A stretch of DNA of 34,183 bases from IMG/VR virus record IMGVR_UViG_3300045988_090145; one strand, 5' to 3'. The notes beneath the pieces were generated by a model that did not search any database, had not been told where the DNA came from, and was given only the letters and a program-made list of their open reading frames with translations. This document shows positions 1 through 34,183 of this stretch, one piece after another. This DNA is from a virus. The number at the start of each line of letters is the position of its first letter. The first letter of the stretch is position 1. A program made the position numbers and the translations under genes.

Positions 1-52
1 TGTGGTGGACAGTCGTAGTTATGGGGAGGCGCACCTCACCAAGTTCCTACGA
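1..52. repeat. 52-bp direct terminal repeat, identical to 34132..34183. Indicates circular closure or terminal redundancy of a complete genome.
   Basis: Bases 1..52 (tgtggtggacagtcgtagttatggggaggcgcacctcaccaagttcctacga) match 34132..34183 exactly. Confidence 0.9.
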
Positions 53-74
53 TTGGAAAATTAAATTCTTATAG

Positions 75-108
75 GTCGTTCTGATGTTTGTCAGGACGAT
101 TTTTGTTG
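75..108 (+). terminator. Putative rho-independent terminator, first of a tandem pair.
   Basis: Hairpin gtcgttctga/tcaggacgat (one G-U) followed by tttttgttg. Confidence 0.45.
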
Positions 109-114
109 TATAGC

Positions 115-152
115 AAAACCCGCTGGAAGTAGAGAGCCAGCGGGTTTTTCTG
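115..152 (+). terminator. Rho-independent terminator.
   Basis: Stem aaacccgctgg / ccagcgggttt, 10-nt loop, then a tttttc run. On the circular map it lies downstream of the recombinase gene. Confidence 0.7.
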
Positions 153-442
153 TTTGAAGAGGTTGGCAATCTGAAATTGATGACCTCTTGTAGACAGAAC
201 AACTACACTGGCTGCGTTGAAAGATATAGCTCAATCCGACTCAATAGCGAGAATTATAGGAGTGACGGAGATTAGCTAGAACAATCAAAGCAAATATGTC
301 AGAAAGTGATCTTTAACAATTAGGGCATCAATAAACTATTAGCGGCTGTGTCGGTGGGTGCGTCTCGTGAGTATCTATAAATTTTAAGAAAAGCCGCCAC
401 CCACTAACTCAGTCGCTAAGCGAATAATAAAGGAGAAATAAA

Positions 443-646
443 ATGAAAAATAATACAAAAAATATCAACGAATCAAAAAAGAATAATATCAACTGGAAGC
501 AATTGCTTGAAAAAGCTAAATCAATCTTGTTAATTATCATGATTACTGCCGCTATAGCATTTTACGCGGGTATTCAATATCAGATTAACAAGACAGAGGA
601 AGTGGACAATAAGGTCCGTCAAGCAACATTACAGTTAAAAAAATAA
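443..646 (+). CDS. Small membrane protein (hypothetical).
   Basis: ATG preceded by aaaggag RBS. The 67-aa product has one hydrophobic helix, ILLIIMITAAIAFYAGI. Confidence 0.6.
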   Translation: MKNNTKNINESKKNNINWKQLLEKAKSILLIIMITAAIAFYAGIQYQINKTEEVDNKVRQATLQLKK

Positions 647-717
647 CTCGGAAGTCCGCAGCTATTTTCGAGATAGATAAAAGCGCTGCAAAGACGGATC
701 CGAAAGTCGAACCAACC

Positions 718-1053
718 GTGCCGCAACCAAAACCAGTTGCGGTATCGGGCTGCGAATTGGTTCGACGGGAGCTGTCAAAATATTCAGGATGGGATGTTAG
801 TCTAATGCTAGCTATCGCTAAGGCTGAGAATAGAAGCTGTAATCCGCTTAATCATAATCTTACCAACTCTGAGAATCACGGAGTATGTGTTGGTAGCTAT
901 GGTGTATTGCAGGTTGGCTGTCTGCATTTTCAACCTCACGATAATAGAAACGACACCGCAACAGTCGTAAGAGTTGCTTATCGAGTTTGGCAGTATCAAG
1001 GCTATAAAGCATGGACTACATATCGCACAGGGGCGTATAAGGAGAATCTATAA
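718..1053 (+). CDS. Rpf/transglycosylase-like (lysozyme-fold) domain protein.
   Basis: WDVSLMLAIAKAEN...GSYGVLQVG...GYKAWTTY follows the WD-LA-CE...YGGLQF...W pattern of transglycosylase-like/Rpf domains. GTG start with no clear RBS, so the start is uncertain. Confidence 0.45.
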   Translation: MPQPKPVAVSGCELVRRELSKYSGWDVSLMLAIAKAENRSCNPLNHNLTNSENHGVCVGSYGVLQVGCLHFQPHDNRNDTATVVRVAYRVWQYQGYKAWTTYRTGAYKENL

Positions 1054-1183
1054 TGGCTGATAAACAAAGTTTACTAGCTGGAGTGAAGCTAGAGTACGAA
1101 AGACTAGAAAGTGAAGACTATCTAATAAAACGTCTTCGCAATTGGCGCAATCGTATGCGTCGTAAACAAAAGGGCAAACAGTA

Positions 1184-1717
1184 ATGTATATAAGAGCAAC
1201 TCACAAGAAGTTTGACTTAGAAAGCATTAAGGCTGTAGCTACTTGTCCAGAATGTAAGTCTAAGCATCTCATGATATCCAGAGGAAGACTCACTTGTCGT
1301 AATTGTGGTACTGAGATAGGCAGACTTGGTAAGACTAATAAATATGGTGCTAAGCGCACTGAGATGAATGGTAAGATATACGATTCAAAGTTCGAAGCAC
1401 AAGTAGCTGCCGAGCTAGAAATTGAAAAGAATCTCGGCCAGATAAAAGACTATGACACTCAATACAGAATAGAAGGTTGGGTCTATGACGAAAACGGCAA
1501 TCCAGCATTCCCATATCGTCACAAAGTAGACTTTAGAATACATAATCTAGACGGATCATTCACTTTACGCGAAGCAAAAGGCGTAGAAACTGATGACTAT
1601 AAATGGCGCCGTAAGATCCTAGAGAAGGTGTGGCTACCAGCCCACCCTGAATATACATATGAAGTCGTATATCAGAAAAGTAGTAAGCGTTATAAGCGAA
1701 AAGGAGCGTCTAGATGA
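1184..1717 (+). CDS. DUF1064-like phage protein (putative PD-(D/E)xK-type nuclease/resolvase) with an N-terminal Cys4 zinc ribbon.
   Basis: CPEC...CRNC zinc ribbon. NKYGAKRTEMNGKIYDSKFEAQVAAELE matches the conserved NKYGAKKTE-DGI-FDSKKEA core of DUF1064. Confidence 0.55.
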   Translation: MYIRATHKKFDLESIKAVATCPECKSKHLMISRGRLTCRNCGTEIGRLGKTNKYGAKRTEMNGKIYDSKFEAQVAAELEIEKNLGQIKDYDTQYRIEGWVYDENGNPAFPYRHKVDFRIHNLDGSFTLREAKGVETDDYKWRRKILEKVWLPAHPEYTYEVVYQKSSKRYKRKGASR

Positions 1718-1899
1718 TAACTCAAAGAAAGAAAGCAGTACTTGCATTATGGAAGTTATATAAAGCCATGAGTAATACTGTAGACTCACTCATAATCAAC
1801 AGAGAAGATATACCTTCTGCCGATCAATGGATAAATGACTTAGAGTCTGACATGAAGGTAGTCAAAGAGTGGATTAGCGCACTATCTGACAATTATTAA
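1714..1899 (+). CDS. Hypothetical protein.
   Basis: 61-aa ORF with 4-nt start/stop overlap with the upstream gene, in a compact + strand operon. Confidence 0.4.
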   Translation: MITQRKKAVLALWKLYKAMSNTVDSLIINREDIPSADQWINDLESDMKVVKEWISALSDNY

Positions 1900-2069
1900 A
1901 TAGTCTGGTGCCCAGATCTGCGTTTGAACCATTGGCGTAGAAATTTGTAAAGTGTGCGGTTAAATGACTAGACTCCATAAAGTCTCCTACTTAATCAAAA
2001 ATCTAGTAACAGCCAGACTTTTCTTCCCATAAAGGATAAACGGTAAACATAAAGCTAAAAGGAGAATAA

Positions 2070-2240
2070 ATGTACATGCTAATTTGGATAATATTTGTAC
2101 TTCTGATTCTAATTCTAGTTGGAATTTCAGAATACAACATCGCTAAACAAGATGAAGAATGGATGAAGCGAATTGTAGAGGGGGACAGGCGATGGACTAA
2201 AGAAACTAAAGAGGAGGTCAGAAAATGGAAAAAGAAGTAA
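2070..2240 (+). CDS. Small membrane protein (56 aa), not in the supplied ORF track.
   Basis: Strong RBS aaaggagaataa followed by ATG. Product MYMLIWIIFVLLILILVGISEYNIAKQDEEWMKR... with one TM helix. Stop at 2238..2240. Confidence 0.5.
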   Translation: MYMLIWIIFVLLILILVGISEYNIAKQDEEWMKRIVEGDRRWTKETKEEVRKWKKK

Positions 2241-2428
2241 AGCCTTATTATGAAGATGACTATCAATCGCTAGATGAGATGAGTACTATAGATCTTCTAG
2301 AAATGAAGGATGACGCACTCAGAGGATTAAACGAACGAGAGTTTATTATTCATCGAATCAATCAAATACTAGACAGTCGAATCGAAGGCGAACGACCAAA
2401 AATTAAAGAAGTCAAGGTAAAGAAATGA
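2225..2428 (+). CDS. Hypothetical protein.
   Basis: 67-aa acidic ORF that overlaps its neighbours in operon fashion. Confidence 0.4.
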   Translation: MEKEVKPYYEDDYQSLDEMSTIDLLEMKDDALRGLNEREFIIHRINQILDSRIEGERPKIKEVKVKK

Positions 2429-2628
2429 TAAAGGATAATTTACCAAACATACTTGAAATAGCTTTGATAATGATAACTATAGGTGGATTTGCACTAATCA
2501 TTTTTCTAACTGTTATCAGTTCTAATGAAGAAAAACAAGCCATGGACGTTAAAGCTCGTTGTGAATCAGTTGGCGGCAAAATGGGTTATCTAAAATGTTT
2601 CAAAGACGGAAAGGAGATAAAGAAATGA
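2425..2628 (+). CDS. Small membrane protein.
   Basis: 67 aa with TM segment ILEIALIMITIGGFALIIFLTVI. ATGA overlap with the upstream gene. Confidence 0.5.
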   Translation: MIKDNLPNILEIALIMITIGGFALIIFLTVISSNEEKQAMDVKARCESVGGKMGYLKCFKDGKEIKK

Positions 2629-3215
2629 AATACAAGCTTCTTAAAGACACACCTACAATTAAAGCTGGCACCATTTTTGAAGAGATCGTTAATATGTCTG
2701 ATGGAACCAGAGAATTAACTGTGGCTGTACCAGGTGAAGACACACCACAAGACCCTCAATTCACAATTCAAGATATAGACAACTTCGACGAGTGGTTCGA
2801 GGAAATGGAAGAACCGACAGACAGCGCTCACTGGAAGCCAAAAATAGCCGAGAAATACTTCTGCATTAACGAATATGGAGATGTGGAGTGGAAAGTCTGG
2901 AACGACGACGATGTGGATAACAGACTTATGGCTATGGGTCTTGTCTACCGCACTGAAGAAGAATGTGAAGAAGCTCGCGACCGAAGGCTAGCAGAAGTCA
3001 GACTGAGCCAAACCTCAAACTTTGAGCCAGATTTTGAGGATTGTAGAGGTGGATGGGTAGTCTACTACAATTACAAGGACAAAGAACTATACGCATACGA
3101 TACTGACTATGACGATTCTGGTGAAATCGTACGCTATGCAACCAAAGAAGAAGCTGAAAAATCTATAAGAGAAAATCGAGAAGATTGGATGATTTATTTT
3201 GGAGTAAAGGAGTAA
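2625..3215 (+). CDS. Acidic hypothetical protein.
   Basis: ATG at 2625 preceded by aaggag. The track ORF begins at 2595, but the RBS favours 2625. The 196-aa product is Asp/Glu-rich. Confidence 0.55.
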   Translation: MKYKLLKDTPTIKAGTIFEEIVNMSDGTRELTVAVPGEDTPQDPQFTIQDIDNFDEWFEEMEEPTDSAHWKPKIAEKYFCINEYGDVEWKVWNDDDVDNRLMAMGLVYRTEEECEEARDRRLAEVRLSQTSNFEPDFEDCRGGWVVYYNYKDKELYAYDTDYDDSGEIVRYATKEEAEKSIRENREDWMIYFGVKE

Positions 3216-3218
3216 AGT

Positions 3219-3449
3219 ATGGCCGGCAATACGATTGGTGGTAAGAAAGCCGCCGCAAAAAACCTAGCAAGCAATCCTAACTTTTACGCTGAAATCGGAC
3301 GAAAGGGCGGCTCAGCTACTTTTGCAAGCCACGGAAGTTATAAGGGATTTGCGCAAGATATTGAATGCGATTGCGACCTAATTGACGGTCCTCACTTCGT
3401 GAAGAAGTGTGCTGGCAAAAAAGGTGGTCGTATCAGTAAACGAAAGTAA
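3219..3449 (+). CDS. KGG-repeat general-stress-protein-like small basic protein.
   Basis: GGKKAAAKN...EIGRKGGSATFASHGSYKGF...GKKGGR resembles the KGG-motif stress proteins (YciG/YmdF/Con-10 family). RBS ggagtaaag. Confidence 0.5.
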   Translation: MAGNTIGGKKAAAKNLASNPNFYAEIGRKGGSATFASHGSYKGFAQDIECDCDLIDGPHFVKKCAGKKGGRISKRK

Positions 3450-3644
3450 ACGGGTACGATTTGTATCCAGTAGAACATTAAAATCAACCGTAGAACTGGA
3501 CAGATGATATGCACAACTCCTTTATGTGGCTCCACACCTACCCGGTGTGTTATCTAAAACTTGTGAAACGTTGTGAGCTGGAATTGAAGCAACCTGCAAT
3601 GCAACGTGTATCGTCTGTTCAACTGGTAGCACCAACGCACCTTT

Positions 3645-3664
3645 TACTTTCATCTTACTTTCAT
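3645..3664. repeat. Tandem 11-bp direct repeats (iteron-like) inside a 400-bp noncoding region.
   Basis: ttttactttcat followed by cttactttcat. Flanked by inverted 9-mers tagcaccaa (3627..3635) and ttggtgcta (3707..3715), and by direct tcaactgg copies. Confidence 0.5.
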
Positions 3665-3865
3665 TTAGACTTAGATATCTACATAAAAATGAAAATAGCT
3701 ATCATTTGGTGCTATCAACTGGCAATATCAGTGTCTAGGCTTTTAATTTGCCTATAGAATTGAGTGTAGTGGAAATCGGCTCAATCTGGTGTTGCCAGCA
3801 CCAGTTCTGCGGTTGAGGAGATTAAATATGAAAAGTTATGACAATGGAATGTAAGAGTGAGAATA

Positions 3866-4147
3866 ATGAAGCATAAGATTAAAGGACGTGATTATAAAAC
3901 ATCAACACTCAGAGTTTACGGCACAAAAGAAACTCGCTCAAAGCAATTTATCCGTAAACAGTTAATAAACAACAATGGAGCAATATGCTCTCTCTGCAAC
4001 AAGCCGATTGAAACGATGAAGGATTGCACGATTGACCACATCATTCCAGTAAGCAAGGGAGGCTTGACGACAATCGAGAACTGCCAGTTGGCACATAGAA
4101 ATTGTAATTTGAGCAAAGGCAATAAGGAAGGTATAGACAATGAGTGA
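3866..4147 (+). CDS. HNH endonuclease.
   Basis: CSLCNKPI...DHIIPVSKGG...NCQLAHRNCNLSKG is a canonical HNH motif: C-x2-C, DH, N, H, C-N-x2-K. The track starts at GTG 3857; ATG 3866 was chosen. Confidence 0.8.
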   Translation: MKHKIKGRDYKTSTLRVYGTKETRSKQFIRKQLINNNGAICSLCNKPIETMKDCTIDHIIPVSKGGLTTIENCQLAHRNCNLSKGNKEGIDNE

Positions 4148-4493
4148 AATTGTAGGATATAAAGGAAAACTTAAACTTTGTAAAAAATATAAAGATGCTG
4201 ATGAGCTTCAATCTAATTTGCAAGATTTCTGGCAAAGTGTGCCTAGAGAAGAACGTAATCAATACTACAAAGATGTAGAAGAAATTGACGAGTATGAGCT
4301 AGAAGATAATGGCTATATCGTTATTGATGGAAATTGTATTTATAAAGTTGAATTAGAAGATTTTGACGCATATGACGACTTTGTTGAAATTACCCAGGTT
4401 CAAGACGGTGTTTATGAATTCATAACGCAGTTTTATAACGGCTCAACCGACCTTCAAGAAATGTTGCAGGAGGGTTTTGATAAACGCCGATGA
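4140..4493 (+). CDS. Acidic hypothetical protein.
   Basis: 117-aa ORF in the operon, overlapping the HNH stop. Confidence 0.5.
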   Translation: MSEIVGYKGKLKLCKKYKDADELQSNLQDFWQSVPREERNQYYKDVEEIDEYELEDNGYIVIDGNCIYKVELEDFDAYDDFVEITQVQDGVYEFITQFYNGSTDLQEMLQEGFDKRR

Positions 4494-4741
4494 GAATATC
4501 AGATATTCCAGATGACGACCTTGTTTTTCTAAGGTCAGATGGAACTCCATCAGAAAATGCTATTTATACGCAAGAAACCAAAGATGGTGAGATTATGTTT
4601 TTTGAATTATTGGGTCAATCAAAGCTTAACGGGATAAAGCTAACTATCGACGGCAAGGAGCCATATCGCAGGTTACTTATTCGTCGAGTTTATCCAGCTA
4701 TCAAAAATCAACCAACAGACAACGAAAGGAAATCTAAATGA
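4490..4741 (+). CDS. Hypothetical protein.
   Basis: 83-aa ORF with ATGA overlap. Confidence 0.45.
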   Translation: MRISDIPDDDLVFLRSDGTPSENAIYTQETKDGEIMFFELLGQSKLNGIKLTIDGKEPYRRLLIRRVYPAIKNQPTDNERKSK

Positions 4742-5079
4742 AAATTATAGCAGAAAATCCAGCTGAAGAAGCCTTGCTGTGGCGCATTAAAGCCTTAAGC
4801 GACGAGTTGGTCAATCAAGATAATCGATCCACTAGTATGCCGATGTGGACGATCCTAGATAATAACAAAGCCGGCAAAGATTATGGCGCGGTTATGTACT
4901 TTACTGGCAAAGCCGCCGAGCAGCATATCAACGAGAATGACCATCATTACAAGAAACCAATGATATGTGTTCGCAGCGCTCACGACAATCGAGAGCTGAA
5001 AGATGTTATTCACCTACTCATTCTAGCTGGCGGCAATGAAATACCAAGTAACCATTATGGAGTTTTGAGAGATGCGTGA
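4738..5079 (+). CDS. Hypothetical protein.
   Basis: 113-aa ORF with ATGA overlap. Confidence 0.5.
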   Translation: MKIIAENPAEEALLWRIKALSDELVNQDNRSTSMPMWTILDNNKAGKDYGAVMYFTGKAAEQHINENDHHYKKPMICVRSAHDNRELKDVIHLLILAGGNEIPSNHYGVLRDA

Positions 5080-5509
5080 TATTAACTTCCGCGTTTGGGA
5101 CAATCTAGAAAAGGCTTATCTTAACGAGAAAGACATAACTATAGACAGTCTGGGCAATATATTTATAATTGAGGGATACGATCACAATGACTCCGAGCTA
5201 TGGTATGCGCGAATTTTACCAGACCCAGACAACAAGCGGCATATTATCGAGCAATGCCCATGGCTAAAAGACAAGAATGGCAGAGAGATTTACCAGGGTG
5301 ATACCTGTTATTTTACTAGCAAAACTGGTAAACATGTGGGTGTAGTAGAGCGGTCAGGTGATTTAGCTAGTTTCGGATTACGAATGATCAAAAACAACTT
5401 CTTATATACTTTTTCCGAGCTTGACACTATGGGAATTGACCTTGACACTTTGGAAGTTGTCGGAAATATTCACGAAAATCCTGAACTTTTGGAGAAGGAG
5501 GAGAAATGA
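5072..5509 (+). CDS. YopX-family protein.
   Basis: N-terminus MRDINFRVWDNLEKAYL matches the characteristic M-R-x-IKFRAWD start of YopX (PF09643) phage proteins. Confidence 0.6.
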   Translation: MRDINFRVWDNLEKAYLNEKDITIDSLGNIFIIEGYDHNDSELWYARILPDPDNKRHIIEQCPWLKDKNGREIYQGDTCYFTSKTGKHVGVVERSGDLASFGLRMIKNNFLYTFSELDTMGIDLDTLEVVGNIHENPELLEKEEK

Positions 5510-5826
5510 AAATAAATAAGATAGTAGAGTTACAGCGTGATAACCAGAGATATGTTGAGCGGGTTAATAAACTTTTAGAAAAGCCGAAAGCTCACAGTAT
5601 TCTTCACTGTCTGGGTGTGTATCCTGAAGAGCTACAGTACTCTCTACCTGCACCAGTAGATGTGGATTTGATATATAGACTTATCGGGTATGTTGAGGAA
5701 TGTGAAAGAGCGGCTAAAATCGAAGCTCTCGACGAAGTTTTAGACTATTGTATAAACCACGCTCCAGGCTGTAACCCAAATAAGATGTATGAATATGTTA
5801 AAGGCAAGGTGAATAATGAAAGATAA
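5506..5826 (+). CDS. Hypothetical protein.
   Basis: 106-aa ORF with ATGA overlap and RBS ggagaaggaggag upstream. Confidence 0.5.
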   Translation: MKINKIVELQRDNQRYVERVNKLLEKPKAHSILHCLGVYPEELQYSLPAPVDVDLIYRLIGYVEECERAAKIEALDEVLDYCINHAPGCNPNKMYEYVKGKVNNER

Positions 5827-6013
5827 GTCATCTATAGTAATAGAAACTAGCCATGCACCTACGCCTCGTCCGTATATTGTAGACGTTATTCATATGCCAT
5901 ATAGAACTCTCGATAAGAAAGTTCTTACAGTCTACATCATAAAATATTCAGACGGTAGCATTTATCATTTTAAGAAAGACGAAAGGGAAGGTGTTCAAAA
6001 TGAAGGACGATAA
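5816..6013 (+). CDS. Hypothetical protein.
   Basis: 65-aa ORF overlapping its neighbours. Confidence 0.35.
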   Translation: MKDKSSIVIETSHAPTPRPYIVDVIHMPYRTLDKKVLTVYIIKYSDGSIYHFKKDEREGVQNEGR

Positions 6014-6269
6014 CGATGCGGATATAGCTGTCATATTGCTTTTTGTCGTGGCAGTCACCTGTATAGGGCTTGTAATATCCAGACAGGAGGAAAACAAGAA
6101 AGCGCTAAAAGTAAAAAGAGAAACTGAGACTCAAGTTTGCCAGAGAGTTTTCGGTAAAGATTATGTATATCAAATACCAAAAACTATACACGAAACACCC
6201 TATTGTCTAGGAAACGACGGTGTGCGTAAATACCTGAAGAGAGATGAGTATGGAAACATTAATCAATAG
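6000..6269 (+). CDS. Small membrane protein.
   Basis: TM helix IAVILLFVVAVTCIGLVI. ATG at 6000 sits after gaaagggaagg; the track start is GTG 5991. Confidence 0.45.
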   Translation: MKDDNDADIAVILLFVVAVTCIGLVISRQEENKKALKVKRETETQVCQRVFGKDYVYQIPKTIHETPYCLGNDGVRKYLKRDEYGNINQ

Positions 6270-6534
6270 ATGCCCGTCAAAGTCATATATGGATAATTCA
6301 ATAGTGTGTGATAAATGCGGAAAAACTATTATAAGAGATGATGTATATGGCTATGGTCATGCTTGCTCTGTGAATCTAAAGGAGATAAATCAGCGTATTG
6401 ACAATATGTACAATCCCTATGCTGCAACCCCAGAAGAGCGACGAATAAGGCGTGATTTACGTGATTATGCTAACGCTCTATACAATCCAGAGCCCCTATT
6501 CTCTTCTAGAGATTATCCTAAAAGATTAAGCTAA
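6244..6534 (+). CDS. Zinc-finger-like hypothetical protein.
   Basis: CPSK...CDKCGK...C motif in a 96-aa ORF. Confidence 0.45.
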   Translation: MSMETLINRCPSKSYMDNSIVCDKCGKTIIRDDVYGYGHACSVNLKEINQRIDNMYNPYAATPEERRIRRDLRDYANALYNPEPLFSSRDYPKRLS

Positions 6535-6558
6535 AAAATTGATAATTCGGAGAAAGAT

Positions 6559-7254
6559 ATGAGTAAAAATACTATAGTAGGCTTTCGGCCGTCAGGTAGA
6601 TTGCATTTAGGGCATTATGTTAGCGTGATAAAGCCAGCAATAGAATACAAGGCAGATATCCTGATAGCTAAACACCATGCGCCACTGTCAGAACCTGAAT
6701 ATGAGGAGCGAGCATTGAGCGTACTCAGAATGTTTAAGTTGGGTAGTCAAGTTGTCGAGCAGAGATTAGATGTCGCTTTACTAGCTAAGCTGCTAGCCGT
6801 AACACCTAGCCACCTACTGAATGCTATGCCGCAGTATAAAGCTAAAGAAAAGACCGCGCTAATGTACATATATCCAGTGATGATGGCTCTAGATATTGCA
6901 GGTTACGATAGAGTAATCGTTGGCGAAGATCAGCGTCCTCATATCGAATTCGCAAGAGATATCCTGCCGCGGGTTGGATTGAAGTGTCCAGATCCAATTT
7001 ATACAAAATCCAAGATTATGGACTTAAGACATCCTGATCGTAAAATGAGTAAGTCTGAGCCAAAGTCGTGTTTATTCCTAGATGATGAAGATTATGAGCG
7101 CAAGATCATGAAGGCGGTCACTGACGTCAAAGGACTATCAAATTTGAGAAACATATACATAGAGTTGGGTGGTCGGTCTGATATTGAAAACATGAGTAAC
7201 TACGATCTAAAGCGAGCGATTGTAGAATTATATAAAAGTCTCAATCTTTACTAA
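6559..7254 (+). CDS. Tryptophanyl-tRNA synthetase homolog, C-terminally truncated (catalytic Rossmann domain only).
   Basis: Class-I aaRS signatures HIGH (RPSGRLHLGHY), KMSKS (exact), and the TrpRS GEDQ-x2-H motif (VIVGEDQRPHIEF). Collinear with bacterial TrpRS (GIQPSG-LTLGNY / VGEDQKQH / KMSKS), but at 231 aa versus ~330 aa it lacks the anticodon-binding domain. Confidence 0.75.
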   Translation: MSKNTIVGFRPSGRLHLGHYVSVIKPAIEYKADILIAKHHAPLSEPEYEERALSVLRMFKLGSQVVEQRLDVALLAKLLAVTPSHLLNAMPQYKAKEKTALMYIYPVMMALDIAGYDRVIVGEDQRPHIEFARDILPRVGLKCPDPIYTKSKIMDLRHPDRKMSKSEPKSCLFLDDEDYERKIMKAVTDVKGLSNLRNIYIELGGRSDIENMSNYDLKRAIVELYKSLNLY

Positions 7255-7311
7255 AAGATAATCCGCCCTTTCAAGACGGATTGTATCTCACAACTAGCGA
7301 CTTTTGAAGAT

Positions 7312-7340
7312 TTCTATCGGATCCGTAAATATGATATAAT
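7312..7340 (+). promoter_or_regulatory. Putative promoter with extended -10 (TGaTATAAT) upstream of the terminase operon.
   Basis: tgatataat at 7332..7340. Weak -35 ttctat 17 bp upstream. Confidence 0.35.
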
Positions 7341-7384
7341 TTAATTAACTCACAAGACGCGGGCGACTAGCGAGGATGTTGGTT

Positions 7385-7915
7385 ATGTCCAAAACTGCAG
7401 CCAAAAGCAAGCCTAAGTCTTCTAAAAAGCCGCCTACAAAAACACCTAAAAAGAACGGGCGTCCTACAAAATACTCTGATAAGCTAGCAGATAGAATATG
7501 TCAGAAAATAGCAGAAGGCTATTCGGTACGATCTATATGCAAAGAAAAAGATATGGTCTCTATGCAGACACTTTTTCGATGGTTACGAGAAAATGATAAG
7601 TTTCGTGAGCAATACGCGCATGCATGTGAAGAACGATCATACGCACAAGCTGAAGAGATTATTGATATTGCAGATAACGCTACTAACGACTATATGGAGA
7701 AGTTGGAAGGCGATGGATATATATTCAATAGCGAGAATGTTCAGAGGTCACGTTTAAGAATCGACACGCGTAAGTGGCTGATGTCTAAGATGAATCCAAA
7801 AGTTTACGGCGACAAGTTGGATATGACTACAAACGGTAATGACATAGGAGTAGCTCTAAGTGCAAAGCAAGCAGAGCAACTACTTAAAGCCAGAGCAGAC
7901 CGTCGGGATTCTTAG
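7385..7915 (+). CDS. terS: Terminase small subunit.
   Basis: Lys-rich N-terminus followed by GRPTKYSDKLADRICQKIAEGYSVRSIC...LFRWLREN, the typical TerS HTH. Lies immediately upstream of the large subunit. ATG 7385 has gagga 8 nt upstream; the track start is 7376. Confidence 0.7.
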   Translation: MSKTAAKSKPKSSKKPPTKTPKKNGRPTKYSDKLADRICQKIAEGYSVRSICKEKDMVSMQTLFRWLRENDKFREQYAHACEERSYAQAEEIIDIADNATNDYMEKLEGDGYIFNSENVQRSRLRIDTRKWLMSKMNPKVYGDKLDMTTNGNDIGVALSAKQAEQLLKARADRRDS

Positions 7916-9362
7916 AGAAATTGCAGATAACGGCTCCTTTGCCGAGTACTGCATTGCTATAGACCCAAAGTACCAACTGGAGTGGTTTCATGCTGAGATT
8001 GCTAAGGAGTTAGAGCAAGGATATCGTCGGTTGCTTGCAGGTGAAGATGTCCGATTAATGATTTTCATGCCGCCGCGTCACGGCAAAAGCGATACAGCCA
8101 CGCAGAAGTTTCCGTCTTGGGTACTAGGAAAAAGCCCAAACATTCCTATTGTAGTCTCATCTTACTCTGCGGAGCTTGCGTCAGATTTTGGTCAAAAGAC
8201 TAGGGATATAATGCAATCCGCTACTTACAACAAGATGTTTTCTACACGCTTGCGAGCAGACGCTAGAGCAAAAGGTCGCTGGATTACAAAAGAGGGTGGC
8301 GGCTACACCGCCGTTGGTGTTGGCGGTGCATTGACAGGTCGTGGATTCAAAATTGGTATTATCGACGATCCATTCAAGAACCGTGAAGAAGCAGATAGCC
8401 CTGTAATCCGCGAAGCCCGCGACGGCTGGTATAAGTCAACCTTCTCAACACGTGAGGAAGGCAACTCAATGATCGTATTTATTCTTACACGTTGGCACGA
8501 CGACGACCTAGCAGGCCGAGTTCTCAAAGCATCACGAGAAGCTAAGGCTAGAGGTGAAGCATACGATGACTGGAAGATAATCGAATATAAAGCTATCGCT
8601 ACTGAAGATGACGCGCACCGCAAAACTGGTGAGGCTTTATGGCCAGAGAAGTTCTCAATTGAGAAGTTATTAAAAAAACGCGCAGAGATGGGTAGTTATG
8701 AATTCTCAGCACTATATCAGCAGAATCCTATCGATGAAGAGAATCGCAAGTTTAAGCAAGCATGGTACAAATACCGCGAGTTCAGCAATGTCTTACAGCT
8801 TGACACCTACAACGTTATGACGATTGACCCACGAGGTAAAGACGACGTAAAGCAAGGCACTGACTACATTGGTGTAACCCTTAATTTTATCGACCGCGAA
8901 GGCAAATGGAATGTAATATGCTATCGCACAAAACTATCCGCGACTGATCTTGTCGACCTCATGTTTACAAACTGGAAGAGATACAACCTACACAAGATCG
9001 GAATTGAAGACAACCAATTTACTCAAGCCTTGAAGTCTGTTTGGGATGAAGAGATGATGCGCCGCGGAGTTTATCTAGACGTCGAATTATTGAAGCATGG
9101 CGGGCACAGTAAAGCATTGAGGATTGAAGCACTAGTGCCACGATATGAACGCGGAGGAATTTATCATATCAGACATGGCGATGCTAACTTATGTAAAGAC
9201 TTAGAGCTTGAACTGAGTATGTTTCCTAAAGCAACCAATGACGACGCGAGCGACTCTCTAGCATATCAGGTACAACTAGCTCAGCGACCAGAAGATGACG
9301 TAGGATCAGTCTCATACAATCAATCATTAGCAGATAGCGACTTAACAGCAATGTGGAATTAA
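7860..9362 (+). CDS. terL: Terminase large subunit.
   Basis: Walker A-like MPPRHGKSDTATQ, an ATPase region, and a C-terminal nuclease region with acidic motifs. 500 aa. GTG start overlaps terS by 56 nt; aggag lies 9 nt upstream. Confidence 0.8.
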   Translation: MQSKQSNYLKPEQTVGILREIADNGSFAEYCIAIDPKYQLEWFHAEIAKELEQGYRRLLAGEDVRLMIFMPPRHGKSDTATQKFPSWVLGKSPNIPIVVSSYSAELASDFGQKTRDIMQSATYNKMFSTRLRADARAKGRWITKEGGGYTAVGVGGALTGRGFKIGIIDDPFKNREEADSPVIREARDGWYKSTFSTREEGNSMIVFILTRWHDDDLAGRVLKASREAKARGEAYDDWKIIEYKAIATEDDAHRKTGEALWPEKFSIEKLLKKRAEMGSYEFSALYQQNPIDEENRKFKQAWYKYREFSNVLQLDTYNVMTIDPRGKDDVKQGTDYIGVTLNFIDREGKWNVICYRTKLSATDLVDLMFTNWKRYNLHKIGIEDNQFTQALKSVWDEEMMRRGVYLDVELLKHGGHSKALRIEALVPRYERGGIYHIRHGDANLCKDLELELSMFPKATNDDASDSLAYQVQLAQRPEDDVGSVSYNQSLADSDLTAMWN

Positions 9363-9373
9363 TTAGGGGGAAT

Positions 9374-9682
9374 ATGAAAAAATTTGTGCCAGAATTTGGA
9401 AAAGTCAAAGAACAACAGCAGCTAGACGATAAGACGTCTGTAGTAGTTGAAAACAGTTATCAAAATCACACTGTTATAGCAACTAAGCTACATTATGAAG
9501 AACGTTTTCGAGTTGCATCTATGGCAGAAGCACGTGATAAGGTTGATGAGCTAACACTAAGGATTGAAAATGACGACAGTCTTATCAATCCGTCAATCCG
9601 TTATGATGGACGCGCTAGAATATCATACAAAGGATCATTCGATGTTGTGTTTGAATATACCAAAATTAAGCAGGTAAAATGA
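9374..9682 (+). CDS. Hypothetical protein.
   Basis: ATG after aattaggggg RBS. 102 aa. Confidence 0.5.
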   Translation: MKKFVPEFGKVKEQQQLDDKTSVVVENSYQNHTVIATKLHYEERFRVASMAEARDKVDELTLRIENDDSLINPSIRYDGRARISYKGSFDVVFEYTKIKQVK

Positions 9683-9687
9683 TTATT

Positions 9688-9716
9688 TTCACAACTGATT
9701 AAAAATGTGATATAAT
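9688..9716 (+). promoter_or_regulatory. Putative sigma70-type promoter with extended -10 upstream of the portal gene.
   Basis: TTCACA, 17-bp spacer, TATAAT, with TG at -15/-14 (tgtgatataat). Confidence 0.5.
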
Positions 9717-9780
9717 ACAAGCGTAAACCACTGAAACAAACCAGAGTTTACTGAAACAACAGTAATCTTTGGAGTAATCA

Positions 9781-11715
9781 GTGGCTTTCTCTTTTTTAAC
9801 AGAAGAAAATATCCTAGATCTATGTAGCGCCTCAAAAGACTATACAGAAAAACTCACGCAGCCTTTTGAGGAATATTCCCGTCTTGCCAGAAATAAGCCA
9901 CACGCTAAAATACCTAAAGCGTTTCCTAAAACTACAGACGGTACAGCAGCTTCAATCATCATTAAGTCTGCACGTCGTGCCGTGCAGCAACTTCCGACTG
10001 GCGTAGTCTCTACTTCTGACGAATACAGTCCATGGCCAATAATTGCTGAATTTGTTTACTTAGAAAAAATCCTACCTAACGCCAACGCCGAATATGACCT
10101 GATCCATAAAGTGTGGATAACTATTGAAAATGGTGAGTCGTTTGGGTCGCAATGTGTCTTTACGCCAGTAGCTTACAACGATGACGAGCTACTTCCAGAC
10201 TATTTAATCGTTTCATGGCGTGATGTATTTATTCAACCTGGCAAAAGATCTGCTAGTGACAGCGACTATTTATTTGTACGCACGTGGTGGCAAAAGACTG
10301 ACGTAGACAAGCTTATCGATGCCGAAAAAGAACGACGCCGCACTGCCAAAAAAGAGGGCGCACTATACGAACCAACTTGGGACTTGAAGGCGCTAGAAGA
10401 AATAAAAGAAGCTATTGTCGCTAAAGACTCTAAAGACCAGAGCGAAGCAGAGCAACAGTACTCACTTGATCCATCAGGTATTGAAATTATAACTGGTTTT
10501 CAAATTGGTCATAACGCAACCTTCTTTACCTTCAACCCAGCCACTAAAAAGATTGTACGACGTAAGAAAAATAAAGACCCAAGGGCTAAGATACCCTTAA
10601 ACTGGTATTTTTATGACGCCGATGGGGTCAATCCTCTAGGTCGTAGCGTCTTAGAGCTAATTGGTCCTCTACAGAACCTGATCGATAGTGATATGCAGGC
10701 TTATCAATACAACCGCGCCGCCGCATTGCGTCCAACTATTAACGTATACGGCGACGTAAACGAGCGAACCCTTGAATTCAAGCCAAATGGTCTTAACAAA
10801 ATTAAGAACCCGAATGTACGTATTGAAGCGATGTCTGTAGATACTTCAGCAATCCGCGACTATCCAAACTTATATGGCCTGCAGAAGTCTCAAATGCTCA
10901 ACCTAGTCAATAGTCCAGACACTTCAATTAGCGCAGAGGTTGGCAATCCAGGATTCGGTAAAACGCCACAAGCGCTCAAGACTCAACAAGCTCAATTGTC
11001 TATTGACGACAACGCATTACGTAAAGGATTTGAAGCATTCTTTGAGGAGTGGAGCGAAACGGCTATTAACTTGTATTTTGCAGAGCGTGAAGGTGTAGAA
11101 ATAATCCAGCTAGACACAGACACTGCACAGAGATTGCGAGACCTAGAAGCAAAAGGTCATGTACTAGATGGTGTAGTCCTAGATGACGACAATAAGGCAA
11201 CTGTAGACTTCTCAAAAGCTAAGGGCGTACTGAAGTTTAAGATTGACGCGTCAACAACGAAAGTAAACAGCGAAGCGGCACAGCTAGATTCTTTGAAGAC
11301 ATTGATTCAGACGCTAGATTCTAGCCAGTCACTGAACCAAGTAGTACCAGTAGATAAGAAATTAGCTGCATGGAACGCTATTGTTGCTAACTCTGGCATT
11401 GATGGATTGGACGAGCTAAAGGTTACAGAAGAAGAAATGAAAGAAATGCAGGAGGCGCAAACTCAAGCCGCGGTCCCTGCTACCGATGAAACAGCTACAG
11501 CCGAGATGGAACAGCCCGCAGAAGACGAGGCTCAGGTTGCTGAAGTCCCAGTAGAGCCACAAGAAGATATAGAGCCAAGTATTGTAGATGAATTACGACA
11601 GATAGGCACACCAGAAAACCTAATTGCTGAAGTACCAAGTATGATTCAAAAAGGATTTACAGAAGAAGAGATAATCGCATCGATTATGGGAGTTATCCAA
11701 AAGGAGGGTGAATAA
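9781..11715 (+). CDS. Portal protein (putative).
   Basis: 644-aa protein directly after terL with an acidic C-terminal tail. GTG start with ggag RBS. Assignment rests on position and size. Confidence 0.55.
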   Translation: MAFSFLTEENILDLCSASKDYTEKLTQPFEEYSRLARNKPHAKIPKAFPKTTDGTAASIIIKSARRAVQQLPTGVVSTSDEYSPWPIIAEFVYLEKILPNANAEYDLIHKVWITIENGESFGSQCVFTPVAYNDDELLPDYLIVSWRDVFIQPGKRSASDSDYLFVRTWWQKTDVDKLIDAEKERRRTAKKEGALYEPTWDLKALEEIKEAIVAKDSKDQSEAEQQYSLDPSGIEIITGFQIGHNATFFTFNPATKKIVRRKKNKDPRAKIPLNWYFYDADGVNPLGRSVLELIGPLQNLIDSDMQAYQYNRAAALRPTINVYGDVNERTLEFKPNGLNKIKNPNVRIEAMSVDTSAIRDYPNLYGLQKSQMLNLVNSPDTSISAEVGNPGFGKTPQALKTQQAQLSIDDNALRKGFEAFFEEWSETAINLYFAEREGVEIIQLDTDTAQRLRDLEAKGHVLDGVVLDDDNKATVDFSKAKGVLKFKIDASTTKVNSEAAQLDSLKTLIQTLDSSQSLNQVVPVDKKLAAWNAIVANSGIDGLDELKVTEEEMKEMQEAQTQAAVPATDETATAEMEQPAEDEAQVAEVPVEPQEDIEPSIVDELRQIGTPENLIAEVPSMIQKGFTEEEIIASIMGVIQKEGE

Positions 11716-12020
11716 TGGACGAAAATCTATATCCGCGCAGTACAGAATATTACCAGCCAAACGAGGAAGAAGACAAGAGGGTAGAAGAGGCTAAACAAGC
11801 CGAGATCAATGCTATTAAGCAAGATATGAATAAGTTGCAAAAGGTGCTTGACCGTTGGGACGAGCGCATTACCTTCTACAAGTCTACTGACGCTATACCA
11901 GAAGAAATAATTACAGATAAAGAGAAACTAGCTATTTATATATCGGCAAACAAACGTGTTGTAGAGATTTTAAGAGAGGAAAGGAGCTTCTTAGAGAGTG
12001 TAATTGGCCAAGCGGCATAG
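11715..12020 (+). CDS. Hypothetical head-associated protein.
   Basis: 101-aa ORF between the portal and scaffold genes; ATGG overlap. Confidence 0.45.
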   Translation: MDENLYPRSTEYYQPNEEEDKRVEEAKQAEINAIKQDMNKLQKVLDRWDERITFYKSTDAIPEEIITDKEKLAIYISANKRVVEILREERSFLESVIGQAA

Positions 12021-12142
12021 TAAGGTACTCTGCTTTGGTTAGCTATCCTCGCTATTGGCTAACCAAAGGAGCGCATCTCACGCAACCCAGGTTCGTCACC
12101 TGCAATCGACGCTTAAACAATCTAATGAGAAGGAGGGGTGCT

Positions 12143-13054
12143 GTGCCATCAGACGCAGAAAACCAAGAAGTCGTTAATACAGAGGTAGAGCAAGAGTCTA
12201 CCCACGCTGAGTCGACGCCAGCTGAAACACAAAACTCTGAGGCTTCTTCAGAGCCAGAAACCAAAGCAGTTATCTCAGATAGCGGCGAGGTGGTACACGT
12301 CAAAGTCGATAAGTCTAAGGAAGAAAGCAAAGACGCTGATTCTGATGACGAGTCAGACGAAGACAGGAAGCCGAAACGGGGCAAAGAGGCGCGCCGTGAA
12401 CAACTAGAACGCGATTTAGAGGAGGATAACCGAGTCATTCGCGAATTAGTTGCTAAACGGAACGAAACTAGAGCTTATCGCCAGCAATTGGAACTTGACG
12501 CACAGAACGAAAGCACATTTCAACCTGTACAGCCACAGTCACAACAATTGCCAACAATAGATCAGATTATGGAGATGGAGAACCCAGAGACTGGCGACTT
12601 CTTCACAGAATTTGAAGCTAAGGCGGTATTGCAGAACCTACAGTTGCAACAGCGACTAGATAATATGCAACAAGCTCAGGAGCAGGCGGCTTATAAAGCT
12701 CAAGTCGAAGCGTCAAGAAGTGATTTGTCATATAAGGCAGATATGGCACTCAGGGATTTCCCAGAGTTTGATCCAGAATCTGATCAATACGATGAACATC
12801 TTGATAACGCCGTAAACGGGTATCTGCAAAGTGTACTTGTTTACGACCAAAACGGCGATGTCATTGGCTCAAAGACAGATGTATATCAATTATATAAGTC
12901 ATTCCACAAAGACGGTGAAGCACCTAAGCAACGCGCTGTGATTAATGACGCTGGTGATTTCCGTGGAGGCGGCACTAGGATCGTTAAACCATTCGCCAAG
13001 CTTACTACAGAAGAGAAGGAAGAATATCTCCGTCGACAAGGACATGATATTTAA
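12143..13054 (+). CDS. Scaffolding protein (putative).
   Basis: Highly acidic, Gln-rich, predicted coiled-coil protein between portal and capsid. GTG 12143 preceded by aggagggg. The longer track ORF (12035) would need a TTG start. Confidence 0.5.
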   Translation: MPSDAENQEVVNTEVEQESTHAESTPAETQNSEASSEPETKAVISDSGEVVHVKVDKSKEESKDADSDDESDEDRKPKRGKEARREQLERDLEEDNRVIRELVAKRNETRAYRQQLELDAQNESTFQPVQPQSQQLPTIDQIMEMENPETGDFFTEFEAKAVLQNLQLQQRLDNMQQAQEQAAYKAQVEASRSDLSYKADMALRDFPEFDPESDQYDEHLDNAVNGYLQSVLVYDQNGDVIGSKTDVYQLYKSFHKDGEAPKQRAVINDAGDFRGGGTRIVKPFAKLTTEEKEEYLRRQGHDI

Positions 13055-13068
13055 GAAAGGTTAATAAC

Positions 13069-13989
13069 ATGGCAACAAACACAACCGCAACGCTTTCTGC
13101 CGAGATGATCCAATACCTGGAGGAAAAATTCTTGGAGCGAAGCGAAGCCCGCACAATTCACCTAGAAGGTGCTAAAAAGAAAACTCTAGGAAAAAACTCT
13201 GGTACAACGGTTACCTTTACAAAACGATCACCATTTGGCTTGGCTACAACGCCATTGACAGAAGGTGAAAACCCACAAGACGAAGCTATCCGAAGCAACA
13301 AAGTCGTTGCTACTCTACGTGGCTACGGTAAGTGGACTAAAATCTCAAGCATGCTGTACAACACTTCAATCGATCGCGAGATGAAAGAGACGATTGAAAC
13401 TATGGGTCAAAATGCAGGTGAAACAATCGACGCATTGGTCCGTGACGTATTGCACCAGGGTGCGACAGTACAGTTTGCAAATAAGAAAACTGCATTGAAC
13501 GGCATTACTGCTGACGATATCCTGACGGTAGCAGAAATCCGCAAGGCTGTACGTACATTGAAGAAAAACAACGCAATCCCATATGCAGACGGATTCTTCA
13601 TTGGTAAGGTTGGTCCAGATACTGCATACAACATTACTGGTGATACAGCTTGGATTGACGCCCAGAAGTACACTGGCCGTGCAGAACTATACAAGGGTGA
13701 ACTAGGTCGCTTGCATAAAGTCCGCTTTATCGAAGCGTCAAGCAACCAGAAGGAAGAGGCAAGTACAACAACTGTCTACTCAAACTTCATTCACGGTCAA
13801 GAGGCATTCGGTGTTGTCGACTTAGCTGGTAGCGGCCTGAAGAAGATTATCATCAAGCAGTCAGACAAGGGTGATACATCTAACCCACTCAACCAGTTTA
13901 TGACCATTGGTTGGAAGGCGGAGGCATTTGCTTCAGCAGTCCTTGATCCAAAGTGGATTATCAACATTAAGACTGGTGCTAAAGACTAG
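13069..13989 (+). CDS. Major capsid protein (putative).
   Basis: 306-aa protein after the scaffold gene with strong RBS aaaggttaataacATG. Assigned by position and size. Confidence 0.55.
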   Translation: MATNTTATLSAEMIQYLEEKFLERSEARTIHLEGAKKKTLGKNSGTTVTFTKRSPFGLATTPLTEGENPQDEAIRSNKVVATLRGYGKWTKISSMLYNTSIDREMKETIETMGQNAGETIDALVRDVLHQGATVQFANKKTALNGITADDILTVAEIRKAVRTLKKNNAIPYADGFFIGKVGPDTAYNITGDTAWIDAQKYTGRAELYKGELGRLHKVRFIEASSNQKEEASTTTVYSNFIHGQEAFGVVDLAGSGLKKIIIKQSDKGDTSNPLNQFMTIGWKAEAFASAVLDPKWIINIKTGAKD

Positions 13990-14053
13990 TATTTAATAAC
14001 AGTAAGGGGTGGTTAAACACTGCCCCTTACGACCAAAGAAGGGAAACGATAAA

Positions 14054-14368
14054 ATGGCAGAGAAAAAGACAACTGAGCTTACAGCCGAAGAGATTATCGC
14101 CAACGCTAAAAAAGAGGCTGAGAAGATTATCGCCAACGCAAAAGAAACTGCAACTAGCGGTGAAATCGTAAGCCGTAGCGTATCTAAGGAAGATATCATC
14201 GAAGCATACAACAGCGGATTAAGTCATCTAGAGGTTGCTAAGAAATTTTATGGTAATACAAACGACGACAATATGCAGAAGGTTATTGCAGTTATTGAAG
14301 AAGCAGTACCATCAGGGGACGACAAAGACTCAGAGGTTGAAGTCACTGATCCTTGGATTGGAGCTTAA
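14054..14368 (+). CDS. Hypothetical head protein (decoration/connector candidate).
   Basis: ATG 14054 after aagaagggaaacgat. Contains duplicated EEIIANAKKEAEKIIANAKE. 104 aa. Confidence 0.5.
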   Translation: MAEKKTTELTAEEIIANAKKEAEKIIANAKETATSGEIVSRSVSKEDIIEAYNSGLSHLEVAKKFYGNTNDDNMQKVIAVIEEAVPSGDDKDSEVEVTDPWIGA

Positions 14369-14374
14369 TAGATT

Positions 14375-14620
14375 ATGGACTGGACGAGAGAGGGCGATCT
14401 AACTAGATTACATAAGGTGTTTAATGACCCTCTTAAGTCCCGTCACGAGCGCAGATTAGCCCACGACACATTCAACAAGATATTACGCCAGCTAAAAGAT
14501 AAAAAACTCATCGAATTACGTCGTAGGCTAATCCGAGCCAACATTGCTGACGATAATGACGCCGTAGAGAGAATAACTGAAGAGATACACGAATACTCAC
14601 GGCGTGCAGGCTATAGATAG
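14375..14620 (+). CDS. Hypothetical protein.
   Basis: 81-aa basic ORF, last gene before a strong terminator. Confidence 0.45.
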   Translation: MDWTREGDLTRLHKVFNDPLKSRHERRLAHDTFNKILRQLKDKKLIELRRRLIRANIADDNDAVERITEEIHEYSRRAGYR

Positions 14621-14644
14621 CGACTACAGCATAAACATACAGAC

Positions 14645-14680
14645 CATTTCGTTGACGTGAACGAAATGGTTTTTTTGTTT
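14645..14680 (+). terminator. Rho-independent terminator.
   Basis: Perfect 11-bp stem accatttcgtt/aacgaaatggt with a 5-nt loop, followed by ttttttt. Confidence 0.85.
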
Positions 14681-14929
14681 GGCTTATGTTATAATAACCC
14701 TACAATTAAGCACGAAGTGTGACTCTAAAAAACGAGAGCGCGTTGTCATCCAAAAAAGAAGGAAGCGTGCGTCGCAGCGTTGTATAAGTAGCAATCTGAG
14801 GTGATCGTTTGAGATAAATACGAAGCCGCCCAAGTCAGTATGGAGCGAAGAACTAGGCCCTCTTGGTGACCAGACAACAGACGATAGCTCTTATCCAATT
14901 TAATAGTATTTTTACAATTTGGAGTGTTG

Positions 14930-14958
14930 TTGAGAGATTTGGGATTTGTGTGTATACT
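14930..14958 (+). promoter_or_regulatory. Putative sigma70-type promoter for the moron genes.
   Basis: TTGAGA, 17-bp spacer, TATACT, about 40 nt upstream of the 14997 start. Confidence 0.45.
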
Positions 14959-14996
14959 ATAGGTACTTTAGTAAGTAAATGGGAGGCTTTACTAAA

Positions 14997-15467
14997 ATGG
15001 TATCTAAGGACAAAATCATCAAAAGCACTATTGGTGCTGTTATTGGCGTAGCTGCAGTAGCAGGTATGGCTGGAGCTGCAAATAATAGTCAGCCACAGCA
15101 GACTATAGCGCCAGTAGTACAACCTGTAACATATTCAGACTGTAGAACGGAAGAAATACCGTTTGAAACACAGTACGAAGGTGAAACAGGTCAATATGGC
15201 TACACTGAAACTATAAAGCAACAAGGTGTAGCTGGTAGTAAAAAGATTTGTAAACCAAGCAAACCAGGGTATGAAGATAAGGTGGAGGTTATAACTCAAC
15301 CTGTAAACCACGTTATCGTTCGTACACCTAAACCTGCACCGCAACCAGTACAACAGCAATCACACTATCGTGTCGGAGCAATCTGCCGTGACGGTTGGCA
15401 ATCACATGCTACTGGAAGAGGAGCATGTTCACATCATGGTGGAGTAAGCGAGTGGCTGTATGAGTGA
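14997..15467 (+). CDS. Membrane-anchored DUF3761-domain protein.
   Basis: N-terminal TM/signal segment IIKSTIGAVIGVAAVAGMAGAA. C-terminal AICRDGWQSHATGRGACSHHGGVSEWLYE fits the DUF3761 consensus C-DG-x-S-x-S-x2-R-G-x-CS-HGGV-x-W. ATG 14997 follows gggagg. Confidence 0.6.
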   Translation: MVSKDKIIKSTIGAVIGVAAVAGMAGAANNSQPQQTIAPVVQPVTYSDCRTEEIPFETQYEGETGQYGYTETIKQQGVAGSKKICKPSKPGYEDKVEVITQPVNHVIVRTPKPAPQPVQQQSHYRVGAICRDGWQSHATGRGACSHHGGVSEWLYE

Positions 15468-15951
15468 TTGGCACGTGTGGCTTTTCTATGGCACCGCTGC
15501 ATTTATTTCTGTATATTCAGTCATAACCTGGAAACAAATAATGTGGCTATATACGCTGGCATCGCCATATGGAGTTGATGATAACGATGTTGCTATAAAG
15601 ATGTTTTCATGGAGCGCTCTGCGTCAGTTGGCTGCTAGTACCTTTTCCATACCGGCATTCATTTTGCTTGGTCAAAAATGTATAAGTAGTATTCCAACGG
15701 AGTTTGTTACTGTTCCATTTACTTTAGTTATTGCTACAGTAATATATACACTTGGATGTAGCTATTCAGCACCAGAAAAAGCATTTTATAGGCTCAAAAA
15801 GTATGGATACTTAGCAGAGGATGCAACTGGTAATGGGGGATGGATAGAATTTACCATTCGCCATTTTATGCAATATACCTATGGGATGGTCCTGTCCCTT
15901 ATTGGTATTATTGCAGTGTCTATATTTCTTCTGTATATAGCGTTATTCTAG
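15460..15951 (+). CDS. Polytopic membrane protein (hypothetical; exclusion/immunity candidate).
   Basis: 163 aa with about 4 predicted TM helices. Overlaps the upstream gene by 8 nt. Confidence 0.5.
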   Translation: MSDWHVWLFYGTAAFISVYSVITWKQIMWLYTLASPYGVDDNDVAIKMFSWSALRQLAASTFSIPAFILLGQKCISSIPTEFVTVPFTLVIATVIYTLGCSYSAPEKAFYRLKKYGYLAEDATGNGGWIEFTIRHFMQYTYGMVLSLIGIIAVSIFLLYIALF

Positions 15952-16511
15952 CGTGCTACACAAAAATGTTGCACTACAACCCTACCATCACCTACGCCAA
16001 TACCAGTATAGGTGTACTTGGGGTCGAGCATGGCAGCTTTGTGCGGCGGTGAACTAAGCCACCAATCTATAGATTGCTTTGTATCTGTTCCGCTATCGTT
16101 CCAAGTCAAGTTTTCGCTGGCGTTTGTGCAAGCGGCAACTTGAAGTCTCCTCATTTCTTCTGTAAGCGGTTGGTTCGTGTCTGGCATGTAGTGTCCGCGA
16201 TAATTCCTGGCTATCATGTCGTCGGCTTTCATTTGAGCGGTCTTAGATAAGTTTGGGTGCAGTTTTAGTGGTGCAACGCCGACTTTGGCTCGTTCAATAT
16301 TGACGGCGTTCAATATTGACAGTTCTGTCGGCGGTTCTATCTTTTTGCTATTAGATAATTTGTTGGTATTTTGAAACGAAGGCGATTCTACGACAGGGGT
16401 TGTCTTTGTTATCTCTGCATTACGTTGAGCGACAAATAAATAGGCAGCAACTGCGCCAACGACTACTGCGATGCTAACAAAAATGACAAGAATAAATTTA
16501 GTCTTTTTCAC
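15948..16511 (-). CDS. Secreted/membrane-anchored CAP (SCP/PR-1, YkwD-like) domain protein; the only minus-strand gene.
   Basis: Signal/TM MKKTKFILVIFVSIAVVVGAVAAYLFVA, then CAP-domain motifs (LN-VN-ERAK-G-APLK, HYMPD...ENL, IDWWLSSPPHKAAMLDP, YTGIGV). GTG start sits 6 nt after its own -10, which suggests a leaderless transcript. Confidence 0.65.
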   Translation of the reverse strand: MKKTKFILVIFVSIAVVVGAVAAYLFVAQRNAEITKTTPVVESPSFQNTNKLSNSKKIEPPTELSILNAVNIERAKVGVAPLKLHPNLSKTAQMKADDMIARNYRGHYMPDTNQPLTEEMRRLQVAACTNASENLTWNDSGTDTKQSIDWWLSSPPHKAAMLDPKYTYTGIGVGDGRVVVQHFCVAR

Positions 16512-16517
16512 GCCGAC

Positions 16518-16546
16518 AGTATAACTGAAATCATCAGATTTGTCAA
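16518..16546 (-). promoter_or_regulatory. Near-consensus sigma70 promoter for the CAP gene (minus strand).
   Basis: Reverse complement reads TTGACA, 17-bp spacer, TATACT, then gtcggcGTG (the start codon). Confidence 0.6.
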
Positions 16547-16581
16547 TAACACTCCAAGTTACAAAAAGGAGTGTTTTTCTT

Positions 16582-17751
16582 ATGCAAGGAAATGAATCAT
16601 ATCGTCAATACCTTCAGTACCACGCAAATAACCACCCGTCAGCAACCAAACGAGCAGAAGCTCAAGCCCTACTAAATGTTACTGGAGATGACGGTGGACT
16701 TAACGGCTACTTCCTAATGGGTAATGGCACTAATAATAGAGGTCAAACTGTCGGAGAGCAAAAGTCAAACGGTTACACTGCATCATCCCTCAACCGTTCA
16801 GTCAATCCATGGTGGATGAATTCATATGCTAACTGGCAACATAGTCAAAAACAGGGTGGCGCGAACCTCAACCTCGACCTCGGCGGAGGCAGAGGAGGCG
16901 GTGGCGGTGGCGGAATGGGCGGTGGTAACCGTGCCAGTGCCGCTCAGTTGGCAGAATATGACCAAGGTATTGGACAGCTAGAACACGGCTTAGGACGTAT
17001 AGATAATCAATTGGGTGTACGCCTAGGCAATATCAACAATCAGTACGCCACCAAAAAGAACGAATTAAAGAGTTCATGGAATAGGGCAGAAGGTCAATTC
17101 AACGACCAGACACGTCAAAATCAGCAACAGCGACGTACAAACATCAATAACATTAACGATCGCTCAGCAGTTGGCTTACGTGGCTTATTGCGCTCATTAG
17201 GAAGTATGGGTGCAGTAGGTTCAGACATGCAATTAGCAGGTCGCGCAGTTCAGAACCAAGCCAACCAGCAACGAACAGGTGCAGGACAGACTTACGCACA
17301 GAACCAAAAGCAAATCGACACCACATGGGGTCAGTTTAAGAATGATTACGCGGATGAAGACAAAAAGCTTAATGACTGGAAAGCAAACGAAGATAACGCC
17401 GCACGTCAGTCATCTCAAACTACACGCCAGAACCTACTAACCCAGTTGGCTCAGATGAAGAGCCAGAAAGCCGCCGCACAGGGCGCTAATGGTGCTAATG
17501 CCGCACGTGCAGACCTTGGACGAGCAAACGCTCTATCAAGCGAAATTGACAACCTAGGACGTCAGCAAAACACATACAGCGGTAATAAGGTCCAGTACAA
17601 CGCGAAAGACCTAGACAGCTACAAGGTAGAAGGTGATACAGCAGTTGGTGTTTCAGATCCACAAGCAGCAGGTAATGACCCAACACTAAACATCTACAAC
17701 ACACGTCTAAAACAAGAAGACGAGCGTAAACGTCAGAATCAATACCTGTAA
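16582..17751 (+). CDS. Gln/Asn/Gly-rich hypothetical protein (internal virion/ejection protein candidate).
   Basis: ATG after aaaaaggag. 389 aa with a GGGRGGGGGGGMGGG tract and QNQ-rich coiled-coil-like sequence. Sits directly upstream of the giant ORF. Confidence 0.55.
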   Translation: MQGNESYRQYLQYHANNHPSATKRAEAQALLNVTGDDGGLNGYFLMGNGTNNRGQTVGEQKSNGYTASSLNRSVNPWWMNSYANWQHSQKQGGANLNLDLGGGRGGGGGGGMGGGNRASAAQLAEYDQGIGQLEHGLGRIDNQLGVRLGNINNQYATKKNELKSSWNRAEGQFNDQTRQNQQQRRTNINNINDRSAVGLRGLLRSLGSMGAVGSDMQLAGRAVQNQANQQRTGAGQTYAQNQKQIDTTWGQFKNDYADEDKKLNDWKANEDNAARQSSQTTRQNLLTQLAQMKSQKAAAQGANGANAARADLGRANALSSEIDNLGRQQNTYSGNKVQYNAKDLDSYKVEGDTAVGVSDPQAAGNDPTLNIYNTRLKQEDERKRQNQYL

Positions 17752-17776
17752 ATAAATTAGGAGGGGATTAGAGATA

Positions 17777-20700
17777 ATGGACTTTTTCCAAAGAGTAGGC
17801 AACTTTTTTCAAGGAAAGGGCTGGGTAAGCGATGATGAACGTCGACGTAAAGAGCAACAAGTTCAAGCGCCAGTTCAACCACGCCCTCAGCCATTACAGC
17901 AAGTACAGCAACCTAACATTAACAGACTAAACGGTCTATCTGGTGTAAATACACCTGGGTTGGGTGGTGGTACTAATATATTCAGCCAAGCTCAGCAAAA
18001 AGTAAATCCTAATCCCCTTCAACAGGCTAATCAAGCAACACAACAGCTAAACCAAAATAATCAGCCAAAGCCATTAGTCCCAGAAAAGACTGTCAATGAC
18101 GCCCCTAAGGTACTAACCCCTCAAGGGCAACAAGATTGGGTAAACAAAGAAAACAAGCAGATCCAAATCCAGAATGTCATAAACAATCCTACTCAGGTAC
18201 TTAAAACTCAGGTCCAACAGCAACAACCAAAGCCAGCACCAGTAGCTATTCAACAACCCCAACAGCAGAATAGACCACAAATAGCCCCAAGTTTTGCTAA
18301 TCCTGGAAGAAATCCTTTATTTACCCAAAATCAGGACAGCTTAACCCGCGCCCTAGATATAGCAAAACAAGAGAGTGACAAATATAAGGCGGAGCAGGCA
18401 GCACGCAACGACAAACTAGACAACATTATGCGAGCAAGGGGTGTTAGCGAGCCAGAAATCGCTAAGAACCGCCAAGTACGTATTGACGCAGAGAACAGAG
18501 CTTATTTATCACAAGATAAGGCTAGACGCGATAGCAATATTGCACAGATGGCGGGACTGGCTACTTTACCAACGCGTTCAGTGGTTAGCTTCACTAAAGG
18601 TGCTATTGACGGTGCTGGTCGTACAGTTGGTGATTCAGGCGATAAACTATCTCTAGCTGTCGCAGACGCCATGTACGGCATTACTGGTGATGAATCATAT
18701 GACAAAATACGAAAATATATTGTAGAACAAGGTAGGCAACGTAACGCTCAATACGATCGAGACCTAGGCGTATTTAAGAAGAACGACACAGATGTTGCAA
18801 CAGCTTACGAGGCGGGTCAAAGCGCTCAAAGACTAGCTCAAGATATAGGTACAGGCGTAGCCACTGGCGGTACTATACCCGTAGCACGTCAGTTTGTAGA
18901 AAATGCGGCGGACTTTATTACTAACGCAAACGCTAAAGGTAAGAGCACACGTGAGATGTTGCCATATGCGTATGGTCACGCGGGAGTTCAGGCGTTAATA
19001 GAGAAGGCTGGGCTAGACAAGGTCTTATCGCCTATCGGCAAAAGAGGTCTGACTAAGTTTATAACAGGTGCTATAGCAGAAGGTTCGGAAGAAGCCGCCC
19101 AACAATTGGCAGAGAATGCAATTGCTAAGCATACATACGATCCTAACCGTAAATATGAAGAAGGCGTCCTTAAGAGCGGTCTTATGGGTGCGGTCCTTGG
19201 CGGTCCAGCTGGAATGGCTAATTTTGGTGCTATGCGACAGACTGGCAATCAACCATCGAGTGCAATGACTGCACGAATGAATCAAAATGAAGCTACTGGA
19301 AAACTAGAAAAAGAGGCTATAGCTCAACGTCAAGCACGTCAATCGTCGGACGACACCTCACTCAAACAAGCGGCAGAAGTAAATGTAGCTAATAATCAAA
19401 ACAATCAATTACATCCAATCCAATCAGTAAATGTAGCCCCAGCAGTAGAGAGTACTATACCTAACGCTAGCCCAGCACTAAAACAAGCCGTTACCCAGAA
19501 TATGTCAGATATTCAGCACGGTGATGTAAATGCTGTTGCCACACGCCAACAAACAACAGGAATACTAGAAAACTATCTGATAGAACAAGCTACAAAAGAC
19601 GTACAGAACTTAGTTAGCCCAGAAATGAAGTACAAGCTCAATCCAGAGCATGAAGCCCAGGTGATAGCTTATAACGAGCATATAACACGTTTACGACAAC
19701 GTGAAGAATACTTACGTGGTCAAGGAATGAGCGAAAATGCCCCAGCCATGATTAATCTACGTAAAGCTCAAGAGCAAGCTATATACGCCAGAGATCATAT
19801 CGGTGAAGTAGATGAGAACGGATTGAAGTATAAACTAAGCCCAGAACAAGAAACGTTCTTCAAGGACTCTAAGATCCGAGACGAAAATGGCAATCTTAAG
19901 ACTGTATACCACGGCACAGATGCAAAGTTTGATGTATTCAATCCAAACAATACATCATCTAATAAGTGGGGTGCTGGTAACTATTTAGCGTTTGATGAGA
20001 ACGCAGGCAAGAATTACGGTAAGAACGTAAAAGAGATGTATGCAAATATTACATCTCCAATTAGCGATAAACAAAAGACAATCTCCTTTGATCAGTATGA
20101 TGCCCTACATCGACGGGTAAATAACGGCGAGCCAGCATATCGTGAAGATTATGATATGTACGATAACGACATGGATTTGTTGTGGGATATTACTGACAAT
20201 GGGCAATGGAAAAAATATGCTCAAGATATCAAATACACCACTGGTAAAGATGGTTTGATTATGGATGATATGGCAATTACTTTTAGCCCAAATCAGACCA
20301 AATACACCAACAATCTCAACCCAACAGACAGCCCAGATATGCGGTTTAAGCGTCAGGCAGAGGCTAAAATACAGGAAATTCAACAATCAAAAGAGTTGCT
20401 AGCACGTCACCTACAACTGACAGGTGATGAGAACCTTGTATTCAATGAGTGGCAAAATGAAATGCAAAAAAGAGCATTGGGCTACTACGATCCAAAGACT
20501 GACACCATAAACCTAAACAAGCTTACAGAAGACACCCTAAACCACGAATTAGGACATAAATTACTTACACGTGTAGAAAATAAACAAGACCTATTAAACG
20601 CTATCCGTGAGTCTTATGGAGATGACTATTTAATAAACAAATATGGCAGTCAATATGGAAACGACTTGAACCTACTAGCAGAAGAGCAGCTAGCCGACGG

Positions 20701-23700
20701 ATTCAGTGATTACTACAATGGAAGACTAAATGGTGAAGATAAAGTGCGTCTAGGTACTAGATTAGGTATTCCTCAAAAAGTCTTAGCAATATATGACCGA
20801 ATTACTGAGGCTGTTATGGGGCTTGTTGGTAAACAAGACGCCATTAAACAATTCTACGCCCAAATGGAGACTGGGAAGTTCAGAACCAAACAACAAGTAC
20901 CTGGTGGTGATGGGCAGATTAGGACGATGAGTATTCAGCAAAGTAGAGACGGCACACCTGTTGTTGTGATAGAAAACGATATCCTTGCTGGCGTTCCCGC
21001 TAGAAATCGTGCACGAGTAATAAACGAATATTTCAAAGAAAACCTTCAAGGCAATAACTACGACCTGGACTACGGTAAGGACGGTACGGCTAGAATTAGC
21101 GCTAAGACACGTAATAAATACTTAGACCCGGGGCAGACTGTTGATGATCTGATTGCCAAGGGAAAGATGGCAGGTGAACTACCAGACATACTGCGTATTT
21201 CAAAGAAGGTAGGCTACGCCGCTGATACTAAAAATCATGGGTTCGCCGCCGAAGGATTCGAGTACAGACAAGCCATTGTAAAGATGGGCGAGAGTACATA
21301 TAAGGTCAGATTAAATGTTGGAATTAACAGTAAGGGAAAGCTTCTCTACGCCGTAAATGGCATAGAAAAAATCCCCGAATCCCATTACCGGGATTTAAGT
21401 GGGGATTCTTCTAGCTCTACTATATCAAATCAAAATGAGAATGTCAATACAGACAGCCGTTATCAACATCCTCTTCAAGAAACTATTAACGAAATGGAAG
21501 CCAACCCTAAGCCTAAGATGACTAGGGAATTAAGAGAGGCTATAGACGAGTTTATATATGAGAATATAGACCAGAATCTATTCCTAGAACATAATGACAC
21601 AAATATCCTCGGAAGTCATGGATTGACGTGGAGTATCCCACGCCTGCATGTAGACGACCTACGACACCACCTAGGAAAGGAGTTGGCTGGAGATCTACCG
21701 TCTAACTATAAACGCCGTACTGGTAAGCGAGATATCGATATAGTAGCTCAGGAGATGGGGTATGACGATATCGACGCATTTATCGATGAAATTAAGCGAG
21801 TAGCTGAAGCGCGACGCGCAGAAAGAGAGAGAAAGACCCTATTGGCAGAATGGCGTAGGGATCCAGATGTTATTCAAGAAGCTCAGAAGATGATTGCGGA
21901 GCGACACGCAGAAGAAGCTAAGGTAGAGGCTGAGAAGCAAAAGAAAATAGAAGAAGCGAAAGCGGAAGAAGAACGACGTACTGAAGAGGCTAAGGCAGAA
22001 AAAGAGAGAATTGAAAAGCAGCGGGCACTAGGAGAAATACTAAATAGAGGATTAGATGAAGGTCCAAGGCACAAAATAGCAGATATAGTACATAATGCTA
22101 GTGTAGCTACTGGTATTGATGAAAAAACCGTTGCAAAACAATTTGCTAAACTAGCCGAACAGAAAGGCTATGACATTACTGGAGAAAGGGCGCTACTAAA
22201 CACCAACGCCCGCGCTGGTAGTATGTTAGATGAAAATGGACGATTACGCCCAATAGACGAAATAGCACCAGAAGTAAAAGAAAAGATTAAACTACCTGGA
22301 GCGGAACACGCGGTCCCAGCACCTACAACTACTGCAAATACAGCTACCCACAATACACGACAGATGATTTATAAGGACGAGAAGGGTGCATACCATTCAT
22401 TCTATGAATACAGAAATATCTTTGGTAAATGGCAGCGAACAGGCGCCGAAGCACCAAAAGTAACTTCACCACTACAAAAGAAATTCATAGACGATATTAG
22501 ATCAGACAAGGCAGTCAATGATGAAGCTAAGCGTGCATTTGATGACGGTCTAGCCATTCAGTACATATGGAGAGAGAACTCTAAGGGTGTAAATGCTGAA
22601 CTAGTGAGTGCTTTTGATGGTTATATGCAAACTGGAGATAAAAAAGCATATCGTCCAAGTGATAAGCTAGTTACATTCGATCCAGACAAGCACTATATAG
22701 AATCTGGTAGAGTAGTGGACGCACAAACTGGTCAAATTCTAGGTAACTATATTGAAATGACCCCTGATGGCAACGTAACTATATATGCAGGTAAAAAGAA
22801 GATGAACCTGAATATGCACGATGTTGACTTCAGTAAAATCAAAGAAATGCGCTTTGGTGCAGGTCAAACATGGACTACTGAAGGAATAATAGACCGTATA
22901 ACAGGCTCATTGAGGCGAAGCAATAGCCTTGATTACTTTAAGAAGGGCGGCAATAAAACTAAAGAGGCGTTACTGAATATTATGTCTGAAACACCTCGTC
23001 AAGCTAATGCCGCCGCAGTAAAAGAAGGTAATGCTATCGGTAAACAGATAAAAGATTATCGCAAAAACTTGCTAAAACAAGCCAAAAAGCACGGTCCACT
23101 AAAGCGCCAAATGCTACAAGACGCCGTATATGTAATTGAACCATCACGTCCAAAACGTGGCGAAAAATCACCATCATACGATGAACGCTTGAAAGTATTT
23201 GAAGAAGTTTACGGAAAGAGTGCCGCCGAAGCTCTGGATCAATACAACAGCTTCTTACGTGCTGTATATAAGAACCTGCTAGCCCGCCAAAACGAAAAAA
23301 GGGTAGAGTTAGGTAAAGATCCAATTATGGAGCGTAAAGACTATATTACGCACCTAGGAGAAATGCAGTCTGGCAAGGGAGCTATCGCGGCTATGTATGG
23401 CGGTGCTAAGAACCTTCTGTCTGGCGGAGATGTGGCTATTGAATCTCGTCAATCACTACCAGCTAAATTAGCAGGTCGCACAGGACTATTCAAGCCAAGT
23501 CAAAAGTTTAATCAATTCGCTATGCAACGTGTAGGTGACGTAAAGCCAACAGATCCATTTACGCCACTAATGGAATACAGCAAGATAGCCCTACACAACA
23601 TTCATATGACAGATGCTATTACAATGAACCGCTCGCTGGAAGTAGCAGTGCGCGCAGCTAGCGAAGCACGACAAGAATTTGCAGGTAAGGGCACCAGTGG

Positions 23701-26308
23701 TATACAAAAGCTAGCTGACAGAGTAGACGCCCTGTATAATTCGGCTGCTTCTGGCAAGGTCAATGCTGAAGAGTTAACGCAAGTAAGAAATAAACTATAC
23801 GGATTAGAACGTGCAATTGGTCGAAAAATAGACGGTATACGAGAACTTAGTCGTCTAGTTAAAAAAGCTGACAAGTTTGGTGTAGATAAACTAGACGCAA
23901 AAGATATAAATGGTCTAAAAGAAACCACCAACAATATGTCTGAAAGTCTAGATAAGATGCTTAATGACGTAAACTTTATGAAGCTGATGTCTGATAGCGC
24001 AAACGGACTGACTCAATTTGTCGGATTTGTCCAAGAACATGCAAACCGACTGGCTGGGAAGACAGACCCATTCCAACGAGTCGTAAATGATACAGAACCA
24101 AGTAAAATACGAAAATTCGCAGATGCAACTGGTAGGGCGTTAATGAAGCAGGCGGCACTATCTAAGATTGTCGGCAATATGAATTCAGTGGTAGCTCAAA
24201 CAGCATCACTACCTGCCCTATTCTCTACAACCAGCCCTAAAGCATTGATACAGGCATTCAAGATAAAAAACCGCAAAGCCATACTGCAAAAGTCTGATGC
24301 TCTAGCCCTAAGGTATGCAGATGACAATCTGACGGATGACACCAAGTTTGAAAAAACTATGAAAACTGCTGGTATTCCTATGGAAGTAGTTGAAAGAGGC
24401 GTTATTGAATACACCTTCTTAGCTAAATACAATCAGGCAATCAATAATGGACTAAGCGACGCGGATGCAGTTAGATACGCAGAACGATTCATTAATGACA
24501 CGGTAACCTTACGCGATCAGATAAGCACCCCACGAGCATATAATAGGCTATGGTCTGCATCATTCTTACAGTTCACGCGAGAAGTGACACAACAGAACCG
24601 TTATGTATGGAACCAGATGTCTAATAAACAGAGGGTAGCACTCGCTGTTAATACGGCAATTGCATATAGTGCGATAGAAGCGCTAACTGGAAATAAGCCA
24701 GGGGTTGATCCATTAGGTACACTAATCGAGATTGTAGGTGACTGGTTGAGTGGTGGTGATGATGACGATAAAGACAATTCAGTGCAAGCTAAGCTAGAGC
24801 GTACAATCCAAAAAGTAGCTGGCCAGGCAATTACAGCTGCACCTATAGCTACAGCTATAGTTAATGCCGCAACAACAAAAGACGACCGCAAGAAGCTATT
24901 TGGTAAAGAGAGCAACTTAGGACGTTACGACGGTACAATACCAGTTGTTGATTTACCTCGTAAATTGATTGACACTAAGGGTAAATTGGATGAGGCAGCT
25001 AAAGCGCGTGAAGATGGTGATGACGATAAGGCAGAAGCAAAAACTAAAGACGCTATGTATAACATCCTAGGTCAATTACCAGCAGGTAGCCAATTAAAGA
25101 AAACTATTCAGGGTATTGCGGCAGCTCACTCTGGCGAAGTAAAAGACGGCAATGGCGAGACAAAGGTTGAGTTTGAAAAAGACAATCCATTCAATCTGGT
25201 CCAAGGCGCTCTATTCGGTAAAAATGCGCTAATACCAGTGCAAGTAGAAGAAGGAAAGAATTCGTGGGTCAATCTATTTAAGAAGGGTGGTCTAGTTGCT
25301 AACGCGTCTAATGGCCTACAAATAAATATGCCAACCAACAATAACCCGCAACAAAAACAAGCAACAGATAATCAGATAGACCTACAAGGGTTAAGTAAAA
25401 AAGAAGCCGCTTCAATTAAAAAGAAACTAAAGAAGGGCGACTATACATTCCAAGACGGATTGCTAGTAAACAAAAATGGTAACGTAGAAAAAGGTGTATA
25501 CAAAAAGCTTGCTCAATCTCAAGGACAAGGTGATGAAGCTTATCGCAACTGGATGAAGGCGTATGACATTGATAAAACGTCAACTATTAAAAAAGAGTTT
25601 ACTTCATTCAATGCAACATTAAATAAACTACAGAACGGTACAGAAAAGGTAGATAAAGCTAAAACTGCCGTCAATATGATGACTGGTAAATATAAAGACT
25701 TACCAGACTGGGTAAAAGAACGCTACTACAAAGAATCTGGATATACAAAGGATCAAATTGAGTACGGTGCTATGACATCTCATAACGAAGTAAGTCTGAT
25801 GGATAATTACTGGCGTCAAAAGGCTCAAGAATCATCACACGAGGATCTACTACAAGAACTAGCCAATGGCCGCCGAAAGAGTATTACAGGACAAATGTTT
25901 GCTAAGAATGGTGTAATCAACAAGCTGCGCGCTGAAGGTTACATCACTAAACAGGAAGCACGCGCCCTTAACGCTACTCAGTTTGATACCGACGGCAATA
26001 AGATAACCAAAGATACCTCAGGTGGCTCTGGACGCTCAGGTAGCGGAAGAGGTAGAGGACGAAGAGGTAGTAGCTCAAGCAGCGGCGGTAGCGCGTCTCC
26101 ACTATCTTCTGCAGTCACTAAGAGTATGGGTCTAACATCTTCTGCACCAAAAGCTAATGAATCATCCGCAAAAAACACAAGTATAAACCAAATCGGACAA
26201 AACCTAATAAGCAAGACTAATACTCAAAAACAGATAACTAATACATTAAAAAAGTGGAATGGTGCAAGCACCAGCAAAAACACGCGAATCCGCATTAAGA
26301 AAGCATAA
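17777..26308 (+). CDS. Giant 2843-aa polyvalent-type protein with a DT-like ADP-ribosyltransferase motif block and an HExxH zincin motif; probable injected virion protein.
   Basis: RBS attaggagggg. Q/P-rich N-terminal low complexity. VYHGTDAKFDVFNP...WGAGNYLAFDENAGKNYG resembles the diphtheria-toxin/ExoA YHGT...GNY NAD-binding motifs. LNHELGHKLL is an HExxH motif. EAK-rich coiled coil. C-terminal GGSGRSGSGRGRGRRGSSSSSGG tract. No internal stops over 8.5 kb. Confidence 0.75.
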   Translation: MDFFQRVGNFFQGKGWVSDDERRRKEQQVQAPVQPRPQPLQQVQQPNINRLNGLSGVNTPGLGGGTNIFSQAQQKVNPNPLQQANQATQQLNQNNQPKPLVPEKTVNDAPKVLTPQGQQDWVNKENKQIQIQNVINNPTQVLKTQVQQQQPKPAPVAIQQPQQQNRPQIAPSFANPGRNPLFTQNQDSLTRALDIAKQESDKYKAEQAARNDKLDNIMRARGVSEPEIAKNRQVRIDAENRAYLSQDKARRDSNIAQMAGLATLPTRSVVSFTKGAIDGAGRTVGDSGDKLSLAVADAMYGITGDESYDKIRKYIVEQGRQRNAQYDRDLGVFKKNDTDVATAYEAGQSAQRLAQDIGTGVATGGTIPVARQFVENAADFITNANAKGKSTREMLPYAYGHAGVQALIEKAGLDKVLSPIGKRGLTKFITGAIAEGSEEAAQQLAENAIAKHTYDPNRKYEEGVLKSGLMGAVLGGPAGMANFGAMRQTGNQPSSAMTARMNQNEATGKLEKEAIAQRQARQSSDDTSLKQAAEVNVANNQNNQLHPIQSVNVAPAVESTIPNASPALKQAVTQNMSDIQHGDVNAVATRQQTTGILENYLIEQATKDVQNLVSPEMKYKLNPEHEAQVIAYNEHITRLRQREEYLRGQGMSENAPAMINLRKAQEQAIYARDHIGEVDENGLKYKLSPEQETFFKDSKIRDENGNLKTVYHGTDAKFDVFNPNNTSSNKWGAGNYLAFDENAGKNYGKNVKEMYANITSPISDKQKTISFDQYDALHRRVNNGEPAYREDYDMYDNDMDLLWDITDNGQWKKYAQDIKYTTGKDGLIMDDMAITFSPNQTKYTNNLNPTDSPDMRFKRQAEAKIQEIQQSKELLARHLQLTGDENLVFNEWQNEMQKRALGYYDPKTDTINLNKLTEDTLNHELGHKLLTRVENKQDLLNAIRESYGDDYLINKYGSQYGNDLNLLAEEQLADGFSDYYNGRLNGEDKVRLGTRLGIPQKVLAIYDRITEAVMGLVGKQDAIKQFYAQMETGKFRTKQQVPGGDGQIRTMSIQQSRDGTPVVVIENDILAGVPARNRARVINEYFKENLQGNNYDLDYGKDGTARISAKTRNKYLDPGQTVDDLIAKGKMAGELPDILRISKKVGYAADTKNHGFAAEGFEYRQAIVKMGESTYKVRLNVGINSKGKLLYAVNGIEKIPESHYRDLSGDSSSSTISNQNENVNTDSRYQHPLQETINEMEANPKPKMTRELREAIDEFIYENIDQNLFLEHNDTNILGSHGLTWSIPRLHVDDLRHHLGKELAGDLPSNYKRRTGKRDIDIVAQEMGYDDIDAFIDEIKRVAEARRAERERKTLLAEWRRDPDVIQEAQKMIAERHAEEAKVEAEKQKKIEEAKAEEERRTEEAKAEKERIEKQRALGEILNRGLDEGPRHKIADIVHNASVATGIDEKTVAKQFAKLAEQKGYDITGERALLNTNARAGSMLDENGRLRPIDEIAPEVKEKIKLPGAEHAVPAPTTTANTATHNTRQMIYKDEKGAYHSFYEYRNIFGKWQRTGAEAPKVTSPLQKKFIDDIRSDKAVNDEAKRAFDDGLAIQYIWRENSKGVNAELVSAFDGYMQTGDKKAYRPSDKLVTFDPDKHYIESGRVVDAQTGQILGNYIEMTPDGNVTIYAGKKKMNLNMHDVDFSKIKEMRFGAGQTWTTEGIIDRITGSLRRSNSLDYFKKGGNKTKEALLNIMSETPRQANAAAVKEGNAIGKQIKDYRKNLLKQAKKHGPLKRQMLQDAVYVIEPSRPKRGEKSPSYDERLKVFEEVYGKSAAEALDQYNSFLRAVYKNLLARQNEKRVELGKDPIMERKDYITHLGEMQSGKGAIAAMYGGAKNLLSGGDVAIESRQSLPAKLAGRTGLFKPSQKFNQFAMQRVGDVKPTDPFTPLMEYSKIALHNIHMTDAITMNRSLEVAVRAASEARQEFAGKGTSGIQKLADRVDALYNSAASGKVNAEELTQVRNKLYGLERAIGRKIDGIRELSRLVKKADKFGVDKLDAKDINGLKETTNNMSESLDKMLNDVNFMKLMSDSANGLTQFVGFVQEHANRLAGKTDPFQRVVNDTEPSKIRKFADATGRALMKQAALSKIVGNMNSVVAQTASLPALFSTTSPKALIQAFKIKNRKAILQKSDALALRYADDNLTDDTKFEKTMKTAGIPMEVVERGVIEYTFLAKYNQAINNGLSDADAVRYAERFINDTVTLRDQISTPRAYNRLWSASFLQFTREVTQQNRYVWNQMSNKQRVALAVNTAIAYSAIEALTGNKPGVDPLGTLIEIVGDWLSGGDDDDKDNSVQAKLERTIQKVAGQAITAAPIATAIVNAATTKDDRKKLFGKESNLGRYDGTIPVVDLPRKLIDTKGKLDEAAKAREDGDDDKAEAKTKDAMYNILGQLPAGSQLKKTIQGIAAAHSGEVKDGNGETKVEFEKDNPFNLVQGALFGKNALIPVQVEEGKNSWVNLFKKGGLVANASNGLQINMPTNNNPQQKQATDNQIDLQGLSKKEAASIKKKLKKGDYTFQDGLLVNKNGNVEKGVYKKLAQSQGQGDEAYRNWMKAYDIDKTSTIKKEFTSFNATLNKLQNGTEKVDKAKTAVNMMTGKYKDLPDWVKERYYKESGYTKDQIEYGAMTSHNEVSLMDNYWRQKAQESSHEDLLQELANGRRKSITGQMFAKNGVINKLRAEGYITKQEARALNATQFDTDGNKITKDTSGGSGRSGSGRGRGRRGSSSSSGGSASPLSSAVTKSMGLTSSAPKANESSAKNTSINQIGQNLISKTNTQKQITNTLKKWNGASTSKNTRIRIKKA

Positions 26309-26355
26309 TAGTGATAATTATGATATAATATAAGCAGAAAACAGCGTGACCTAAA

Positions 26356-26400
26356 GAACACGGAGCGTCTGGCAATAATAAGCCGGCTCCGTGTTTTTAA
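26356..26400 (+). terminator. Rho-independent terminator after the giant gene.
   Basis: Stem gaacacggagc/gctccgtgttt followed by ttttaa. Confidence 0.65.
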
Positions 26401-26415
26401 TTTAGGAAAAACGCC

Positions 26416-27081
26416 ATGAACACTACGCAACTTATATCGGCAGTTATGCTGAAAGCTACTGGTAAGGTGCGCAACCTACCAGAAACAGACAAGAAATACC
26501 AGAAAATACTAGGTATTGCTAACATGTATATCCCTGTATGGCAAAGTGAACCTAATGTCGATTGGCAGTCTCTATATGACCCTAATTACAATATCGGAAC
26601 ACTATCGACGAATCAGGAATATGAAATTGACTTTACTAAGGTTGCTAAGGTAAGCAACGTATACGGCGACACTATAAAGGTCAAAAAAGACAATCAGATT
26701 AAAGAATACACTACAGTGCCACCAGAGCAAGCGGGAATGTATAAGGGGCAAGACTGCTGTACTATATCTGGAAATAAACTAGTATTTATCGATCCTATAC
26801 GAAGTGACGACCCAGTACTTGGAGGGCAAATAACAATACCTGTATATTTACGCGCCCCACTGCTAGCAAGCCCAAGCGATATGGTCCCAGTAGACAATCC
26901 AATGTGGCTAGTGGTGATGTGTGCGGCTGAATATGCTCGCAACGACATTCTTCTGCAGAACCAATATGGCAATCTCATCAATGAAGCCAACCAGCTAATG
27001 GAGAAAATGGTAGAGAATAATGCTAGCCAAGCTAGATATGCACCTCTAAGTATGATTCCAGGAGTGTCTGACGTATGCTAA
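26416..27081 (+). CDS. Tail protein (putative adaptor/tail tubular protein).
   Basis: 221-aa ORF, the first of three post-terminator structural genes. Overlaps the next gene (ATGCTAA). Confidence 0.45.
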   Translation: MNTTQLISAVMLKATGKVRNLPETDKKYQKILGIANMYIPVWQSEPNVDWQSLYDPNYNIGTLSTNQEYEIDFTKVAKVSNVYGDTIKVKKDNQIKEYTTVPPEQAGMYKGQDCCTISGNKLVFIDPIRSDDPVLGGQITIPVYLRAPLLASPSDMVPVDNPMWLVVMCAAEYARNDILLQNQYGNLINEANQLMEKMVENNASQARYAPLSMIPGVSDVC

Positions 27082-29087
27082 AACCCCCTAGCAGCACTAA
27101 AGCACCAAAAATACAGCGGCTGTCGGTTGAGGATTGGACAAACGGCGTAGTCACTGCATTTGATGATGGTCGCTCACCGCTAAGAGGTCTAAGGTCGTCT
27201 GAGAATATGATATTGGATCAGGACTCTGTTATTACCGTGCGACATGGTACTGCTAAATATGGTCCCCAGCCATTAGGAACAGTCTTAGGTGAATTGGCTG
27301 AATTTCGTAGCACTACAAAAGATGGTTCTGTAAACTGGCTAGCTTGCCTTCAAAGAATAAACGGCAAAACAAAGCTATGTATAGCTAAAGGTGAAGACCC
27401 AGCGTGGCAAGTTGTAGAAGGTAAAGAATATCACGAATCCGCCCGCGGTCATTTCAAGCAAATACGCAACAATCTTCTAGTCATGAATGGAGAAGATACT
27501 CTTAGCTACTTGGATATACCAACAAAGAAGATAGTAGCATTTCAGAAAATATCAGACCCAGCAAAGCCAATACTAGATAAAAACGTAGGACTAACTGGTA
27601 CAGGATTTAAGGTATTTTATGCAGTTACCTTTAACTCTACTGTTGGTGAAACCGCAGGATCGCCTCTATTATCTCAAGCAATCTCTACAGACCGAGATAT
27701 GTGGAATGGTGAAAAACATAACCTGTCGGTCAAGCGTCCAGATAGTACAGAAGCTAAGTCGTGGAATATTTATTGTGGTGTTGGTGTTGACGGCGGCGGA
27801 GAGCCTACACTTTACCGTCTAGCTGCCGCACTACCAATGGATCAGACAGTATTTGTAGATAATGGATCACGTAGCTTAGACATGTCTGTACCTCTACCAA
27901 AAGACAATAATACGGCTGGTCCAAAAGCAACGCGAGCCGATGTAGTCAATGGCCGTATATGGATGACTGGCGATAAAGACAATCAATTCTATGTGTGGCG
28001 CGGTGGTGATTATGGTCATGAGCTAGACTTCTCACCTGGATATGGCGGTGGATATACGCCAGTAGGGAATGGTACCAAGGAAGTGCCATTTGCAGTACGA
28101 CCATATCGAGATGGTAAAGGCGACCCTAAAGTAACGGTCTTAGCAAACGGTACAAACGGTACTGGTAAACGATTCTATATTACACCGACAAACATTACTT
28201 ACGGTGAAGATACTATTACAGTCTGGCAAGTACAAGAAGATACTGGTGCTGACGGTACAGATAGCCCTGACGCTGTAGTCATTTACAATAACGACCTACT
28301 ATATCCAAGCCGTGGTGGATTTAATACTACAGGAACTCTACCGCAATTACAGAACGTCCTATCTACAAGACGAATTACTAACACTATTCAAGACGCTATT
28401 AGCAACCTAAACAGCAAAGCTATAGAAAAAGCCGTAGGTCTAGCATTTGAAGGACGCGTGTATTGGGCACTACCTGTTGCCGCTGACTACAACAATCAGA
28501 TATGGATTTATGATACCGATCGAAGAGGCGCGTGGATGAAGCCGTGGAGTATTCGTGCTGACTGGATGACACTATATAACGATAACTCAGGCATAACTCA
28601 CTTCTTAATAGTTCAAGGGAACAAGATAGTCGAGCTATCTAAGGGTGCAACTACAGTAGACGATGGTAAGCCGTTTAACACTAGCGCACAAAGCGGTCAA
28701 TTGCGATTTGAAGAAACTGGAAGAGATTGGGCGCGTGTACTCAAGGTGGTATTTGTACTACTCAGACCTCAAGGGCGCATTAATCTTACCGCCACCATTA
28801 AAACAGAAGACGGATTGCAGACATTTACAGAGACAAGATTTTTCGGAGCGTCTTCAAGTCGTACTGGATGGAGTGAGCCAGGCGTTGGTTGGAGCTCTAT
28901 TGGATGGAGCGAGGTGAAGGGTGTACCTGAAACATTTAACTCTGCCAGTGAAGAAGTAGAGCTGGAGGTGGATGAGGATGCTCACTGGGTGCAATACGGC
29001 TGGAGTTCATCAGACCCTGGCGTAAGTTACAGCATATCAAGAGTGGTATTTGAATACGTAAATATTGGCACGAAAGATCAAAGCTAA
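27075..29087 (+). CDS. Large tail structural protein (tail tubular/nozzle or spike candidate).
   Basis: 670 aa, Gly/Thr/Asn-rich beta-type composition. Located between the tail adaptor candidate and the fibre gene. Confidence 0.5.
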   Translation: MLKPPSSTKAPKIQRLSVEDWTNGVVTAFDDGRSPLRGLRSSENMILDQDSVITVRHGTAKYGPQPLGTVLGELAEFRSTTKDGSVNWLACLQRINGKTKLCIAKGEDPAWQVVEGKEYHESARGHFKQIRNNLLVMNGEDTLSYLDIPTKKIVAFQKISDPAKPILDKNVGLTGTGFKVFYAVTFNSTVGETAGSPLLSQAISTDRDMWNGEKHNLSVKRPDSTEAKSWNIYCGVGVDGGGEPTLYRLAAALPMDQTVFVDNGSRSLDMSVPLPKDNNTAGPKATRADVVNGRIWMTGDKDNQFYVWRGGDYGHELDFSPGYGGGYTPVGNGTKEVPFAVRPYRDGKGDPKVTVLANGTNGTGKRFYITPTNITYGEDTITVWQVQEDTGADGTDSPDAVVIYNNDLLYPSRGGFNTTGTLPQLQNVLSTRRITNTIQDAISNLNSKAIEKAVGLAFEGRVYWALPVAADYNNQIWIYDTDRRGAWMKPWSIRADWMTLYNDNSGITHFLIVQGNKIVELSKGATTVDDGKPFNTSAQSGQLRFEETGRDWARVLKVVFVLLRPQGRINLTATIKTEDGLQTFTETRFFGASSSRTGWSEPGVGWSSIGWSEVKGVPETFNSASEEVELEVDEDAHWVQYGWSSSDPGVSYSISRVVFEYVNIGTKDQS

Positions 29088-29102
29088 AGGAGGAATAACA
29101 AA

Positions 29103-29942
29103 ATGGCAAGTATTAGTGACAAAATTACAAAAGTAAAAGACGGCAGCAATCCTAACGTAGCGCGAGTAGTTACCCCACGACCCGCAAACTCTGACACTCT
29201 ATCTGTAGATAGTTTGACTGGTTGGACTGAAGATACTGCTGTGCATTTTATGACGTATAGAGTAGACTCAACTGGTAAAGTGGTCCCAGGTAGCCAGAGA
29301 GACTGGAAGGGTATGGCAAATAAGGCTACTGGTCAGATTATTAGTTTACAAATCCAGAATAACGCAATAGACGACGGTAACTTAGTTGGGGATATTGTTC
29401 AAGCTGGTCCTACTGCAGGCTGGGCGCAAGATCTAGCCGAGGCAATGCTAGAATCTCATAACAGCGACGGTTCTCTAAAAAAAGGTGCTGTAGGGGCTGA
29501 GAATATAGCCAAAGACAGTATTGTTGCTGAATCAATCAAAGAGAAATCTATCACAGCCGACAAGATAGACTTTACGACTATGCCGCTTGCAGAAAAAGTA
29601 AAAGTAAAGCGCAATGACATAACTACTGACAAGCCTGTGAACGTACAGTGTGGTTGTGCAAGAATACTAGTATCCTCTCCAGCCACTGAAGCCATTACTG
29701 AAATACAGTTTCCAAAACAGTTTAAGAGTGGCACGTTCCCTGTAGTAGTCTGTACATATACTGGCTATACCAGCTTCGCCAGCGATAAATGGACGGACGC
29801 TCCGCTTGGCACATGGGCTGGCGCAACAATGAGCGCATTAAAGATTACCAACTCATCATTTACAGCAGCTATCCGTCGTTTTGATGGTGCGACACTACAG
29901 GGTGCGTATTACTTTAACTGGATAGCAATAGGTCAAGCTTAG
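29103..29942 (+). CDS. Tail-fibre / receptor-binding protein with an invertible C-terminal region.
   Basis: Strong RBS aaggaggaataacaaaATG. 279 aa. The inverted-repeat crossover site lies at codons ~153-161 (DKIDFTTMP). The last structural gene before the lysis genes. Confidence 0.6.
   Translation: MASISDKITKVKDGSNPNVARVVTPRPANSDTLSVDSLTGWTEDTAVHFMTYRVDSTGKVVPGSQRDWKGMANKATGQIISLQIQNNAIDDGNLVGDIVQAGPTAGWAQDLAEAMLESHNSDGSLKKGAVGAENIAKDSIVAESIKEKSITADKIDFTTMPLAEKVKVKRNDITTDKPVNVQCGCARILVSSPATEAITEIQFPKQFKSGTFPVVVCTYTGYTSFASDKWTDAPLGTWAGATMSALKITNSSFTAAIRRFDGATLQGAYYFNWIAIGQA
29559..29584. repeat. Left 26-bp inverted repeat (candidate inversion crossover site).
   Basis: gacaagatagactttacgactatgcc. 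Its reverse complement matches 30293..30318 at 25 of 26 positions. Confidence 0.85.
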
Positions 29943-29943
29943 A

Positions 29944-30292
29944 CTACTTAACATACTCTAACACAATACTAACTTCTGAATTGCCCCAGGGGTAGCTACC
30001 TGATATTGTTACACTAGTATCGTCTATTGACGTTATTCCCGACTGGTGAGTATTCTCGACATAAGGCAGTGCTTGCTTTGTTAGATTATTTGATAAAGTG
30101 CCGCCAAGCCGCATATTGCCATAATATTTTATTAGTTCCCATCTACTAGTTAAGCCTTGAATACCATGAGCGAGCCTCGACGTATTGTTACCAGTCATAT
30201 TCACAGTGCCACGCACAACTTTACGATAAATAGGGCGACCGTCAATCCACTTGTGACCAGTGTCCTGTTCTTCAGTACTATATTTATTGCCA
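29944..30292 (-). other. Promoterless alternative tail-fibre C-terminal cassette, in-frame with the repeat on the minus strand.
   Basis: Minus-strand ORF reads ...SDKIDFTTMP-GNKYSTEEQ...SIVLEYVK (115 aa after the repeat). Same reading frame relative to the repeat as the + gene. Its stop abuts the + gene stop tail-to-tail (tagActa). Confidence 0.7.
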
Positions 30293-30318
30293 GGCATTGT
30301 CGTAAAGTCTATCTTGTC
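30293..30318. repeat. Right 26-bp inverted repeat (candidate inversion crossover site).
   Basis: ggcattgtcgtaaagtctatcttgtc is the reverse complement of 29559..29584 with one mismatch. Confidence 0.85.
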
Positions 30319-30371
30319 TGACCAATATATAAATGGTAAAATAGTACTATAAATTAACCAGTGTGATCTCA

Positions 30372-30414
30372 AGAAACGGAAGCACGTATAAAGACGAAAG
30401 GCTTCCGTTTTTTA
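30372..30414 (+). terminator. Rho-independent terminator after the invertible segment.
   Basis: Stem aaacggaagc/gcttccgttt followed by tttttat. Confidence 0.65.
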
Positions 30415-30415
30415 T

Positions 30416-30817
30416 ATGCCAGGATCAAACACAGACCTAAGCGAACGCCTAGTCAAACTAGAGGTGTTCAATGAAAAAGTAGCAGAACCATCATTAGCTC
30501 AAATATTAGCCAAACTAGACGGGCTAGTAAGTGAGTCTGAATACGTAGAGCGAAAAAAATATGTTGATGGAAAAATAAATGATATTGAAAAGAATATCAA
30601 AGCAATTCAGTACCATAACGATACACTAGATGGCAACGTCTTCATAAAAGCCATCGTTACTGGCGAAAAGAAATTTGTAGGAGTAATCATCAAGTATACA
30701 GGTCTAGCCGTACTTATAGGCGCGGTAGGGTTATTTTTGCTTACTCAATTTACCCACCTTATTCAAGATAGAGCACCCGTTGAGGTAATAGAAAAAGTAA
30801 AGGAGGTAACAAAATGA
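30416..30817 (+). CDS. Lysis-associated membrane protein (holin-like, C-terminal TM).
   Basis: 133 aa with a coiled-coil N-terminus and one C-terminal TM helix, FVGVIIKYTGLAVLIGAVGLFLL. Directly precedes the endolysin gene (ATGA overlap). No RBS; the start immediately follows the terminator. Confidence 0.45.
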   Translation: MPGSNTDLSERLVKLEVFNEKVAEPSLAQILAKLDGLVSESEYVERKKYVDGKINDIEKNIKAIQYHNDTLDGNVFIKAIVTGEKKFVGVIIKYTGLAVLIGAVGLFLLTQFTHLIQDRAPVEVIEKVKEVTK

Positions 30818-31794
30818 TAGAAAAAGCATTAGCTTGGTTTTATGCACGTAAAGGTCGAGTTTATTATTCGATGGAAAATCGGAATGGTCCAAATTCATAC
30901 GATTGTTCAAGCTCTGTATATCACGCACTAAAAGAAGCAGGTTTACTACCTAGTAGCTATTGGATTGGCAATACGGACACACTATTTGACGCTCTAGAGA
31001 AAAATGGTTGGGTTCGCGTACCTGAAGACGTAAACGGCGAGGTAGACACACAACGAGGAGATATTTTCATCTGGGGTATTCGCGGCAATTCAGGTGGCGC
31101 GTTGGGTCATACAGGAATGTTTACGGATACAGACAACGTAATTAACTGTCGCTATCAGGCAGGTATTGTCATAGACAATCACGACTGGCTCTGGAGCGCG
31201 TCAGGGTGCCCACGATACGCATTTTACAGGTACGTAGGTAAACCAAAAGAAGCTAAACGTGTAGCACTGCCTGAGGTGTATTATGCAGACGAAGTAGCAA
31301 CCGTATTCGATTTACGACAGATTAGATGCAACCGATTGATTGATGAGTTCGATTGGGAAGACAACGGCGTACCCGTCTCTGTAGCAGTAAAGACGGATAA
31401 AGACGGCTATCTACTGGATGGAGAGCTTAACACAGGTGATTACTTCCGAATTGTCGGCTCAACGGAGGTATTAGACGAAACGACTGAAAACAACAAACGC
31501 TACCTACAGTTAAAAATGGCAGATGACGGCATTTGGGTATTGGCGGAACGAGTACGTGAACTAGCGAATGGGGACGCAGGCACGCCACGACCAGAAAAAC
31601 GCCCTGTAGTAGTTACACCTACTGTAAAGATCGAAGCTAAAGACCAACCAAAAGTTGCACCTGTAGCACCACAACCAACCAACGAAGACGTGATGAGGTC
31701 TATCGCTAAATTAAGTCAAGATATCGCTAAGAATAAAAGTTTATTAGAGAAGATTATCGATTTTCTAATGAGTATTTTTAAGTTTAAGAAATAA
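30814..31794 (+). CDS. Endolysin: N-terminal Amidase_5/CHAP-like cysteine peptidase plus C-terminal binding domain.
   Basis: YYSMENRNGPNSYDCSSSVYHALKEAGL and GHTGMF supply the Cys/His catalytic pair, as in Amidase_5 phage lysins. Pro-rich linker PEKRPVVVTPTVKIEAKDQPKVAPVAPQP. 326 aa. Confidence 0.75.
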   Translation: MIEKALAWFYARKGRVYYSMENRNGPNSYDCSSSVYHALKEAGLLPSSYWIGNTDTLFDALEKNGWVRVPEDVNGEVDTQRGDIFIWGIRGNSGGALGHTGMFTDTDNVINCRYQAGIVIDNHDWLWSASGCPRYAFYRYVGKPKEAKRVALPEVYYADEVATVFDLRQIRCNRLIDEFDWEDNGVPVSVAVKTDKDGYLLDGELNTGDYFRIVGSTEVLDETTENNKRYLQLKMADDGIWVLAERVRELANGDAGTPRPEKRPVVVTPTVKIEAKDQPKVAPVAPQPTNEDVMRSIAKLSQDIAKNKSLLEKIIDFLMSIFKFKK

Positions 31795-31803
31795 GGAGGA
31801 AAT

Positions 31804-32061
31804 ATGAAATCACTAGAAGCATTAAAAAATATCAATTATAAAGATGTAGTCATTCGTGCTGCGTGGACGTTCGTACAGACGTTTATCGCGACATTTTTAC
31901 TAGCTGGCGTAAACTTAGTAAACTTGCTATTCGCGGCGAGCTGGCACGAGCTATACGCTTTAACGATGGCTACTGCTCTGTCTGCAATTGCGGCTGGATT
32001 ATCTGCGGCTAAGACTATTATCCTAGACTTGGCGCGACAGATGAAAGAAGCCGTTGAATAA
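31804..32061 (+). CDS. Holin (Gram-positive phage type).
   Basis: Strong RBS taaggaggaaatATG. 85 aa with two TM helices (AAWTFVQTFIATFLLAGV; LTMATALSAIAAGLSAA) and a charged C-terminus. Adjacent to the endolysin. Confidence 0.7.
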   Translation: MKSLEALKNINYKDVVIRAAWTFVQTFIATFLLAGVNLVNLLFAASWHELYALTMATALSAIAAGLSAAKTIILDLARQMKEAVE

Positions 32062-32083
32062 TTCAGATGGCTCTGTAATCCTA

Positions 32084-32120
32084 TAAAAAACTACTACTTT
32101 TGATCGAGGGTAGTTTTTTT
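32084..32120 (+). terminator. Putative terminator after the lysis cassette.
   Basis: aaaaaactac...gtagttttttt stem with a large loop, followed by a T run. Confidence 0.4.
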
Positions 32121-32128
32121 GTTGAGTA

Positions 32129-32183
32129 ATTCGGAAATTCCGAACAACTGAACTATTCGGAAATCCCGAACAGTTGACTGAAC
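32129..32183. repeat. Two tandem ~26-bp elements, each with an internal palindrome TTCGGAAAT(T/C)CCGAA (candidate operator or recombinase-binding sites).
   Basis: attcggaaattccgaacaactgaact immediately followed by attcggaaatcccgaacagttgactgaac. Confidence 0.6.
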
Positions 32184-32419
32184 GTAAAATATTTGCTAGG
32201 ATAGAAGTATCAATTTCAGATTGCCGGCCTCTATCGATTGAAAAAAGGTTTTCTTTCGATTGGGGCCGCTTTATTTTGCCCTGAAATACTAAAAAATAGG
32301 ATTTTTCTGTCAAGCCCCAAGCACTACGGGCTTGTGGAAAACTCCTCGGAAATGTAAAACGCCAAAGCTAGTAATGGTGCTAGTTAGCTGTTGGCTCAAA
32401 ATTTGGAGGGTTAACAGAG

Positions 32420-32713
32420 GTGAAAACCACTAATATTAATTCTAATGCTAATGCAAAAAAGTTTCATAGAAACTATAATTCTAATTCTAATACTAATATT
32501 AGTCGTGATAAGTATGCTAAATCCAAGCAGATAGAGAATATGGCGACTAGATTATGTCAGATGTTTGGAAACGAACAATACTTCGCATTTTACTGTAAAG
32601 TATTCTGGAAATTACCAGAAGCTACAGTTTGGCAATTAGCGGAAACTGCGCTAGAAGCAAAACAAACTCCAGGACGATTATTTACGTATCTATGTAAAAA
32701 GGCAGGCGTATGA
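32420..32713 (+). CDS. Hypothetical protein with an Asn/Ser-rich N-terminus.
   Basis: GTG start after ggaggg. The N-terminal coding DNA is a simple (taatnc)n repeat, so part of it may instead be noncoding iterons. 97 aa. Confidence 0.35.
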   Translation: MKTTNINSNANAKKFHRNYNSNSNTNISRDKYAKSKQIENMATRLCQMFGNEQYFAFYCKVFWKLPEATVWQLAETALEAKQTPGRLFTYLCKKAGV

Positions 32714-32982
32714 GTTTTGACACTAAAGAAGCTAGGCGTAAACTTATTGAACGGATTAATAAGGCTAAAGCAGATCGAGAACAACTTAGACTATTACGTA
32801 AGAATAAAAATGGCTGTGAACACGAATGGAAGGTGTACAAACAGATTATCAAGATTGATCATTTTGCTACCGTTATGAAGGGTCAAATACGTAAATATAG
32901 CGGTCCAACTTCACCGTATTTCATAGTTAAAGGATGTCATAAATGTCATGAAAAGCATTACATTGACTTAAAAAATCTGTAA
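32710..32982 (+). CDS. Small Cys/His-rich (zinc-binding-like) protein.
   Basis: CEHEW...CHKCHEKHY motif. 90 aa. ATGA overlap with the upstream ORF. Confidence 0.4.
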   Translation: MSFDTKEARRKLIERINKAKADREQLRLLRKNKNGCEHEWKVYKQIIKIDHFATVMKGQIRKYSGPTSPYFIVKGCHKCHEKHYIDLKNL

Positions 32983-33043
32983 AATAGAAAAATTGGGGCG
33001 TAAAGGTTACAAATTAAACCTAAGTCACTCTAAGGAGAGAAGA

Positions 33044-33991
33044 ATGACCGCACCAATTCTATCAATCACAACATCAAGAGCTACTGTAATAAATGAATTA
33101 CAGAAAATAGATGAAGTACTAGACGTAGAATATCAGACAGAGAACATCAGAGAGCTAGCGTTTCAGTTTATCCATTATTCAGCAATAGTCGAAGATATGT
33201 CACCAGCTACAGTAGCTACTAGAGTAGTACGTCTTAAACAATTTGTTAATTTCTGTGACGAATTACACAAAACCAATATAACCGAGCTGTCGCTTAGATG
33301 GCTCGATTTTTATTTTTATGAATACAGAAAAACTCACGCAGCTTCAACTACAAACTCAACAAAACGAGTAATAAAAGCATTCTTCAAATGGTGCAATGAA
33401 CATATGAATCTAGACTGTATTAATTCTGAGCTTATTAAGTCACGTAAGAACGCCAAACCACGACCAAGATATATACAACATCATGTTATACAACTAGTAC
33501 TCAACAGGACGTCAAATAACGCGAAAGAGCGGCATATAAACATGCTAATAGATTTTGCATACGACACTGGATTACGTATTTCAGAGATTGCCAATGTTAG
33601 CTATAGAGATATAGACGGATTGAACTTATACGTAAAGGGTAAAGGCTCTAAGGATCGCACAGTATTCCTAACTAAACGGTTAAAAGACAAGATAGATGAA
33701 TTCGCGACAGACTACAACCGATTATCTGGTCCTCTATTCAACACAAACGATAAAACAGCTAGAGTATGGATCCAACGAGCATTTAAGAAATATGCAGATA
33801 TTCATATAACACCTCATCAATTAAGACATAGTTTTGCAGTGCGTCTACTAATAGCTGGTTGTGATCTTATGACAATACAAAAATTACTTGGCCATCGCGA
33901 TCTATCCACGGTCCAGATATACCTACAAATTAAAGATGATCTGGCAGAGAGTCAGTTCTATAAAGCAATGGATCACGCTCAAGGCTATTGA
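33044..33991 (+). CDS. Tyrosine recombinase (integrase, or Rci-like invertase candidate).
   Basis: RBS aaggagagaag. Catalytic R-H-R-Y signature present: GLRISEIANV, HQLRHSFAVRLL, LLGHRDLSTVQIYLQI. 315 aa. Confidence 0.8.
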   Translation: MTAPILSITTSRATVINELQKIDEVLDVEYQTENIRELAFQFIHYSAIVEDMSPATVATRVVRLKQFVNFCDELHKTNITELSLRWLDFYFYEYRKTHAASTTNSTKRVIKAFFKWCNEHMNLDCINSELIKSRKNAKPRPRYIQHHVIQLVLNRTSNNAKERHINMLIDFAYDTGLRISEIANVSYRDIDGLNLYVKGKGSKDRTVFLTKRLKDKIDEFATDYNRLSGPLFNTNDKTARVWIQRAFKKYADIHITPHQLRHSFAVRLLIAGCDLMTIQKLLGHRDLSTVQIYLQIKDDLAESQFYKAMDHAQGY

Positions 33992-34183
33992 CATATTTAG
34001 TCATTTTTGCTATACTGGGGACAGTTGAGAAAGGCCTACACTTTCCAAGCAACTTTACACCAATAATTTCAAAGGCTCTCTACCAAACATTGAAAATGGC
34101 AGAGAATTTGATTGCTACTACATATAATTGTTGTGGTGGACAGTCGTAGTTATGGGGAGGCGCACCTCACCAAGTTCCTACGA

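What the first reader, a model, noticed from the sequence alone, without database searches (positions are those of the whole stretch)
6559..7254. Phage-encoded minimal tryptophanyl-tRNA-synthetase catalytic domain lacking the anticodon-binding domain
The 231-aa product keeps all class-I signatures in TrpRS arrangement: HIGH as HLGH, the Trp-pocket GEDQ-x2-H, and an exact KMSKS. It aligns collinearly with bacterial TrpRS but ends soon after KMSKS, so the ~80-100 aa C-terminal anticodon-binding domain is missing. Such a protein could still activate Trp or an analogue to the adenylate, but is unlikely to be a standard tRNA-Trp charging enzyme. Possible roles include aminoacyl transfer to a non-tRNA acceptor, a dominant-negative or decoy of host TrpRS, or resistance to a Trp-analogue inhibitor. 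It sits in the early region beside YopX, HNH and a KGG stress-protein gene, which suggests a host-takeover or auxiliary role.
Basis: partly seen in the sequence, partly recalled or inferred. Interest (0 to 1): 0.65.

Follow-up and report, generated by a model that had tools for sequence, protein, structure and literature searches.

The report
Miniature phage tryptophanyl-tRNA synthetase
A temperate phage of oral Saccharibacteria (TM7) carries a conserved, intact 231-residue version of the enzyme that loads tryptophan onto its tRNA, about 30% smaller than the full-length bacterial forms compared here, and it belongs to a phage family of such miniature enzymes that has not been tested experimentally.

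Summary
The ORF at 6559-7254 is real and encodes a 231-aa class Ic synthetase. It has HLGH, GEDQRPH and KMSKS, an intact bacterial-type Trp pocket (H40, M109, D112, V119, V121, Q125), and a confident TrpRS fold (pLDDT 95.5; every listed PDB match is a TrpRS, nearly all bacterial).

It is not a pseudogene. dN/dS is about 0.09 among 25 TM7-phage alleles, and no C-terminal remainder exists in any frame.

Residues matching the E. coli anticodon-reading residues are kept: T225/D226 = T188/D189 and K274 = K218, which is near-invariant in the family. The G73-reading Glu155 is kept as E130. What is lost is the last about 46 residues, mainly the long C-terminal helix, plus about 50 residues of loops.

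The gene belongs to a family with a median length of 237 aa (172 sequences analysed, about 45 clusters at 50% identity). All examined genomic contexts are phage or prophage. In nine large-phage loci the gene sits in or beside tRNA gene arrays, and elsewhere near Tpt1 or a CCA-adding enzyme.

The best reading is a streamlined but genuine tRNA-Trp-charging enzyme. No enzymology exists, and the selective reason in a 34-kb temperate phage is unknown. This is a new variant of a known kind, of moderate interest.

The parts
6549..6552 (+). Shine-Dalgarno-like GGAG, 6 nt upstream of the ATG
   Evidence: Read directly from the sequence.
6559..7254 (+). Coding sequence of the 231-aa miniature TrpRS (stop codon included)
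   Evidence: ORF and translation. PF00579 E = 8.8e-27. AF2 model pLDDT 95.5. Foldseek matches are TrpRS structures, nearly all bacterial, E about 1e-14. dN/dS 0.06-0.15 against orthologues.
6604..6615 (+). HIGH signature, H16-L-G-H19 (ATP binding)
   Evidence: In the family, H16 is present in 166/172 and G18 in 168/172 sequences.
6871..6897 (+). YPVMMALDI (residues 105-113), the specificity helix with M109 and D112. These correspond to B. stearothermophilus M129 and D132; the Asp binds the indole NH.
   Evidence: D112 is present in 172/172, M109 in 170/172 and Y105 in 170/172 family sequences.
6913..6960 (+). V119-I-V121-GEDQRPHIEFARD134. This holds the Trp-pocket valines, the GxDQ motif, H128, E130 (= E. 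coli E155, G73 reader) and R133 (= E. coli R158, contacts the A1 phosphate).
   Evidence: Residue mapping. Roles in E. coli TrpRS from PMC12135181. Q125 is present in 172/172, H128 in 171/172 and E130 in 140/172.
7042..7056 (+). KMSKS loop, residues 162-166
   Evidence: K162 is present in 170/172 and M163 in 171/172.
7111..7128 (+). K185-A-V-T188-D189-V190, the counterpart of the E. coli R222-S227 anticodon-recognition loop
   Evidence: HMMER, MAFFT and hhalign all align AVTD to AVTD. A186 is present in 165/172 and T188 in 142/172. D189 is relaxed in the family (D 61, T 73).
7198..7212 (+). N214-Y-D-L-K218, the counterpart of E. coli Y270-K274 (contacts to C34 and C35)
   Evidence: K218 is present in 167/172 family sequences and the matching Lys in 94/96 canonical ones. 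hhalign pairs it with K274.
7260..7282 (.). Weak hairpin just after the stop codon. It is not statistically distinguishable from shuffled sequence and should be treated as uncertain.
   Evidence: The terminator-like pattern is found only on the minus strand. The RNA fold is -8.2 kcal/mol, z = -1.66.
1..52 (.). Left copy of a 52-bp exact terminal direct repeat (context: att core or circular-genome overlap of the phage that carries the gene)
   Evidence: Identical to 34132-34183. Window position 1 aligns inside the 3' end of a host methyltransferase gene in L001.
34132..34183 (.). Right copy of the 52-bp terminal direct repeat
   Evidence: The integrase gene at 32993-33991 lies next to it.

Best explanation
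The gene encodes a streamlined but complete bacterial-type tryptophanyl-tRNA synthetase of a family so far seen only in phage and prophage contexts.

Proposed mechanism:
1. The protein binds ATP (HLGH, KMSKS) and tryptophan (H40, M109, D112, V119, V121, Q125) and forms Trp-AMP.
2. Probably as a homodimer formed through its retained CP1 segment, it binds tRNA-Trp across the two subunits. E130 reads the discriminator G73. The T188/D189 loop and K218 of the trimmed helical domain read the CCA anticodon.
3. It then transfers Trp to A76.

Compared with cellular enzymes it has lost the long C-terminal helix (E. coli 299-334), the last turns of the preceding helix, and about 50 residues of surface loops.

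In the infected or lysogenic Saccharibacteria cell it would add TrpRS activity independent of the host enzyme. The protein contains no tryptophan itself, so it could still be made when charged tRNA-Trp is scarce.

What is shown: sequence, fold, conservation, purifying selection and genomic association with tRNA genes. What is inferred: catalytic activity, dimerisation, the tRNA substrate and the benefit to the phage.
For: - Homology and fold: PF00579 E = 8.8e-27. The best PDB sequence matches are bacterial TrpRS over query residues 6-215. AF2 pLDDT is 95.5. Foldseek matches are TrpRS structures, nearly all bacterial, with TM 0.7-0.85. hhalign against canonical TrpRS gives probability 100%, E = 1.8e-58, collinear from canonical column 3 to 293.
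- Active-site and Trp-pocket residues are nearly invariant in 172 short family members.
- tRNA-recognition residues defined in the E. coli TrpRS-tRNA co-crystal (PMC12135181) map onto E130, R133, T188, D189 and K218. They are conserved in 81-97% of the family, except the D226 equivalent.
- An active phage TrpRS (AP1) has Leu at the position of query I6, so an aliphatic residue there is compatible with Trp charging (PMC12636597).
- Purifying selection: median dN/dS is 0.09 over 251 pairs of TM7-phage alleles.
- The gene is kept at 96% amino-acid identity in a phage whose portal is only 35% identical.
- Context: the gene lies in or beside tRNA arrays (7-38 tRNAs within about 10 kb) in L049-L052, L057, L058, L062, L064 and L065. 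Six of these arrays include tRNA-Trp(CCA), five of them with G73. It lies directly after a Tpt1/KptA gene in L058/L059 and near a CCA-adding enzyme in L060/L061.
- No trace of the missing C-terminal helix was found in any frame of the window or of any mini-TrpRS locus, while all 16 canonical controls were detected.
- Trp depletion: 0.23% W in mini enzymes (0.09% in the near clade, and 117/172 sequences have none), against 0.52% in canonical-length TrpRS and 1.3% in the phage proteome.
Against: - There is no biochemical evidence for any member.
- The protein scores 97.5 bits against TIGR00233 (trpS equivalog), below its 176.75-bit cutoff.
- In B. stearothermophilus TrpRS, CP1 and the C-terminal domain act together and give about 1e5-fold of the catalytic rate (PMC5272822). 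A truncated domain could therefore be a poor catalyst.
- S227 (which reads A36 in E. coli) is V190 here and varies in the family. The D226 equivalent is Asp in only 61/172 sequences, so anticodon reading may be relaxed.
- Q152 (which stacks on G73) is P127 here.
- The window encodes no tRNA, and the phage does not use more Trp than a small host sample (1.30% vs 1.39%). The benefit to this 34-kb phage is therefore unexplained.
- The host tRNA-Trp and TrpRS of Nanosynbacter could not be retrieved.
Confidence: 0.66

Rival explanations
1. It is an amino-acid-activating enzyme with a non-tRNA acceptor. It would make Trp-AMP and pass Trp to a protein, a small molecule or a modified nucleotide, in the manner of GluQRS/YadB, PoxA or amino-acid:carrier-protein ligases.
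For: It is shorter than every full-length TrpRS in the comparison set. It is below the trpS equivalog cutoff. No tRNA gene lies in the window.
Against: Residues that read G73 and the anticodon in E. coli TrpRS are retained and conserved. Family members sit in or beside tRNA arrays. No conserved partner gene (carrier protein, transferase) accompanies the gene across loci.
Confidence: 0.1
2. It modulates the host TrpRS. Through the retained CP1 dimer interface it would form heterodimers with the host enzyme. This would either poison it (dominant negative) or retarget it, or the protein would act as a decoy for a host factor or toxin.
For: The CP1 segment (query about 70-116) is largely retained. 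TrpRS works as a cross-subunit dimer (PMC12135181).
Against: A decoy or poison would not need an intact Trp pocket, HIGH, KMSKS and the tRNA-reading residues, yet these are all under strong conservation. The family occurs in phages of evidently different hosts (GC content, genome size), where an interface specific to one host enzyme is unlikely to be kept.
Confidence: 0.07
3. It is a functional TrpRS whose selective value is insensitivity to a TrpRS inhibitor or to a host or competitor toxin. Examples are indolmycin- or chuangxinmycin-like compounds from Actinobacteria (the hosts on which Saccharibacteria live) or a defence that targets tRNA-Trp charging. This is a special case of the main explanation.
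For: Auxiliary resistant TrpRS genes are known in actinomycetes (my own knowledge). The protein lacks Trp and is therefore robust to Trp-tRNA depletion. Family members neighbour tRNA-repair genes: Tpt1 and a CCA-adding enzyme.
Against: H40 (= B. stearothermophilus H43, whose H43N change confers indolmycin resistance, from my own knowledge) is near-invariant at 168/172, and D112 is invariant, so the pocket is of the sensitive type. There is no PADLOC hit and no recognisable anti-defence neighbour in the window. No such inhibitor is known from oral Actinomyces or Schaalia.
Confidence: 0.1
4. It is a decaying gene fragment or pseudogene of a captured host trpS.
For: It is about 100 residues shorter than CPR TrpRS (357-362 aa). 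One prophage copy (L001, protein P0005) is an N-terminally deleted fusion.
Against: dN/dS is 0.06-0.15. Intact ORFs of 228-248 aa are found in 29 of 30 related loci. The same architecture is conserved down to 39% identity, with invariant catalytic residues. Tail length is bimodal with almost no intermediates. The AF2 model is compact and confident.
Confidence: 0.01

Closest known systems
Canonical bacterial TrpRS (E. coli P00954, 334 aa; B. stearothermophilus, 328 aa)
   Same: The fold and module order are the same: Rossmann halves, CP1, KMSKS, helical domain. It shares HIGH, GxDQ and KMSKS, the Asp-on-helix recognition of the indole NH that is typical of bacterial TrpRS, the G73-reading Glu, and the AVTD loop and Lys that read the anticodon.
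   Different: It lacks E. coli 289-334 (the C-terminal helix), the 228-240 insert, about 7 residues at 262-268, about 12 residues after helix B, 4 after helix A and about 6 in the KDKSAR loop. It has H-L-G-H where E. coli and B. stearothermophilus have T-I-G-N. Q152 is Pro, S227 is Val, and there is a family-specific near-invariant Cys171. It is below the TIGR00233 cutoff.
Phage TrpRS of 'code-change' modules (Jade phages; AP1 and HF2 TrpRS)
   Same: These are also phage-encoded bacterial-type TrpRS, and they are shown to charge Trp onto phage tRNAs. AP1 also has an aliphatic residue (L6) where E. coli has F7 (PMC12636597; bioRxiv 10.1101/2021.08.26.457843).
   Different: The AP1 residue numbering (I145 and V147 aligning with E. 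coli V144 and V146) shows a full-size N-terminal half, whereas the query equivalents are V119 and V121. Those enzymes sit beside a UCA suppressor tRNA and RF1 in TGA-recoded phages. The window has no tRNA and reads as standard code throughout.
Engineered TrpRS Urzyme and catalytic-domain constructs (Carter laboratory)
   Same: Both are reductions of TrpRS towards a minimal active core. The G73-reading residues lie inside the Urzyme (PMC5272822; PMC12135181).
   Different: The Urzyme (130 aa) removes CP1 and the whole C-terminal domain and is about 1e5-fold slower. The phage protein is natural and under purifying selection, keeps CP1, and keeps roughly half of the C-terminal domain including its anticodon contacts.
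M. jannaschii TyrRS (306 aa), a class Ic enzyme 'missing a major anticodon-binding region'
   Same: It is a naturally short class Ic synthetase that is fully active. Its N-terminal motif (PSG..HLGHY) resembles the query (the Steer and Schimmel 1999 paper is cited in PMC12636597).
   Different: It has a different amino-acid specificity and an archaeal lineage. What it lacks is an appended C-terminal domain, not the terminal helix of the core. It is 75 residues longer than the query.
Auxiliary TrpRS genes of CPR bacteria (TrpRS-A operons)
   Same: These are a second TrpRS gene in or around CPR genomes, discussed in relation to tryptophan limitation (PMC5370408).
   Different: They are archaeal or eukaryotic-type enzymes paired with an A73 tRNA-Trp, they are full length, and they are chromosomal rather than phage-borne.

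Membership tests
Class I aminoacyl-tRNA synthetase, subclass Ic (Pfam PF00579, tRNA-synt_1b) | Significant match to the family profile above the curated cutoff | tested here: met
   94.6 bits against a cutoff of 21.1, E = 8.8e-27.
Class I aminoacyl-tRNA synthetase, subclass Ic (Pfam PF00579, tRNA-synt_1b) | HIGH and KMSKS ATP-binding signatures on a Rossmann fold | tested here: met
   H16-L-G-H19 and K162-M-S-K-S166. The AF2 model shows the alternating strand-helix pattern of the fold. Both motifs are conserved in at least 96% of 172 family members.
Bacterial-type tryptophanyl-tRNA synthetase (TrpRS) | Curated equivalog model TIGR00233 (trpS) at or above its cutoff | tested here: not met
   97.5 bits against a cutoff of 176.75. 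It is the top NCBIfam hit, but the missing roughly 93 residues keep the score low.
Bacterial-type tryptophanyl-tRNA synthetase (TrpRS) | Trp pocket of the bacterial type: Asp on the specificity helix binding the indole NH, plus Met, His and two Val | tested here: met
   D112, M109, H40, V119 and V121 align to B. stearothermophilus D132, M129, H43, V141 and V143. D112 is invariant in 172/172. The role of the Asp is from PMC12135181.
Bacterial-type tryptophanyl-tRNA synthetase (TrpRS) | Recognition of the discriminator G73 by Glu155, with Gln152 stacking (E. coli numbering) | tested here: inconclusive
   The Glu is present (E130; 140/172 in the family). Gln152 is Pro127 here, as it is in two CPR TrpRS. 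Five of six phage tRNA-Trp genes next to family members have G73.
Bacterial-type tryptophanyl-tRNA synthetase (TrpRS) | Anticodon CCA recognition by the loop R222-S227 (T225, D226, S227) and K274 of the C-terminal helical domain | tested here: inconclusive
   T188, D189 and K218 are present and aligned by three methods. The S227 equivalent is Val190. In the family, T is present in 142/172 and K in 167/172, but D in only 61/172. Binding itself was not tested.
Bacterial-type tryptophanyl-tRNA synthetase (TrpRS) | Full architecture including the C-terminal helix (E. coli 299-334) that packs on the aminoacylation domain | tested here: not met
   The query ends at E. coli 288. A profile of the helix finds nothing in six frames of the window or of any mini-TrpRS locus.
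Bacterial-type tryptophanyl-tRNA synthetase (TrpRS) | Homodimer through CP1, with cross-subunit tRNA binding | not testable with these tools
   The CP1 segment is retained with a deletion of about 6-7 residues. No multimer prediction was available.
Bacterial-type tryptophanyl-tRNA synthetase (TrpRS) | Catalysis of Trp activation and tRNA-Trp aminoacylation | not testable with these tools
   This needs enzymology. No paper on a short phage TrpRS was found in the held library.
Tyrosyl-tRNA synthetase (considered as an alternative) | Best match to TyrRS profiles and structures | tested here: not met
   The archaeal-type TyrRS model NF006330 scores 58.9 bits against 97.5 for trpS. All 50 listed Foldseek PDB matches are TrpRS. 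The TrpRS-type M-x-Q-Y/F-K and YP-x-M/L-M-A-x-D motifs are present.
Cyclodipeptide synthases and other class-Ic-like non-synthetase paralogues (considered) | Class Ic-like Rossmann fold of about 230-300 aa that lacks the HIGH and KMSKS ATP-binding motifs | tested here: not met
   Both ATP-binding motifs are present and conserved. The defining feature is stated from my own knowledge of the family.

The most novel reading that the evidence does not exclude
The 205-250-aa phage proteins are fully active, self-sufficient TrpRS enzymes. As far as I know they would be the smallest natural aminoacyl-tRNA synthetases. They would show that the C-terminal helix and about a quarter of the canonical enzyme are dispensable for specific tRNA-Trp charging. 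Phages would deploy them, free of Trp codons themselves, to keep tRNA-Trp charged when the host's own TrpRS or tRNA-Trp pool is shut down by starvation, takeover or a defence system.
Probability: 0.3. Interest if true: 0.7.

Novelty: new variant of a known kind. Interest (0 to 1): 0.5.

Why it matters
TrpRS is, to my knowledge, the smallest class I synthetase and the main experimental model for how synthetases were built up from a minimal core.

- **Evolution.** A natural, widespread version that is about 30% smaller and under purifying selection still carries the residues that read G73 and the anticodon. It would define which parts of the enzyme are dispensable in vivo.
- **Engineering.** It would offer compact parts for orthogonal translation systems and minimal-cell designs.
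- **Phage biology.** Even a 34-kb temperate phage of ultra-small Saccharibacteria invests in a translation enzyme. Large phages keep the same gene inside their tRNA arrays, sometimes together with other shortened synthetase-like genes.

If the enzyme turns out to be just a slightly trimmed, ordinary TrpRS, the finding is a useful annotation rather than a surprise.

Tried and rejected
- **Frameshifted or split remainder.** A profile of the canonical C-terminal segment (E. coli 286-334) was searched against all six-frame ORFs of the window and 66 loci. It found every canonical control and nothing near any mini gene. Rejected.
- **Higher Trp demand of the phage.** Trp is 1.30% of phage proteins against 1.39% in a 1,726-aa host sample. 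No support.
- **Covariation between the G73-reading residue and the discriminator of neighbouring phage tRNA-Trp genes.** Only six pairs were available and no clean pattern emerged. L052 has A73 with Glu retained, and L058 has G73 with Asn. Uninformative.
- **Stop-codon recoding role.** The window has no tRNA and has long standard-code ORFs, including one of 2,843 aa. AP1-type TrpRS is full size. Rejected for this phage.
- **Own promoter or terminator for the gene.** Promoter-like sites are at the chance level, and the hairpin after the stop is not significant (z = -1.66). Left open.
- **Known defence or anti-defence family.** No PADLOC hit.
- **Close cultured-phage relatives.** There is no megablast hit in 50,697 phage records. 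The best tblastn hit is 33% identical, in an uncultured 642-kb phage. BFVD holds no phage counterpart.
- **Single origin of the short form.** A neighbour-joining tree places most short forms in one large group, but a few short-tailed groups fall among canonical sequences. The tree is too crude to decide between one or several losses.
- **Literature.** Four searches for a described short phage TrpRS found none. The held library is incomplete, so prior description cannot be excluded.
Full report
**1. The observation**

The ORF at 6559-7254 (+) exists and encodes 231 residues. A GGAG lies six bases before the ATG.

The match to class Ic synthetases is far beyond chance:
- PF00579 scores E = 8.8e-27.
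- The best PDB sequence matches are bacterial TrpRS, with query 6-215 aligned to B. stearothermophilus 5-260.
- An AlphaFold2 model built on 38 homologues has mean pLDDT 95.5.
- All 50 listed Foldseek PDB matches are TrpRS, nearly all bacterial (E about 1e-14, TM 0.7-0.85 normalised to the query).

The trpS equivalog model TIGR00233 is the best NCBIfam hit but scores 97.5 bits, well under its 176.75 cutoff. Automatic pipelines would therefore not name the protein with confidence. TerS and TerL follow the gene. YopX and an HNH endonuclease lie upstream. No KGG-family hit was found in the ORFs I scanned.

**2. It is a functional gene, not a fragment**

Thirty related loci from Saccharibacteria MAGs and IMG/VR viral contigs carry the gene. 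Twenty-nine have intact ORFs of 228-248 aa. Nei-Gojobori dN/dS against the window allele is 0.06-0.15, with a median of 0.09 over 251 pairs.

A profile of the canonical C-terminal segment finds all 16 full-length TrpRS controls among my loci. It finds nothing in any frame of the window or of any locus carrying a short gene. There is therefore no frameshifted or split remainder.

One prophage (L001) carries a deletion that fuses the N-terminus of the window's ORF-4738 homologue to the C-terminal 72% of the synthetase. This is an isolated decayed copy.

**3. Where the truncation really falls**

Three alignment methods agree: MAFFT with four canonical enzymes, HMMER, and profile-profile hhalign against 23 canonical-length sequences (probability 100%, E = 1.8e-58). 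The protein is collinear with E. coli TrpRS from residue 4 to residue 288 of 334.

The E. coli TrpRS-tRNA-Trp co-crystal paper (PMC12135181) gives these domains:

| Domain | E. coli residues |
|---|---|
| Aminoacylation domain | 1-85, 140-183, 299-334 |
| CP1 | 86-139 |
| Helical C-terminal domain | 184-298 |

That paper shows how the tRNA is read:
- The anticodon is read by the loop R222-S227 (T225, D226, S227), by K274, and by the backbone of Y270/G271.
- G73 is read by E155, with Q152 stacking on it.
- Acceptor-stem phosphates are held by R158, Y100 and R106.

Mapped onto the query:

| E. coli residue | Query residue |
|---|---|
| T225 | T188 |
| D226 | D189 |
| S227 | V190 |
| K274 | K218 |
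| E155 | E130 |
| Q152 | P127 |
| R158 | R133 |

So the anticodon-binding domain is present in trimmed form, as three helices at 179-184, 190-202 and 214-228, and most of its contact residues are kept. The lost parts are the C-terminal helix, the last turns of the preceding helix, and several loops.

Medians for 172 short and 96 canonical-length sequences give the deficit by segment:

| Segment | Deficit (residues) |
|---|---|
| HIGH to the specificity helix | -21 |
| After the GxDQ helix | -8 |
| KMSKS to the conserved Lys | -20 |
| C-terminal tail | -44 |

Median lengths are 237 aa for the short forms and 329 aa for the canonical ones. The tail length after the conserved Lys is bimodal, at 10-25 or 50-65 residues, with almost nothing in between.

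**4. Conservation of function-defining residues**

Counts are out of the 172 short sequences.

| Group | Residues (count) |
|---|---|
| Trp pocket and catalysis | D112 (172), Q125 (172), H128 (171), M163 (171), M109 (170), K162 (170), Y105 (170), H40 (168) |
| tRNA reading | K218 (167), T188 (142), E130 (140) |

The D226 equivalent is relaxed (D 61, T 73, N 17). The S227 equivalent is variable.

The position of E. coli F7 is Ile or Leu in the family. The experimentally active phage AP1 TrpRS also has Leu there (PMC12636597). A Cys at position 171 is a family-specific near-invariant (155/172) of unknown role.

**5. The family and its genomic settings**

The 5.8-billion-protein search returned 120 listed relatives. 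Apart from a few fragments (141-163 aa) they are 205-285 aa long, and they range from 98% down to 39% identity. A profile search of 1.84 billion 50%-identity representatives found that 45 of the 136 representatives I could analyse have the short tail. Scores then merge gradually into canonical TrpRS.

Close relatives (94-100%) occur only in Candidatus Nanosynbacter/Saccharibacteria assemblies and in 30-43-kb oral viral contigs. The window itself is a complete temperate phage:
- It is bounded by a 52-bp exact direct repeat.
- It has an integrase at its right end and an Amidase_5 endolysin.
- In L001 it is integrated at the 3' end of a host methyltransferase gene.

In L006 the synthetase is 96% identical to the window protein, while the portal is 35% and YopX 31% identical. 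The gene is therefore either exchanged among diverged TM7 phages or far more constrained than their structural genes.

Divergent members (37-50%) lie on 78-642-kb phage contigs. There the gene sits in or beside tRNA arrays of 7-38 genes per roughly 20 kb: L049, L050, L051, L052, L057, L058, L062, L064 and the published 642-kb phage LR756502. Six of these arrays contain tRNA-Trp(CCA) with A1-U72. Five of them have G73. Other neighbours are a Tpt1/KptA RNA 2'-phosphotransferase directly upstream (L058/L059) and a CCA-adding enzyme (L060/L061). Four further loci have no tRNA within 10 kb (L053, L054, L060, L063).

This association with tRNA genes and tRNA-maturation or repair genes is the main contextual argument that the family works on tRNA.

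**6. Mechanism proposed**

Shown: fold, motifs, conservation, purifying selection and tRNA-linked context.

Inferred:
- The enzyme activates Trp and, as a CP1-mediated dimer, charges tRNA-Trp. It would use the same G73 and C35/A36 readers as cellular bacterial TrpRS.
- The C-terminal helix is not among the tRNA contacts described in the co-crystal passages I read, so it would be dispensable.
- The enzyme may be slower than cellular TrpRS, because CP1 and the C-terminal domain act cooperatively in the B. stearothermophilus enzyme (PMC5272822).

**7. Why a 34-kb phage keeps it**

This is unresolved. Trp usage of the phage equals that of a small host sample. The window has no tRNA, and there is no sign of recoding.

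One suggestive feature is that the protein has no Trp at all, and the family is Trp-poor:

| Set | Trp content |
|---|---|
| Short family | 0.23% (117/172 have none) |
| Near clade | 0.09% |
| Canonical-length TrpRS | 0.52% |
| Phage proteome | 1.3% |

This fits an enzyme that must be made when charged tRNA-Trp is limiting. The sequences are related, however, so the counts are not independent.

Saccharibacteria depend on their hosts for amino acids (my own knowledge). A published analysis of other CPR bacteria linked auxiliary TrpRS operons to tryptophan limitation (PMC5370408).

**8. Comparison with what is known**

Phage TrpRS genes are known. Jade phages carry them in code-change modules (bioRxiv 10.1101/2021.08.26.457843). 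AP1 and HF2 TrpRS have been shown to charge Trp (PMC12636597). AP1's residue numbering shows a full-size enzyme.

I found no description of the short architecture in four literature searches. BFVD holds no phage counterpart. The best PHROG family is annotated 'unknown function'.

The closest conceptual relatives are the engineered TrpRS Urzyme and catalytic-domain constructs, and the naturally short M. jannaschii TyrRS.

I therefore rate the finding as a new variant of a known kind: a compact clade of bacterial-type TrpRS seen only in phage contexts. Interest is moderate. It would rise if the enzyme proves fully active.

**9.

The observation of motifs, collinearity and shortness is correct. 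The claim that the anticodon-binding domain is absent is not. The unusual roles derived from that claim (non-tRNA acceptor, decoy) are less likely than plain tRNA-Trp charging.

Noticed in passing
window 1-52 and 34132-34183: There is an exact 52-bp direct repeat at the two ends of the window. With the integrase at 32993-33991, and with window position 1 aligning inside the 3' end of a host methyltransferase gene in L001, the window looks like one complete prophage of about 34.1 kb bounded by its att core (or a circular-genome overlap).
   Followed up: partly
L001 10001-10678 (protein P0005): In this 90-kb Saccharibacteria contig, a deletion has fused the N-terminus of the homologue of window ORF 4738-5079 to the C-terminal 72% of the synthetase. 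The HIGH motif is removed. This is a decayed copy in an otherwise similar prophage.
   Followed up: partly
L006 (Saccharibacteria MAG), 8204-14661: The mini-TrpRS is 96% identical to the window protein, but the neighbouring YopX (31%) and portal (35%) are very different. L002 also has an insertion of about 670 bp between the synthetase and TerS. The gene seems to move between, or be unusually conserved among, mosaic TM7 phages.
   Followed up: partly
L063 16274-17029 and 13903-14334: A 125-kb phage-like contig (inferred from its gene content) that carries a mini-TrpRS also encodes a 251-aa protein. Residues 79-217 of that protein match the catalytic core of class II GlyRS (E = 6e-8 to PDB 8t5n). 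The contig also has a 143-aa ORF with a weak DUF5915 hit. This may be a second miniaturised synthetase.
   Followed up: partly
L064 41-1446: A 101-kb phage-like contig with a mini-TrpRS also encodes an 82-aa IF3 C-terminal domain protein and a 329-aa ArgRS-like protein (weak DALR_1 hit; PDB 1iq0 E = 0.003). The ArgRS-like protein is far shorter than the 592-aa solved ArgRS chain it matches (1iq0).
   Followed up: partly
L058 9440-9991, L059 4692-5243, L060 2513-3508: An RNA 2'-phosphotransferase (Tpt1/KptA, PF01885) lies 9 nt upstream of the mini-TrpRS in two contigs. A CCA-adding enzyme (PF01743 and PF12627) and an RlaP nucleotidyltransferase lie a few kb upstream in another. Both are tRNA repair or maturation genes.
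   Followed up: no
L057 7633-7709: ARAGORN calls a tRNA with anticodon TTA (reads the UAA stop) in the same 37-tRNA array that holds a mini-TrpRS, on a 602-kb contig. Several tRNA calls with odd anticodon loops also occur in L049, L050 and L052.
   Followed up: no
L020 1385-2473 and L019 5666-6739: Two full-length CPR TrpRS (362 and 357 aa) have Pro at the position of E. coli Gln152. PMC12135181 describes that residue as strictly conserved in bacterial TrpRS. The TM7-phage enzyme and its near clade share the same GEDQRPHIEF string. This could mean the gene came from a CPR host or was adapted to its tRNA.
   Followed up: partly
window 6559-7254 and the family alignment: The protein contains no tryptophan. 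Of 172 short family members, 117 have none (0.23% W overall), against 0.52% in canonical-length TrpRS and 1.3% in the phage proteome.
   Followed up: yes
window 17777-26308: A single 2,843-aa ORF occupies a quarter of the phage genome between the head and tail genes and the endolysin. It is presumably a tail or host-recognition protein. Its C-terminal part has 47% identity to a segment in L006.
   Followed up: no
window residue C171 (nt 7069-7071): There is a Cys five residues after KMSKS. It is present in 155 of 172 short enzymes but only 29 of 96 canonical ones, and its role is unknown.
   Followed up: no

What the first reader, a model, noticed from the sequence alone, without database searches (positions are those of the whole stretch)
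14645..16581. Insulated moron island: DUF3761 membrane protein, 4-TM protein and an oppositely oriented CAP/SCP gene with its own consensus promoter
A strong terminator (14645..14680) precedes ~300 bp of noncoding DNA carrying candidate promoters: TGtTATAAT at 14688 and TTGAGA-17-TATACT at 14930. Three genes unrelated to virion structure follow. (1) A membrane-anchored DUF3761 protein. (2) A 4-TM protein. (3) On the opposite strand, the only minus-strand gene in the genome, a signal-peptide CAP/SCP (YkwD-like) protein. Gene 3 is driven by a near-perfect TTGACA-17-TATACT promoter whose -10 lies 6 nt from the GTG start, i.e. a probable leaderless mRNA. The + and - genes converge and share stop codons in a CTAG palindrome (15948..15951) with no terminator between them. 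Late-phase transcription would therefore run antisense through the CAP gene, while in a lysogen the CAP promoter would be free. This is a classic lysogenic-conversion layout; the secreted CAP protein may modify the cell surface or the host's interactions.
Basis: partly seen in the sequence, partly recalled or inferred. Interest (0 to 1): 0.6.

Follow-up and report, generated by a model that had tools for sequence, protein, structure and literature searches.

The report
Saccharibacteria prophage surface-protein moron island
A temperate phage of human oral Saccharibacteria (TM7) carries, between its head and tail genes, a terminator-flanked swap-in cassette that encodes membrane-anchored surface proteins, a CAP-domain gene with its own promoter, and a conserved, probably structured RNA; this most likely changes the surface of the lysogenic cell.

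Summary
The window is a complete 34-kb temperate phage of oral Candidatus Saccharibacteria. Integrated and circular copies both exist, and an almost identical prophage sits in the cultured strain Nanosynbacter TM7-076.

Comparing about 60 relatives refines the picture:
- **Variable slot.** The stretch between the head operon and gene 16582 holds shuffled cargo. This includes a DUF3761/G5 anchor protein, Excalibur or multi-pass membrane proteins, a Bro-N/PDC-S13 protein, an Mrr-like nuclease and sugar-modification genes.
- **Terminators on both sides.** The left one is at 14641-14672. The right hairpin at 16548-16581 contains the ribosome-binding site of gene 16582.
- **CAP is constant, not sporadic.** It is present in every relative. 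About half carry it on the minus strand and half on the plus strand, as alleles only 30-43% identical to the window's copy.
- **Shared CAP expression design.** Every allele has TTGACA, a 17-nt spacer, a -10 box, 6-8 nt and then the start codon, with no ribosome-binding site. This supports a leaderless, autonomous gene.
- **Conserved "noncoding" stretch.** It is the best-conserved DNA in the region and shows compensatory base-pair changes. It is a candidate new structured RNA.

The function (superinfection exclusion or surface remodelling, by analogy with PrgA) is inferred, not shown.

The parts
14641..14679 (+). Intrinsic terminator ending the head operon. The hairpin can form on both strands.
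   Evidence: 13-bp stem plus T-run. Folding energy -19.9 kcal/mol, z = -5.2 on the plus strand and -15.1, z = -4.2 on the minus strand. Compensatory stem changes among relatives.
14687..14695 (+). Extended -10 promoter TGtTATAAT with no conserved -35 box. It marks the start of the conserved element.
   Evidence: TGnTA(T/C)AAT is kept in all 39 distinct upstream sequences. It is kept even where a 281-aa gene is inserted upstream and the flanking sequence differs.
14702..14924 (+). Conserved noncoding element and candidate structured RNA. The predicted transcription start is near 14702 and the paired core spans 14710-14924.
   Evidence: - 92-96% nucleotide identity between clades over 14675-14794, against about 75% background.
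- Present once in every locus of the two close clades, whatever the cargo.
- 1-3 nt indels rule out coding.
- RNAalifold predicts 55 pairs, 4 of them compensatory. Seven G-U pairs fit only the plus strand.
- A held-out set is 99.7% paired and shows CG/UG/UA intermediates.
- No Rfam family matches.
14909..14941 (.). Left arm of a 33-nt inverted repeat. It contains the -35 box of the left inward-facing promoter.
   Evidence: The repeat pairs 14909-14941 with 16535-16567 at 79% complementarity. The 12-nt insertion that creates this arm is present in all loci with a minus-strand CAP and absent from all loci with a plus-strand CAP.
14930..14958 (+). Promoter-like site TTGAGA-17-TATACT upstream of the DUF3761 operon.
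   Evidence: Matches 10 of 12 consensus positions. The -10 box is conserved as TAT(A/G/C)CT. The -35 box exists only in loci with a minus-strand CAP.
14997..15467 (+). Membrane-anchored G5/DUF3761 protein, 156 aa. The revised start has the ribosome-binding site GGGAGG at 14981-14986.
   Evidence: - Pfam G5 23.6 bits (cut-off 23) and DUF3761 25.3 bits (cut-off 29).
- Homologues carry PF12587 hits.
- One Gly/Ala-rich N-terminal membrane segment.
- dN/dS 0.10.
- Present in 44 of 52 islands.
- A 52%-identical homologue lies in a non-phage region of a 980-kb contig, probably a Saccharibacteria chromosome.
15460..15951 (+). Multi-pass membrane protein, 163 aa, probably 4 membrane segments. Its start overlaps the DUF3761 stop by 8 nt.
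   Evidence: - No Pfam, PHROG or PADLOC family.
- Only homologues at 94% identity or more in the word-indexed search, and only two more distant relatives (53% and 45%) among 1.84 billion representatives.
- Present in 12 of 52 islands.
- dN/dS about 0.1, from few pairs.
- Hydropathy.
15948..16511 (-). Membrane-anchored extracellular CAP/SCP (YkwD-like) protein, 187 aa, with a GTG start.
   Evidence: - Pfam CAP E = 4e-14 and PHROG 16914.
- PDB 4IFA by sequence and by fold.
- The model shows a membrane helix at 4-34, a disordered linker at 35-60 and the CAP domain at 61-187.
- Invariant E73, H107, E133, H157, C128 and C184.
- dN/dS 0.14.
16518..16546 (-). CAP promoter TTGACA-17-TATACT. The -10 box ends 6 nt before the GTG start and there is no ribosome-binding site, a leaderless layout.
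   Evidence: Matches 11 of 12 consensus positions. The same layout is kept in all alleles and in both orientations, with -10 boxes such as TGcTATAAT, TGcTACAAT, TGgTATATA and TGcTAATAT followed by 6-8 nt and ATG or GTG. In contrast, 29 of 42 other genes have a ribosome-binding-site core.
16535..16567 (.). Right arm of the 33-nt inverted repeat. It contains the CAP -35 box and the 5' half of the right hairpin.
16548..16581 (+). Terminator-like hairpin plus U-run directly abutting ATG 16582. Its 3' arm contains the ribosome-binding site of gene 16582. It insulates the island on the right.
   Evidence: 8-bp stem, 12-nt loop, then UUUCUU, with folding energy -10 kcal/mol. Plus-CAP loci and the distant locus L057 carry a canonical version, AATCTCCTT-loop-AAGGAGATT followed by a T-run, at the same place. 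The stem co-varies as ACACTCC/GGAGTGT, GCTCC/GGAGC and TCTCCTT/AAGGAGA.

Best explanation
The region is the accessory ("moron" or lysogenic-conversion) slot of a family of temperate phages that infect human oral Candidatus Saccharibacteria. It lies between the head operon and the gene pair formed by 16582 and the 2,843-aa polyvalent protein.

**Layout, left to right**
1. A strong terminator closes the head operon.
2. An extended -10 promoter fires into a conserved element of about 220 nt that most likely folds as a multi-branched RNA.
3. A short operon encodes proteins displayed on the outer face of the membrane. In this phage they are a G5/DUF3761 anchor protein and a translationally coupled multi-pass membrane protein. 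In relatives the slot holds other cargo.
4. A CAP-domain gene forms a self-contained unit: a consensus promoter, no leader and no ribosome-binding site. It encodes an N-terminal membrane anchor, a flexible linker and a CAP domain with an intact His/Glu tetrad and a disulfide pair.
5. A terminator hairpin that contains the ribosome-binding site of gene 16582 keeps island transcription out of the downstream tail and lysis genes.

**Inferred mechanism**
- In the lysogen the island promoters stay active, so the cell surface carries these proteins.
- The CAP protein acts on the envelope or on a partner surface protein. The result is exclusion of related phages or a change in cell-surface interactions. 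The precedent is PrgA, the plasmid-encoded CAP protein that gives surface exclusion in Enterococcus.
- In this particular phage the two inward-facing promoters collide, so the DUF3761 operon and CAP may interfere with each other.

**Shown versus inferred**
- Shown: the anatomy, its conservation, the variability of the cargo, temperateness, the CAP fold and purifying selection.
- Inferred: expression from the prophage, leaderless translation, the RNA's function and the exclusion or remodelling role.
For: **Host and lifestyle**
- Prophages lie in Saccharibacteria and Nanosynbacter contigs of up to 714 kb. TM7-076 carries DUF3761 at 100%, the multi-pass protein at 98% and CAP at 97% identity.
- There is an integrase. 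One contig shows it followed by non-phage genes, another by the phage early genes.
- Prophages in oral TM7 were reported before (PMC7739484).

**Variable slot**
- 52 islands fall into 17 gene arrangements.
- Cargo includes Excalibur (4e-15), Mrr_cat, Bro-N, an NTP-transferase and a short-chain dehydrogenase, and the candidate defence family PDC-S13 (7.6e-82).

**Insulation**
- Left terminator and right terminator.
- Only two other plus-strand terminator-like sites were found in the rest of the genome by the scan, at 73-102 and 33283-33305.

**Autonomous leaderless CAP**
-. The layout is unusual for this genome.

**Surface location**
- N-terminal anchors, two invariant cysteines and an invariant His/Glu tetrad.

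**Real genes**
- dN/dS is 0.10-0.18 for all island genes.

**RNA element**
-.

**Precedent**
- The CAP domain of PrgA is among the fold matches. It is required for surface exclusion and for processing of PrgB (bioRxiv 10.1101/2020.06.18.156562).
- A DUF3761 homologue lies in a non-phage region rich in restriction-modification and TraG-like genes. This fits a gene that moves between host and phage.
Against: - No transcript or protein data exist, so prophage expression is an inference from promoter sequence and conservation.
- Genome-wide, consensus promoter matches are no more frequent than in shuffled sequence.
- CAP is present in every relative and DUF3761 in most. That pattern would also fit a function needed in the lytic cycle.
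- The island lies inside the late region. The extended -10 promoter could be a late promoter and the RNA a late leader.
- No repressor gene or operator was identified.
- The predicted RNA fold is no more stable than shuffled sequence (z = +0.6). Sequence diversity is low (mean column identity 91%). Three of the four compensatory pairs split along the same clade boundary, so they may reflect few events.
- GUG-initiated leaderless translation is inefficient in model bacteria (my own knowledge). Most alleles use ATG, but the window uses GTG.
- Bacterial CAP proteins have no established biochemical function. The fold match to PrgA is weak (E = 4e-3).
Confidence: 0.55

Rival explanations
1. The island is not a lysogeny module. 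It is the start of the second late operon. The extended -10 promoter and the conserved leader would drive late transcription, in the manner of lambda PR'/6S RNA with Q-type or RNA-mediated antitermination. CAP, DUF3761 and the membrane proteins would then serve the lytic cycle, for example envelope preparation, egress or blocking re-adsorption of progeny.
For: - CAP sits in the same slot in all relatives, including distant ones.
- The element is constant and lies directly after the head-operon terminator.
- Downstream genes need transcription across two terminators, and no other promoter has room before ATG 16582.
- No plus-strand terminator-like site was found between 16582 and 33283.
Against: - CAP always carries its own consensus promoter, even when co-oriented and only a few nucleotides after the upstream stop codon.
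- In half of the phages CAP points against late transcription.
- A terminator separates CAP from gene 16582 in the co-oriented loci.
- The cargo is typical prophage cargo: a candidate defence gene, a nuclease and sugar-modification genes.
- The lysis genes are elsewhere, at 30416-32061.
Confidence: 0.2
2. The conserved 220-nt stretch is not an RNA gene. It would be a DNA-level element: a homogenised recombination linker that lets cassettes swap between co-resident phages, or a protein-binding regulatory region. The apparent base-pairing would be incidental.
For: - It forms the left boundary of the variable slot in every relative.
- The fold is no more stable than shuffled sequence.
- It contains repeated GCGTTGT(C/A) motifs, seen by eye in the sequence.
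- Low sequence diversity limits the power of covariation tests.
- It was not detected in distant relatives.
Against: - Ten predicted pairs vary. Four change on both sides and four change in a wobble-compatible way on one side. Only 3 of 1,649 cells are unpaired, and shifted-register controls give 0-1 compensatory pairs.
- Held-out sequences keep 99.7% pairing and show C-G/U-G/U-A intermediates.
- Seven G-U pairs make the fold specific to the plus strand.
- A conserved extended -10 box sits exactly at its 5' edge.
Confidence: 0.3
3. The segment between the 33-nt inverted repeats (14909-14941 and 16535-16567) is an actively invertible or mobile cassette. The tyrosine recombinase would flip it to switch which genes each outside context reads.
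For: - The inverted repeat brackets the three genes.
- The left arm co-occurs perfectly with the minus-strand CAP type.
- The same genome has a proven invertible tail-fibre segment and a tyrosine recombinase.
Against: - All 26 islands with a minus-strand CAP have the same orientation. The tail-fibre segment, in contrast, shows both states and contig breaks at its repeat.
- The arms are only 79% complementary.
- Plus-strand CAP alleles are 30-43% identical to the window's CAP and keep DUF3761 in the forward orientation. The orientation difference is therefore an old allele replacement, not a flip.
Confidence: 0.05

Closest known systems
Morons of lambdoid phages (the HK97/lambda concept of Juhala and Hendrix: a promoter, a gene and a terminator inserted between late genes)
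   Same: - An autonomous transcription unit inside the late region, flanked by terminators.
- Presence, absence and replacement among otherwise near-identical genomes.
- Cargo that benefits the lysogen.
   Different: - The CAP unit is never absent in this family. Only its allele and orientation change.
- The slot also carries a constant RNA-like element.
- The host belongs to the Candidate Phyla Radiation.
- Prophage expression has not been shown.
The immI/sieA region and gtrABC of Salmonella phage P22 (PMC10883804)
   Same: - A temperate phage whose capsid protein resembles those of short-tailed (podovirus-type) phages.
- Prophage-expressed exclusion and surface-modifying genes.
- P22's immI and sieA genes lie among its late genes and immI includes convergent and antisense transcription (my own knowledge).
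- One distant relative of the window phage carries a sugar-modification cluster in the slot.
   Different: - No sequence or fold relationship to SieA, Mnt, Arc, Ant or Gtr proteins.
- Here the proteins are single-anchor exoproteins, and no exclusion phenotype has been shown.
PrgA (Sea1), the surface-exclusion protein of Enterococcus plasmid pCF10 (PDB 6Z9K/6Z9L; bioRxiv 10.1101/2020.06.18.156562)
   Same: - Encoded by a mobile element.
- Displays a CAP domain outside the cell.
- The metal-binding histidines are conserved.
- It provides a precedent for CAP-dependent exclusion and processing of a partner surface protein.
   Different: - PrgA is more than 800 aa, with a coiled-coil stalk and an LPXTG wall anchor. 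The phage protein is 187 aa with an N-terminal membrane anchor.
- The fold match is weak (E = 4e-3, TM-score 0.37).
- The Ser-His dyad is adjacent in PrgA, whereas here S154 and H157 are three residues apart.
- No partner protein has been identified.
Bacterial YkwD/SCP-type CAP proteins (PDB 4IFA from Bacillus anthracis, 4H0A SAV1118, Borrelia BB0689 4D53) and the phage CAP proteins of PHROG 16914 (Bacillus phages Slash, Staley, Stills)
   Same: Best sequence and fold matches, the same tetrad and an extracellular location.
   Different: - The Bacillus phage proteins add a LysM domain. [quoted passage not shown]
- The family here has a conserved leaderless promoter layout and a fixed genomic slot.
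The leaderless lambda cI mRNA from PRM (my own knowledge)
   Same: A prophage-expressed gene whose transcript would begin at the start codon, with no ribosome-binding site.
   Different: The product here is an exported protein, not a repressor. The transcription start is predicted, not mapped. The window allele starts with GTG.

Membership tests
CAP/SCP superfamily (Pfam PF00188) | Significant match to the family profile above the curated cut-off | tested here: met
   53.8 bits against a cut-off of 21.1, E = 4.4e-14. All 44 homologue clusters carry PF00188.
CAP/SCP superfamily (Pfam PF00188) | Alpha-beta-alpha sandwich fold | tested here: met
   In the AlphaFold2 model the domain at residues 61-187 has pLDDT 97-99. 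Foldseek matches 4IFA (6e-10), 4H0A, 4D53, GAPR-1 and PR-1.
CAP/SCP superfamily (Pfam PF00188) | Conserved His/Glu tetrad in the central cavity | tested here: met
   E73, H107, E133 and H157 are invariant in 32 sequences that go down to 36% identity. H107, E133 and H157 align with the corresponding H, E and H of 4IFA.
CAP/SCP superfamily (Pfam PF00188) | Secreted or extracellular location | tested here: inconclusive
   There is an N-terminal hydrophobic helix (Kyte-Doolittle 2.83; model helix 4-34) and two invariant cysteines. No dedicated signal-peptide predictor was run and there is no experiment.
Moron (autonomous accessory unit in a phage late region) | Own promoter | tested here: inconclusive
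   A consensus promoter is conserved in five divergent alleles. There are no transcription data, and consensus matches alone are not above chance.
Moron (autonomous accessory unit in a phage late region) | Own terminator or insulation from neighbouring operons | tested here: met
   Terminators lie at 14641-14679 and 16548-16581. A canonical terminator follows CAP in the co-oriented loci.
Moron (autonomous accessory unit in a phage late region) | Present in some and absent from other closely related phages | tested here: not met
   Not met for CAP, which is present in all relatives covering the slot. Met for the multi-pass protein (12 of 52 islands), the Excalibur gene, PDC-S13, the Mrr-like nuclease and others, and for DUF3761 (44 of 52).
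DUF3761 (PF12587) and G5 (PF07501) | Profile match above the gathering score | tested here: inconclusive
   DUF3761 scores 25.3 bits against 29 and matches only the C-terminal 30 residues. G5 scores 23.6 against 23. Homologues have precomputed PF12587 hits and some have PF07501 hits.
Leaderless mRNA | Transcription starts at, or within a few nucleotides of, the start codon, with no ribosome-binding site | not testable with these tools
   The sequence is compatible: the -10 box ends 6-8 nt before the start codon in all alleles and there is no ribosome-binding-site core. The transcription start must be mapped experimentally.
Superinfection or surface exclusion proteins (Sie, Ltp, PrgA) | Expression in the lysogen reduces entry of related elements | not testable with these tools
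   Only analogy: a membrane-anchored exoprotein, a CAP fold shared with PrgA and allelic diversity.
Known RNA families (Rfam 15) | Covariance-model match | tested here: not met
   No match at the gathering score anywhere in the window. The only matches with E up to 1 in 14300-16900 are the terminator hairpin scoring as a miRNA family. No tRNA or tmRNA.
Structured noncoding RNA (generic) | Base pairs maintained by compensatory changes | tested here: inconclusive
   Four compensatory and four wobble-type pairs, with 99.8% and 99.7% of cells paired in two sequence sets. Shifted-register controls give 0-1 compensatory pairs. Diversity is low and the predicted fold is no more stable than shuffled sequence.

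The most novel reading that the evidence does not exclude
The island is a prophage-encoded surface-remodelling system of an episymbiotic bacterium from the Candidate Phyla Radiation.
- A constitutively expressed, leaderless, membrane-tethered CAP protein would act with interchangeable partner exoproteins (G5/DUF3761, Excalibur, multi-pass proteins) to process or mask envelope structures.
- That would exclude related phages and, as a side effect, alter attachment of the Saccharibacteria cell to its Actinomyces or Schaalia host. It might contribute to strain-level host-range differences such as those reported for TM7-076.
- The adjacent element of about 220 nt would be a new class of structured phage RNA that controls this module or the passage of late transcription through it.
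Probability: 0.15. Interest if true: 0.85.

Novelty: new variant of a known kind. Interest (0 to 1): 0.6.

Why it matters
Saccharibacteria live attached to other bacteria and depend on their cell surface for everything they do. According to a 2026 paper (PMC13578794), no phage that directly targets CPR bacteria had been isolated or characterised before the host-encoded prophage reported there.

Here a widespread family of temperate phages of oral Saccharibacteria carries a dedicated, insulated slot for surface proteins, defence-like genes and sugar-modification genes. The same prophage is present in a strain that can be grown (TM7-076).

This makes three questions directly testable:
- whether prophages change the surface, phage immunity or host range of these episymbionts;
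- what a bacterial CAP-domain protein does, for which there is little functional evidence so far;
- whether leaderless translation and a new structured RNA are used for prophage gene control in this phylum.

Tried and rejected
- **DNA search against deposited phages.** Nothing was found. Relatives came only from protein-guided scans.
- **Butyrivibrio phages Bo-Finn and Arian.** They have a minus-strand CAP gene at a similar coordinate but are unrelated phages with tape-measure and major-tail genes. The position is a coincidence.
- **Minus-strand ORF 14746-14898 inside the conserved element.** Rejected because 1-3 nt indels in A-runs shift the frame and the ORF length varies from 42 to 73 aa.
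- **Known RNA families, tRNA and tmRNA.** None.
- **Covariance-model search for the element in distant relatives** (L057-L064, L105). Nothing was found, so covariation could not be strengthened with deeper divergence.
- **Scan of viral contigs with a 20-nt core of the element.** Only the same phage family, one copy per contig.
- **Homology between the window's multi-pass protein and the 162-aa multi-pass protein that replaces it in other islands.** None detectable.
- **PADLOC on the three island proteins.** No hit.
- **Gene-wide positive selection.** Not seen; dN/dS is 0.10-0.18.
- **Active inversion of the island.** Rejected (see rival explanations).
- **Literature.** Searches for YkwD or CAP-domain functions in phages, and for leaderless genes in Saccharibacteria, returned nothing informative.

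Full report
**1. What the window is**

The 34,183-nt window carries small and large terminase subunits and a major capsid protein of PHROG 1357. The capsid protein is about 35% identical to those of Bacillus podophages Page and Pony. The window also encodes a 2,843-aa protein with ART-PolyVal and PBECR3 domains, an Amidase_5/ZoocinA_TRD endolysin and a tyrosine integrase. Its first and last 52 nt are identical, so it is a complete genome with a terminal repeat.

A capsid-guided scan of species-representative genomes found it only in Candidatus Saccharibacteria and Nanosynbacter assemblies from the human mouth. Some of these contigs reach 164-714 kb, and one belongs to the cultured strain TM7-076.

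The integrase is followed by non-phage genes (YetF/DUF421) in one metagenomic contig and by the phage's own early genes in a 34,250-nt contig. I read these as an integrated and a circular or permuted copy. The phage is therefore temperate and active. Prophages in oral TM7 were reported by Shaiber et al. (PMC7739484). The paper describing TM7-076 does not mention one (PMC9040727).

**2. Check of the observation**

All the described sequence features are present at, or within a few nucleotides of, the stated coordinates. Details and five corrections are in the observation check. The main ones are:
- the DUF3761 gene probably starts at 14997, after a GGGAGG ribosome-binding site;
- its DUF3761 Pfam score is sub-threshold, while G5 is just above threshold;
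- a second minus-strand coding segment exists in the genome, as a silent tail-fibre cassette.

Consensus promoter matches are not enriched genome-wide. The case for the promoters therefore rests on comparison with relatives.

**3. Comparison with relatives**

Sixty-four IMG/VR loci, ten genome loci and several metagenome contigs share the head genes at 88-99% capsid-protein identity in two close clades, and at 51-63% in distant relatives. I extracted the stretch between the homologues of gene 14375 and gene 16582 from 52 islands. They fall into 17 gene arrangements.

Constant parts:
- the terminator;
- a noncoding element of about 250 nt;
- a CAP gene immediately upstream of gene 16582.

Frequent part:
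- the G5/DUF3761 anchor protein, in 44 of 52 islands.

Variable parts:
- a 105-125-aa membrane-anchored Excalibur protein (28 islands);
- the window's 163-aa multi-pass protein (12 islands);
- an unrelated 162-aa multi-pass protein (3 islands);
- a 281-aa Bro-N protein that matches the candidate defence family PDC-S13 at 7.6e-82;
- a membrane-anchored Mrr-like nuclease;
- a 230-aa minus-strand protein;
- a 215-aa protein with an N-terminal hydrophobic segment;
- in distant relatives, a cluster with a sugar-nucleotidyltransferase, a short-chain dehydrogenase and a 336-364-aa protein without Pfam hits.

It supports the idea of an accessory slot.

**4. The CAP gene**

CAP is present in every relative that covers the slot. 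In 26 islands it lies on the minus strand, at 48-99% identity to the window copy across the wider set of relatives. In 26 it lies on the plus strand, at 30-43% identity. Both states occur within the clade whose capsid proteins are 99% identical, so alleles are exchanged by recombination.

All alleles share one expression design: TTGACA (TTGACT in L105, TTGATA in one plus-strand locus), a 17-nt spacer and a -10 box that often has the TGn extension. After 6-8 nt comes ATG or GTG, with no ribosome-binding site. The design holds even when the gene follows another gene on the same strand, where the promoter begins a few nucleotides after the upstream stop codon. By contrast, 29 of 42 other genes in the window have a ribosome-binding-site core.

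The protein has a very hydrophobic N-terminal helix, a disordered and hypervariable linker, and a CAP domain modelled at pLDDT 97-99. E73, H107, E133 and H157 (the CAP tetrad), C128 and C184 are invariant down to 36% identity. The best structural matches are bacterial SCP proteins 4IFA and 4H0A, Borrelia BB0689 and GAPR-1. The CAP domain of Enterococcus PrgA also appears. All island genes are under purifying selection, with dN/dS of 0.10-0.18.

**5. Insulation on both sides**

The left terminator is strong, and its stem co-varies among relatives.

On the right, every relative has a hairpin plus U-run that ends directly at the ATG of gene 16582. The 3' arm of the hairpin contains that gene's ribosome-binding site:
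- In co-oriented loci it is a canonical terminator with an 11-bp stem, a 4-nt loop and a folding energy of -15 kcal/mol.
- In the window it has an 8-bp stem, a 12-nt loop and a folding energy of -10 kcal/mol.
- The stem sequence differs between island types while pairing is kept.

Such a terminator is what a lysogen would need to keep constitutive island transcription out of the polyvalent-protein, tail and lysis genes. It also means that late transcription must read through two terminators. I found no candidate antiterminator for this.

**6. The noncoding stretch**

Between the clades, 14675-14794 is 92-96% identical, against about 75% for the flanking coding DNA. The element occurs exactly once in every locus of both clades, whatever cargo follows, including loci where the next gene is on the other strand. 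It starts exactly at a conserved extended -10 box. Small indels exclude a coding function.

RNAalifold predicts eight helices. One is a 14-pair long-range helix and another is a closing helix (14723-14729 with 14918-14924). Four pairs change on both sides, four change by wobble only, and seven G-U pairs make the fold specific to the plus strand. In a held-out set of 19 distinct sequences 99.7% of cells stay paired. Two pairs show C-G, U-G and U-A states.

Against this:
- the fold energy is ordinary;
- diversity is low;
- no homologue was found in distant relatives;
- no Rfam family matches.

I rate a functional structured RNA at about 0.65 and a purely DNA-level role at about 0.3. Its function is open. 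It could be a stand-alone small RNA, a leader that controls the cargo operon, or an element involved in reading through the island.

**7. The inverted repeat**

A 33-nt inverted repeat (14909-14941 and 16535-16567) places near-identical promoter sequences at both ends of the island, facing inward. The 12-nt insertion that creates the left copy is present in all minus-CAP loci and absent from all plus-CAP loci. The left promoter therefore looks like a duplicate of the minus-type CAP promoter.

All 26 minus-type islands have the same orientation. The tail-fibre cassette of the same phages, in contrast, shows both orientations and contig breaks at its repeat. The island is therefore not an active inversion switch.

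In the window, the DUF3761 operon and CAP are transcribed towards each other with overlapping stop codons and no terminator between them. Mutual interference is likely but is specific to this island type.

**8. Mechanism**

- **Shown:** the anatomy, its conservation, the variable cargo, temperateness, the CAP fold and motif, and purifying selection.
- **Inferred, probability about 0.55-0.6:** the island is expressed from the prophage and places anchored proteins on the outer face of the membrane.
- **Inferred, about 0.3:** the CAP protein mediates exclusion of related phages or remodels the surface by acting on a partner protein. PrgA does this for plasmid pCF10, where the CAP active site is needed for surface exclusion and PrgB processing.
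- **Main rival, about 0.2:** these are lytic-cycle functions at the head of a second late operon.

A 52%-identical DUF3761/G5 homologue lies in a non-phage region of a 980-kb contig, probably a Saccharibacteria chromosome, next to TraG-like and restriction-modification genes. This fits a gene that moves between host and phage.

**9. Novelty and score**

Moron slots, leaderless prophage genes and exclusion proteins are known kinds. What is new:
- the host phylum;
- a near-core CAP unit whose alleles and orientation are swapped while its leaderless promoter design is kept;
- the two-sided insulation, with a terminator that doubles as a ribosome-binding-site hairpin;
- the candidate RNA.

I file it as a new variant of a known kind, with interest 0.6. 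A cultured lysogen makes every inference above testable.

Noticed in passing
window 29103-30372 (inverted repeats 29559-29584 and 30293-30318): Invertible tail-fibre cassette, like the G segment of phage Mu.
- The plus-strand gene 29103-29942 and the minus-strand ORF 29944-30372 share the peptide DKIDFTTMP at a 26-nt inverted repeat (96% complementary).
- Related contigs show both orientations: L194 against the window, and L189/L190 against L193.
- Eight contigs break exactly at the repeat.
- This looks like a host-range switch in a Saccharibacteria phage. The recombinase is unidentified; the tyrosine recombinase at 32993-33991 is a candidate.
   Followed up: yes
window 1-52 and 34132-34183: An identical 52-nt direct repeat sits at both ends of the window. 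This indicates a complete genome (terminal repeat or circular overlap). The integration site probably lies just after the integrase gene, because non-phage genes follow it in L111.
   Followed up: partly
window 33988-34016, 73-102 and 121-150: A near-consensus promoter (TTGACA-17-TATACT with an upstream TG) lies right after the integrase gene. Two strong terminator hairpins follow within about 150-200 nt across the genome ends. This could produce a short noncoding transcript over the attachment region.
   Followed up: no
window 6559-7254: A 231-aa phage protein matches part of the class I Trp/Tyr tRNA-synthetase domain (PF00579, E = 9e-27).
   Followed up: no
window 17777-26308: A 2,843-aa polyvalent protein with ART-PolyVal and PBECR3 domains lies directly downstream of the island and gene 16582. 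Its N-terminus is only about 50% identical between clades whose capsid proteins are about 89% identical.
   Followed up: no
L005, L011, L016, L021-L023, L026 (insert between the gene 14375 homologue and the conserved element); L046, L055; L105 11726-15400: The slot in relatives carries different cargo:
- a 281-aa Bro-N protein matching the PADLOC candidate defence family PDC-S13 (7.6e-82);
- a membrane-anchored Mrr-like nuclease;
- in a distant, more GC-rich relative, a cluster with a sugar-nucleotidyltransferase and a short-chain dehydrogenase.
   Followed up: partly
L057 12470-12660: A distant relative has its own extended -10 promoter (TGCTATAAT) followed by about 190 nt of noncoding sequence upstream of its CAP promoter. 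The covariance model does not detect it, but it may be an analogous RNA.
   Followed up: partly
window 30814-31794: The endolysin combines Amidase_5 with a zoocin A target-recognition domain. This may hint at the peptidoglycan cross-bridge type of the Saccharibacteria host.
   Followed up: no

Follow-up and report, generated by a model that had tools for sequence, protein, structure and literature searches.

In the 34,183-nt stretch of DNA analysed here (the window), a single uninterrupted open reading frame (ORF) with an ATG start runs over 17777..26308 on the plus strand and encodes a protein of 2843 aa; as the earlier note had stated, this one gene takes up a quarter of the genome (8532 of 34183 nt, 25.0%). 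The gene is co-oriented and tightly packed with virion genes, with the head genes on its upstream side and the presumed tail genes, then the lysis genes, downstream, and all features given below are on the same plus strand. PHROG matches identify the small terminase (7376-7915), the large terminase (7860-9362) and the major head protein (13069-13989), the last of which is 35% identical to the head protein of the Bacillus podophage Page, and a probable portal (9781-11715) is assigned from position and size only. The giant gene starts 26 nt past its upstream neighbor, which codes for a cysteine-free protein of 403 aa and unknown function (16540..17751) that may be a co-ejected or a tail protein. 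On the other side, three genes coding for proteins of 221, 670 and 279 aa (26416..29942) are probable tail and receptor-binding genes, judging from their position before the lysis genes, and the 279-aa product yields only a weak H-type lectin match. Family searches also locate an endolysin with Amidase_5 and ZoocinA_TRD domains (30814-31794), a holin (31804-32061) and a tyrosine integrase (32993-33991), and a CAP-domain moron is found in the same gene block as the giant gene. Beyond these assignments, PHROGs and NCBIfam returned almost nothing for the neighboring genes; the 403-aa protein matched no entry of the family libraries, sequence comparison of the portal, 670-aa and 403-aa proteins with solved structures gave nothing, and no tRNA genes were found in the window.

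The host is an oral member of the Candidatus Saccharibacteria (TM7), an assignment not made in the earlier note. The element is integrated in bacterial contigs and an integrase is present, in agreement with the temperate nature that had been proposed; a 96% identical copy is carried, for example, by the cultured lysogen Ca. Nanosynbacter strain TM7-076. Gene order, the relatives of the capsid and the absence of cysteine from the giant protein indicate that the phage is probably short-tailed. The Saccharibacteria, epibionts of very small size with genomes of only about 0.7 Mb, are difficult to cultivate, and, to our knowledge, next to nothing is known of infection by their phages. Each of the related phage contigs and prophage loci recovered contains the giant gene.

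A conserved frame in a cysteine-free protein

Homologues of the giant protein are numerous (766 with E <= 1e-3) and range from 1250 to 3167 aa through the gain and loss of cassettes. Comparison with relatives that are 91-98% identical reveals strong purifying selection on the N- and C-terminal parts alike, with dN/dS values of 0.05-0.12. The giant protein had no match in PHROGs or NCBIfam, megablast and tblastn searches with the whole gene against 50,697 phage records produced no match, and the names of ten family representatives were either missing or 'hypothetical'. A further feature, which had gone without mention before, is that the protein contains no cysteine at all, where the other ORFs of the window would predict 25 such residues (P about 1e-11); this amino acid is missing from 80 of 90 giant relatives as well.

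The protein begins with a conserved peptide (aa 1-28, MDFFQRVGNFFQGKGW..DDERRRKEQQ; 17777..17860), the start of which, MDFFQR.GNFF, is common to every complete homologue that the fetched loci and the metagenome hits yielded and is kept even in those with a C-terminal part only 41% identical; it could be a packaging or ejection signal. It is followed by a low-complexity region defined by composition (aa about 29-190; 17861..18346), and the Q/P-rich N-terminus described earlier is indeed there, with Q, N and P making up 43% of aa 1-200, in the first 100-aa window as in the second. The hydropathy scan and the family alignments then outline an Ala/Gly-rich region (aa about 200-617; 18374..19627), the Gly-rich motifs of which are kept throughout the alignments, which reaches 50-71% identity in all clades over aa 501-600, and which includes a hydrophobic, Gly-zipper-like segment (aa 463-486; nt 19163-19234) that may serve in membrane insertion.

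Further along the chain, a family search delimits a conserved domain of unknown function (aa about 1245-1415, NPKPKMTRELR...IPRLHVDDLRHHLG...; 21509..22021), matched by many representatives at positions 390-560 of the segment used as query and found also as small stand-alone proteins of 158-303 aa. This domain ends in an EAK-rich helix (aa about 1380-1425), corresponding to the EAK-rich stretch of the earlier note (nt about 21900-22050), and charged residues account for 50% of aa 1301-1400. The family alignments and the AF2 model (pLDDT 75, pTM 0.64) place further downstream the core of a C-terminal module that defines the family (aa about 1630-2490; 22664..25246), in which a small beta domain precedes an all-alpha body that includes moderately hydrophobic helices at aa 2131-2149, 2286-2305 and 2344-2366. 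Among the matches listed, 80 of 150 representatives align to this core (the search found 296 in total at E <= 1e-3); its role may be structural or in translocation. The whole module comprises about 1200 aa and defines some 300 clusters (50% identity) that come almost only from uncultivated phages. Downstream of the core come a highly conserved helical domain (aa about 2601-2745) and a Gly/Ser/Arg-rich tail (aa about 2746-2780; 25577..26116 for both), set apart by clade identity and by AF2: aa 2601-2800 are about 62-76% identical in every clade, against 25-30% in the rest of the C-terminal half, and pLDDT values reach about 88-96 over model residues 1040-1150. The composition of the tail is as previously described, with G, A and S contributing 44% of aa 2701-2800, SGGSGRSGSGRGRGRRGSSSSSGG included.

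The C-terminal module, which does not figure in the earlier note, has no relatives in Pfam, PHROG, NCBIfam or the PDB. Comparison of its profile with solved structures by sequence gave nothing meaningful, structural comparison returned generic helical bundles only, and no similarity was seen between the N4 C2/CTD and the C-terminal profile or between Page gp20 and the family profile. A tblastn search of the phage records with the consensus of the core recovered only MT835607.1, an unannotated faecal phage contig.

Effector-type domains and exchangeable cassettes

Between these two conserved parts, an ADP-ribosyltransferase (ART) domain (aa 702-848; 19880..20320) is firmly identified at the sequence level by its Pfam match to PF18760 (ART-PolyVal; E 9.8e-14, 52.7 bits against a cut-off of 31.2), which spans profile positions 1-137 of 140. 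The motifs VYHGT (aa 710-714, with H712 at about nt 19910) and GNYLAF, which contains Y736, lie where they had been reported, as does LNHELGHKLL further downstream. Across the ART domains of the family, YHG[TS], G.G.Y and G[YK]DG are conserved, and with them H712 in YHGT, Y736 in G.GNY and D825 in G[YK]DG, so that the likely active-site triad is H712/Y736/D825, of the H-Y-D and not the H-Y-E type; the assignment of D825 is based on an alignment of nine sequences and would put this residue on strand 5. Such a triad agrees with the description of ART-PolyVal as the Tox-ART-HYD2 clade, in which Asp is used (PMC5512222); the active site of this clade comprises a His on strand 1, a Tyr on strand 2 and an Asp on strand 5. 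The ART reading put forward in the earlier note is retained, but its H-Y-E assignment is not. A diphtheria toxin (DT) or ExoA-type enzyme, in which the catalytic Glu lies on strand 5, was rejected because the family uses Asp and because no DT, ExoA or PARP model of Pfam matched anywhere in the giant protein, and diphtheria toxin is related to this family no more closely than as a fellow member of the H-Y-[EDQ] superfamily. Searching the PDB by sequence with the ART segment gave chance matches only. The activity predicted for the domain would be NAD+-dependent ADP-ribosyl transfer.

The next domain (aa 856-1045; 20342..20911), which begins at the junction motif MRFKR (856), is taken with moderate confidence to be a zincin-like metallopeptidase (MPTase) domain, on the evidence of an HExxH motif, a conserved EE pair, the AF2 model and a profile comparison with phage N4. 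The motif LNHELGHKLL supplies H923, E924 and H927 (nt 20543-20557), a candidate third zinc ligand is found at E969/E970 (nt 20681-20686), and all five residues are kept without exception in 20 sequences, of which the most distant are 20% identical. A zincin MPTase core has a sheet of three strands, preceded by one helix and followed by two, and the AF2 model shows elements in this order, with a helix and short strands ahead of the helix that carries HExxH and another that bears the Glu; pLDDT exceeds 90 from just after HExxH through the Glu helix, is about 69-81 over the strands and the motif, and falls to about 45-59 over the N-terminal helix. The HExxH domain of the N4 virion RNA polymerase (vRNAP) aligns with the family profile at an E of 4e-4 in hhalign and of about 0.1 in HMMER, and the PDB profile match to N4 vRNAP is confined to this domain. 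The zincin proposed earlier gains support from the invariant residues, the predicted order of secondary-structure elements and the N4 alignment, but not from peptidase models: none from Pfam or NCBIfam matched, Pfam at E <= 10 found no family on aa 851-1130, only 2 of 20 relatives touched Peptidase_Mx or DUF6782 (E 0.008-0.04), and Foldseek returned nothing significant from the PDB for the model of the domain. The function predicted for the domain would be zinc binding and peptide-bond hydrolysis. N4 vRNAP retains HExxH and yet is packaged uncleaved, the region bearing the motif being needed for encapsidation (Iyer et al., PMC5512222), and peptidase activity of its HExxH domain is not reported in PMC5512222 or PMC13434306. 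Because this nearest analogue is packaged unprocessed and without reported peptidase activity, proteolysis by the domain is not assured.

The slot after the MPTase domain is variable and holds here a divergent LPD3-like domain (aa 1103-1191; 21083..21349), weakly identified through a PF18798 match of 21.3 bits (E 3e-4, below the cut-off of 27) and 28% identity to the LPD3 cassette of P0075 (BLAST, E 7e-8); in relatives the same slot contains LPD3 at 41-42 bits, or PBECR3. This weak match was the sole addition from Pfam searches at E <= 10 with ten overlapping segments of the protein. A second site of variation is a short linker module (aa 618-683; 19628..19825), bounded by MKYKL (618) and LKYKL (684), where cassettes are inserted in length variants. 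Among relatives, LPD3, PBECR3 (an RNase), DUF3990-like and second or extra ART cassettes are exchanged at the same positions, and Zeta toxin domains also belong to the cassettes. At least 18 architectures of the variable region occur, and identity profiles between clades are mosaic. The cassettes are bounded by the junction motif [RK][YF]K, which is more than 10-fold enriched at module borders. From these sequence comparisons, cassettes are exchanged between clades, a form of shuffling on which the earlier note had not touched.

It may be asked whether these domains still act as enzymes. A structural ejection protein could have kept the HExxH region for folding or encapsidation and the ART as a binding module, as the uncleaved N4 vRNAP with its encapsidation region would suggest, and the ART of this phage, at 52.7 bits, scores below those of its relatives (84-92 bits). 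We nevertheless regard a loss of enzymatic function as unlikely, since H, E, H and EE do not change even in relatives only 20% identical and H-Y-D is retained in the aligned ARTs, a pattern that selected active sites would display, and the fast turnover of effector cassettes between clades is typical of conflict enzymes.

Proposed virion delivery and alternative explanations

The earlier reading of the gene as a polyvalent protein is upheld by an ART-PolyVal, a zincin-like HExxH and a weak LPD3 domain in one ORF, and by relatives that swap cassettes. Two marks of such proteins are seen here: at least two unrelated effector-type domains in a single ORF, and a phage gene set next to virion genes, between the head and lysis genes of an integrase-bearing prophage. 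A third, entry into the recipient along with the DNA, has gene position and the lack of cysteine as indirect signs. We consider it probable, though far from certain, that the giant gene encodes a phage-type polyvalent protein, probably delivered from the virion; the phage to which it belongs is temperate, probably has a short tail and is integrated in oral Saccharibacteria. Gene order, the capsid relatives and the lack of cysteine are the basis on which packaging and ejection are proposed. The ejected N4 proteins gp50, gp51 and gp52 have no cysteine either, whereas non-ejected proteins of the same phages do, and the capsid-related isolates with inspected records are short-tailed or have no annotated tape measure gene; in two of those isolates a giant protein, Page gp20 (1679 aa) and that of vB_PunP_Y3 (3421 aa), sits late in the structural block.

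Tape measure proteins are very long, mostly helical and ejected, are encoded before the distal tail genes and in some cases carry peptidase or lysozyme domains. The giant protein could accordingly be the tape measure of a long-tailed, siphovirus-like phage that acquired effector domains, with a C-terminal half that sets tail length and is ejected to form a channel, the 403-aa protein as tail tube and the 221-aa and 670-aa proteins as Dit and Tal. In its support, giant, 221, 670, 279 and holin/lysin follow one another much as tape measure, Dit, Tal, receptor-binding protein and lysis genes do; the head protein and the 403-aa gene are separated by four small genes, where connector genes would be expected; the C-terminal half is nearly all helical, with hydrophobic segments; and a tape measure, which also passes through the tail, might be expected to lack cysteine. 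Even so, this explanation is improbable. No tape measure, tail tube, Dit or Tal model of Pfam, PHROGs or NCBIfam matched the giant protein or its neighbors, and the interval between 17751 and 17777 is too short for chaperone genes, whether or not these involve a frameshift. The AF2 prediction (pTM 0.64, with many helices of 10-40 residues) would suggest a folded body and not one extended coil, lengths that vary between 1250 and 3167 aa by cassette gain and loss are a poor fit with a ruler, and the capsid-related isolates with inspected records either have short tails or lack an annotated tape measure gene.

That the protein is no virion component but a prophage-carried toxin aiding the lysogen, for instance one that the Saccharibacteria cell would release or deliver against its actinobacterial host or competitors, is very improbable, for although Saccharibacteria live attached to other bacteria, the CAP-domain moron shares the gene block and ART, PBECR RNase and Zeta toxin domains occur also in polymorphic toxins (PMC5512222), the gene is co-oriented and packed with virion genes 26 nt past its neighbor and is found at every related locus recovered, family searches detected no secretion signal, immunity gene or toxin-delivery domain, and cysteine is absent as in known ejected proteins.

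If the giant protein is, as we favor, a virion-delivered polyvalent protein, it would be made late together with the virion genes, a few copies would be packed into the head, and at infection the unfolded polypeptide would pass through the tail, either before the DNA or along with it. The conserved frame, formed by the N-terminal peptide, the Gly-rich hydrophobic region and the helical C-terminal module of about 1200 aa, would help it to cross or to stay at the envelope. The exchangeable middle part would be the payload, here an H-Y-D ART that may modify host targets via NAD+, plus LPD3, and the HExxH domain might either cut at the [RK]-[YF]-K junctions, releasing modules, or act as in N4 vRNAP, in encapsidation. 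Cleavage at the junctions, catalysis and the existence of such targets are predictions.

The giant gene amounts to a quarter of a widespread oral prophage. Should its product be injected, the targets of the ART would reveal host processes that the phage must disable, and the interchangeable cassettes would constitute a natural library of effectors, with the junction motif as a candidate for self-processing. Absence of cysteine, in turn, could flag ejected proteins in metagenomic phages if the pattern seen in N4 and in the relatives holds more widely.

Comparison with known systems

Phage-type polyvalent proteins were described by Iyer, Burroughs, Anand, de Souza and Aravind in 2017 (PMC5512222), with N4 vRNAP, T4 Alt and P1 DdrB as precedents of the concept, and a protein of Roseovarius Plymouth podovirus 1 combines ART, MPTase and an N4-like RNAP (PMC5512222). 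The conjunction of ART and zincin in polyvalent proteins is therefore known since that year; the new elements are the C-terminal module, the CPR host and the fine structure of the cassette system. The giant protein shares with polyvalent proteins a single giant polypeptide among late virion genes, an H-Y-D ART that falls into one Pfam family with theirs, a constant hub formed by a zincin-like HExxH domain, LPD and PBECR cassettes and a fast turnover of domain content. It differs in having no RNA polymerase, SNF2 or methylase, DarA-N or MuF module, in an MPTase too divergent for any Pfam model, in a CPR host and in a constant frame made of a C-terminal module of about 1200 aa that is unannotated in any library searched.

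Enzyme-bearing tape measure proteins resemble it in great length, mostly helical structure and a position just before presumed distal tail genes, but the absence of model matches and chaperone genes, a predicted fold that is not one extended coil and the short-tailed capsid lineage set it apart. The C-terminal metalloprotease domain of R388 ArdC (PDB 6sna) belongs to a 297-aa conjugative-plasmid protein that is not a virion component and has an N-terminal ssDNA-binding domain, and its sequence similarity is too low for HMMER. T4 Alt, which is carried in the phage head and enters the cell with the DNA, where it ADP-ribosylates host proteins, offers a model for the ART described here, but it is a single-purpose myovirus protein of 682 aa and of the R-S-E clade (PMC5512222). 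The Pseudoalteromonas podovirus vB_PunP_Y3, with a capsid protein 25% identical to that of the window, likewise has late in its structural block a giant cysteine-free polyvalent protein (DdrB-ParB-like, 3421 aa), and its ART is of the same family (PMC11654794); this ART, however, is encoded by a separate adjacent gene (1027 aa), the record has no annotated integrase, and hhalign found no similarity between its giant protein and either the MPTase profile or the C-terminal module.

The closest parallel is with N4 gp50, the virion RNA polymerase of 3500 aa (PMC13434306, PMC13492108), which is built of a membrane-spanning NTD, a payload, an HExxH-bearing C1 and a helical C2 (PMC13434306). An N4-like vRNAP was itself rejected, as no RNA polymerase family matched the whole protein or its segments. 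The two proteins share the order of a membrane-type N-terminus, payload, HExxH and a helical C-terminus of more than 1000 aa without structural relatives; neither has any cysteine, both belong to a podovirus-type capsid lineage, and their HExxH domains align (hhalign E 4e-4). They differ in payload, ART and LPD3 here against RNA polymerase in gp50, and in the extra cassettes that lie here between HExxH and the C-terminal module, and ejection, proven for gp50, is a prediction for the giant protein. A tentative and rather doubtful extension of this parallel is that the family and N4 vRNAP represent two branches of one short-tailed-phage design, in which a cysteine-free polypeptide would join a membrane-active N-terminus, an exchangeable payload, HExxH and a helical C-terminal body, the payload being here a shuffled, host-modifying one and the HExxH domain cutting at [RK]-[YF]-K junctions after entry. 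Under such a design, one protein could provide a Saccharibacteria phage with both an envelope-crossing device and a whole host-takeover kit.

A giant gene in a prophage of oral Saccharibacteria

The giant protein is encoded by a single uninterrupted ORF (17777-26308, + strand; ATG start, 2843 codons) that occupies 25.0% of the 34183 bases, as the earlier note had stated, and the motifs pointed out there lie where it placed them (VYHGT at aa 710-714, Y736 in GNYLAF and LNHELGHKLL at nt 20543-20557). Its description of a Q/P-rich N-terminus, an EAK-rich stretch and a Gly/Ser/Arg-rich C-terminus is likewise matched by the composition, with Q, N and P making up 43% of aa 1-200, charged residues 50% of aa 1301-1400 (the EAK-rich stretch) and G, A and S 44% of aa 2701-2800, RG/S tract included. 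That the ORF is a real gene is supported by dN/dS ratios of 0.05-0.12 in its N- and C-terminal parts, measured against relatives 91-98% identical, and by the 766 homologues retrieved in a protein search.

Metagenome contigs from the human mouth, up to 262 kb in length, carry the exact protein; on them the same phage gene block is followed by an integrase and then by bacterial genes. When one genome per prokaryotic species was scanned, ten loci (L006-L015) emerged, all of them in Candidatus Saccharibacteria or Ca. Nanosynbacter and including the cultured strain TM7-076 (366-kb contig) and a MAG contig of 714 kb. Hence, the window represents a TM7 prophage, from oral Candidatus Saccharibacteria (Ca. 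Nanosynbacter), and the 8.5-kb giant gene amounts to ~1.2% of a ~0.7-Mb genome. Oral TM7 are known to carry prophages commonly (PMC7739484, PMC10746230), and the giant gene is not mentioned in the passages searched in these two papers.

The gene order runs from the small and large terminases, a 644-aa probable portal, the major head protein and four small genes, through a minus-strand CAP-domain moron, a 403-aa gene and the giant gene, to genes of 221, 670 and 279 aa and, finally, the endolysin, holin and integrase. The head protein is 35% identical to its counterpart in the Bacillus megaterium podophage Page, with remoter kin in the Streptomyces Beephvirinae and in the podovirus vB_PunP_Y3, where the capsid protein carries an N4-gp56 family annotation. 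A giant gene is also found late in the structural block of two of these capsid-related phages, Page (gp20, 1679 aa) and vB_PunP_Y3 (3421 aa). Among the small structural-block proteins, one (14979-15467) yields weak matches to G5 and DUF3761 domains, the former being typical of Gram-positive surface proteins. The CAP-domain gene (15948-16511, - strand; PF00188, and a PHROG of the moron category labeled 'sporulation protein') runs against the structural genes; some prophage copies have it at its full 187 aa, and in others just 89 aa are called. In the endolysin (30814-31794, + strand), Amidase_5 is joined to a target recognition domain of the zoocin A type (ZoocinA_TRD), an architecture known from Streptococcus phages and here employed by a phage of Saccharibacteria.

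The giant protein contains no cysteine, where the window's other ORFs would lead one to expect 25 (P ~1e-11), and of 90 giant representatives of the family, 80 likewise have none. Cysteine is also missing from the three ejected proteins of coliphage N4 (gp50, gp51 and gp52), from the giant protein and the ART protein of vB_PunP_Y3, and from Page gp20; in those same phages, polymerases, primases, portals and the proteins of capsid and tail do contain it. A cysteine-free composition fits unfolded passage through a narrow tail channel and may be usable as a marker of ejected proteins, although internal ejection proteins and tape measure proteins cannot be told apart by it. The 403-aa protein encoded immediately 5' of the giant gene (16540-17751, + strand), which also lacks cysteine and matches no family in any library searched, is a candidate co-ejected protein.

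The ADP-ribosyltransferase and HExxH domains

The sole whole-protein Pfam match is to ART-PolyVal (PF18760; aa 702-848, E 9.8e-14, 52.7 bits against a cut-off of 31.2), a family with a His on strand 1, a Tyr on strand 2 and an Asp on strand 5 (Iyer et al., PMC5512222). Aligned ART domains of the giant-protein family conserve YHG[TS] (H712), G.G.Y (Y736) and G[YK]DG (D825), so that the predicted triad is H-Y-D and not H-Y-E. The ART proposed in the earlier note is thus upheld, and its assignment to the H-Y-E class of diphtheria toxin and ExoA is rejected: the family uses Asp, no Pfam model of diphtheria toxin, ExoA or PARP matches the region, and no PDB sequence does either.

The proposed zincin has its motif in LNHELGHKLL (H923, E924, H927). 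Aa 851-1130 match no Pfam family even at E <= 10, and distant relatives were therefore gathered with HMMER, by searching aa 855-2054 exhaustively against 1.84 billion representatives; 296 had E <= 1e-3, and their length was mostly 1500-2900 aa. Among the residues invariant across 20 aligned HExxH domains, some with as little as 20% identity, are H923, E924, H927, E969 and E970; an HExxH with a Glu in the next conserved helix corresponds, at the level of sequence, to the gluzincin pattern. The AlphaFold2 model of the domain (mean pLDDT 69) comprises an N-terminal helix (~45-59), short strands, an HExxH helix and a Glu-bearing helix, with ~69-81 at the strands and at the HExxH motif itself and >90 at model residues 81-150. 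Foldseek of this model against the PDB gave no significant match. The domain profile weakly matched the HExxH domain of the N4-type virion RNA polymerase in the PDB sequence set (E ~0.1), and hhalign against the C-terminal domain of N4 gp50 aligned 133 columns, both motifs included, at E 4e-4. ArdC and the N4 polymerase are the two examples of the polyvalent-protein metallopeptidase domain (MPTase) in Iyer et al. (PMC5512222). Support for the zincin assignment is moderately good, and the domain is a putative peptidase; that the giant protein is a structural ejection protein in which such domains persist as non-catalytic relics seems to us rather unlikely.

Exchangeable cassettes in a constant frame

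Close relatives vary in length (2536-3167 aa) through insertions at aa ~610-630 and ~860, the inserted modules being a second ART-PolyVal, a DUF3990-like ART, LPD3 or modules without a name. The slot after the HExxH domain holds a divergent LPD3 in the query (21 bits), a clear LPD3 in some close relatives (41-42 bits) and, in those members of the 41% and 70% clades that were scanned, one or two PBECR3 RNase domains. Further Pfam matches, to Zeta toxin, SHOCT and DUF6782, came from 22 distant family members. The variable region presents at least 18 architectures. In the relative L051, the C-terminal half is ~25-30% identical to the query and the ART and HExxH domains 81-86%; in L044, the C-terminal half is >80% identical and the HExxH domain 36%. 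These mosaic profiles show that cassettes pass from one lineage to another. A short motif, [RK]-[YF]-K-[LIR], noted in the query and in relatives P0121-P0168, lies at every module border, in the query as MKYKL (19628-19642, aa 618), LKYKL (19826-19840, aa 684) and MRFKR (20342-20356, aa 856), all on the + strand, and also at the cassette insertion points of the length variants. Directly after the HExxH domain, [YFW]K[ILMV] occurs in 13 of 27 distant relatives, against 0.05 expected per window. Its role could be that of a recombination joint, of a protease cleavage site or of both.

Around the cassettes, the frame is constant. Every complete homologue taken from the fetched loci and the metagenome hits starts with MDFFQR.GNFF and has an N-terminal Gly-rich region, which in the query includes a hydrophobic Gly-zipper-like segment (aa 463-486). 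The C-terminal part (aa ~1630-2490, often to the end) aligns in 80 of 150 representatives among the matches listed; it has no match in Pfam, PHROGs, NCBIfam or PDB sequences, and no resemblance to the C2 domain of N4, to Page gp20 or to the giant protein of vB_PunP_Y3 was detectable. Aa 2601-2800 (25577-26116) keep ~62-76% identity in every clade, even where the C-terminal half is otherwise 25-30% identical, and the last 43 residues 53-67%. A small helical domain is confidently predicted there, followed by an RG/S-rich tail, and could bind the portal or DNA. The domain at aa 1245-1415 (21509-22021), unnamed in all libraries searched, also stands alone in metagenome proteins of 158-303 aa (e.g. 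P0210, P0224, P0228, P0238 and P0258) and may be a further LPD-type domain. Finally, an unannotated 25-kb phage contig from human faeces, MT835607.1, encodes at 10587-11513 and 19440-20159 both a head protein related at 30% identity and a stretch resembling the C-terminal module, and the family therefore extends beyond the mouth.

A probable virion-delivered polyvalent protein

Taken together, these results make it fairly probable that the giant protein is a polyvalent protein delivered by the virion. Its conserved ends would serve packaging and envelope crossing, its middle would carry exchangeable host-modifying enzymes, here the ART and LPD3, and the zincin-like domain, around which these enzymes are arranged, may release them. 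A tape measure protein bearing effector domains, which the Dit-, Tal- and receptor-binding-protein-like sizes of the downstream genes would suit, is quite unlikely, since tape measure, tube and chaperone signals are lacking, the capsid relatives are short-tailed and the annotated records inspected for phages with a related capsid protein include no tape measure gene. That it acts outside the virion, as a toxin benefiting the lysogen, is very improbable.

Polyvalent proteins have been known as a kind since 2017, and their ART family already has a Pfam model. New here are the host phylum, the divergent clade of MPTase, the motif at the junctions and the lack of cysteine as a signature shared with the N4 ejection proteins, together with a C-terminal module that carries no annotation and by which a large, uncultivated family is defined. 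In its layout, the virion-delivered polyvalent protein proposed here has a parallel in N4 gp50, which consists of a membrane-spanning N-terminal domain, a payload, the HExxH domain and, at the C-terminus, a large helical domain.
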